Assembly (NCBI GenBank): GCA_032718475.1
Contig: JAUCBJ010003873.1
Location: 1-53,844, forward strand
Direction: 5' to 3'
Source: Nemertoderma westbladi
Taxonomy: Eukaryota > Animalia > Xenacoelomorpha
DNA: 53,844 nucleotides
The position numbers and the translations under genes are program-made. The notes under the pieces were generated by a model that saw nothing but the letters and a program-made list of their open reading frames with translations, had not been told where the DNA came from and did not search any database. This document shows, piece by piece, positions 1 to 53,844 of the stretch (positions within the stretch are counted from its first letter, which is position 1; each line of letters opens with the position of its first letter).

Positions 1-182
1 GACTATTTAAATCAAAACGTTAATCTAAAATGTTTCTATAGTCGTATTGTAACTACTGAAATAGCAGGTATGGAACCCTCATTCTTCTGGGATTTTGTAA
101 GTAAAAGTAAGAGTGATTGATTCATTTGTCTCACTAAAAAATTTCTTGATACCAGCAATTTTTCCCCCGGAGTTCAGAAGCC

Positions 183-293
183 GGAAATTTGACCCGTGAG
201 CTGATTGGTTAATTCACGGAACAATATTCCTGTACGGAACGTACAGGAATATTGTTCCGTGAATTAACCAATCAGCTCACGGGTCAAATTTCC
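183..293. repeat. Perfect palindrome: 54-bp arms around a GAA loop
   Basis: 183-236 (ggaaatttgacccgtgagc...cctgtacg) is the exact reverse complement of 240-293; loop GAA at 237-239; a diverged single-arm copy lies at about 508-559. Confidence 0.95.
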
Positions 294-331
294 TGTTTTC
301 CTACAGGAATTTTTGATATTTCCAAAGATTC

Positions 332-428
332 AAGACCCAATTATACAGACCTGCATAATATTGTAACATGTGTTAACTTTCGTTTATTGTTTTGGTTCCC
401 TCAACACGCCTCTGTAACATGCACCTTT
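332..428 (+). repeat. Short dispersed repeat (other copies at about 14380-14430 and 35217-35328)
   Basis: Shared core cataat..tgtaacatgt..ttaactttcgtttattgttttggtt in three places; ctctgtaac.tgc.ccttta shared with the 35 kb copy. Confidence 0.75.
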
Positions 429-2491
429 ACTGACCTGTTCCCTAAATATTAAGTGGGGGACAACTCCTTCTGAATGGATCAACAATTCCTGTATGAAAAC
501 ATGAATATTGATCCGTGAGCTGATTGGTTATTCACGGATAAATATACGTGTACGGAACGGCTAGTCGGAGTTCTCGTTTGGGTCACTTATGACCCAAGAA
601 TGGTTCAGGAGGTGACTCATATGACGCCGAGCAAGTTTCAGCCAATCAGAACATTTTTTCTGTCTTCACCGCCTTACTGTAGTAGTGTAGAAATTTAAAT
701 TGCCAAGGTTTCTCCTTCAAGGAGTCTCTATCTCCTGACTGTGCTGAGGTCATAAGCCTTTCATTGCTGTAACAAGCCATTATTAGAACGGTACATTATC
801 ATTAAATTGACTTTCGATTTATTGTTAGAGAACCAAATTTTTGATGGTTGAGCTGGTATATTTTCTCATCGACAGACATAGTGATATGTAATATAATATA
901 CAAGATGAGATAATTGCGATACTTTCAGACTTTATGGAATTACACCATGTCTTAGGAATATTAGAGTCTACTCTATCTATCTACTCTAGTGGCTACGATT
1001 TTTTGGTAACCTTCGACCATTATATTTTTCCGCCCCCACTCACGTGTACATTATTTCTTTATATTGCATGGTCGCTTTATTATTTTTGGCGGTAAATTTA
1101 AATTCTTATATTTGCATTGTCTGCATGTGGCTGTAATCTACTTTTCTCTATTATATATTCCTGAAGAAGGCCTCTATTTGAGGCAGAAAGCTCGTAAGAT
1201 TTTATTTATTTTTCTGTTTGTGGGTGTCGACATTCCCTCGTCTGTTTTAATAATTTATAGAAAACTAACAAGGGAAAAAGAAAAACAGCCTAACAACAAG
1301 TTCGTCTGTATTTCCCTGTTTTCAATAAGAACTACAGTAATAGTGATCAGCCAAAGGGATAGCGAGAGTTTTTATAGCAGGCACATCGGATGCTCGAACA
1401 AATACCGAAAAAATACATTCCAAAAACAGGTGGAGTACTGGAGGATCGAAATAGTGATGTTCCCGAACTATTTAATTAATTGTGGAATAAGCTGTGATTG
1501 AAAGGGAAAGGAATACTATTTACACTGACAGGCACATTAATTCGTCTATCTCGGTAACTAGAAGTAGCATAAAATTTACAAATATATCAGGAAATTTTGC
1601 AGGATATATGAAGGTAACGATGCAAAAAATTATACAATTCCACTGCAGGGAAATTGAAGAATTTTCACTAATGTTAATGAAGATTTCTCATAAAATTGGG
1701 ATTGCTAATTTATTTATCTATTTTCGTTTAAAAACCACAAGAGTTTATGATATAAGGACTCAATTTTATGGGACATTGATGGGTTTTTGAGGTCGAGGGT
1801 TTTATGAGACGAGTTCCACCCCTGAGTAGATAAAATTTCTGATATAAAGTTTCATAATCATATTGTACCAGCCAAAATGATAATACAAAAAATAAATTGG
1901 TATCTATGTAGAAATACATAGTTCAGTCAATCGTGATAGTCAATCAGCTAGTGTTAAACGGGATCAGACTTATCGGGATTGGGATTGCCACTCTCGGGAT
2001 CCCGATTTTCGTTATTGCAATTTTGGATTAAATGTTCTTAAAGTTTTCAGTATGAAACAGGTTTTGGGTAACTTTATATCACTTTATTTTACACTGCTGA
2101 AATATTAGTTATATAGATAAAATTATAATATTATTTTACAATTGATTACGAGATGGTTCACTGACATATTATTTGGATGTAATCAATATTTATGTGGTGC
2201 AACTTTTCATCGGATATTCACGAAATTTTTTTCACTATTAATACTTCGGGATCCCGTTCAAAAATAAGTCGGGATTGGGACCGGCATTATTTAGCTGGGA
2301 TCCCGACTTTTCGGTGTCGGGATCCTGTTTGAACTCCACATTGGACTAAAGTTGGTTTGAAGAAATAATTTGGGGTAAATCCCACCAATTTACCTTGTTG
2401 CAAAATACATGATGGTAAGGAATGAAACATGCAACTGAAATAAAAGTGTTGGGATGGTCAGATTTCTTGGAGCATGGAATTTTGTCATCTA

Positions 2492-3345
2492 TATAAACCA
2501 AGACCCGTAATTTAGTGTCATTTTCTGATGACAGGGACACCCCCCCCCCCCCCCCCCCCACCCAAATTTTTCTAGAAATATTATCATATTAGTTGAAATT
2601 TGAAACACAACTAGTTCCACTTACCGTGGTTGTTACCATGAAGCCGGCATTTTCGATTTTACCTTTAATTTTTTTACTAGCGTTTTAAAAAAGTATCTTT
2701 TGCGAAATCGCACCATCCCTATCGTGGCCATTCTTCACATTAGTCGTATTCGCAATTAGTTTCATATCATTAGAAAGCTTGCGTTGCAAGGATTCGAAAT
2801 ATGTAACAATGTCTGAATTTCGTTAAGAAACGGCTATAAGCGTTCGAAGATTGCAAGAAGTATCGTTCTCTGGAGGCCATTTTTTATATTTAATAAATAA
2901 ACGATGTTCTGGAACATTTTGTTTATGTATGAATAGCTAAGTAATAGAGATATTGTCAAGGACTTCTAGAACATAGTATATATTCTATAATATATAGAAT
3001 ATATAGATAGATACATAGATATATAGATAGATAGATAGATAGATAGATATATAGATAGATAGATAGATATATAGATAGATACATAGAATATATACTATGT
3101 TCTAGAAGTCCTTGATATTGTATAGGCATATCCCTGTTGCCCACCAACTCATAAAATAAATAACACATTCTAGAATTGTATGTAATTATTAAATAGATTA
3201 AATGGCCTTCCGCGTGAGTTGAACTAGTTGTGTTTCAAATTTCAAGCAATATGATAAAGATTTGTAGAAAAATTTGGGGGGGGGGGGGGGGGGGGGTTGT
3301 CCGTGTCATCAGAAAATGACACTATATTACGGGTCATGGTGTATA
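2492..3345. mobile_element. MITE-like element with about 130-bp imperfect TIRs containing poly-C/poly-G tracts
   Basis: gacccgtaat..agtgtcattttctgatgaca..C-run..aaatttgaaacacaactagttc (2500-2617) is mirrored at 3221-3345; tttgtcatctatataa occurs near both ends. Confidence 0.7.
2956..3115. repeat. (GATA)n microsatellite enclosed by a perfect 33-bp inverted repeat
   Basis: tcaaggacttctagaacatagtatatattctat (2956-2988) and its reverse complement (3083-3115) flank the gata/tata array. Confidence 0.85.
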
Positions 3346-4951
3346 CTAAGTACTTTGTCATCTATATAACACCGCACAAGTACTCACAAAAAAATTATTG
3401 GCATTATTGCAACTAATTTCACCTACCCTTGTCGCTAAGATGTCCTTTAAGTTCTACAGCCTGCCGATAGAAAGAAGGCGAAAAGTGACAATTTTCTACC
3501 ATGTTCAGTTCATGTGCATAATCGGTTCAAACGGAAACTTAGATTCTGTAAGCAAGGCCTCACGAACTTGTACAGCCCGTAGTAATAGTGTACAATCAGG
3601 GTCACAGATAGAAATGTAATACCACCAGAAAATAATTAGCAAATATTTTATGAATAGTGCCGCTTTAGCCGCTAGTACAGAAATTAATACATTTATTTTG
3701 AATTGATGTATAAGTAAACCGCCTCTAGTAATAAATTAACTTCATTATCATTCGAACATACCAATCCGGGACCTAAACGTTTAAATATAATATAGATTTC
3801 GAATTCGTTTAGATTCCGTCCAAATATTAGCAGACAGAGCGACACCTTAGAAACACATATTGTTAGTTGTTAAATTCTCAAGGAGACATTGTAGACAATG
3901 TGTAGGCTGGCCCAACAATGTACGTGATCGAATTGCACAGTGCACATCCCTTGGCGCACCAACCCGGTGTACTGATGCGTGTAAATATCATAATCCAATC
4001 AGTCTGGCATCATGTTAGTTACTGGGTCTATGTGACAAAGGGTTATGATGCAATCGGTGGATTGATATTCTATGTACTATAATTGTGAGTATTCGGCAGT
4101 AAATAATTACCCAACTTGAAAACCACAAAGGGGATAAAAAATACAGACGATATTTAAGGCAAGATTAAGTATTGTTTTAAACTAAGGAATTAATGTCGAA
4201 ATAAAATGTACAATATGTATATATTAATATTGTATGTAAATGCATTATTATATAATTTAGGAGAATGTTAACTTACTGTAAAACGATACGCTACTGGTTG
4301 CACTTAGTTAATTCATTTCTTTAGCTGTTGAAACATACAGACATAGTGACGGACAATTATTAGTCTGACAGACAATTCGTCACTCTCAATTTGGGGAACA
4401 ATAACATTTGTTATACCAGTTGCACAAAATGTTCTCCGAATTTCAAACTAATCAAAGAAAAAACAAAGAAAACAAACACCAGACATTCTAAAAAAAATAT
4501 CAACGAAACACTAAAAAATCAAACAGAACAAGATTACGAACCAAACCAATACACCAATGTGAACCTCATAATAAACCATATGGACTAAAACAAATCTACA
4601 GTAAAATAATAGATAGAGCGATACAAGATATACAGGTACTATATCACTGATGGTACGGATACTTCCTCACCAGTACTGTATAACCGATACTATATCGATG
4701 GACCCGGTACTATATAAATATAACTGGTAGTCCTACACCTACTGTTGATAATGATAGTACAGGTACCACCGATATAGTTATAGAATTACAGGTAAATGTA
4801 AATATAATGTTGTCATTGTCAAAATAGATATCATTGGTGACGAATTGTCTATAATAATTGTCCATTTTTCCACACAAACAAACCGACCCGTTTCCCGCAA
4901 TCTCCCAGAGTTACGGCCTAATTACTAGCAACTAAACCGCCGGGACCGGCG

Positions 4952-5635
4952 CTAAGAAGGTTCCGACGACTCAGTCACTGAACTCGATGTGCTCTGTGTG
5001 TCGAGGGTTGAAGGCGATTCTGATAGACTGGTATCGGAACTCTGGTGGCATTTATTAACTATTTTTTTAATGTGTTCTAAACCTTTCTGGTTGGGTCCCC
5101 GCAGGTCGGCCGCGGTGTAGGGAGCCTCGATGGTGACACCGGCGTCCGGTACGACGATTCCTTTATCGTCGTTCCATTTGCACACGAGTTGTTTGCTAAT
5201 CGTATCGAATAGTTTCTGCGCGTACGGCGACACATCCACTCCAATCTGGTCGATTCTGTGCCGTTTTGACTCGCACTCACGAGTGCAGCGCTCTAACAAC
5301 TTATCTCGATTGAGTTCCGGAAGGCTTTCAGCGCTGCTGGGCAGCGCTTTCGATTCGCTTACTAGTTTAACCTCCGATACGTTGTACAGATTAAGGATGT
5401 GAACGTCGTAACCTTCTTTCTTCGTAGAATTATCAGTTTTTATCACCAACATTCTGGATTTTAGATCGAAGGCCATAACATCTCCCTCGACGACCTGGTT
5501 CAGACAGGTTTTACATCGCAATCTCCAACCGATCTTGAAGTACTCGTGGTCAGTCGACGGGCTTGTCGGTGAGGTTGCCATGGATACAATATAATCAGCG
5601 CCTATAGAATGAATTCCTTTATCGATAGTTAACAT
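4952..5635 (-). CDS. LSM12: LSM12 homolog (N-terminal Lsm domain plus C-terminal AD domain); the true start is probably the ATG at 5581 (209 aa)
   Basis: EYFKIGWRLRCKTCLNQVVEGDVMAFDLKSRMLVIK, ILNLYNVSEV, QKLFDTISKQLVCKWND, VTIEAPY and LEHIKKIVNK parallel animal LSM12 (EYFSVGSQVSCRTC..GEVVAFD..QQLFQTIHK..CKW..ITPPY..LSHVRKIVEK); no intron in the CDS. Confidence 0.92.
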   Translation of the reverse strand: MLTIDKGIHSIGADYIVSMATSPTSPSTDHEYFKIGWRLRCKTCLNQVVEGDVMAFDLKSRMLVIKTDNSTKKEGYDVHILNLYNVSEVKLVSESKALPSSAESLPELNRDKLLERCTRECESKRHRIDQIGVDVSPYAQKLFDTISKQLVCKWNDDKGIVVPDAGVTIEAPYTAADLRGPNQKGLEHIKKIVNKCHQSSDTSLSESPSTLDTQSTSSSVTESSEPS

Positions 5636-7928
5636 TGATAGTTAGAGCCTCTCCCGATGTTTAGAGAAATAAATATGTTACCGGTACTTTAACAATAATT
5701 TCAAGGAATAAGAAACTGAAAACTGAAGAATGATTAGCTTTCTTTCGCATTCACTTCCTACCTGGTTCAGTGGTATTAAATTAACTAGGATATTAACTAG
5801 GCCTACTTAGTTTGGTTGATACCATTTCCCTTCACCATGGTCCCCTGGTCTGGTCACCCTTCCCTGCTTCCCCTTAAAGTCTGCTGGTCTACAGGTCTAT
5901 CTGTCTATGTCATTCCCAGGCAGCCAGGGAATGACATTTCACATTAACACAGACTGACAGAGCTACGGTCGGTATATGCAAGGTCTGAAGGTACCGGTAT
6001 GCTATATACTGGACTGGTACTGATATAGTGATATATCAGTATATGCAAGGTTGGATCTAAGTTCGTATGTTGTGGATTAAGTTCATGTCGCAGTAGGCCT
6101 ATGGGAAGAGGGAAGGATCTCAGATCTAAGTTCAGAAGTTCGTATGGGAAGGATCTATGTTCGTCACCCAAGATCTAAGTTTGCTCAGGATCTAACGTGC
6201 TCTAGGATCTAAAGCAGGGGAACCTAGACTGACACAGGTAGGCCGCGGCATAGGGTAGGCTATATATCCGTATACTGGTATAGGCCTAACTTACTAACAT
6301 AACACAGTAACATAATCTGATAATACCAATACCGTACCGGTAATACAGTAATAATAGGCCTAATAGTCTGATAGTTAAAATACAAATGACAGACAGACCA
6401 CAGACAGAAATTTTTAATAAACTGATAAATTTTCAGCACATCTCTATCTGTCTATTAATGTGAAATGGTAGGCCTAAGACAGTAAGACATTTTAACAATG
6501 CAAAATGAAAAAGAAACGCAAGCGAAGCGAGCGAAATTTATGTGCAGGCCTATTTTCGTGATTCTGTCAGTCTGTGATTTGAATTTATTTTGGGTGCGCT
6601 CGGGCTCGAACCCACGCCAGCATGCTGCCATGCGATGCCTGGATGCGCATCAGCCAGTCAGCCCTGTCCTGTCAGCCTGTCAGCGCTGCGGGTATCACAG
6701 TATCAGAGCTGCATGCCTGCATGCTGCTGCGGGCTGCGCACCGCTACGAAGCCCACCTGTCTCACCCGAGCGCCTATATGGAATATTGACAAAAAGCGCG
6801 CCACACGGATTCTGGTTAAACGAAAAGCGCGCCAGCCATGACATTCAATGCGCGCCAACATTGAAAGATTAACCATTAAATTTTTCGTAAAAAAATCGTT
6901 TTAAAAATTTCGAACTGTCATATCGTTTCTCCCGAGGCTACCTTGAGTACACCACGTAGTAATTAGCCTTTGGTTTCTCCACATATGGTCTTGTGACAGT
7001 GACAAATTGGTAGTGTAATAAATGGGCCAAGTTTATAATGTGAGCTATTCCTGGTGGCAGAGCAGTTGCCGCTAATGTGATTTACAGTATTACATGTTAT
7101 TTTTTATTATGGCGTAGGCCTACATTGTCTAATATTAGTCATCCTCGGATTAAGTTGTACACCTAGAGGGGTGGGTTGAGTAGTTAAAAGCACCACCCCA
7201 CCACTGTAACTACAACTTACTATTTTCCCTCAATTTCGAAATGTAGTTTCATGTATTGTTTTGGTTAAAAAAAAGCAGCTACTGTAACCTGCTCCTATCT
7301 CTTAATAATGGAACTTACTGTACTGGTACTAATGTACTGGTACTCTGTGTCGATTAAAAAACATACTTTTTGTTATCATATCCATATTTATATATCAGTT
7401 GATAGACAAAACACTGCAATAATAATAATGTAAATGTACAATATAGTATAGTAATATACAGTACCTCCCATACTTCAGTAGTAGGCCCTATCTATCAATA
7501 TAGTTACCACATTTATATTATGACTGTATGAAACAGTATTGTACTGCACAAAATGTAATTTTCGCACTATGAATTCCAGTCTGGCGTGAGTGAAACATCA
7601 TTTTTCTGGAGGGGCGTAAATAACTCCTATACCCCGATTCGGGGTATACCTAATTTTTCCGCTGCCTGAAGATTTTCTAGTAGAGCACCGATTCGGGGTA
7701 TAGCTTTCTACTGAAAATCTCGAATCGGTGTCACTATTTTCCACTATGACACCGATTCGGTGTATAGAGCTGTACCCCGATTCGGGGTATTTTCCCTTAC
7801 TGCAGACAGGCAGTCAGGTGGTTATCGGGTTATGGTTTGCGTTATGCTTTTATGGCAGTATGGGACTGTCTGAACTAATATGACAATGAAACCTGACGGA
7901 CTCATTCTTTCAAACAATTTTGTCAGTT

Positions 7929-8342
7929 CAGTCAGGAACACTGGTCACAATATGTCCAATTTACAGCCAGAATGTGTCCGCGGAAAACGCTCTCAGAGTG
8001 AAATTTCTCCATAGAAAACAATGCTAAATTTCATTTGAAAACCGGCAGTGAAATTTTAACATTGGCATTCTAAAAATTATGCCATTAGAATCGCCATAAA
8101 ATTCTGTATAAATTAATTTAAGAATTAGAATCTCATCGTTGGGATAACTATCATAATATTAAAAATAAAAATGTGCCCAGCTTCTGCTTTGAGTACTAGT
8201 GGAGTTACAGCCAAAATATGTCCGGAAATATAATCGCAGCCTGTGAAGGACAAATAGTGGCTGCACGGACACTTTCTGGCTGTGAATATGTGGACAATTT
8301 TTGGCTGAGCTTCAGCCAGAAAGTGACCAGTGTTCCTAACTG
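7929..8342. mobile_element. MITE, copy 1 (CAG-ended 20-bp TIR, 5-bp TSD)
   Basis: TIR cagtcaggaacactggtcac / gtgaccagtgttcctaactg; TSD CAGTT at 7924-7928 and 8343-8347; near-identical to 16724-17159. Confidence 0.9.
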
Positions 8343-8784
8343 CAGTTTGTATCATACTGTCATAGTGTAGGCCTATCTATAAAATATAATCTTGACCAGT
8401 TGACCAAATGTGGCCCCATATAATTTATCTAATCATTTACCAACCAGGTCAATCTAATCAATCAATATACAAATACAGAAATACTACAAAAACCTAGCGA
8501 AATACTACAAAAACCTAGCAGCCTAGCGAAAACCTTCAAAAACCGGCAAAAACCTTCCAAAAACCTACAAAAACCTTGCAAAAACCTAAAACCTAAAAAA
8601 TTTTCTGAAAAACCTATGGTTTTTGCCAGCCCTGCATACGGCATGTACCGTACTGCCGTACCGGTCCGGTCAGCCGGTACAGTAATTAATTCAGTAATTA
8701 GGCAGGCAAACTGCTGAGTGCTGACTGTGGACTGAACTGTATGACTGTGGTTGTGATAAGCTTGTCCTGTTGTCAGTTTCTATA

Positions 8785-9105
8785 GGGTAAATCTTTTCGA
8801 CCTACGCGTAGGCCTACGCGTAGCTACGCGTAGCTACGCGTAGTTTGTAACTTCCATTCCTGTCATTTACCGGTAGGGCCAGACTTACTGCCTTTTTAAC
8901 AACTACGCGTAGGTGTTTTAAAACTACGCGTAGTTATTTTGGAACTACGCGTAGGTATTTTGAAACTACGCGTAGCACCTACGCGTAGTTATTGTTAAAA
9001 CTCTGAAACTGGTGATATATGACCCAATGTTGCGAACTACGCGTAGCTACGCGTAGCTACGCGTAGCTACGCGTAGGCCTACGCGTAGGTCGAAAAGATT
9101 TACCC
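8785..9105. mobile_element. MITE with GGG termini, 8-bp TSD and 14 copies of the palindrome CTACGCGTAG
   Basis: TIR gggtaaatcttttcgacctacgcgtaggcctacgcgtag.. mirrored at the right end; TSD TTTCTATA at 8777-8784 and 9106-9113. Confidence 0.9.
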
Positions 9106-9729
9106 TTTCTATAAGCTGATACTGTGATAAGCCTATAGTTTGTTGGTACCACTGGTACCACTGTACCAGCCCGGCAAGCGGAAACCGATATCAGGATATC
9201 GTAATTCTACAATTATTGCAGAACTGTATTACATATTACAGTACGGCTGTACGGTACTGCTGTACTGCAGTAGGCAATACAGAAATATCAGAATTCAGAA
9301 TATCCCTGTATCCAGTAGTATAGTAGTACCAAGGCCATCTAAACAACTTGAACTTATTTAGTTATTGATATGTTATTATTTAGATGGCCTTGAGTTGAGT
9401 ACGGCTGTACGGTACACAGTACACAGCAGACAGCTGCAGCATTGCAGTACAGCAATACAGGCAGACGGTTAGAAGGCACAGATAGACAGATAACACGTTC
9501 GTCGGGCCTTCGCGCAGCACGAGGCTCAGTTATGAGATACAGATTAATATTGAGCGATTCTACTGTATCACAAACTCGTATCTAAGAAATTTAACCAAAC
9601 ACCCGTAAATCAAAGAGAGGGAAAAGCCCCCCCCCCCTCTCTTAACCTCCCTCTTAATCTGCACCACCCCCAACCCAAAGGCGCACACGGCACACAGGAT
9701 TGATGAAAGGCAGAGGTATTAACATAATA

Positions 9730-10018
9730 GGTTCCACCTGGGTGTAGTGGTTGCATTGAATTCACATCTGCCGTAGGTCGTGGGTTCGATCCTCACATGG
9801 GCCAGGGCAGTCTTCGTTTCGGCACGAATGCTTTAAAGGGATCAGCCAGGGGGCATCTCTGCCTTGCATCCTTAAGTGGTAGCTAAATGAGTACTGGAGT
9901 TTCCTCTGGGAAGTATAGTTCTGGGGGGGGGGGGGGGGGGGGGGCGCACTGGAAATAAGTCGACAGACTTTGTGCGTAATCCCTGGCCTAACGGCCGAAG
10001 AAAATTTACTTTTTTTTT
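9730..10018 (+). mobile_element. tRNA-derived SINE (degenerate)
   Basis: A-box-like tgggtgtagtgg (about 9739) and B-box ggttcgatcc (about 9783); core ctgccttgcatcctt..gtagctaaatgagtac resembles, from memory, the conserved Nin/Deu-type SINE core; T-rich end; no intact cloverleaf. Confidence 0.6.
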
Positions 10019-10570
10019 ATAACATTTGTGTTTTAAAAGTACTGTAATACAGTATGTTATATTTATTTTTAATATAACACAAAATAGAGTACAACTGGAA
10101 GCGATTCACAAATATACAAACAGCACATATTTCTAGCAAAAATAATTAAAGATCGCATATTATTTAATTTACTTAACCAACAAAGAAATCAATAAACTCA
10201 TGTTATTGGTAACATGTGAAACTCATAAAGTAATATATTAAATATATTAGGAGTGGAGGCGACCCAATTTATAAGAAATATAAAACTTACCTTATGCCGA
10301 TAGTATTGATGCTGAGATATTAGTTAATCATGTCAACACCTCAACGAAATTTTTTAGCTAATTATTCTGAAGAATCATGATTAAGTATTCGGCCAATCAT
10401 TTTGTAAGCTAAACACAATAACCTAGCTGGCTTATTAGTCTGGCTTATTACAATGCTGCCTTTGAGTAGAGGTGAGGTGTGGTTGGACTGGTTCCCCTTC
10501 CAAGCTGGGCTAGGCATGCTTGCTAATGCGCAAGCATGTCAACGAAGGAGAGAGCTAAGCTGGAGACGGG

Positions 10571-10950
10571 GCATTTTAATAAGTTAATTACGTTTAGATC
10601 AATAAAAAACACATTTCTTAAAGCAAATCTCTTGAACTAATTAAAAACTATAATGGAATGGGGTATGGGGAATACAGTTGTATAATTTTTAAGTATAATT
10701 ATTTAATTCTTACACTAGAAAATAATTAATATCCTTTAAGAGCCAGGTGAAAATGCTGTTTTCACCCTAATCAACTTAATTAACTAATTAACTGCTATTA
10801 TCTTAGCTTCTTGAAGGCCACACGGAAATTCAACTTGGAAAATTTCTAAACTTTTGCCAGACTACATGTGTACCAAGTTTTGATAGATTTCATTAAAATT
10901 TGGCTGAGTTATTAACATTTAAAATTGAAGACGACAGAACAACAGACACA
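10571..10950 (+). mobile_element. Dispersed repeat, possibly a non-autonomous Helitron-type element; inverted copy at 31612-31965
   Basis: acatttcttaaa..cttgaactaattaaaaact..aatggaatggggtatgggg and catgtgtaccaag..ttggctgagttatt match the reverse complement of 31612-31965; the family assignment is tentative. Confidence 0.6.
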
Positions 10951-11155
10951 CCGATTGAGTTGGTGGATTGAGAAATGTGCCGTGGATTTTCACGCCACAT
11001 TTCATAAATTGCCGCGGCTTTCAAGGCACATTTCGTAAAGTGCCGTGGCTTTCACGGCGCATTTAACGGCAACTTATGCCCCATAGAACACTATGCATTC
11101 CTTTTGTGGGTTGTGTTGTCCGGTGTGGGCCACCGTAGGTAGGTGCTAAAATGCA

Positions 11156-13657
11156 CAACGAGCAACAATGACCAACAACGAGCAACAATGAGCAACAACG
11201 AACAACAATGAGCAACAACGAGCAACAACGAACAACAATGAGCAACAACGAGCAATAATAAAGTACAACAACGAGTAACAATGAGCAACAATGAGCAACA
11301 ACGGGCAACAATGAGCAACAACGAGCAACAATGAGCAACCATGAGTAACAACGAGCAACCATGAGCAACAACGAACAACCATGAGCAACAACGAGCAATA
11401 ATAAAGTACAACAACGATAAACAATGAGCAACAATGAGCAACAACGAGCAACAATGAGCAACAACGAGCAACAATGAGCAACAACGAACCACAATGAGCA
11501 ACAACGAGCAACAATGAGCAACAACGAACCACAATGAGCAACAACGAGCAATAATAAAGTACAACAACGAGCAACAATGAGCTATAATAAAGTAGAACAA
11601 CGGGCAACAATGAGCAACAACGAGCAACAATGAGCAACAACGAGCAACAATGAGCAACAATGAGCAACAACGAGCAACAATGAGCAACAACGAGCAACAA
11701 TGAGCAACAACGAGCAATAATAAAGTACAACAACGAGCAACAATGAGCTATAATAAAGTAGAACAACGGGCAACAATGAGCAACAACGAGCAACAATGAG
11801 CAACAATGAGCAACAACGAGCAACAATGAGCAACAACGAGCAACAATGAGCAACAACGAGCAATAATAAAGTACAACAACGAGCAACAATGAGCTATAAT
11901 AAAGTAGAACAACGGGCAACAATGAGCAACAACGAGCAACAATGAGCAACAATGAGCAACAACGAGCAACAATGAGCAACAACGAGCAACAATGAGCAAC
12001 AACGAGCAATAATAAAGTACAACAACGAGTAACAATAAGCAACAATGAGGAACAAAGAGCAACAACGAGCAACAATGAGCAACAACGAGCAACAATGGGC
12101 AACAACGAACAACAATGAGCAGCAACGAGCAACAATGTGCAACAACGAGCAATAATAAATTACAACAACGAACAACAATGAGCAACAACGAACAACAATG
12201 ACCAACAACGAGCAACAATGAGCAACAACGAACAACAATGAGCAACAACGAACAACAACGAACAACAATGAGCAACAACGAGCAATAATAAAGTACAACA
12301 ACGAGTAACAATGAGCAACAACGGGCAACAATGAGCAACAACGAGCAATAATAAAGTACAACAACGAGAAACAATGAGCAACAACGAGCAACAATGAGCA
12401 ACAACGAACCACAATGAGCAACAACGAGCAATATTAAAGTACAACAACGAGCAACAATGAGCAACAATGAGTAACAACGAGCAACCATGAGCAACAACGA
12501 GCAACAACGAGCTATAATAAAGTACAACAACGAGCAACAATGAGCAACAACGAGCAACAATGAGCAACAACGAACAACAATGACCAACTACGAGCAACAA
12601 TGAGCAATAATGTATGCAACAATGAGCAACAACGAGCAACAATGAGCAACAACGAACCACAATGAGCAACAACGAGCAATATTAAAGTACAACAACGAGC
12701 AACAATGAGCAACAATGAGTAACAACGAGCAACCATGAGCAACAACGAGCAACCATGAGCAACAACGAGCAACAACGAGCTATAATAAAGTACAACAACG
12801 AGCAACAATGAGCAACAACGAGCAACAACGAGCAACAATGAGCAACAACGAACAACAATGACCAACTACGAGCAACAATGAGCAATAATGATCAACAATG
12901 AGCAACAATGAGCAACAACGAGCAACAATGAGCAACAACGAACCACAATGAGCAACAACGAGCAATAATAAAGTACAACAACGAGCAACAATGAGCAACA
13001 ATGAGTAACAACGAGCAACCATGAGCAACAACGAGCAACCATGAGCAACAACGAGCAGCAACGAGCTATAATAAAGTACAACAATGAGCAACAACGAGCA
13101 ACAATGAGCAACAACGAACAACAATGACCAACTACGAGCAACAATGAGCAATAATGATCAACAATGAGCAACAACGAGCAACAATGAGCAACAACGAACC
13201 ACAATGAGCAACAACGAGCAATAATAAAGTACAACAACGAGAAACAATGAGCAACAACGAGCAACAATGAGCAACAACGAACCACAATGAGCAACAACGA
13301 GCAATATTAAAGTACAACAACGAGCAACAATGAGCAACAATGAGTAACAACGAGCAACCATGAGCAACAACGAGCAACAACGAGCTATAATAAAGTACAA
13401 CAACGAGCAACAATGAGCAACAACGAGCAACAATGAGCAACAACGAACAACAATGACCAACTACGAGCAACAATGAGCAATAATGATCAACAATGAGCAA
13501 CAATGAGCAATAATGAGCAACAATGAGCAACAACCAGCAACAACGAGCAACAACGAGTAACAATGATAATCAACGAGCAACAATGAGCAACAATGACCAA
13601 TAACGAGCAACAATGAGCAATAACGAGCAATAATAAAGTACAACAACGAGCAACAAT
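11156..13657 (+). repeat. Satellite of GAGCAACAA(T/C) decamers punctuated by gagcaataataaagtacaacaac
   Basis: About 2.5 kb directly visible array with higher-order blocks (gctataataaagtagaacaacgggc at 11581, 11747, 11893). Confidence 0.97.
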
Positions 13658-14451
13658 GATACTTATGCAGTATAATGTATCCCAGTAATCCCGAATATAT
13701 ATCAGTATATGTAGGATATAAATAAATTCCTAACAACCAAGAACTTAATAAAAAATACTTCCATACCCGAAATGTCATCAAGATGGTGCACAATACTGCT
13801 ATACCGGGACCTGTAGGCCTACAACTATTTATCAGTTTACCTGATTTCAGTCTATCAGTCTTGTTCTGTTCGGCTAGAATCGTTGAAACTTACAATACTA
13901 CAGTATAATATACATAATTATACATAACTTACAAACTAACAATACCTACTGTAGTGCTGGAGATAATAATTAATGAATTGCCGTAAAATCATGTAGTTCC
14001 GCCCCTCAACCTATTATCTGGTTCTGATTGTCTGATATACTGTACGGTACTGTGAAGTGAAGTGTGAACTGGTTTTCGTATTATTATTTTGTATTTTATA
14101 CAGTTGGACAGTGACCTGATTGCCCGGCAGTCCTGAAGTCTGCCTAGCGTTCTACATTACATTACAGACTACTGTATAGCTTGTGGGATGGGGTAGGCCA
14201 AGCCTTTTTTGTATTTGATTTGTTATTTTGTTTACTGGGTTAAGGTTCAGTTAGTTGCTGAGGAGTTACAGGGAAGTGGATACTGACCAACTACCGTATT
14301 GAAGCTTTATATTTTATTTATATTTTACTTGTGTATTATTGACCGGACCCTTATTACCTCAGCTATTTGTGACCGGACCCATAATCCTGTAACATGTCTT
14401 AACTTTCGTTTATTGTTTTGGTTACCACCAAAATTTATTGCTATTTTGGTT

Positions 14452-14825
14452 GCTTATTGTTGTTCGTTGTTGCTCATTGTTGCTCGTTGTTGTACTTTAT
14501 TATTGCTCGTCTGCTCGTTGTTGCTCATTTGTTGCTCATTGTTGCTCGTTGTTGCTCGTTGTTGCTCATTGTTGGTCATTGTTAGATTGTTGGTCATTGT
14601 TGTTCGTTGTTGTACTTTATTATTGCTCGTTGTTGCTCATTGTTGCTCGTTGTTGCTCATTGTTGTTCGTTGTTGCTCATTGTTACTCGTTGTTGTACTT
14701 AATTATTGCTCGTTGTTGCTCATTATTGCTCGTTGTTGCTCATTGATGCACGTTGTTGCTTGTTTTTGCACATTGTTGCTCGTTGTTACTCATTGTTGCT
14801 CGTTTTTGGTCATTGTTGCACGTTG
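14452..14825 (-). repeat. Inverted short arm of the same decamer satellite
   Basis: ttgctcattgttgctcgttgttgtactttattattgctc is the reverse complement of the left-arm units. Confidence 0.92.
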
Positions 14826-16723
14826 TGCATTTTAGCACCTACCAGGTAAGGTAGGCGCTAACCAATCCAGCCCCCCCCCCCCCGCCCCCCTCCTCTCTCC
14901 ACCAGAGTATGCACAAGGAACGCCATGTGATTGGAAAATTTTTTTAACCTGGGCAGCTACAGTGCCGCAAAATCTAAGCTAAAGTGCCGCTAAAGAACAG
15001 CTAAAAACCGGATAATTATCCCGCTAAAAACGCCGCGATCGCGGGTACCACTTTTACGGCGATTATCCGGATATTATCTTATAAAGATAGCGGGATATTA
15101 GAAGGATGGTACATCCCGCTATTAGCGTGCTAATCGCTGGATATGTATTTGGTTGCTGGGCATGAAGTCCCCCTGTGGTACAAAAACATAATGCTGTCAA
15201 TTAAATTAAATCATTATCCATTTACCCATGGGGATGGAAGAACCATGTCTGGCTTCAAAGGTCGATTATTATGATTAACATCAGATAACTATTTGATTTA
15301 TAACAATACTAATCCAGACACTAAAATCTCTAAACCTTACTTTACCATTCTGTCTGAATAACACCCAATATTTTAAAGCATTATTACTGTACTACAGTAC
15401 TAAACATGCCAATAATAGAAGGGCTGAAGGGTCCAATCCAAATTACTATTCAAAACTCTAACTTTGCTTGAAAACCACATCTTAAGAGTAAGATTAACTG
15501 TAATAACTGTCTAATAAATAACAATAACAAAATAATAAAGTAAATAAGTAACAAAATAATAAAGATGTGAAATAACTGTCTGACAGTCCAGAAATCTGCA
15601 GTCTGACAGTTTGAAGAAATGCATACATAAAAGGTCATTCGCGGGCAAACAATTTCATTATGCACAATTCGTAAAGAAAGGCGAACAAAAAGTCAAAAGA
15701 GCATAGCAGCATAGAGAACGCACATAAAAATTGTCTAATTTAATACTGTTATTGGCAACACGATTCAATATAATAATGGAGGGAAATTCAAATAACAATG
15801 GTTCAGGACGGGCAATACTGCAATAATACAAGGGTACTGCTCACTAGGCTGTACTGCTCCACTGCAGTACCCGGTACTCAGGTACTGTAACTGTAAGTCC
15901 TGTTAGTTCTCCTGTCTGCCTGTGTAGTCCAGTTGTAGTCCTGTAGCTGTAGTCTGGTAGTCTTTATGTAGTTCTGTAATTTCGGGATGCGTGCTTGTTG
16001 TTTTTAAGCCTACTACTCTGCTACTGTACTACCGGTACACTACTACACTGCGAAATCAAATATCCAACAGTCCAATATTATTAGAATGATGAATAAGAGT
16101 AGAGCGTACCGGTACAGTAGTTAGGCACAATACACAAACGCGAGCGAAGCGAGCGAAAATTTTTAGGCCTAACTCTTTTTAAAAATAGGCTATACTGGCA
16201 GTGGCAGACCGGTATAATTTCAAGTAGAGTGGCTGGATATGTTGCCATGTCAGTGCATTTTGCTACTGTACATGACATCCATTTCCGCGCCAGGATCCTC
16301 AATGCGCGCCACACGCCCCTGTTCCTTCGCGCCCGGATCCTAAATGCGCGCCACACATGTTGAGCAAACTCTACATAAATTCCAACCTGGCGCCGAGCGC
16401 GAGCGGTACGAGTCAGAGTTTTGCAGCATGAATTCCAACCCTGCTGCCTGCCACCTGCTGACCTGCCTGCCTGCAGCCTGGGCCTGACAGCCTGTGGAGT
16501 CTGGAGTCAGGTCAGGCAGTCAGGGTGTTTAGACCAGTAGCTGAGTATACCTGTATACGGGCCGTTCTGCCGTTATTGCTGTTTAATAACGTCAAAGTCT
16601 GAATGTTAACGTTGCGCTGTGCGCTATTGTTTTCTGGTTTTGCTCTTTCAGTCTTTGGCATTGGCAGATTGGCTTGGCAGGTACTTAATTGAACTTGAAC
16701 TCAACGCACAACGGCACTCTACC

Positions 16724-17159
16724 CAGTCAGGAACACTGGTCACAATATGTCCAATTTACAGCCAGAATGTGTCCGCGGAAAACGCACTCAGAGTGAAATT
16801 TCTCCATAGAAAACAACTGAACAATGCTAAATTTCATTTGAAAACCGGCAGTGAAATTTTAACATTGGCATTCTAAAAATTATGCCATTAGAATCGCCAT
16901 AAAATTCTGTAGGCCTATAAATTAATTTGAGAATTAGAATCTCATCGGTGGGATAACTATCATAATATTAAAAATAAAAATGTGCTCAGCTTCTGCTTTG
17001 AGTACTAGTGCTGTAGTGGAGTTACAGCCAAAATATGTCCGGAAATATAATCGCAGCCTGTGAAGGACAAATAGTGGCTGCACGGACACTTTCTGGCTGT
17101 AAATATGTGGATAATTTTTGGCTGAGCTTCAGCCAGAAAGTGACCAGTGTTCCTAACTG
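16724..17159. mobile_element. MITE, copy 2 (same family as 7929-8342)
   Basis: Same TIRs; TSD CTACC at 16719-16723 and 17160-17164. Confidence 0.9.
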
Positions 17160-17578
17160 CTACCGGTAGCTACAATTTCTAAATTTGGTGAATTTAGGCC
17201 TATCTGTGCTGATTGCTGATTTAGGCTACTGGGCTAGGCTAATTTAGGTAGGCCTAGTCCAGTAGTCAGTAGTCCTGGGTCAGTATCTGGGCAGCTGGGC
17301 TAGGCTGCTAGGCTTAGGCCTATACAGTCTGACAGTTATAGCAGTATTGGCTAACTTCAGTACCGGTACTTAGGCCTATTCCAGTTTCCAGTATTCTGAT
17401 ATTCTGTATTCAGTGATTGTATGGTATTTCAGTCAGCCTGTCAGTCAACAGGTCAGTCTTTCAGTATTTCTGTATTTAGCTCTGTACCTCGGTACCGGTA
17501 TCTGGCAATCAGGGTATGGAATTTATAAGTCAGTCTGTACGTCAGACAGTACCTAGCTGGGCTAGCTGCTGAGCTGTG

Positions 17579-18836
17579 TGTACGCGCTTTTGAAGACCTT
17601 TAGCAGTTTAACCTGCCAAAATTTATATGTCTTTTGGTTTATAAATAGACTTTAGAAGATGACAAATATTTAATACCAATAAACACAACATTAGCAGAAG
17701 CCAGCCTAGTGCGCGTCCATTCACCCGCTGGATATACCCGGGAGACTGGATTCTGAGGGCTTAGATTATTATTGCAGTGTAAGCTTACTGTATTGTATTA
17801 TTCGATTGATCGTTAATAAATTTCTGACTAATATTATTTACTTTCGGGAAATATTAACAGTTCCTTTAGGACGTGGCGCTCTATCTAGGTAAACAGAGAT
17901 ATGACTTATACTAATCACAACGGCAAGTCGGTAAGGCTTATGATTCACGTATGAGGCGCATTCTTTAGGAAATGCTTAGTTATCAGTCACAATCATGCAC
18001 ACTACCGGTAACACACAATACTGCTCACTAATTTGCCGACCGTCAATGAATTTTATCATATATAAAGAGAACAGCAACGAATCATGTAGTGCTTACCAAA
18101 TAGCATTAAGTTCACTACAAACCACAACAATATAAGTCGCAATCGCTATATATAACCCGTCTCTCTAACCTGTAGTGTATCAAGAAAATTGGGAAATTTG
18201 GGTTCTTTATATATGTTCTCCAAATAATATTCGACCAACTAATACAAAATATGACAACAGTAAAAGCATTAAGACGGTAGGTTAAGATATGATATGAATG
18301 ATATGTTATGACAAGATATGCACTGATAACAGTTATACGCTCTATAATTTAAGCCTACTAATGTTTCTTCTAAAGTATGAAACGAATTGACTCTAGAGCC
18401 GGTGTTCCTGGCCTAGATAGCAACAACACAACAGTATCACCAAAAAACAGTAAGACTGAACACTCCCAGGATGATCGGCCGAATACCTCCACATCGACAG
18501 AAAAAATCGCTCTGATTGGCTTAAGCCAAACAAAGAACCATGTGTCCAATGGCTGTTCCCATGTCAGCAACCAGCTGTTAGATGTCGTAATATGAATCAT
18601 CAAGGCTAAGCTGTGTAAAGGTATTTGGTGCATTGCCGGTTTTTTGCCTTACCATGTCCGCCAAAACACGTATATAGAAGAATGACTTTTATGTCCGTTA
18701 AAACACCTATAACGGTACCTTGCGGGCAAGGGGAATATATATATAGTTAGAGAGCCTTTTAGAGTATTCCAGCGCCTGGGGGGAAACTGGATTGCGAAGC
18801 AAAAGGGGCCAGTTATATCCCACATAAGCTTTTACA
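17579..18836 (-). repeat. 3' LTR of element A (1258 bp)
   Basis: Direct repeat of 28883-30141; by eye 2 substitutions and one A-run indel. Confidence 0.96.
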
Positions 18837-18844
18837 CCGCTCCC
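18837..18844 (-). other. Short polypurine tract (GGGAGCGG) abutting the 3' LTR
   Basis: Minus strand reads ..ttttctGGGAGCGG then TGTAAAAGC (LTR start). Confidence 0.6.
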
Positions 18845-18914
18845 AGAAAATGGGATTTAAGTCTATAAAATATACAAAATCACAGTTTCTAATATACGTA
18901 AATACTCTAAACAG

Positions 18915-20366
18915 TTAGTCTTTCTTGCGCGGACGGCGTTTACGCAGTTTTTTAAAGCTAGCCAGAGTCCTTTTCTCTTTGGGGCGAGCCACTTTACAAG
19001 GAGGGCTATAACTCCTGGGTGAAGGGTGCAATATGATTGCATCAGAGGGTGTAGGATTATGGTCGGTGTATCCGCCAGTCGAAGTACCGGGTTGATTGAC
19101 ATCAACGTCCGGGGAGAGGGGTCTAATGGCTTTGAGAGCTCGTTTCAAGACAGCCGCTCTTACGGGTCCTTTACGAGTGGTCTGAACGAGGGCCGTGGGT
19201 GGACCATAGGCAGTTAGAAACCTCCGGGGTTTTATGGTTCTTTCCAACTCGCGTTCGCGGGCTCGGTATTCGTAAGGCCGTCGATATACTTCCTGTAACT
19301 CGGGGTGTGAGTTAACAAACAAGTCTCCATAGTCCGGATCCTGACGGATATAATTGATTAAGTTATAGGAATGAAGGTCGCTAGGATTAACACTCCTGAG
19401 AAATTTGCGTACGAATTTGGTTGAAATACATTCTCCGACGCGCTTCAGTAGCTCGTAACTTGATATGCGTGATTTCTGTTCAACCGAAGCGAATAGATAA
19501 GGATGGAACGCATAAACTCCTTCGTAAGCGCGTCCGGGATAATAGCGATGGCGCGAATCACAATGTAAATCAGCGTTCGCTTCACAAGCTCTGATGTAAC
19601 GTAGTGTGATCATTTCATCTACGCTTTCCAAATCATGATTAAAAGGGCAATCGAAACTGGCGTGTCCCTTTAGTTGACAATGGTGACATTGCGTCATAAA
19701 TTGAGGGCAAACCGCAAAAATATGCAAGTTATTGAGTCTGCAATATGCGCAATAAATTTCCATCGCCGGTTGTTCGTGGAAATAGGAACAGCGGACGACG
19801 TTTGTGTCCATGGGCGTAACATGGTCTCTCGATGCGCATAACCGACAACGTTGCCGAGAAACATAGTTGGCATGGCGATAATTGTACGCAGTGAGACACT
19901 GTGGACCTTGATACCATTCTAGGATGTAATCGTTGTCGCTGTTCCGGGCGCGATAGGCTGAATCTCCTCAGATTCTAGGCATATTGGTTCGTCTTCCCAG
20001 TCTGTTACGAATAGAATTTTCGTGATCTATTCTCGGTTTATCGTTACGACTCCGCTGGGTATGATATTTAAATAGAACCATTTCCCTTTCGGTGTCTACA
20101 TCGTCCGTATCATGTAAATCGATAGGATGGCCGGTAGTTAGGAAGTCCATATACGCACTATTACGATGCGTATAGCGAGCGGTGAATTTTCGATAGTCCA
20201 ATTCACGCGTAAGTTGCTCTTGGGACATCGGCGGTTCGATATAACGACCATCGTCCTCCGTAATGGTTGGATCGGTTTCACCGCGTATCAAGCTATCCAC
20301 AAATGCTTGTAAAGGTAGAGTATATCGCTCCCTGATACCAAGATCATCTTCTATCAACTCCGTCAT
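18915..20366 (-). pseudogene. Accessory ORF3 of element A: about 483 codons, zinc knuckles and a basic tail, one in-frame TGA at 19968-19970
   Basis: The 132-aa and 298-aa ORFs share a frame (starts 555 nt apart) and the linker is open (GDSAYRARNSDNDYILEWYQGPQCLTAYNYRHANYVSRQRCRLCASRDHVTP); motifs CAYCRLNNLHIFAVC and CHHCQLKGHASFDC; tail KKLRKRRPRKKD. Confidence 0.75.
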
Positions 20367-21190
20367 ATCTGCTATCTGAGTTTATTAATATCGAAATGAG
20401 TTTATGTTTAGGCGAGCCGACGTCACTGCCTACCTCTCTTTGCCCCCGGACAGTGGGATTCTCAGCGCCGATGTACCGTCGTCGAGGTGTTTACGCCAAC
20501 ATGTAGCAACAGCACGACAACGATAACCGGCACAAGTCACTCCACTGTCCGTCCCAAAGGCTTGAATCCACTTTAGGTTCTTTCTATAGGAGAGTTGGGC
20601 TACTTTCACAATTGCGACTAGCTACTGTAAACATACTTTAGCAGTAACATTCACCTATAAACGCACAAATTCCACACAACTGTCACCAATTGTACACATA
20701 CAGGCCATTTGTCCGTTAGTCAGTGCCTTCCAGAATGTCACGTTATTACTGTGTATCCTTGGATACTAACAGTGTGCTATGTATTCTCTATGCTATGCAA
20801 TGGGACAAGCTTTCTGTTGTTCTTTTAACTTGCTTCTAATTCTAGCGTGGGTGTTGCTATGGTGACATTATGGAAAGCTAGCGGTAGAATTAGGGTAATT
20901 CTCATGCATACAGATCTGGGATGCTATTTAATAATAATTCTTTAATTGTCAATATCCTCTTTATGCATGATTTTATTAATTTTATCGGCTATTGACTATT
21001 ATTTATGTTGGAGATTCTCGCACTCTAATACACTCAATAGGATGAATCTCCGCTCCCATGATCTATTAATTAATGGAATTTTGGGAATGTTATAAATTGC
21101 ACAAAATGACAATTTATAAAATTCATTTAAAATATGAATTTAAATTTATTCCCGTGAATTTTATTATTTGATGTTAAAATTGACACAATT

Positions 21191-21452
21191 TTTATTCCAG
21201 AGCATGTCTGGGGACTGAGGATCCTTAATTCTATAAAATTGCCTTTTAAGAGTATCGGTAAGTGCTGCGATATCTTAATTGACTAGAAATGTTAAAGGAT
21301 CTGAATTTTACAGATTTTAATAAATATTAAATTAATATTTAAGATGGACACCGATTTATTCCAGAACTTGTCTGGGGACGTTAACCACTGATTCTAGAAT
21401 TTGTCTTTCAAGTATATCGGTGGGTGCCGCGATATCTTAATCGACTAGAATT
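21191..21452. repeat. Diverged about 100-bp duplication (period 164) between the pol remnant and ORF3
   Basis: tttattccaga..tgtctggggac...gcgatatcttaat.gactagaa at 21191-21290 and 21355-21452. Confidence 0.75.
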
Positions 21453-22002
21453 ACAGATGGTCAAAAGGTTTAACATATTTATTTGCGTTTTACGCTACTG
21501 TTAGAGGGACATCACGCTACTATATGTATTATTTAATATAAGGTAGAAGAGCAATATCGCACGAAGCAATGTCAGTGTGAAGAGGCAAGTCGTTTCCAAG
21601 GTCTACCCAGAGCTTGGTTTAGCCGAGACACGAGGATCTGAACTTTGCATTCCTAATACTCTGCCTACCAATAATACTTGAATATAGTAGTGGCTTTATT
21701 GTACTTTAATAAGTACGGACATTTCATCTTACTGTAGTCACGTATTTATAATATGATACGGACAGTAAGGAAAGAGAAAAAATAATTATTTCTCGCCGTC
21801 GCACTAAATATATATTATAAGTAATTACGTACGTAATAAACACTAATATATTGCACTAATCTACTAAATAATCACTAAAATAACATTCTACTAAATAAAA
21901 TTAAAGGAAACGATTATAATAAAATTACATAATAATACATACATAAATATAAAATAAAAACAAATATAAAATGATATAGTCACACGCCCACTCCATATGT
22001 TA

Positions 22003-25000
22003 TTACGTTATGGAGTCCCTAGATATTTGTCGGATTAGGGAAGTGGTCGTAGGAAGAGTATCTTGCCTTCCATAGTTTCCGGACAGTTTTCGGTCTCTTT
22101 CCAGTAAACATAAACGACTAGCTGGGCGATTGAGTTGTTGTGTTACTTTCTCCGCTCCCTTGGCCTGTCTAATCTTCACCGGGTTAAGATGAGGAGGCCA
22201 TTCTTCTTCTTCTTTACTTAAGAAGTCGGATCCACCTAACCAGCCTGGAGTATCTATCAGTTCTTGAGGAGTTGCTCCTCTGGAAGCGATGTCGGCTGGA
22301 TTAATCGTCCCAAGGCAATGTCTCCATTGATCTACATTGGAGTTAATATCGTCATTATCTGAGGAGTATGGTGTTTCCTCAGTTGGATCGTCCACATCAC
22401 TGCTCTCCACTTCCCATTCCTTTACTTGGTATACCTGTTGTTGAGGTAATCTCTCTTTGAGAGTTCTACGGGAAGGGCCAGTGAAGTACCAACCTACTCT
22501 AGTTCTTACCGCATAGGTTTGTAGTGGCTGCGGTTGAGCAGGCCGTTTCTCCAATGTCTCGAGCGCCTCATGCGCGTTTTGGCCGATGAGTATTTGCACT
22601 CCAGGATAATCTGTCTGGAATCGAGGTATCTTAAGATGTTGGATGCTCTCATCCTCGTCCCAATTATAAAGGTCTGCTTGGGTAGTAGCGAAGTTCTTTA
22701 TAGCCACCATTTTTACCGACCTTATACCTTGTGCTCCTAATTTATCCTGGGGGGTGGACAACACACCTACATAGTAATCTGCCGTTAGGGTAGATTTCCA
22801 AACCTGCATAATTCCTGACATATTCAATTTAGTCCGGAATTTGGGTTGTCCAGCAAAGATATCTTCGGCTAGTTCTTGATCGATGAATGATTCCTGTGCT
22901 GCCGGAGTCAAGGAGGGCGTTCTCTGATCGGTAACTTTTGTTAGGACCATGAACTCTTACCTGCACTACAGGAAATTCTCTGATTCCTACGTTGGAAGTT
23001 GGAGCTTTCCAAGATGGTTGTCTGGCAAAAGTAGTTGGGGGGAACTCATTGTCGGTGTCCTTTTCATAAGTAAGTGCTCGATACACTGAGGTATTTATTA
23101 GGTAACAGGATTCGTTGGCGTCGGAGAATTCGTCAGTATAGAATCCTTCCATCTCAGACTCTTGATCAGTGTCATTTACATCACTGAATTGGACATGTAG
23201 TTCGGGCTCACTTACCTGACTCGGGTTGTCTCGTTCGAACTCACTGTGTAACAAGATGTGATGTTTCGCGCCACACTTTGCACACTTTACGTCGGAGTAA
23301 CAGGTTCGCCGTTGGTGTCCTGATCTGAGGCAATTATAGCATAACCGCTTATTCCACAGGACTGTACGTCTGTCTACAAGGGATTTCTTTAGAAATTCAG
23401 CACACGCACTCAAACGGTGGGGCCCGTCGCACAGTGTACATTTTGGTTTGATGTTACTCACTTTACCTTGGGTAACTTGATGCACTCTCGTTCTTTCTTC
23501 GGGCTTTCTTCCGTGAATTCTCTTAGGAGACGTAGGAGGAGTTGTTGTTACCTGTTCTCTCCTGTCACTGGTTCGAGACTTGTATTTACTTACGTCTTTA
23601 TAGGTCTTGTTGTCATAGTAAGATTTTGCTGTGTCTTTCCCGCTGTCCTCTTCTTGAAAAGCTTGGCTTTCGCCGTCGTCAGTATAACACACCGGTATTA
23701 TCCTTCTCCTAGAAACGGGTTTCTCACTTACCTTATTTTCCGATGTTTTCTCTCTGGACTGCTTTATGAGTTGTAATTTTACTTCACTATCTAAGAAGGA
23801 CATGAGATCAGCCATGGTAGGGCTTCGTCGTTGCTGTTCATTCATATACAACACTTTCTTGTCCCAGCGTGTACATACTCCACCCTTTGGTAAAGTAGAG
23901 ACTACGGCTCCAATAACCATGGAACTCTGATATTCATGAGACTTACCTAACCAGTCCAATTGTCTACAGATTTCCTGAATCTCATCGGAAAACTCTATAA
24001 TACCGCTACTAAGGAAGTTTCGGGGGGCTACTAATTTTGCATACAAATACTTAGCTATGTTATCCTTGTTACCATACCTGATGTTTAATGTATCCCAAAC
24101 TTGTCTTAATCCTTCTGGATGTCCAATAAACTTTAACGCCATTAACTTGGGAGGTCCTTCCAAGCACTTGATGAGGAACCTAAGTTTCTCTCCGTTAGAT
24201 AGTACAGAGTTCTGTATGCTATCTTTGTAATATTCATTGAAAGGTAACCATTTCATCTCATCTCCATTGAATTTAACGATCTCTCCCACTTTGACCGCTT
24301 GGCAGGCTTCTGTTCTAGCCATCTGACGCGTAAAGCTTTCTTGGGCCATCGTGTTATTTAATATCGAATTATCGGTATATAAATTTCTCGGATCATTGTC
24401 AGGTCTATAGGGAATATCATTAATAACAGGTCTATAATCACCCTTAATAGGGTTTGCTATAGGAGTTTCTACTTCACTAGCAGTATAGATGCGTGTAGGC
24501 ATGTAGGCTCCACACCTTCCGCATGTAATACTTCAGACCTAACAGGTTGACACAATGTTACAGGGGGTATTGGTATGCCTTTTTGTATATTGACTAATTT
24601 GTCGCGTTCCAGTGCGATACTTTGCTGCACTTCTTGCAATTCTGCCCTACCTTCCCTTACTGTTCCCTTAAGCTGGTGGACAGTCTCCTGCATCTGTCCG
24701 AGCAGGAGGTTCATCCCCCGCCGTCCCTCCTCTACCCACTCGACCGCCGAAGCGGGAGTCGCCAACATTGTAGCGGGCCGACGCTGGACGACGGGAGACA
24801 AATCTTTGATTTCTCTCTCTGCTATCAGGACAGGGATATTCTCCTGGACTGTTCTATCGGGTACAGGCAGTGTAGTACTATGTAAAGGGAATTTAGAGTT
24901 AAGCTCTGGAAGTACAGGGGTCTCTAACACAGAAGTGACTTTGGGAACGACAGGCCTAATTATTTCAGGCTCATCAACTATTGTAGGGAGTCTTTTGACC

Positions 25001-26657
25001 TGAATAGTTTGGTCTGTGGGTTCCGTACTACCTAAGTCTGTGCTAGCTAGCTGTCTTCTAACAGCTGGGGGCAAATCAGGCAATTTGTGACGGTGAGATG
25101 TTTTTCTACGCCTGCTTAGACGAGATCTATTTCCTCCGCCTTCAGGATCGGTGGTTTCGCTTTCTTCCGATGATGTGTATCCCTGGCGTTTGGGAGTAGA
25201 TTTTCTCATCATCTGCATGTGACTAGCAGTTAACTGTTTATTTATGTTGTCTTGCGTCTCTTGCAGATTTTCCAACTCCAGTTGGGTAGTCTCCTCAGAC
25301 GCTCTCCGTTCTGCTTCTGCCACTGCCTTTGCTGCCTTTCTTTCCACTTCTGCTTCTGCCATTGCCGCTGCTACTGCTGCTGTCTTTCTTTCCACTTCTG
25401 CTTCTGCCATTGCCGCTGCCGCTGCTGCTGCCTTTCGGTCCACTTCTGCTTCTGCCATTACCGCTGCTACTGCTGCCGCCTTTCGTTCCTCAATCCGTCT
25501 TTTCTTTACTTGTTCTTCTTGGACTCTAGTGAGGCGGAGTTTTTCATCAAATTCAGCTTGGTTAGCAGCTAACATTTCAGCATCGATTGAGTCTAACACA
25601 CGCTGGGTTCCTTCACTATTAGGGGAAAGTCCAGACAGCCGTCTCCTCAACTCTTCGTCTCCTAGGAATCGCGATAGTCAGACAGATAAATGTCTATGGC
25701 GTCTCTCGTTCGTGGTCTCTCTGCGGTCTCTTCGCCTTCCACTCGAGAAAGGGTGGCATCGGTTGGTTCTTCATAGGTTAGTCTCTCAGACAGCTGGGAT
25801 TTCCACTGGTCCGTTTCTTGTACTTTGAGACCTACCCGCTGGAACCAAGTTTTGACAGCAACCTGCAGCGACGTGTCCTGTCTTCTTTTGGAAGTTTCCT
25901 CAAAAGCTGATAGGATTAGTCGAATGCGTAGGGTTCTTTCGCGTACTTGGTATAGCAGTTCTTCCTGCTCTTGAGGTCCTTGGGGTTGTCGAAACAGTTG
26001 TTCTTCTAATCGCTCTAAGGTGCTGAAGAATCCCTGCACATATCCTGCTGCCGACCTCTTCCAAACAGCTGGATCCATCGTATCTTTAGCCACTCCCATC
26101 CTGTGTATATCTTCCCAAGTAGCCTCGGACAGATCTAACGGGAGTCCGGGTCCGGGAAAGTTCCATTGTGACTCGACAATAGACCTCAATTCTTCCCTGG
26201 CGTATCCCGCATAATTATCTTGGGTCGCTCGCTTATTTCTCGCCCAATCGGCTTGATGTTCCTCCACCGCAATCAATATAGTAGTTAGCACTGCGGCAGG
26301 AAGGGTGAGAAGGGGGTCCGAGTAGGCTTTAGCCGCCATCTGCAATCCGCGTTCGGGGGTCAGCTCGACAGTATCCGAATTACTGGAGCTATCGGATCGC
26401 TGGGAACAAGTTTCTTGACTAGGCTGTTGCTGCTGTGGGACAGCTGGTTCCTGGTTCCGTTTGACTTGGGCCCGAGTGCCGATGATAGACCTACGGTGTT
26501 GGATTAGCTTAGGGTCTGATACTTCTACTGGAGGGATGACCTTTCTTTCAGTAGGAGGTGAGCTGAACTCCTTTCTTAATCGCTCCATACTCCTATCTGT
26601 GTCACAGATGGTTGTATCGATTAGACTGTCTGATAGGTTTTGCTGGGTGTCAGACAT
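22003..26657 (-). pseudogene. Element A gag-protease-(deleted pol) polyprotein, broken by three frameshifts
   Basis: ORFs of 331, 393, 557 and 315 aa are colinear with element B; IVKFNGDEMKWLPF..LSNGEKLRFL (DUF1759-like), CTLCDGPHRLSAC, CYNCLRSGHQRRTC, CAKCGAKHHILLH, ALLDSGS; frameshifts near 25670, 24500 and 22900-22930. Confidence 0.9.
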
Positions 26658-28016
26658 GTTTAGCTATACAGTTGAATGCTTACTGCTATAGTTACAGTTA
26701 AAGCAAGTCTAGTAATTCAGTATGACCGTTGGCTTAGTACCGGTAATTTATTGCAGTATATTAGAATACCGGTATGCACTTATAATTTATATAAGTATTG
26801 TAAACTAGGTTTGTCACAGAGTACCGGTATATAAATTTAGCACAAATATATAAATATATAATAGGCCTATCGTGAATACCGGTATGCAGCTGACACTTAT
26901 AGTATATAAGTATAATTCTGGACTAGAATTAATTACAGAGTACCGGTATGATTTCAGCCTAAATTTATCGAATAAATATAATAAGCCTATTGTAAATACC
27001 GGTATGTCAATTATTTTAAAATAATTGAATTTCTGAATGTTAGGGGTTACTTGGTTACTTTACTTACTTTATTACCGTTATTTAAGCAGTAGTCCAACTG
27101 ATATGGAGACCTAGTTGTTGTATGGCAGGCCTACTATTTATAAATCGTTTGAGTTGATTTATAATATATATATACCCGTTTAAAAGGGGTTTTGTCAATA
27201 TTTGAAATAAATTTTATTATTTCCGGGGGAGTCACTACACAGAAGCTGTGCGCTCTCAGTGAAGTGCTACCTATGGGACACTAAAACAGATAATTCTAAT
27301 TTACCTAAGTTACTTAATACTACAAATTGCTTACGATACGGGTGAGATTAAATCTCTAATTAAACACAACAAAATATTACGTACGAATTTTTAGGGTAAT
27401 TTTACAGGAAGTCTACAAACCAGTCTAACAAAGGGTTAGAATTCGGTTTATTACAACGGACAGGGTACTACGGTATTTGAAAATAATAAGTAGTAGTAAA
27501 TATATTGCACTGTCCAGATAGGAAAATACCACCGCCTGACGACCTATAGCCGTATCGCTATAGGTACTACGTTATGTATCACGGAGTGTTCCTACCTAGA
27601 AGTTAATTACCGCGGACTACCAGATCCAACGTGCCTATTAACCACTTTACAACACAAATATACTGCCTACACACTAATTACTTTCGGAAAGCACTGTACA
27701 CTAAACCCTAAATTAGGTACAAGTACTGGTACAACAAATAATCAGTAGTTAAATATACTTGAACAGTTAAAAGAACCACGGCATCTGCTGGAGTGACCGA
27801 AGCACAAAGTCACCAGTCTTTTCCTACGCCAAGCAGCCCGTGTAGTACCGGGGTTAATTTAACTATAACGGTATGTGTAACAAACACAATTACTGTAGGA
27901 ATAAACTTGGGGACATGAATGTTGCGAATAATCGCATAAACTCTGAATAATAAATATTACGCTACCCGTACAGAATACTCAAACAAAATACAAACCAAAC
28001 GCTGGCAGACTACCAC

Positions 28017-28466
28017 CAAGCCTAAATAAACTACAGTATGTGCAGATTCCAAAATGGTTAGTTAGTATGCGTTCTAACACGGTAGTACGACTTATTCTTT
28101 AAGAGGGGATTGACCTTACAGCTATGGCTGCCCCAACTTACTAACTGGCACTCTATCGGACAAACTCTACACACGCAGCAATCTCTTCAGACCTAATAAT
28201 AGCTAGACAACAATCCAGCCTACAAAATATCTGAGTAATAACTATTACGGTACCTGAACAGACCACACAAACAAACACAGGCCAAAACGTTGGCAGAATA
28301 CTGTCAAGCCTAAATAAACTACAGTATGTGCAGATTCCAAAATGGTTAGTTAGTATGCGTTCTAACACGGTAGTACGACTTATTCTTTAAGAGGGGATTG
28401 ACCTTACAGCTATGGCTGCCCCAACTTACTAACTGGCACTCTATCGGACAAACTCTACACACGCAG
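28017..28466. repeat. Tandem duplication (period 288 bp) in the 5' leader of element A
   Basis: 28017-28178 appears identical to 28305-28466. Confidence 0.9.
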
Positions 28467-28871
28467 TAATCTCTCCAAACCCAACAACAATCCGACAACA
28501 GTCCGGCCTACAATTATCTGAACAATCTGAGCAGACTTACACGTCTTCAGCTCAATATTAACTTACATGTAAATAAAACTGACAGAAATAAGTAAGCTCC
28601 AAAAGAAACAAGGGGTGACAGTCCCTAATCTCTTAAACAGCCTACCGGTATGCAATAATCAAATCGAATAATACTAATGTACTTATACTGGAAGTACCGG
28701 TTAGGACAGTTGGGCCTACGGACCTACAGAAGTACCGGTTCTGGCAGTTGGACCTACGGACCTACAGCAGTACCGGTTCTGGCAGTTGGGCCTACTGACC
28801 TACAGAAGTACCGGTTCAGGTTTACCGGTCGACAGGTACTTTCAACTTTATTGCTTACTGCAATAAAGTCA

Positions 28872-28882
28872 ATAACTGTTAT
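28872..28882 (-). other. Non-tRNA primer-binding site of element A (ATAACAGTTAT)
   Basis: Directly follows the 5' LTR end (..CGCGTACA); no TGG; perfectly complementary to LTR positions 29630-29640 on the same strand. Confidence 0.7.
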
Positions 28883-30141
28883 TGTACGCGCTTTTGAAGA
28901 CCTTTAGCAGTTTAACCTGCCAAAATTTATATGTCTTTTGGTTTATAAATAGACTTTAGAAGATGACAAATATTTAATACCAATAAACACAACATTAGCA
29001 GAAGCCAGCCTAGTGCGCGTCCATTCACCCGCTGGATATACCCGGGAGACTGGATTCTGAGGGCTTAGATTATTATTGCAGTGTAAGCTTACTGTATTGT
29101 ATTATTCGATTGATCGTTAATAAATTTCTGACTAATATTATTTACTTTCGGGAAATATTAACAGTTCCTTTAGGACGTGGCGCTCTATCTAGGTAAACAG
29201 AGATATGACTTATACTAATCACAACGGCAAGTCGGTAAGGCTTATGATTCACGTATGAGGCGCATTCTTTAGGAAATGCTTAGTTATCAGTCACAATCAT
29301 GCACACTACCGGTAACACACAATACTGCTCACTAATTTGCCGACCGTCAATGAATTTTATCATATATAAAGAGAACAGCAACGAATCATGTAGTGCTTAC
29401 CAAATAGCATTAAGTTCACTACAAACCACAACAATATAAGTCGCAATCGCTATATATAACCCGTCTCTCTAACCTGTAGTGTATCAAGAAAATTGGGAAA
29501 TTTGGGTTCTTTATATATGTTCTCCAAATAATATTCGACCAACTAATACAAAATATGACAACAGTAAAAGCATTAAGACGGTAGGTTAAGATATGATATG
29601 AATGATATGTTATGACAAGATATGCACTGATAACAGTTATACGCTCTATAATTTAAGCCTACTAATGTTTCTTCTAAAGTATGAAACGAATTGACTCTAG
29701 AGCCGGTGTTCCTGGCCTAGATAGCAACAACACAACAGTATCACCAAAAAAACAGTAAGACTGAACACTCCCAGTATGATCGGCCGAATACCTCCACATC
29801 GACAGAAAAAATCGCTCTGATTGGCTTAAGCCAAACAAAGAACCATGTGTCCAATGGCTGTTCCCATGTCAGCAACCAGCTGTTAGATGTCGTAATATGA
29901 ATCATCAAGGCTAAGCTGTGTAAAGGTATTTGGTGCATTGCCGGTTTTTTGCCTTACCATGTCCGCCAAAACACGTATATAGAAGAATGACTTTTATGTC
30001 CGTTAAAACACCTATAACGGTACCTTGCGGGCAAGGGGAATATATATATAGTTAGAGAGCCTTTTAGAGTATTCCAGCGCCTGGGGGGAAACTGGATTGC
30101 GAAGCAAAAGGGGCCAGTTATATCCCACAGAAGCTTTTACA
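28883..30141 (-). repeat. 5' LTR of element A (1259 bp)
   Basis: Minus strand TGTAAAAGCTT...CGCGTACA; repeat of 17579-18836. Confidence 0.96.
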
Positions 30142-31611
30142 CTGTGGCTGTGTGCGTGCAGGTGCTGAGGTGTGGTGTGTGGTGGGGTGGGCCCATTTTC
30201 CGAGTAGGGCCTAATAAAAATTAAGACTGAAAATGGCAGAATGGTAGGCCTACCTACTGACCTACCGGTACGGGTACAGTATCAGCCCGTAGTGGAATAA
30301 TTACAAAATGTGCAGCTGGATGTGCTCCAGACAGCCAGATATTATGCAGTTATGAAAATCGCGCCGCGACATACTGCAGTAACGGTACCGAGGCTGTAGC
30401 CTGTGTACTGCAGTACTGGCTGACTGGTGTCTGGGTGTAGGTCTATTATGTAATCATTCTACCAGTTCATAGTTCTTCAACAATTTCAGCAACCACTAGA
30501 TCATTCGAGCAATGAATTAATTCTGATTCACAATTCATAAAATTTGGCTGAATTTCACGTGGCTGCGTGGGCTGGTGGCCGAGCCGCACTATTGAAAAGT
30601 TTTATTTCCGGCGCCGAACGCAGCGCCGGCCGCCGGGTGCAAAAAATCGTACGCCGGCCCTTCAAATCTGCAGTGGGCTGTCTGTTATAAAAATCAAATA
30701 TCAAATCAGCCTGTATTCACTGAAATACGGTATGATATCGCATTCGAATAGGATGCCATAACAAAGTAATAGATATAGAGATACTGTACCAAAATAAAAG
30801 AATGAGGACTTGGATATTTTATTATTTTAATCTTTATATATATTATTTCTTGCCTGTCAAATAATTTACCGCAATGAATTATTGTGAGAACATTTAATAT
30901 TTAAACATGTAGCCCCCTTAAACAGGGAGACTGTTTAACTGATGGTGTCTAAAAGAGTAGTCTGTTTCTTCTAATACGAGGACATCAACGGAGAGCTGTG
31001 ATATGTTGAGATTAATGTAACAAAATTTACCTTCTTTACTTATCAGGACCTATATTCACAATGTATGTATACCTTATCTAATTCAAAACAAATAAGTTGT
31101 ACAACTTTACACAAAGATGAATAAGTATTATTATTAGAAATGCATAGAAAATATAATCAATAATACATATGGGGGGGGGGGGGGGGGGGGGGGCTGGACG
31201 CAATAAATATTCATCCCTCTTTCAGTGGAAATTGGACGCAAATAACAGCTGATAACTCCCTATTGTTTTGGTTTAAATAAAGTGCCACACTGCCTCTGTA
31301 ACCTGCTCCTTTCCAAAAATTGAGAATTTAACATTGAGGCGGGATATTAATTCGCCAAGATGGGATTTGCGTCCAGTTTCCCCCCTGTCTCCAATAATTA
31401 CATATGGGCGGGGTGTATATAGGAGGGAGATACTGCTACGGGCTCCAGGTCTGTTATCTCACTTTCATAGATTTCGCTCTCTAGAGGCAGACTGGAAAAC
31501 TGCAGACCGATTACCGACCCCACAAAGACACAGGATGTGGGCGAGCCAAGAAGTAAGGTGAGCCTTAGCGCAGGGTCACCATTCATGAACCTGTTCGATC
31601 TGTCGCTCCGT

Positions 31612-31965
31612 TGATCTGTCGTGTCCAATATTTAAACGTTAATAATAACTCAGCCAATCCTCGATGAAATCTAACCAATCTTGGTACACATGTTGTTTGG
31701 CACAAGTTAAAAAATTTGAATTTGGGTGTGGCCTTCGAGAAGCTAAGATAAAAGCAGTTAATTAGTTAATTTATTAATTGCGGTAAAAACAGAATTTTCA
31801 AGCCTGTCTTTTAAAGGAAATTAATTATTCAATAATTATACCTAACAATTATACAGCTGTAATCCCCATACCCCCATTCCATTAGAGTTTTTAATTAGTT
31901 CAAGTGATTTGATTTAAGAAATGTGTTTTTAATTGATCTAAACATTAATAACTTAATAAAATGCC
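31612..31965 (-). mobile_element. Second, inverted copy of the 10571-10950 repeat
   Basis: aataactcagccaa..cttggtacacatg..gtgtggccttc.agaagctaagata..ccccataccccattcc. Confidence 0.6.
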
Positions 31966-32025
31966 TCTTTTCTCCGCGCTACTTCAAATTCCCCATTAAA
32001 GTCTGTAGGGATAATTCCATCATCT

Positions 32026-32560
32026 CCAGTCCACCTCACCACTCGAGCAATGGTGCTTGATCTAGTGCCCGGCTGGGAACCAGTCCACCGCGCCACTCAG
32101 TAATGGGGCTTGCTCTAGTGCCTGGCTGGGAACCAGTCCACCTCAGCACTCAGCAATGGTGATTGCTCTAGTACCTGGCTAGGAACCAGTCCACCTCACC
32201 ACTCGAGCAATGGTGCTTGCTCTAGTGCCTGGCTGGGAACCAGTCCACCTCACCAATCAGCAATTGTGCTTGCTCTAGTACTGTAGTGCCTGGCTGGGAA
32301 CCAGTCCACCTCACCACTCGAGCAATGGGGCTTGCTCTAGTGCCTGGCTAGGAACCATTCCACCTCATCACTCAGCAATGGTGCTTGCTACAGTATAGTG
32401 TCTGGCTGGGAACCATTCCACCTCACCACTCGAGCAATGGTGCTTGCTTGCTCTAGTGCCTGGCTGGGAACCAGTCCACCTCACCACTCGAGCAATGGTG
32501 CTTGCTCTAGTGCCTGGCTGGGAACCAGTCCACCTCACCACTCAGCAACGGGGCTTGCAA
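32026..32560. repeat. Minisatellite, about 54-bp unit, 9 full copies and 1 partial
   Basis: Unit ccagtccacctcaccactcgagcaatggtgcttgctctagtgcctggctgggaa; no unique spacers. Confidence 0.95.
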
Positions 32561-33343
32561 CGGGGGAGCAACGGGGCTTGCCACCTCGCTTTCTCATTTT
32601 TTCAATTTCTGAACAAAACCGTAATATTACATCTTCATAAATGAACAGAAATTCATCGAATTCGGTGCGGGCGGACTGTAATATGGCAAGCAGGTGAGAT
32701 GAGGACTCGTGTATTTGAACGGAATCGTCTGCCAAAGATATTGTGCGAGCAAACGCTGACTTTCTAGCATTTCTTACATCTACATGATAATATTATACTT
32801 TGATCACATTACTGTACCGGTACCATACAGTTTAGTTTGTGAAGTAAATGCAAAGTTTCTTATAAAATTACGTTCTTCATGGCCTAATCTAGTAGGCCTT
32901 TACGTTCTTTTATAAAACAAGTCGTACTGAGGGGCGAGCGACGAAGTAAGTGATATTTACTTCGAGGGTAGGCCGTAGGGGTACCATTAATCAACCTGTC
33001 GCGTCGTTCCGAATATTTGAAGGCTAATAGCCAAATCAATCCTGGAATGTAACCGAACTGGTATACAATATAGTAACTATAGTAACAACTGCATAAATAT
33101 TACAAATGAACTAAATGTGGGGGTTTAACGCACCACCTGATCGACTATATACGCGCAGTACAAATTAATGTGTCGTGCCTCGTGCTGCGCGAAGGCCTCA
33201 CGGTGTAAGTATTTGCTAAGAAGTAAATAATTAACAATTTAATAATAATTATTTCTAAATATAATATTATTAGGTCCGGTAAATATTATTATTAAAACAA
33301 AGGTTCATGATTCTATAACCTCAGCACCAGGGCACTGCAGTAA

Positions 33344-34471
33344 TTATTGGAGGTTAATGAGACAGGCATCCAGATGAGAGTTAATATCATTAGCTGGAAC
33401 CGGTTTCCGGCAGGAAGGGCATGCCACCTCGTTGTCGTAATGAATAGCGTAGCTAGTGGAGGCTACCGGCTCGTACGAGGTCGAGAAGGAATTGTTGCTA
33501 TGGTTGAAATCCAATGTGGTCGACAATAGGAGATTGTTTGATGGGGATTGTTGGGATGTAGCGAAGGGATTGTTTGATGGGGATTGTTGGGATGTAGCAA
33601 AGGGATTGTTTGATGGGGATTGTTGGGATGTAGCGAAGGGATTGTTTGATGGGGATTGTTGGGATGTAGCGAAGGGATTGTTTGATGGGGATTGTTGGGA
33701 TGTAACGAAGGGATCTGGTCGGATTGGTGCAATGGGACTCGATGTGTTGAATGCGATGGGACTGATGGAACTGAACCGGGTTGGTGGGGACGGGACGCAG
33801 ACGGGACTGGGGGTCGTCGGGGACCAGTTGAACTCATCCTGCGGGTCGGCGACCCTGGGGGGAGTTCCTACGACGCCCGGTAGGGAGTGCCCCTCCGTAA
33901 CCCCTTGGGACCATTTACTGTACCCTTTTCCACCCCCAACGTTGTACCCCTTACCCAGCTGCGCGTTACCATTGACAACCGGCGACGTTAACACGTTACG
34001 AGCGGCCGAACTATCGCCTAGCAGCGAGAAACCCCGCCCAGAAAAGGGAACAAACGATTTAGCCTCGTCTACATTCTCCTTGTTATCCGTCGTGACTTCA
34101 TTAACTTCCAACATTTCATCACAGAATTCATCTTCATTTTCCACAGACTGGATATTATTATTACTAGAAACTTTGTTTCCCACGGTTATCCAGCCATCCA
34201 ATGACTTATTATTATTCGCCGTCGACTTATTTTTATTCTTTCTCGCTGTTTTAACGGGGATTTTATTTAATTTAACTTTATTTTTGTTAGTGAAGGCCTC
34301 GGGTTCGGCTACCTTTCTGAATGTTCCGCTACACACCGCGCGATGGCGCCCCCACCACGTGTCTCGGGGACTCGGGGCCCGGTTCATGGCGCGTCGGACG
34401 TACCCGAAGTACGGTTTGTTCTGTTGGCAGACCCCGTCGCAGCGCCACACGTGGGTCCGGTAGTGGTCCAC
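33344..34471 (-). CDS. SPRTN: SPRTN coding exon 3 (Zn-binding subdomain, PIP-like, SHP, UBZ4)
   Basis: Acceptor ttttggttctag|GTG; VDHYRTHVWRCDGVCQQNKPYFGYVRRAMNRAPS..WWGRHRAVCSGTFRKVAEPE; SHP FVPFSGRGFSL; UBZ CPSCRKPVPANDINSHLDAC. Confidence 0.93.
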   Translation of the reverse strand: MDHYRTHVWRCDGVCQQNKPYFGYVRRAMNRAPSPRDTWWGRHRAVCSGTFRKVAEPEAFTNKNKVKLNKIPVKTARKNKNKSTANNNKSLDGWITVGNKVSSNNNIQSVENEDEFCDEMLEVNEVTTDNKENVDEAKSFVPFSGRGFSLLGDSSAARNVLTSPVVNGNAQLGKGYNVGGGKGYSKWSQGVTEGHSLPGVVGTPPRVADPQDEFNWSPTTPSPVCVPSPPTRFSSISPIAFNTSSPIAPIRPDPFVTSQQSPSNNPFATSQQSPSNNPFATSQQSPSNNPFATSQQSPSNNPFATSQQSPSNNLLLSTTLDFNHSNNSFSTSYEPVASTSYAIHYDNEVACPSCRKPVPANDINSHLDACLINLQ

Positions 34472-34983
34472 CTAGAACCAAAAGCCGTAGAAGTTAGAAC
34501 CTCTCGTATCTATCGTAACAGTTTAGTTACTGATTGATCGGTTAATCATAAGATAAAGTAGTCTATTAGGTAATCTGATAAAATAAATTTTTTAATGGAA
34601 ATTTCGGTCGTAACTCGTAATTAATATCAAAAACGACATCAGAGGAAGAATGGTATACAATTTTCTCCATCAGCATGACCGTCGAGACCGACATCTTATA
34701 TTTGGATATATAGGAAACATTAAACTAATCATTTAAATATTATTACAGGTCGTAAAAACTTTCACTTTCACACACATACAATAACAGTACAGAATTAACT
34801 GTGTGGAACCTTGGGGGATTCTAGAATGACATATCCTCCCAGAAAATCATATGTGGATCTCGTAAATCCTAAAATTAGGGAACCGATTATAAATTAGGCT
34901 ACTTTTAGAGCAAATGGAACGGCGCAAACATATTTTTATAACCTACATATCTTTAAACTTTCTCGAGTTGGTGCTGGGTGACA

Positions 34984-35470
34984 GACCGAACGTAATCAGG
35001 ATCGAATGTAACATAGTTTTTACGAATCGAACGTAACCTAAATTATGTTACATTGGATTCTATCAGTCTATAACTATGTTACATTCGATCTACAAATTAC
35101 TAAGCTCGATTGTAACATACATTTATTTCAGTTGTATTTTGATTTCAGGAGTTAACCGATGAAATGCTTCGTTTATTTACAGGAAGAAACGGTTTGGTGT
35201 TGGTGAGTACAAAACAAAGACCCAATTATGTACCCGGTAACCTGCATAATCTTGTAACATGTGTCAGTGTGTTAACTTTCGTTTATTGTTTTGGTTCCCC
35301 CAAAACGCCTCTGTAACCTGCTCCTTTAAATCTGCAAATGGCAATGTTACATTCGAGCTTAGTAATTTGTAGATCGAATGTAACATGGTTATAGGATCCA
35401 AAGTAACATAATTGCGGTTACGTTCGATACGTAATAACTATGTTACATTCGATCCTGATTACGTTCGGTC
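34984..35470. mobile_element. MITE-like inverted repeat in SPRTN intron 2
   Basis: gaccgaacgtaatcaggatcgaatgtaacatagtt..gatctacaaattactaagctcga (34984-35118) is mirrored at 35345-35470. Confidence 0.8.
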
Positions 35471-35562
35471 ATGTATCCGTTGGTGCTTAGTTGGTCTGGG
35501 ACGGTAATTAAAGAATCGATAATGCGGTGGGCAGTATTGTCCATGTATCGGTACATACTTAC

Positions 35563-35769
35563 CTCGTCGTGGAAGCTGTGGTAGACTGTTATCTTAGTAC
35601 CAGCAGCGGTGTTTATGCGTCGCATGTGACTAAGGAAGTTGGGACCATGTCCGTCGTGGTCTGTATCATTGTCGGTAACGAATAGGTAGGCGTGAATGAG
35701 CTCGTGTAACAACGTCTCTACTAGGTCCTTACGGGGTCTCAGCCGCAGCAAAGGTTTACTTAGGCGAAC
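35563..35769 (-). CDS. SPRTN: SPRTN coding exon 2 (HExxH active site)
   Basis: ctcatccag|GTT ... GAG|gtaagt; 207 nt, phase 0; VRLSKPLLRLRPRKDLVETLLHELIHAYLFVT..HGPNF..MRRIN..ITVYHSFHDE. Confidence 0.95.
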
Positions 35770-35998
35770 CTGGATGAGAAATACATTACAGCATTAGTCA
35801 TTCCTGCATTCAATAGTGACACACCGATAATATAGGACCACTATCAGTATATAGTGCTAGCTGGCTACTAGGCTAGTGCAGTGTCCAGCGTCCAGGTATA
35901 CCTATTCGCTACTCTTACTGCCTACTGTTTGACTGTAGGCCGATAAATTAAGAATTAGTACTGTAGTGTAGTAGGAATTGAATCCAACTTCAACTTAC

Positions 35999-36385
35999 CG
36001 AGCAGTATCCGCTCCTATTCCCACTGTACACACACACTCCGGCACACAGAGTCATTCTCGGGCTCCACCGAACTTCAACCGAATTCAGCCTACCCCAGAA
36101 ATACTCAGCGTTGAATGCCAGAAACAACTCGTGTATGTCTGGATTCGGATCCGTTAGTTCCCATCGCGGGTCGATTAAACTCTTTATATCTCTCGTTTCG
36201 CTCGTTTTAACGTCACGTCCGGGTTGTTTATCTTTAGATGATCGACTCTCCTTGTTGTATTCATCCTGCAACTGTCGAGCTATCGCCTCGTCGTCTTCTA
36301 GAAAGCCTCCTTCACGGGAGCTATCGTCATAATTTACCCCAAACTCATCGATCATAAAATCAAACGGTTCTGTAAATGCTGACAT
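35999..36385 (-). CDS. SPRTN: SPRTN coding exon 1 (spliced protein about 573 aa)
   Basis: ATG at 36385; MIU-like DDEAIARQLQDEY; SLIDPRWELTDPNPDIHELFLAFNAEYFWGRLNSVEVRWSPRMTLCAGVC; donor TCG|gtaagt. Confidence 0.92.
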
Positions 36386-36796
36386 CAGCACAGCAGTATG
36401 CCACGGTCACGTTATTCAGCACTGTTCATCGAATTACAGAATTAGCCCTACTGTCAGACTGTTGCATTAGGTACCGGTACTAGGTACTACCCTACCGGTT
36501 TCAGGGTTTGGACCTAACACTGTAACAGGAACAGCCTAATGCAGTAGGCCTAATGCCTGGCATAAGAACACATGATGCTTAGGAATAATATGTAATAATG
36601 ATAACCAGATAACTAATGGCGAACATTATTGCCACTGGAAATTTGTTAATATCTGTTACGACGGTTCTCAACTTATTCAGACTTGATCTTTGGAGATCAG
36701 GCAATTTTTTCGTAAAGACTGATTTCCGGAGCAGCTGTCATCAGTCATCCGCAACGTGGAACGTGATACATGTACTATATACAATATAAAATAATA

Positions 36797-37770
36797 TTAC
36801 TTATTCCCCCAAAATAAATACATACATATTCCCCCAAAATATGTACCGGTACTCATTCCCCCAAAATAATTACATACATATTCCCACAAAATAAATACTT
36901 ACATATTCCCCCAAAATAAATACTTATTCCCCCAAAATAATTACATAATCCCCACAAAGTGAATACCGGTGCATATTCCCCAAAAATAACTACTTATTTC
37001 CCCAAAATAATTACATAATCCCCCCAAAGTGAATACCGGTACATATTCCCCCAAAATAAATACTTATTCCCCAAAAATAATTACATAATCCCCACAACGT
37101 GAATACCGGTAGGCCTACATATTCCCCCAAAATAAATACTTATTCCCCCAAAATAATTACCAGGCCCGTAGCCAGGGGGGGTTCGTTGGTTCGAACGAAC
37201 CGCCCTTTTTGCCTTTTTAAGAAATATTCTCCTTTTATATTCACCTATTCCCTATTCGTAAAAGTGCCCATTTCCCGTAAAGCAAATGTTAAAGTTACAT
37301 TAGCACAGCAAGAAACAGCAGTAGCAGTTAGGATTCACATTATCCCAGTGCCAATGTGCTTTAAAAAGTACCCCACAGATTTCGTATTGTGTTTCAGATC
37401 ATCCAATCTCAACCCCCGCCCTATTGCGACCTTATTACTATGCTCTGGCTAAACCAATGGATATTTGTCATTATTTAAACAAATTAAAAAAGTGCCCTTT
37501 TTTGAAAAAACGACCGCCCTTTTAAAATCCTGGCTACGGGCCTGATTACATAATCCCCACAAAGTGAATACCGTACCGTACCGGTACATATTCCCCCAAA
37601 ATAAATACTTATTCCCCCAAAATAATTACAATCCCCACTAAGTGAATACCGGTACATATTCCCCCAAAATAAATACTTATTCCCCAAAAATAATTCAATA
37701 CCCCACAAAGTGAATGCCGGTACATATTTCCCCAAAATAAATATATACTTATTCCCCCAAAATAATTCAT
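36797..37770. repeat. Modular minisatellite (tacttattcccccaaaataa / ttacataatccccacaaagtgaataccggtacat)
   Basis: Directly visible repeated modules on both sides of an inserted MITE. Confidence 0.9.
37161..37544. mobile_element. MITE with 16-bp CAG-ended TIR and 5-bp TSD, inserted in the minisatellite
   Basis: caggcccgtagccagg / cctggctacgggcctg; TSD ATTAC; the empty-site unit aataattacataatc is seen in neighbouring repeats. Confidence 0.9.
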
Positions 37771-38237
37771 ATTATACCAAAATAAACAGACAATCAGTTA
37801 CAGACTGTTGGTACGGGGATCGTCGGTATAATATGATTAAATATTTTGTTTGATTTATGGAAATAAAAAATGATTGAATTTATATAAATAAATTATATAC
37901 TAATTCCATACTATGCTATGTATGTGCTTCACGACACGCGGCTCAACGACTAAAATCCGTTCTGGTTTTAATGCGCGTGGCTATATAAGGGTTAGGCAGT
38001 TTAGGTGATCGTAGATCATACTATCCCTGCCAGCCTGTCGTCGCCAAATATATTGGTTTCCCCAAGTTTCGTAAAGTCGTTCGAACGAGTTTGCAAAAGT
38101 CGGTGAAACAAACTTGATTGAATGTTTGTTGGTATAGAAACCACTCCACCGAATTAGATTTATGTTTCCCGAGTATTGTAAAGCCGTTCGAACAAGTTTG
38201 CAAAAGTGGGGGGGATCAAAAAAAAGATTACAAAACT

Positions 38238-39778
38238 CAGTGCCGGATTAACCTTAAGGCATATAAGGCACGTGCCTTAGGGCCAGACGAAAATACGGGC
38301 CATTTTTTCTCAGCGAGTCATTCCTGTGAAAAAATTATTTTGATCTGAAAAGTCCACATTTTTTCTCACTAAAATTTCTAGAAAACAGTTCAAAAGTGCA
38401 TCTTTCGACTACTTCCTATCACTACATTTGTGGTAGAAATTGCAAAATTATAGCTCAATCGACCGACAGCTGCTTGTGTTATTAGTTCAAGACCTGATGG
38501 CAGGGAAATAATAAAACATGGGCAGTAAAACATTAAAGTGCTAATTATGAACAATGGAGAATTTAATTTTATTTATTTGTGGGGAATTATTTGTAGTTAC
38601 GTACTTAAAACTTTCTAAAACAACTAAATAATGACGTGGTGACATTTCTGCATACTGGAAATACTGTACATCGTAAATCAAGGGTCAATTAATTTTTTTC
38701 ATCGGAAACGAGATTTATTAATATAGGCCCTAATAGATAAAAAAAAAGGATTAATTTGTTATAGATAAAATATTTGTTGATAAAAAAAAACGTGTCAGAA
38801 ATAACTTCTTGTCACTACTGTAATTTAATTTAACCGAAATTCAGATGTTCTGCCCTCGTGTATTGAATTTTGCACTCGATGGTATTTTAGCTGCCAATTC
38901 CTGCAAAACCTAAAACTCTCGGACAGCATAATTGAATTTGGGTAAATTAAAATTTGTGACAAAAAGTACTTATTTCCGAGACTGTTCTCTTATCGAAGAA
39001 CATTACTTTCTCAGCAAGTCCAAATATAGATCAGAAATATTATATCTTTGCTCTAAATTAATTACTAAGCCCCACACTTTTGGTGTGTTATATTTCTCAG
39101 CAAGTCCAGTAAAGATAAGTACCCTGCGAAACCTACCCTACAGCAAATACGCATTTCCTAACAAATTGCTAAATACCTACAGGGACCAGTCAGCTTTAAG
39201 GGGGCTCACTTTAACCCCTACAGAAATGAAATTTTCGAAAATTTACACAATTTTTTGTGGTTTGATAGAAGGGCTTTAAGGTGATATCGGTTTTCAACAT
39301 TGAATTATTTTTTGACCTCAAAACTGCTCTTTTCAACAACATAATAATTATTGCTTATATTTATGCCTCTCTGTATAAAACAACCTTTTTATCAGTTTGT
39401 CGATTTTGACTTTTTTCATCACTAAATTCCCTACTACTTTTTTATTTTTTACTCAATTTCCATTAAACATATACAAAATGTTTAGCATCTTTACGGCTAC
39501 AATCGTGAATATTGGTTTGTAAAACATGGCCATTTGGATCTTCTAGAACCGATTTTGTAACTGCTACATTTTGTCTATCACAAAATAGTACTTAGTACTT
39601 ATTTATACACACAGTCATCAAACGAAATACTTTATATTTCCTTCGCAACATTTTCACAATTTCAGTTGTTTTTAGCTTTTTCTTTTGAAAGGGTTTGCGG
39701 AAAAATATCAATTTTCGGGCCATTTTTAGAAATTACTAAAATGTGCCTTAGGGCCACCAGAGGCTTAATCCGGCACTG
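38238..39778. mobile_element. Non-autonomous hAT-type DNA transposon (1541 bp)
   Basis: TIR cagtgccggattaa / ttaatccggcactg; 8-bp TSD ACAAAACT at 38230-38237 and 39779-39786; subterminal gtgccttagggcc at both ends; no transposase ORF. Confidence 0.9.
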
Positions 39779-39831
39779 ACAAAACTGGCCGCTTAGGGCC
39801 ACCATAGAATAGACTAAGACTAATGTAATTA

Positions 39832-40064
39832 TCCGCTTTGCAGGACATTGCTTTCGCCGTGAGGACCAGCCAGTTCATAATCTTGTACTTTGGCAGCCTC
39901 ATGGAGTGAATAAGCATGGTGGACAGACCATGACTTTCTTGAGACGCATCTTAAAGGACACTGGCCTTGAAGATGCGGATGATCTAGCAAATGTCATGGG
40001 TGATAGGGAGTTGTGGTGGCGCAATTAGCGTGTAACAGCCGTTTAACAAAGCACCACAGAGTAT
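39832..40064 (+). mobile_element. 5'-truncated RTE-type LINE (3' end only)
   Basis: Translates as RFAGHCFRREDQPVHNLVLWQPHG..LKDTGLEDADDLANVMGDRELW, typical of RTE C-termini; flanked by ATGTAATTA at 39823-39831 and 40065-40073. Confidence 0.75.
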
Positions 40065-40429
40065 ATGTAATTAAAGTAATTAATTAATTTGCTTGACCAG
40101 CATATATCAGTAGAAATTTAACATAGATCTACAATGTGAATTGATCATATGTTAAACGTAGATATACAGTAGATACCGCAGCATTAAAATTAGAATTTAA
40201 AAATTAAAATTTAGCATACGTCATACAGCAAAACTATTGGCACACGTCATACAGTAAAACAAATTAATTCGAATAAAAATTATGTTTGTGTACAAATTTA
40301 GGAGAGAGTAAAATATGGGTTGGTTTCGAACATAGTTTTATCCAACTGCCATGACATGACAGTGGGGCAACAAATCAATATCAGATAGCAGTTTTTTGAA
40401 CAAACTAATGTTATAATAATTAATTAAGT

Positions 40430-40790
40430 GTAATATTGCTTATATTACATCGAAAGGCTAGGAAGACTAGCTGCCAAATACGGAGGTCTTGGTCACCGGA
40501 GTGTCAAATTTCAATTCGGCTTGTTCGTACTCTATGCTCGGCCCATTGTTGCCCTGCCATCTAATGTTGTCCTTGCATCTAGCAAGGCAGCTAGTCTTTC
40601 TAGCCTTGGATCTAAAGCAATATGTTCGCTGAATCGAATGTCCGAGGAGACAATAATACCAGGGTCTTTAGCTTCAGATACATTATTGGCTATGTAGGGT
40701 AGGTGGTGATTATTCATGTGATACACACGATTATTTTTACAACCTATAACCTTATTTACTAACACTAAACCTACTGCACAGTGCACATGC
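40430..40790. mobile_element. Rearranged CR1/L2-like LINE RT remnants
   Basis: Minus strand KDPGIIVSSDIRFSEHIA and plus strand FGLFVLYARPIV resemble the KDLG..H and YxRP motifs; aggctag.aagactagctgcc is present in both orientations. Confidence 0.45.
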
Positions 40791-41999
40791 AGTAGCTGTA
40801 GCTACTCCTACTACTTATACTGTACCTTATCCTGTAATATGGGTAATTATATTACTAGCGCTTCGATCATGAACTTAAAAAATTCGCCTAACTAACAGAA
40901 ATCAGCCAGCTACTCGGGTAATAGGAATCACTTCATGCAATTAGGCCTACGTTCCGTTTATTTTGCTGTTTTTCCGGTTGTTTTAACTGGAGGAGTAGGA
41001 ATTACTCCGAGGGCTCCCTCTTCCTCATGATTGAAAAATTAAGCTTTCAAATTCAAATTTCCATTATGAAGGATTTAGGCAAAACGACAATTTTATTTTC
41101 AAAGTGACACTTTCAATGTCAAGTAATCTACCCCGAGTCATTATCTGAGAAATTGGGAAAGGCAGTAAATGGCAATAATGTGATGTAACTAACCCTAACC
41201 AAAACAATAAACTAAAATAGATATACCGATATTATCTCAGCTATAGAGAAACTTTCTTATAAAAATATCTTGTAGATATTTGAGAATCCACAAAAACGAG
41301 TGCCAATAACACTTCAATGAACGAACTCGGGCTCCCTGCCTGCTAACTTATTTAATTAGTATCCACTCCGCAGTCAGTTACATATGAGATGCCGGTTGTT
41401 TTTATCGGATTACCAGGGTGCCAATATTCCTAATTAAAGGTAAACGACACACTGACTAACGGCGCGGCGGCTTGTTATATGTCATATATTTTCTTATAGA
41501 ACATAGGCTTTAGCTTTCGTCCAGTTACCGGGTATCATTTAGTGCATGGCGGTTAGGTTTAGGGTTAGGGTTTGCGATAAATACATGCGTATGTTGACTG
41601 TTGAGAGCATGTTATTATATTATATTATATTTGTTTTGGTTTGTTGTTTTTTGTTTGTTTTAATTGTGTTCTTTGATGGCCCTACGGGCCATAATGTCTA
41701 CTATTCCTACTGGGCATAATGTCCTGATACTAAATTTTTTTGTAGTTTGTGGTTTTTTTTTACTTTTTAGTTAATATTCCTAATTCGTCATAAAATATAC
41801 ACATTGCCAGGCGTATGCAATAAAGTGGACTTCTATTGGCTAATATAATGAGGGTATTTCTATTGCCTGAGTGGGAGTGGCTGATTTCTCAGTTTCTCAA
41901 TTTGTAAGTTCATCATCTAAAGTGCTAAAGATAACAATTTGAATTAACCGCCAAAAATTTACTGCGTCATTTTACCATTTGAATTTCCGAATTTGAGAT

Positions 42000-44958
42000 C
42001 AGGTCAGGTCAGGTATTCTAGGTCATTGATCAAGAAAACTTGCCACCTCCATGCAGCATAAAGGAGGTGCCACCTGTAGCTGCATAGACCCTCTTACTAG
42101 GGCAAATCTGGTCCTGTAACTAGGACCCCCTTCGTTCTGGGATAAGGACGCCCGTGGTCCTGGATTAAGGACCCATATACTTGGCTGCAGGGGTATATGA
42201 CCTGGCCAGGCAGATGGTAAATTACCAATGGCTGGTCAGGAGTAGAGTGTTCTCATGTTCACTCTGAGGGCACTTCACTGCGACCTGCACCTGGCAGCAT
42301 GGGTACAGGGCATGACCCAGCAGATGAGCTGCAGAGCCAATGGTGGGTCATGTGCGCCAGAGTAGATATGGGTGATGGGCCTCATACCTGACTCCACTGC
42401 GACACCCACCCTGTGGAATGGCAAACCAGGGTGTGGTATTTGCCCCGAGAGCTGACTCGGCAAAAAAGCACCCCCCAACCCCCACTATGGATTACATTAG
42501 TAATGCGGAGGTCCAGCCACTAGAGGCCAGTGGAATGACTGGACACAATCGGCCTCACAGGCGTCAGTTATCTCCTGACCGGCTGCCTGTCTCACCCCCT
42601 ACTGGAGAGAGAGCGGCAAACGATTCTTTGAGTCCCTTTCTTGATGACCTTTCTGGCCCAAACCCTGGGTCACCAGGGAGGCCAGATTGTGAGGGGGAGA
42701 GGGATTCTGGAGTTGGAGGCTACTCTCATGTTCCACCCCGAACAACAAAGCCATTGGTGAATCTGAGGCAAGTCACTAGACTAGCCTCAGTATACACCCT
42801 AACACTCGGGTCCCCAATGCGACAAGGTGAGCTGACTGCCTTGGCAGATAAGCTTTCTCTTAGTGCAGTGGGTGTTCAAGAGCACCGAATGCAGACTGGA
42901 CAGACTGATGAGGTTCTGATTAAGGACATGGGGGCGGTTGGCGACTCGCCCTCGCTTCAGCAGATGATAGTGGCAATGGTGGAATTGGTCTATTGATGAA
43001 TCCAACTGCACATGCAGCATTGGACAAAATAGACCAAATCTCTAACCGCATCATCCGTTGCCACTTCTCATGTTCTGGAAGACTGGCTAAGAAATTTCCT
43101 AAGGTGGTGCTGATTGTGTGCTACTCTCCAAGAGGTACAACTGTAGAGGAGGTGGAAAATTTCTACCAGAATCTACAAGCAGCTACTGATGGAGTGGATC
43201 AGCATGCATTCTTAACATTCCTGGGAGTCTTTAATGAAAGTCTGCATCAATCACCTACATCGCCCTGGGTCTATAGCAATAGTGTTAACCGAAATTCCGT
43301 CCATCTTCAGAATTTTATCTCTGAAAATGGATTGTTTTCGGCTGGAACCCAGTTCAAGAAGCGAACTGGAAAGCTATGGACTCATAGTGGACCCAGTGGT
43401 CACAAGTCCCAGATAGACCATATCCTGTTTCGTAGGAAATACATGAGCTCTATACAAGACTGTAATGCATTTACACTACGACCCTTCTCCAGTGATCACC
43501 GCCTTATTGTGGCCAAGGTAAGACTTAGTCTGCGTGCTAGCAGAACAACGAAATCTGCCTTGCCGCGGCATGACTGGTCCTCTCTGTTGCAACAGCCAAG
43601 TGTGAGATCCAGCTTCACACTACAGCTGAGCAACCGGTATGAGGTTCTTGCCTCTGAGGCAGCAGATCACTGTGAGGGCTATACTGCCTTCACTGAGGCA
43701 GTTAAGTTAGCAGCTGCAGAAACAGTTCTTGTATACCCTCGAAACAGAAACAGGCCCCCTGGACTGACAACAAAATTCAGAAGTGCCGAAATGACCTCTA
43801 CAAGGCACAGAAAGAGTCCCGACTCAAACAGACTACAGCGGCCAAGAATGTAGTTAAGGCTGCATCTAGGTCCCTGAACAGGCAGTTATCTGTTAATTTA
43901 CAGGAGCTAATAAACCAACAGGTTGATGCCATCAATGATGCTGACGACATCAGGCAATCATCCCAGTCATGGAGGTCGATCAACTTGCTTGCTGGTCGAA
44001 AAAGCCAACCAACCACCAAGGTTAAGGCTGAATCACCAGCCGATCGCCTCAATGGTTGGAAGGCCCACTTTGAAAAGCTCCTCAATAATGACAGGGTATT
44101 GCCTGATAACGTTATAGTAAAAGTGAAAGTAAAAGTGTCTGAGTCTGTACTCCCAGATATTCCCATTGGTGATATCTCCTTTGCAGAAGCGAAGGCTGCT
44201 GCAAAGAGCATTAAGACCAATCGTGCCAGTGGAGTAGATGGTGTTCCCCCTGAGGTCTTTAAAATACCTGAGTGTTTAAAGCTCATCTATCCCATCATAG
44301 TAGACATGTACCGAACAACAAGAGTCCCACAAGAAATGAAAACAAATAAGTTGGTGCCAGTTCCCAAGAAGGGCAACCTAACACTCTATGGTTCTTTTCG
44401 GGGAATCTCATTGATCTCGATTGCTGCAAAGCTATACAATAGAATTATATTAAATCGCATCAGGGATCCCATTGAGAGACTGCTCCGTGGAAATCAGAAT
44501 GGGTTCCGTAAAGGTCGTGGGACCATGGAGCCCATTTTGGCACTTAGAAGGATAATTGAAGAGTTATCAAAAAAGAAAGACAGGCATCTGGCTGTTATCT
44601 TTGTTGACTTCTTCAAGGCCTTTGATTCAGTCTCTCGCTCACGTATGTTCAGCATACTTTCATTATATGGGATCCCTGATGAAATTATTGCAGCAATCAT
44701 ATCAGTATACGATGGTTCGACAACATTTGTGTCTACTGTTGACGGTGACACAGAACCATTTGAAGTGTTATGGGGCGTTCTCCAGGGAGATACACTTGCA
44801 CCATTCTTGTTCATAATTGTTGTTGACTATGTTCTACGCATGTCCTTAGATCATCATAATGATGATGGGGTGATGATAACTCCACCTACTGGCTCCAGAA
44901 GTCGAGGAAATCCTGCCAAGTACCTAAGTGATCTAGACTTTGCTGATGACTTAGGAGT
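42000..44958 (+). mobile_element. RTE-type LINE (AP endonuclease plus RT), frameshifted and interrupted by element B
   Basis: VGVQEHR, SQIDHIL, SDHRLIVAKV (APE); RGISLISIAAKLYNRIILNRI, NQNGFRKGR, FVDFFKAFDSV, GVLQGDTLAPFLF, LDFADD (RT); the 5' boundary is approximate. Confidence 0.9.
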
Positions 44959-46168
44959 TGTAAAAGCTTTTGTGGGATAACTGATTCGTTTGCCTTGTTG
45001 GCCAGTTCCCCCCCCGGTCGCTAGAATACTCTAAAGGGGATCTATAGTTAAAATAGTGCAAGCTACCAGCTTATTGGCTGATTTGCTGTACGCAGGTATC
45101 TGGGCTCTGTTTAATCGGCCAACCAGCCTAGAAAGGTTGCGTCATAGCCTTGTTTTTGTATCTCCCAATAGAATTTGAGTTAGCGTTGATTTTGACCTAT
45201 CACAGAGCTACTGAACTGAAATTTTCCTATCTCACTGCTCTTTCTCTGTGTTGAACGGGAGCTTCGTGGAATAAGGGTAGTTGGTATCCTCGTATAGAGC
45301 AGTAGTCACGAGTTTTTCAAAGCCACGAAAGAACGGCTTTGTAGTGTTTTGTGCTTTCTGCTTTTTAGCTCAACACTAGTAGGTTTAATTATAAGGACAT
45401 ATATCCTTTAACTCATGGAATCACTGCAATTTCGTAATCACTGCTGACACACGGCTTTTAATAACTGCTGAAACTGCTAAAATTACCTGCTCAATCAATA
45501 CTGTATATTGCTATTTGTTGTCGGTTATTCATTATATTTGTTGATGAATTATTATATTGGAATAACGAGAAATAACCCCGACACCCAATATTCTTGATAT
45601 ACCGAAGGTAAGAGAGAAAGGTTACCAATAACGATTGTGACTTATGTTAAAGTGGTTTGAAGTGAATCTAATGTTATTTGATAGACCCTACATGAGTCAG
45701 TCTGTGTTCCTTTTATATGTGACTAAAATCAGTGAAGATTGGCAGATTAGTGTGCAGTATTGTGCAGCATTGTGTACGAGTGAGTCTGTTAAAGAAGCAT
45801 TTCCTAAAGAATGCGCCATATATGTGAATTATAATTAAGCCATATCGTTGTGAGTAGTTTAAGTCATAACTCTGTTTATATAAATAAAGCGCCACGTCCT
45901 AAAGGAACTGTTAATATTCCCGAAGGTGAATAATATTGTCAGAGATTATATAATACTGTCAGTCGAATAATACATTAGGCTTACATAGCAATAAAATTAA
46001 ACCGTCGAACCCAATCTCCCGGGAATATCCAGCGGGTGAATGATCGCGCACAGATTGGTTTCGACTAGTGTAGTGAATCAAATACTTGTCATAGGCTAAA
46101 AAGCGATTTAATATCTAGAAGACATTAATTTGGCGGGTTAAACTGCCAAAGGTCTGAAAGCGCGAACA
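44959..46168 (+). repeat. 5' LTR of element B (1210 bp)
   Basis: TGTAAAAGCTTTTGTGGGATA...AAAGCGCGAACA; boundaries inferred from homology with the element A LTR termini. Confidence 0.88.
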
Positions 46169-46180
46169 TTAAAGGATATA
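46169..46180 (+). other. Non-tRNA primer-binding site of element B (TTAAAGGATATA)
   Basis: Directly follows the LTR end; exact reverse complement of TATATCCTTTAA at 45400-45411. Confidence 0.75.
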
Positions 46181-46544
46181 GCTTCTTTATCGCAGTAAGC
46201 AATAAAGTTGAAAGTACCGGTCAACCGGTAAACCTGAACCGGTACATCTGTAGGTCAGTAGGCCCAACTGCCAGAACCGGTACTGCCGTAGGTCCGTAGG
46301 TCCAACTGCCAGAACCGGTACTTCTGTAGGTCCGTAGGCCTAGCTGTCCTAACCGGTACTTCCGTATAAGTACACTAGTATTATTCGATTTGATTGTTGC
46401 ATACCGGTAGGCTGTTTAAGGGATTAGGGATTGATCACCCCTTATTCCTTTATATGGTTTACTTATTTCTGTCAAGTTTTATTTATTTGTAGGCCAGTAT
46501 TGAACAGAAGGCGTGTAAACCTGATCAGATTGTACAGACGATTT

Positions 46545-47050
46545 GTAGGCTGAGCTGTTGTCTGATTGCTGTTAAGTCCGAACGAATTGCAGTGTGTGTA
46601 GATCACCCGTCCGATTAAGTACGGTTAGGAAGTAGGGGCAGCGAATGCTGTAAGGTAAACCCCCAACTAAAGAATAAGTCGTACTACTGGGTTAGAACGC
46701 ATACTCCCTAATCATTTCGGAGTCTGCATGTCCTGTAGTTTATTTAGGCTTGAGAGTAGTCTGCCATCGTTTAGTCTGTACTTTGTTTGTGTAAGTCTGT
46801 ACGGGTAGCGTATAATTTTATTTAGATAATTTGTAGGCTGGATAGTTGTCTGGCTGTTATTAGGTCTGAACGGATTGCAGCGTGTGTAGATCACTTGTCC
46901 GATAAAGAACGGTTAGGAAGTAGGGGCAGCGAATGCTGTAAGGTAAACCCCCAATTAAAGAATAAGTCGTACTACTGGGTTAGAACGCATACTACCTAAT
47001 TATTTCGGAGTCTGCATATACCGTAGTTTGCTTAGGCTTGATAGTAGTCT
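46545..47050. repeat. Tandem duplication (period 288 bp) in the 5' leader of element B
   Basis: aataagtcgtactactgggttagaacgcatact at 46673 and 46961. Confidence 0.88.
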
Positions 47051-48426
47051 GTCAGTGTTCGGTCTGCATTTTGTTTGAGTAGTTTGTACGCGTAGCGTAA
47101 TATTTATTATTCAGAGTTTATGCGATTATTCGCAACATTCATTCCCCAAGCTTGTTCCTACAGTAATTGTGTTTGTTATACATACCGCTATAGTTAAATT
47201 AACCCCGGTACTACACGGGCTGCTTGGCGTAGGTAAAGACTGGTGATTTTGTGCATCGGTCACTCCAGCAGATGCCGTGGTTCTTTTAGCTGTTCAAGTA
47301 TATTTAACTACTGATTATCTGTTGTACAAGTACTCGTACCTAATTTAGGGTTTAGTGTACAGTACTTTCCGAAGTAATTAGTGTAGACATTATATTTGTG
47401 TTGTAAAGTGGTTGATAGGCACGTTCGATTAGCTCTATTAACTTCTAGGTAGGAACACTCCGTGATACATAACGTAGAACCTATAGCGATACGGTTATAG
47501 GTCGTCAGGCGGTGGTATTTTTCTATCTGGACAACGCAGTGTATTTACTACTACTTATTATTTCAAATACCGCAGTACCCTGTCCGTTGTAATAACCAGA
47601 ATTCTAACCCTTTGTTAGGCTGGTTTGTAGACTTCTTGTAAAATTACCCTGAAAATTCGTATTTTGCGTTTTTGTAAATTTTTGTGTTTATTTAGAGATT
47701 GTAATCTCACCCGAATTGTACGTAATTTGTAGTATTAAGTAACTTAGGTAAATTAGAATCATTTATTTTAGTGTCCTGTACGTAACACTTCACTGAAAGC
47801 GTACCGCTTTGTGTAGTGATTACCCCAGAAATAATAACATTTATTTCAAACATTGACTAAACCCATTAAAACGGGTATATATATATTATAAATAAAGTCT
47901 AACGATTTATAAATAGTAGGCCTACCATATAACAATTAGGTCTCAATATCAGTTGGACTACTGCTTAAATAACGGTAATAAAGTAAGTTAAAGTAACCAA
48001 GTAACCCTAAAGTTCAGAAATTCAATTATTCTAAAATAATTGACATACCGGTATTTACAATAGGCTTATTATATTTATTTCTATAAATTTTAGGTTGAAA
48101 TCATACCGGTATTCTGTAATTAATTCTAGTCTGTAATTATACTTATATATATACACTATAAGTGTAAACTGCATACCGGTATCCACGATAGGCCTATTAT
48201 ATATTTATATATATTTGTGCTAAAATTATACCGGTATTCGGTGATAAACCTAGTCTGTAATAATAGTTATATATACTATAAGCATACCGGTATTCTAATA
48301 TATTATATATCACGCTACACTGAGTAGCAGTACCGGTAATTAATTACTAGGCTAGCAGTTAATACTGAGTTACTAGACTTGCTCAGACTGTGATACAGCA
48401 GTAGACATTCAACTGTATACATAAAC

Positions 48427-51400
48427 ATGTCTGATACTAAGCAGAACCTGTCAGACAGTATATTAGATGTAACTATCTGCGACTCAGATAGAGGCGTAGA
48501 ACCACCTAGTCGTAAGTTCAGTTCACCTCCCACTGTGAGGAAAGTCATCCCTCCAGTAGTAATAACAGAACCTAGGCTAGTCCAACATCGTAGGTCTATC
48601 ATAGGCACCCGAGCTCAAGTCAAGCGGGACCAAGAAGCAGCGGAACAGCAACAACCCGCGAGTCAAGAACTTATTCCTCAGCGGCCCAGCAGCTCCAGTA
48701 GTGAGGATACTGTAGAGCTGACACCCGAGCGCGGAGCAGAGATGACGGATGCGGTTTATACGGATCCCCTTCTCATCCTTCCTGCAGCCGTACTCACTAG
48801 GTTATTGATCGCGGTGGAAGAACACCAGATCGATTGGGCGAGAAGTCAACGGTCAACTAGAGATAGTTACGCGGGATACACGAGTGAAGAACTGAAGTCT
48901 ATTGTCGAGTCGCAATGGAACTTCCCCGGACCCGGACTCCCGTTTGATTTATCAGAAGCTGCCTGGGAAGACATACACTGGATGGGAGTAGCCAAGGAAA
49001 CCATCGATCCAGCTGTGTGGAAGAGGTCCGCAGCCGGATACGCACAGGGATTCTTCAGCTCTATGGAGCGAGTAAAAGAACAACTGTTTCAACAACCTCA
49101 AGGACCTCAAGAGCAGGGATCGCTGCTTTATCAAGTTAGGGAAAGAATTCTACGAATCAGGCTAATCTTATCGGCCTTTGAGGAGGCTTCTAAAAGAAGA
49201 CAAGACACGTCGTTGCAAGTTGCCGTAAAGACTTGGTTTCAACGGGTGAGTCGCCAGGTTCAAGGAGCAGCTCAGTGGAAAGCTCAGTTGGAGGAGTGCT
49301 CAACCCATGGAGAATCAACAGACGCTACTTTTTCCCAAGTGGAAAGTGAAGCGACGGCAGAGAAACCGCATAAGAGGGATGCCATTGACATCTATCTGTC
49401 AGACTATCAACGTTTTTTAGGTAATGACGAGTTGAGGAGAAGGTTAGAGGGACTTAGCCCTAATAGTGAAGGAACCAAGCTTGTGTTGGATGCCATCGAT
49501 GTGGAAATGAGGGCTGCGAATCAGGCTAAATTTGATGAACAACACTGACACGAGTCCAAGAAGAACAAGTAAAGAAAAAACGTATAGAAGACAGAAAGAA
49601 AGCAGCAGTGGTAGCTGCAGAAGCAGAAAGAAAAGCGGCAGCGGCAGAGGCAGCGGCAGAGGCAAAGGCGGCAGAGGCAGCGGCAGAGGCAAAAGCGGCA
49701 GCGGCAGAGGCAAAGGCGGCAGAGGCAGCGGCAGAGGCAAAGGCGGCAGAGGCAGCGGCAGAAGCAAAAGCGGCCGAAGCTGAAAGAAAGGCGGCAGAGG
49801 CAGTGGCAGAAGCAGAACGGAGAGCGACTGAAGAAACCACCCAATTAGAATTAGAAAACATTCAGGAGAATCAAGACTGCATAAATAAACAGTTAACAGC
49901 TAGTAATATGCAGATGATGAATCGATCTACTCCCAAAAGGCAGGGATATACATCATCTGAGGAAGGCGATACCACCGATACTGAAGGCAAAGGAAATAGA
50001 TCTCGTCTAAGCAGACGTAAAAGAACATTCCACCGTCAGAAATTGCCTGATTTGCCTCCAGCTGTTAGAAAGCAACTAAATAGCACCAACTTAGGCAGTA
50101 CAGAACCCACAGACCAAATAATTAAAATAGAAAGACTCCCTACAATAGTAGATGAGCCTGAAATAATTAGGCCTGTTCTCGAAATCACCCCTTCGGTGAT
50201 AGACACACCTGTGCTCCCTGAAACTACCTCTAAATTCCCTCTGCATAGCACTAAGCTACCTGTGCCCCGTAGAACTGCCCCAGAGACAGTTCAAGTCCTG
50301 GGTCCCAAGCGAAATATTCATAATTTGTCGCCCGTTGTCCATCGTCCGCCCGCTACAACGTTGGCGACTCCCGCTTCGGCGGTCGAATGGGTGGACGAGG
50401 GACGGCGGGGGATGGATATCCTGCTCGGGCAGATGCAGGAGACTGTCCAGCAATTCAAGGGCACAGTAAGGGAAAGTAGACTAGAGTTGCAAGAAGTGCA
50501 GCAAAGTATCGCGCTAGAGCGCGATAAATTAGTAAATACTCAAAGAGGTATACCACCACCCTCTGTAACAATGTGTCAACCTGTTAGGTCTGAAGTATCT
50601 CATGCGCAAGGTATGGAGCCTACACGCATATATACTGCTAGCGAAGTAGAAACTCCTATAGTGAACCCTATTAAGGGTAATTATAGACCTGTTGATAATG
50701 ACATTCCCTATAGAACTGATCATAATCCGAGAAATTTATATACCGATAACTCGATATTAAATAACACGATGGCCCAAGAAAGTTTTACGCGTCAAATGGC
50801 TAGAACCGAAGCCCGGCAAGCGGTAAAGGTGGGAGAGATCGTCAAGTTCAATGGAGATGAGATGAAATGGTTACCTTTTAATGAATATTACAAAGATAAC
50901 ATACAGAACTCTGTACTATCTAATGGAGAAAAACTTAGATACCTCATCGAGTGCTTGGAAGGATCTCCCAAGTTAATGGCGTTAAAGTTTATTGGACATC
51001 CAGACGGATTAAGACAAGTTTGGGATACACTAAACATCAGGTATGGTAATAGGAATAATATCGCTGGGTACTTATATGCAAAGTTAGTAGCGCCCCGAAA
51101 GTTTATTAGTAGTGGAATTATCGAGTTTTCCGATGAGATCCAGGAGATCTGCAGACAATTAGATTGGCTAGGTAAGTCTCATGAGTATCAGAACACTATG
51201 GTTATTAGAGCAGTGGCTTCTACTTTACCGAAAGGTGGAGTAGGTACACGCTGGGATAAGAAAGTGTTATATATGATGGAACAACAATGACGAGACCCTA
51301 CCATGGCTGATCTCATGTCATTCCTAGATGGAGAAGTGAAATTACAGCTCCTGAAACTGTCCAGAGAGAAGACACCGGAAAACAAGGTAAGTGAAAAACC

Positions 51401-53844
51401 CGTCTCTAGGAGAAAGGTAACACCAGTATGTTATACCGATGACGGCGAAAGCCAGACTTCTCAAGGAGAAGATAGCGGGAAGGACACGGATAGATCTTAT
51501 TACGTAAATAAAATGCCTAAAGATCAGGTAAGTAAATTCAAGTCTCGAGCAAATGACAGGAGAGAACAGGTAAGAAAAACTCCTCCCACGTCTCCCAAGA
51601 GAATTCAGGTGAGAAAGCCCGAAGAAAAGGCAAGTGTACACAATGTGACTCAGAATAAGGTAAGTAACATCAAACCGAAATGTGCGCTGTGTGACGGGAC
51701 CCACTATTTGAATAGGTGTGATGAATTTCTAAAGAAATCATTAACAGAGAGACGCGAAGTCATGTGGGATAAGCGGTTATGTTATAATTGCCTCCGACAA
51801 GGACACCAACGGCGAACCTGTTTCTCTGACATAAGGTGTGCAAAGTGTGGTGCGAAACATCATATCTTGTTGCACGCTGAATTCGATCGAAATAGTCCGA
51901 ATCAGGTGAGTGATTCCGAGTTACATGTCCAATTCAGTGATGTGAACGACACTGATCAATCTGAGATGGAAGGATTCTATACAGACGAGTTCTCCGACGA
52001 AAACGAATCCTGTTACATGATAAATACCGCAGTGTATCGAGCACTCACATATGAAAAAGATACAGATAACGACTTTACTCTAACTACTTCTGAGCGACAA
52101 CCATCTTGGAAAGAGCCATCTTCCAATGTAGGGATCCGAGAGTTTCCTGTGGTGCAAGTAAGGGTTCACGGACCTGAGAGGAGTTATGTAGTGAACGCCC
52201 TCCTTGACTCCGGTAGTACAGGAACATTCATCGACAAAGAGCTAGCCGGAGATATATTTGCTGGACAACCCAAGTTCCAAACTAAGCTCAACATGTCAGG
52301 CATTATGCAAGTTTGGAAATCTACAATAACAGCTGATTATTATGTAGGAGCGTTGTCCACCCCCCAGGACGAACTAGGAGAACACAGCATAAGGTCAGTG
52401 AAAATGGTGGCTATAAAGAACTTCGCTACTACTCAAGCAGACCTTTATAATTGGGACGAGGATGAGAGCATCCAACATCTTAACATACCTCGATTCCAGA
52501 CTGATTATCCTGGAGTGCAAATACTCATCGGCCAAAACGCGCATGAGGCGCTGGAGACGTTAGAGAAACGGCCTGCTCAACCGCAGCCCCTACAGACCTA
52601 TGCGGTAAGAACTAGAGTAGGTTGGTACTTTACTGGCCCTTCCCGTAGAACACTCAGAGAAAGACTACCGCCAGAGAGCGTATGCCAGGTGAGTGAATGG
52701 GAAGATGATACCAGTGAGGGAGACAACTCAACTGAGGGAATTCCATACTCCTCAGATAATGACGACGTTCACCAGCTTTTTGATGAGGAGAATACCATCG
52801 ATCTCCTTAAGGAAAACGAGGCTTGGCAAAACCAAGTGAACTTATGTCAACTTCTCTATCCATCTGAACGAGAAGCTTATAACGACGAGTTAAATGACGT
52901 CATTGAGCGTTGCAATGCCAAGACTCGAGATGAACATGCTGTACGATTCTTTACGCAAGAGGCGGTAGAGCCCAATTCCTACGATAAAGCCTTGTCGGTG
53001 GAAGAGGAAAGGGCCAAGCAGATCCAAGAGACAACTACACGTTTCCTCAAAGATCAAGGTAGGTATGAAGTCGGTTTACCTTTCCGCAAGAGAGAACCGA
53101 AGTTCATCAATAACAGACCTTTGGCGGAAAAAAGAATCGCGCAACTCCATCGACGCCTTACGGCTAATTCTTCAGCTAAAGCAATGTATCAAACACAGCT
53201 GGAAAAATTTATTAGTAAGGGATACGCGGAGAGAGTACCGGAAGAAACACCTGTGACTGAAAGAACGTATTACTTAACTCACCATTACGTTCCTAAACCC
53301 GGTAAACCACACGAAGTGAGAGTAGTGTTTGATGGCTCCGCTCTTTACATGGGTCAATCCCTTAACTCTGAATTGTTACCCGGACCCAACTTGCTTCAAT
53401 CTTTGTTGGGAATTCTTTTAAGATTGAGACAATATTCGATTGCTTTCGCCTCCGATATAGAAGGCATGTTCTTACAAGTCAAGGTGTTAGATAGGGATCG
53501 AGATAGTCTACGATTTCTGTGGTGGCCCGAAGGAGATCTCAACCAGAAACCGGTGGAGTACTGGATGACCATCCAGGCCTTTGGGATAATCTCAAGCCCT
53601 TCCAACGCCTGTTCGGTAGTGCGTACTACTGCAGAGGACAACCGAGAGGCATTCTCTAAGGAAGTGATCGACAACATCAAGAGAGACATATACATGGACG
53701 ACAATCTGAAGTCCCTCCCATCAGTTGAGGAAGCCATTGAGGTCGCTAAGGGAACGGTAGAGTGCTTAAAAAGAGGTGGATTTCGATTAACCAAATTCAC
53801 CAGCAACTCCCGTGAGTTTCTGGAGTCGATCCCTGCGGAAGATC
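48427..53844 (+). pseudogene. Element B gag-pol (Gag, protease, RT); frameshift near 49545 and TGA at 51288-51290
   Basis: 373-aa and 560-aa ORFs, then a frame apparently open to the window end (ALLDSGSTGTFID; YMDD near 53691-53702); QQ*RDPTMAD versus QQRRSPTMAD in element A indicates CGA>TGA. Confidence 0.9.

Follow-up and report, generated by a model that had tools for sequence, protein, structure and literature searches.

A primer-binding site complementary to the element's own LTR suggests self-primed reverse transcription in BEL/Pao retrotransposons of Nemertoderma westbladi

Genomic context and structure of the two elements

The window, by which we mean the whole 53,844-nt stretch of the Nemertoderma westbladi genome analysed here, contains two related LTR retrotransposons: element A, with both LTRs, on the minus strand, and element B, which runs off the window, on the plus strand. 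Their main features, in window coordinates, are as follows.

30142..30146, minus strand: 5-bp target-site duplication CACAG of A (second copy at 17574-17578)
28883..30141, minus strand: 5′ LTR of A, 1259 bp, TG...CA, with 3 differences from the 3′ LTR
22003..26663, minus strand: gag (DUF1759, zinc knuckles) and protease of A, spread over several frames
18915..20381, minus strand: additional Cys/His-rich ORFs of A in sense orientation (137 and 350 aa), after the pol remnant and before the 3′ LTR
18837..18844, minus strand: polypurine-tract position of A, adjoining the 3′ LTR
17579..18836, minus strand: 3′ LTR of A, 1258 bp
44959..46168, plus strand: 5′ LTR of B, 1210 bp, with the 3′ LTR beyond the window
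48394..53844, plus strand: gag, protease and RT (YMDD) of B, running off the window; gag stop codon at 51288-51290

The two LTRs of A are 99.76% identical. A deletion near 22349 fuses the gag/protease part of this element to the C-terminal end of RNase H; Pfam searches and comparison with an intact relative (L006) found no RT or integrase core in A, and most of RNase H is lost as well. Lacking RT and integrase, A would be primed in trans. The gag-protease-RT region of B, on the other hand, is collinear with L006, its RNase H and integrase lying beyond the window. The two elements are ~82% identical across 7.3 kb.

As to the extra ORFs of A, the 350-aa one has no Pfam match and its Atlas matches to zinc-knuckle proteins are all below 0.9, so that a zinc-knuckle kinship of these ORFs is a weak lead. 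The long leaders of both elements contain two tandem copies of a unit of ~290 bp (27942-28525 in A, 46541-47115 in B). An ORF of non-LTR-type RT (RVT_1, E 5e-20) at 43706-44980 on the plus strand ends just past its FADD motif at the start of the B LTR (44959); a LINE seems to have been the target of this insertion of B.

Judged by the type of their gag and pol, A and B are BEL/Pao elements. Pfam places a DUF1759 gag in both, the RT of B is 39-48% identical to that of BEL/Pao polyproteins from corals, bivalves, echinoderms and fish, and the RT relatives of B carry PF05380. Together with TG...CA LTRs, these are features of the Belpaoviridae and of the Sinbad group of de la Chaux and Wagner; TG...CA termini, a polypurine tract and a target-site duplication are all present in A, the 3′ end of B being beyond the window. 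All six consensus families that contain the DIEGMF word of B are Sinbad (6/6; PMC3118150, supplements S6 and S4), a motif look-up that provides a lead towards affiliation of B with the Sinbad superfamily. In an RT tree made by a quick method, without named references, B fell on a long branch and received no placement. For the Belpaoviridae, whose replication it calls poorly understood, the ICTV gives a PBS of 18 nt complementary to the 3′ end of tRNA-Arg or tRNA-Gly (PMC8742986). Here A, B and the 11 relatives described below depart from the family description, since none of them has the expected 18-nt tRNA-Arg/Gly site.

Primer-binding positions and their complements in the LTR

In sense orientation the 5′ LTR of A (30141-28883) terminates in CGCGTACA, and the sequence that directly follows recurs as an exact complement inside the same LTR. 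The features concerned, with their counterparts in B, are listed here.

28872..28882, minus strand: primer-binding position of A, 11 nt, ATAACAGTTAT, flush with the LTR CA, no TGG
29630..29640, minus strand: candidate self-primer of A (LTR nt 502-512), exactly complementary to the PBS
18326..18336, minus strand: copy of the candidate primer of A in the 3′ LTR
29658..29664, minus strand: TAGTAGG anchor in A, common to B, 24 nt before the primer site
46169..46180, plus strand: primer-binding position of B, 11-12 nt, TTAAAGGATAT(A), no TGG
45400/45401-45411, plus strand: candidate self-primer of B, LTR nt 442/443-453, exact 12-bp complement of the B PBS

The absence of TGG after the 5′ LTR of A, noted in the original prediction, was confirmed over the first 40 nt, and the same is true of B. 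We likewise recovered the predicted complements of the A site at 29640-29630 and 18336-18326, and the pairing does end exactly at the LTR boundary, its other edge coming after 11 nt. The prediction had carried the caveat that this 11-mer is nearly palindromic. That caveat applies to A, whose site is an odd palindrome, the central base alone distinguishing complement from direct copy, so that A taken alone is weak; it does not extend to B, whose site is not palindromic.

The comparison with B, which had been put forward as the strengthening evidence, proved to be so: B has a distinct 11-mer that differs from that of A at 4 of 11 positions, and all four changes are mirrored at the matching position of its own LTR. 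The B primer site starts 24 nt after its own TAGTAGG (45377-45383), just as in A; this anchor may be a promoter element, a splice-acceptor region or an RNA arm. When matches had to be anchored to the LTR end, the LTR of A held not even a 6-nt complement to the B site, and that of B held 6 nt at most to the A site. Background 11-mers matched the A LTR in 77 and the B LTR in 53 of 91,260 cases, and permuted 11-mers matched in 267 (A) and 91 (B) of 200,000. The mirroring would be templated, so the four A-B changes do not amount to four independent compensatory events.

The block containing anchor and primer site also stands out in a set of contigs (X1) that end or diverge at both edges of the 40-nt segment 45373-45413 (plus strand), one of them with an extra A after 45392; these suggest a third family with which only this module is shared.

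Eleven relatives of elements A and B

An RT-alignment scan of prokaryote genome contigs yielded 18 loci (L003-L020), which are animal BEL/Pao DNA contaminating MAGs, and 12 further stretches were fetched afterwards. A readable 5′ LTR end was available in 11 relatives (L003, L004, L005, L006, L009, L010, L011, L014, L018, L021 and L025). Eight of the 18 loci were left out with an unreadable 5′ LTR end (L007, L012, L013, L015, L016, L017, L019 and L020). Among the fetched stretches, L025 and the earlier L008 are one element, L021 entered the comparison, L023 was taken as a tRNA-primed control, and L022, L024 and L026-L032 were set aside for want of a usable LTR pair. The branch of A and B is long, with RT identity of at most 51%, and the relatives are therefore distant.

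To all 13 elements we applied a single rule, namely a perfect 11-mer complementary to the element's own LTR, starting 0-8 nt after that LTR, the complement being either contiguous or formed across a GT-AG junction. Twelve of the 13 follow it and the remaining one, L004, reaches 10/11, which means that 10 of the 11 relatives have a perfect own-LTR complement of at least 11 nt. The complement is contiguous in A, B and L011; in the other 10 elements it arises only once a GT-AG intron is removed. None of the 13 has a tRNA-type site, and TGG directly after the LTR is absent from 11/11 relatives. Shuffled leaders passed the rule in 1-26 of 3000 cases, the two tRNA-primed controls gave no match, and only 2 of 156 cross-element comparisons matched, both between L005 and L025, whose PBS is identical. 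An acceptor filter applied at the outset was stricter and was relaxed once the L025 data had been seen; under the stricter filter 8/10 pass, BEL-to-BEL cross matches number 0/90 and leader windows reaching 9 nt 0/60.

The sites themselves vary widely, the 13 representing 12 distinct 11-mers with a median of 5/11 positions alike. In the sisters L006 and L009 three exon-1 letters differ, and the PBSs change accordingly. The site starts 0-1 nt past the LTR end in 10/13 elements, with gaps of 4, 5 and 8 nt in three relatives, two of which (L003 and L018) have uncertain LTR ends. The PBS-LTR complementarity is thus real, far beyond chance and common to a wide clade.

The need to remove a GT-AG intron before the complement appears points to the element's own RNA as the primer, an arrangement for which tRNA priming cannot account; a PBS that spells the exon junction of its own LTR would be best explained by an element RNA primer copied into the PBS. 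In the 10 spliced relatives 3-9 nt of the primer precede the splice donor, and canonical TATA boxes lie 97-240 nt upstream in L003, L006, L009 and L010; both observations argue for an internal primer in the spliced relatives.

Several observations made during these scans stand apart from the comparison. GTDB species-representative MAGs contain, as host contamination, complete BEL/Pao elements of animals, several of them with ORFs intact and LTRs identical, and G001 gave 28 matches. A second LTR element is nested in the BEL/Pao element L008/L025 (10302-15021 of L025) and served as a control; from its motif we take it to have a half-tRNA-Met-type PBS and to be likely a copia element. Matches from a loose scan (5 in L016 and 1 extra in L021) were discarded as chance, as were two matches to a metagenome DNA pattern, which were chance 20-mers with no further similarity around them. 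A search of viral contigs with one protein and one alignment returned no relatives.

A proposed mechanism of self-priming

Taking B and the relatives into account, we consider it likely, with good confidence, that A and B start minus-strand DNA with their own RNA and not with a tRNA. Self-primed reverse transcription, as originally predicted for A, is in this respect partly supported: it is priming by the element's own RNA that gains from B and from the 11 relatives, splice-junction complements included.

The full explanation that we favour, which is probable on the sequence comparisons, is that the 11-mer of the 5′ LTR primes minus-strand DNA in cis. The 5′ LTR copy of the 11-mer would fold onto the PBS. 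Where the duplex adjoins the LTR end, its edge would be cut by a nuclease, probably RT's own RNase H by analogy with Tf1, to free a 3′-OH, which RT would extend into U5. Plus-strand synthesis would then copy the primer, so that the PBS would be rewritten in each cycle. For A, the RT, RNase H and integrase would be supplied by an intact relative. Rewriting in each cycle would explain both the mirrored changes between A and B and the fact that the PBSs of the relatives spell a splice junction.

A broader proposal, plausible if slightly doubtful, is that a wide marine BEL/Pao clade primes with an internal 11-nt piece of RNA assembled by the host spliceosome at an exon junction in the LTR, A and B being intron-less. 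This mode would be distinct from that of Tf1 and independently evolved, with splicing marking the copy that serves as primer and the unspliced copy serving as template.

RNA folding, transcription start and the source of the primer

Folding models bear on where the RNA of A and B would have to begin. With a model RNA starting at the site, the primer helix is part of the MFE structure, with mean pair probabilities of 0.92 (A) and 0.84 (B); with a start 12 nt upstream the mean probability is 0.77, and with a start 35 nt upstream or at LTR nt 120 it drops to 0.00-0.02. In the model the helix therefore forms only with an RNA start within ~12 nt of the site, which argues for the Tf1 geometry. Predicted structures around the site are the following.

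29015..29023, minus strand: internal LTR arm of A whose predicted partner is the terminal 9 nt of the LTR, pretzel-like and weak
28902..28925, minus strand: predicted stem-loop near the LTR end of A, predicted in B as well
28844..28870, minus strand: predicted leader hairpin directly 3′ of the A PBS, predicted in B as well

The duplex at the LTR end recurs at the equivalent position of both elements, one A-U pair being U-A instead, and equally strong duplexes occurred in 7/60 and 3/60 shuffles. For the leader duplex the corresponding figures were 1/60 in A and 14/60 in B, where the best partner is located elsewhere. A second helix upstream of the 11-mer, spotted by eye, was rejected (37/500 shuffles; 110/500 without sisters). 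Scans with Rfam (17500-30300, no match) and ARAGORN (whole window, no tRNA) were negative.

The promoter region was also inspected. Neither A nor B has a canonical TATA box ~30 nt ahead of its primer site; both have a TATA-like word at -10 to -11 of the site, and an initiator-like TCAGT directly follows the site in A. In the search for an intron upstream of the primer, an acceptor-like TAG was found at -33/-34 in A and B, and B had no strong donor and 0 junctions. The X1 contigs, which come from one run and whose RNA nature is a guess, yielded neither start sites nor joints on B, and non-canonical joints alone on A; their gap just upstream of the A site is not counted as evidence. On these models we hold tentatively, and with somewhat more doubt than belief, that the 11-mer may form the 5′ end of the RNA of A and B as it does in Tf1.

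The TATA-like word and TCAGT also fit a start just downstream of the site, in which case the 11-mer would be left only in the 3′ copy. They thereby favour the strongest alternative, on which LTR-derived RNA still primes, its source being the 3′ LTR copy or, acting in trans, a short LTR transcript that has been spliced or a small RNA processed from such a transcript. The relatives offer it further support: the primer spans the intron in 7/8 long-LTR relatives examined and, in 6 of these 7, AATAAA follows 0-31 nt and the LTR end 44-149 nt after the primer, so that short LTR-only RNAs could carry it. Retention of the intron in the DNA of both LTRs would moreover imply that one RNA copy is spliced and the other unspliced. 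Against a primer from the 3′ copy or in trans stand the cis helix, which forms readily in models whose RNA begins at the site or shortly before it, and the constant 11-nt length, which agrees with Tf1; we regard this alternative as unlikely.

Quite improbable, in our judgement, is that the pairing serves RNA structure or regulation (packaging, dimerisation, or control of polyadenylation or splicing) in an element that uses another primer. The further conserved hairpins predicted around the site would suit such a role. A structural helix would, however, be expected to tolerate G-U pairs and changes of length, whereas 12/13 elements have perfect Watson-Crick pairing of a single length, at the exact primer position and ending at the LTR boundary, and all 13 have no tRNA-type site in its stead.

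Priming by a tRNA fragment or another small RNA of the host, with an incidental LTR match, could appeal to the ICTV assignment of an 18-nt PBS for tRNA-Arg or tRNA-Gly to the Belpaoviridae (PMC8742986) and to half-tRNA priming without TGG, described in the available part of PMC6317226; the likely copia element nested in L025 has, by its motif, a site of this type. Such priming is very improbable given 12 distinct 11-mers in 13 elements, each fitting only its own LTR, 10 of them across a splice junction, and sites that change between sister families.

Comparison with known priming systems

Priming in cis from the element's own 11-mer, the reading we prefer, would have its nearest parallel in Tf1, in which the initial 11 bases in the RNA anneal to the PBS and an RNase H cut between bases 11 and 12 frees the primer (available part of PMC7175516), within a pretzel structure of three duplexes (available part of PMC10085805). 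The portions available of PMC6317226 and PMC4600332 describe self-priming for Tf1/sushi elements and predict it for Tcn1 and for the TAR lineage of copia. A and B resemble the Tf1 group in having a non-tRNA PBS that adjoins the LTR CA and an 11-nt complementary LTR segment (compared with the available parts of PMC7175516, PMC10085805, PMC4600332 and PMC6317226). The differences are that the primer site of A and B lies 747-757 nt from the LTR end, and that in 10/11 relatives the primer would be built by splicing. The Tf1 pretzel is weakly echoed, with an LTR-end duplex in both elements and a good leader duplex in A only, while a primer at the RNA 5′ end, a feature of Tf1, is only a candidate geometry in A and B. 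Tf1 and Tf2 of S. pombe, Tj1, Tosmo, Tf1/sushi and plant Tcn1 are Ty3/gypsy chromoviruses, whereas A and B are BEL/Pao. By analogy, A and B likely work like Tf1 without belonging to the Tf1 group.

Within BEL/Pao, Cer7 of C. elegans is reported to encode its own tRNA-like primer. This would be another element-encoded primer in the group, but a tRNA mimic in the internal region, in contrast to the 11-nt LTR segment of A and B. We found no paper on a self-encoded primer in Cer7.

Outside Tf1/sushi, self-priming has been predicted from PBS-LTR complementarity in the TAR lineage (Houba, Osr-1), plant Ty1/copia elements (available part of PMC6317226), which differ from A and B in being copia elements of plants and in resting on prediction only. 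Our literature search, outside which fell slash spellings, most subscription papers and Repbase reports, returned no report of self-priming in BEL/Pao. Self-priming is mentioned for groups other than BEL/Pao only in the available parts of PMC3601003, PMC6934838 and PMC5443660; the main texts of PMC554778, PMC3118150 and PMC6238403 contain neither 'PBS' nor 'tRNA', and PMC9094657 and PMC11042837 held nothing usable on self-priming.

Implications and other features of the window

BEL/Pao is one of the main groups of animal LTR retrotransposons. Self-priming here, if true, would have arisen again outside Ty3/gypsy and copia, and such elements would escape control by tRNA supply and by 3′ tRNA fragments and would be missed by annotation tools that demand a tRNA PBS. 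A splice-built primer, if true, would link the onset of reverse transcription directly with splicing by the host. Since the rule predicts the exact primer of each family, it is easy to test.

Elsewhere the window contains a large array with a unit of ~10 bp (11000-15000), including an inverted block near 14580-14840, and two host genes, an LSM12-like ORF (4952-5641, minus strand) and a SPRTN-like exon (33344-34471, minus strand).

Follow-up and report, generated by a model that had tools for sequence, protein, structure and literature searches.

The window, meaning the whole 53,844-nucleotide stretch of Nemertoderma westbladi DNA that was analyzed, contains two related long terminal repeat (LTR) elements, A and B (Table 1). 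Comparison of the window with itself shows that they are approximately 82% alike over 7.3 kb, with the similarity ending at 22349 in the coordinates of A. The full comparison was confined to these two copies, neither of which is intact. The insertion of A is recent, because its LTRs differ at so few places and because a 5-bp target duplication still flanks it (CACAG; 30142-30146 on one side, 17574-17578 on the other). Element B starts within the frame of a non-LTR reverse transcriptase (RT), and in contigs of sequencing runs the host LINE copies part from the window sequence after 44958; the 3' LTR of B lies outside the window. Three host-like frames were also found, and no close relative was found for the LSM12-like protein. 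Elsewhere in the window, a 10-nt tandem array of 244 copies (11155-13659) has an inverted block of 37 copies nearby (14435-14843).

Table 1. Coordinates of the elements, candidate priming sites, and other features of the window
Feature	Coordinates	Strand	Remarks
FAR-17a/AIG1-like host frame	1010-1501		weak
LSM12-like host frame	4952-5641	-	without break
Element A	30141-17579	-	12.6 kb despite deletion
A 3' LTR	17579..18836	-	1258 nt; second primer copy at 18326-18336
A extra 3' frame, after pol	18915..20381	-	Cys/His-rich; 137 + 350 aa, one stop between
A gag-protease, four frames	22003..26663	-	three frame changes; RT and most of RNase H/integrase deleted
A primer-binding site, ATAACAGTTAT	28872..28882	-	without TGG
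A 5' LTR	28883..30141	-	1259 nt; 3 differences from 3' LTR
A candidate self-primer, ATAACTGTTAT	29630..29640	-	exact complement of A primer-binding site
SPRTN-like host frame	33344-34471	-	
Non-LTR reverse-transcriptase frame carrying B	43706..44958	+	RVT_1, E 5e-20; cut after FADD motif
B 5' LTR	44959..46168	+	1210 nt, TGT..ACA; homologous to A LTR end to end
Block kept in A and B before primer	45362..45400	+	pyrimidine tract, TAG, TAGTAGG, TATA-like word
B candidate self-primer	45401..45411	+	11 nt, or 12 nt with T45400 (TATATCCTTTAA); exact reverse complement of B primer-binding site
U5 hairpin, predicted	46129..46150	+	8-9 bp; 18-19 nt before primer-binding site
B primer-binding site, TTAAAGGATATA	46169..46180	+	without TGG
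Leader hairpin, predicted	46185..46207	+	directly after primer-binding site; AATAAA in 3' arm
B gag-protease-RT	48394..53843	+	frame change near 49540; in-frame stop 51288-51290; leaves window

Both elements encode a DUF1759 gag (E of 9.5e-13 and 4.9e-12) with three Cys/His knuckles, followed by a DSG protease and, as read in B, an RT with a YMDD motif. A DUF1759 gag, a triple Cys-His box, DSG, and YXDD are hallmarks of BEL/Pao in the available text of PMC554778. Protease precedes RT in B up to the end of the window, and A retains only protease and a short later piece of Pol. The RT part of B matched 109 proteins at up to 47% identity; almost all of them carry PF05380 or PF03564, and the nearest were from corals, echinoderms, and amphioxus. 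By their proteins, A and B are members of the BEL/Pao lineage, and they depart from its ICTV profile at the primer-binding site (PBS). Within BEL/Pao, they presumably belong on the Sinbad/Suzu side. The extra frame of A (approximately 490 codons) matched no family above the cutoff, a zinc-knuckle match being weak and below it (E 0.033), and all Atlas leads for it were under 0.9. The 2.2-kb leader of each element includes 3.3 copies of a 38-nt repeat as well as a duplication of 288 nt (46236-47115 and 27942-28817), and the long N-terminal part of gag carries an alanine/glutamate/lysine repeat of variable length (49592-49814 and 25330-25489).

The PBS of each element is exactly complementary to a word within its own LTR. 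The original prediction placed the PBS of B at 46169-46180 and its 12-nt complement at 45400-45411, and gave the distance to the LTR end as 757 nt in B and 747 nt for the corresponding site of A; the words, the coordinates, and both distances were confirmed. Each word is unique in the window apart from these sites and the A 3' LTR, where an identical word (18336-18326) is also complementary to the A PBS. The A PBS word was also found directly after the LTR in contigs of sequencing runs X1 and X3. In both elements, the base that directly follows the LTR is the first to pair, and the duplex is not extendable into the LTR. That it should be flush with the LTR end had been proposed, as had 46168 as the end of the B LTR, and both hold: the ends of A are set by TG..CA and the CACAG duplication, and the end of B agrees with A by homology and with contigs of other copies, which depart there with mixed flanks in three of four runs (agreement, 0.47-0.67). 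TGG is absent from the 32 nt after the LTR in both elements, which bears out the claim of a tRNA-independent PBS in elements with BEL/Pao proteins.

The duplex of B has a predicted energy of -10.3 kcal/mol. Dinucleotide shuffles of the LTR contained the word in 6/5000 cases for A and 1/5000 for B, and an equally long match was obtained from 12/10003 internal starts in A (at least 11 nt) and 1/7633 in B (at least 12 nt). The A PBS is nearly palindromic and could therefore also self-pair in a dimer. It opens with ATAAC, as does the Tf1 PBS given in the available part of PMC11042837, a likeness that is probably due to chance.

The two LTR 11-mers both lie 24 nt after a common TAGTAGG and align without gaps. 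Four of the 11 pairs differ between A and B, at primer positions 4, 6, 7, and 11 and their partners at PBS positions 8, 6, 5, and 1, and all four are compensated (chance, approximately 4e-5 if the changes were independent). Thus, both partners have changed together with full pairing kept, as had been claimed, although the sites are not "very different," as was also claimed: they are identical at 7 of 11 positions, gapless as 11-mers, and the 12th pair of B comes from the extra T45400. Crossed duplexes between A and B have energies of -0.5 and +0.9 kcal/mol, compared with -10 for the native ones.

Identity between A and B is 64% in the PBS, 86% in the last 45 nt of the LTR, and 92% in the 60 nt after the PBS; at a flank rate of 12%, four or more changes in 11 have a P of 0.034. 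The pace of the PBS is thus that of the primer neighborhood, where identity is 66-67%. A host primer would keep the PBS constant, so a PBS that outpaces its flanks counts against one, and fast, fully matched change would be expected if the PBS were rewritten from the primer each round. Copying of the PBS into the cDNA end is described for Tf1 in the available part of PMC11042837. In the contigs, a PBS variant at 46173 makes up approximately 25% of the depth, and it could not be linked to a variant at its LTR partner site. A variant at 46169, predicted beforehand for B-type copies, was absent among the three variants listed, at a place where contig ends mask variants.

The block kept before the primer includes an acceptor-like TAG ending at 45368 (at -33 in A and -32 in B; 9 and 11 of 12 nt are pyrimidines), TAGTAGG at 45377-45383, and the TATA-like word TATAAGG at 45390-45396. 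The last 24 nt before the primer are identical at 16 of 24 positions. Core promoter and splice acceptor are candidate roles for this block. There is no TATA word near -30, and the only TATA-like word was found at -10/-11, in line with the approximately 10 nt given in the original prediction. Such a word would fit a start downstream of the primer, and the acceptor-like site at -32/-33 would fit one further upstream. No poly(A)-signal word occurs within 230 nt upstream of the primer. After the primer, the region from 45412 to 45530 consists of highly variable short repeats; depth is lower there than elsewhere in the LTR, and the divergence of several copies begins just past 45410.

A spliced primer was rejected for both elements (spliced P of 0.38 for A and 0.23 for B; contiguous P of 0.007, the floor). 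For a hypothetical intron that would shorten the loop, a donor-like site is kept in both elements (45608; +167 in A), the acceptor near 46137 is absent in B, and the only shared acceptors downstream are weak. The candidate acceptor near 46137 seems better read as the predicted U5 hairpin. No GT..AG joint was present among the 11 joints listed from contigs of the sequencing runs, which cannot show starts, and one contig of X4, a run taken as RNA by guess only, passes unbroken through 45608; neither observation weighs for or against splicing.

In predicted folds, A retains the U5 hairpin, two of its pairs being exchanged (G-U/G-C and A-U/G-U). The stem of the leader hairpin is a perfect 9 bp in A and has one mismatch in B, at 46191, which is private to this copy: all of the listed depth in four of four runs has T there, restoring the pair. 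For RNA that starts at the primer, the helix of primer and PBS forms in the minimum free energy fold as well as in the centroid fold, in A and in B (z of -2.6 and -1.6). The predicted mean pairing probability is 0.71-0.95 in both when the start lies 0-11 nt ahead of the primer, 0.73 and 0.42 at -15, at most 0.08 at -20 and -30, and zero at -40 and -150; as predictions over approximately 800 nt of RNA, these folds weigh little alone.

Relatives were sought with an alignment of 27 proteins, which identified 79 loci in metagenomes (from the best 80 of 537) and 19 in a genome collection. A repeat around pol was present at 39 of these 98 listed loci; 16 were retained by eye, with both LTR 3' ends seen, and 23 were dropped. 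All but one of the 16 lack TGG. A check of related elements had been proposed with the original prediction, and it found a self-complementary PBS of 10-15 nt in 14 of the 15 listed relatives without TGG and none in the one TGG element (L075; P = 0.24). Among these 15, the complement spans a GT..AG intron in the LTR in 12 (10-15 Watson-Crick pairs), two have 10-11 unbroken pairs, and one has 8. The PBS begins 0-4 nt after the LTR, the words are family specific, the introns are 67-451 nt long, and AATAAA or ATTAAA lies between primer and LTR end in 11 of 15. The distance from primer to LTR end is 44-216 nt (n = 15), so that the 747-757 nt of A and B do represent an unusually long loop, as had been suggested. 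L075 carries at 406-425 TGGTAGCAGAGC, which is the tRNA-Met word of GalEa (available part of PMC5445492) and not the Arg or Gly word of the ICTV profile.

Against 150 random coding 25-mers each, at offsets 0-3 only, the spliced match had a P of ≤0.033 in 11 of the 16 relatives. A blind scan of the 70 listed loci with at least 700 nt upstream gave spliced matches at 19, with 15 different words, compared with 0/210 controls. The earlier claim that primer words are family specific is supported. Unbroken matches were found at 12/70 loci versus 11/210 controls. The unbroken word is present in both LTRs of L038, L055, and L027; the matches of L002 and L006 are false, lying in the coding region, and L070, one further unbroken match among those checked, is ambiguous. 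The putative self-priming trait is thus common among relatives and not peculiar to the A/B family, and what appears special to A and B is the intronless primer, the 750-nt loop, and the clean compensation of four pairs. The leader-hairpin pattern had no match in metagenome and viral contigs, and a protein scan of viral contigs found no relatives among 18 candidates.

Of 18 spliced relatives, 13 have a pyrimidine-A step between -2 and +1 relative to the start of pairing (background, 0.45; P = 0.018, for a window picked after the data were seen), which hints that the primer may be the RNA 5' end. No steady TATA spacing was found upstream of the relatives' primers, and a TATA-like word occurs within 260 nt in 9 of 19. 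Because the primer lies across the junction in 12 relatives, exon 1 would be only 3-11 nt long, or else the primer is internal. In the close sisters L082 and L083, the three exon-1 primer letters differ and the PBS changes match them, so that compensation crosses a splice junction. The primer of L046 and L047 is interrupted by a 168-nt intron and that of their tree neighbor L038 is unbroken in both LTRs, which makes loss or gain of an intron at the primer likely. Intron loss in L038 is read by eye and from the tree (0.945), the automated alignment of L038 and L046 having placed the gap uncleanly.

In an RT tree of 41 rows chosen from 122, built without an outside group, B falls among the BEL/Pao RTs; its branch is long and leaves an open fork that also bears L075 and other rows. 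All spliced elements fall in one 23-row clade (97/92, starred in the tree) that excludes B, and forcing B to be the sister of this clade was not rejected (p-AU, 0.53), so a second origin within BEL/Pao, shared ancestry, and intron loss are all compatible with the tree. The original prediction had proposed an independent origin of self-priming. This is likely with respect to Tf1/sushi, because the RT is that of BEL/Pao, and is not supported as an invention of the A/B family itself, given that most testable relatives are self-complementary and that the sister position was not rejected.

Self-priming is described for Tf1/sushi, Tcn1, and TAR elements in the available text of PMC6317226. In Tf1, the first 11 bases pair with the PBS and RNase H cuts between bases 11 and 12 (PMC7175516, available part). 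Elements A and B resemble Tf1 and Tf2 of S. pombe, Tj1 of S. japonicus, and the Tf1/sushi and Tcn1 members of Ty3/gypsy in lacking a tRNA site and in the complementarity of the PBS to an 11-nt word of the element's LTR, and the stem near the U5 end of the Tf1 group may have a counterpart in the predicted hairpin at 46129-46150 (available parts of PMC7175516 and PMC4600332). However, their RT is that of BEL/Pao and not of Ty3/gypsy (chromovirus), their loop of approximately 750 nt and 1.2-kb LTR set them apart, and the start site and RNase H cut, which have been shown for Tf1, are predictions for A and B. Elements A and B are not Tf1/sushi members, though they likely work alike. In the TAR lineage of plant Ty1/copia (Houba and Osr-1), self-priming was likewise predicted from sequence alone, with the criterion of a match of at least 10 nt starting 0-5 nt after the LTR (PMC6317226, available text), and the long loop may have a precedent in that lineage.

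In the ICTV profile of BEL/Pao (Belpaoviridae), the PBS is 18 nt long and pairs with tRNA-Arg or tRNA-Gly, and element length is 4.2-10 kb (PMC8742986). Elements A and B share with BEL/Pao the DUF1759 gag, the three Cys/His knuckles, DSG, the YXDD RT (47%), TG..CA LTRs, and, in A, a 5-bp duplication, but they differ from this profile in lacking a tRNA site and, for A, in measuring 12.6 kb despite a deletion. The splice-junction relatives are like A and B in their self-complementary PBS and family words, as are the intronless L038, L055, and L027, but their primer lies mostly across an intron and 44-216 nt from the LTR end, whereas that of A and B has no intron and lies 747-757 nt from it. C. 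elegans Cer7 is said to encode its own primer. Our search, which left subscription journals, Repbase Reports, and GyDB outside, found no published self-priming in BEL/Pao, nor is it a textbook feature of this group. None is reported in the available portions of PMC6317226, PMC7175516, PMC4600332, PMC5341516, PMC11042837, PMC5445492, PMC8220671, and PMC554778; the last describes no PBS for Sinbad in its available portion. In PMC3118150, a term search for primer, PBS, tRNA, and intron gave no match, and PMC3601003 contains one passage on self-priming.

The primer of A and B very probably has LTR sequence. As to its source, we favor self-priming in cis as the probable, though far from secure, reading: a word of the element's own LTR at or within approximately 15 nt of the transcript 5' end would prime the minus strand. 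By analogy with Tf1, RNA would start at the T|A step at 45401 in B and 29640 in A, its first 11 nt would fold back across the loop of approximately 750 nt onto the PBS, RNase H would cut after nt 11, and RT would extend the new 3' end directly into the terminal TGT, yielding a strong-stop DNA of approximately 750 nt. Plus-strand synthesis would then copy the primer back into the PBS, so that both sites would change together and each family would drift to its own word. This reading predicts an RNA start at 45399-45401 as well as the strong-stop product.

A different use of the same LTR word, which we consider unlikely, is that RNA starts upstream in the LTR, perhaps with splicing to the acceptor-like site at 45368, and that the primer is cleaved from within R. 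The acceptor-like TAG and its pyrimidines are kept in both elements, the relatives require an upstream exon, and TATA is missing near -30, all as this would have it. However, adding at least 20 native bases upstream lowers the predicted pairing to at most 0.08 in A and in B, pairing ends at 11-12 nt as if from a capped end, and a donor-like site at 45096, although kept in A and B, reads differently in much of the depth; the pyrimidine-A step near the pairing start of the spliced relatives, a post hoc result, also points to a 5' end. Still less probable is a primer of LTR sequence from elsewhere, whether from the 3' LTR of the RNA that is being copied or, in trans, from the many solo LTRs by way of their short transcripts or small RNAs. 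In favor of this, the family is abundant, with 13115 contig pieces in X1, the word is in both LTRs of A, 750 nt is a long loop, and a main RNA driven by the TATA-like word at -11 could begin past the 5' copy. Yet pairing is predicted to be lost when upstream sequence is attached, as it is in the 3' copy, and the lack of an upstream poly(A)-signal word, with the relatives' signal downstream of the primer, led us to reject the primer as an RNA 3' end.

That the duplex is instead a structural switch for packaging, dimerization, or translation, with an unrecognized host RNA such as a half-tRNA as the true primer, is a little less probable again. Its flush position at the LTR end is what priming requires, a host primer would fix the PBS, which outpaces its flanks here, and the 19 loci of the blind scan have 15 different words; these points outweigh, in our view, the hairpins on both sides of the PBS, the near-palindrome of A, and the half-tRNA priming known in Ty1/copia (PMC6317226, available text). 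No tRNA or Rfam gene was found in the window, and an element-encoded tRNA was rejected on the same ground. Chance, or a one-off inverted duplication without function, is very improbable given the fixed position in two copies, the four compensated changes, and the spliced form at 19/70 loci versus 0/210 controls, even though the words are AT rich, contiguous 11-nt matches arose in 11/210 of the loose blind-scan controls, and L002 and L006 match in coding sequence.

BEL/Pao is one of the three main groups of LTR retrotransposons, and its replication is called poorly understood (PMC8742986). If self-priming in cis is correct, the Tf1 mechanism would extend to the third group, after Ty3/gypsy, where it is shown, and Ty1/copia, where it is predicted. 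Such elements would no longer depend on the tRNAs of the host and would escape silencing by tRNA 3' fragments, and the failure of PBS finders on them would be explained. As an intronless counterpart to splice-built primers, A and B also bear on whether splicing is needed for priming or only gates it. A broader reading, tentative and a little short of probable, is that a large aquatic BEL/Pao branch left tRNA priming altogether, with the capped RNA 5' end, mostly a spliced exon 1 of 3-11 nt, as the primer and the PBS rewritten into private words; A and B would be its intronless sister with a 750-nt loop. Nineteen of the BEL/Pao elements (L080-L098) lie on contigs filed in bacterial metagenome-assembled genomes, and these contigs are most likely animal host DNA contaminating the bins.
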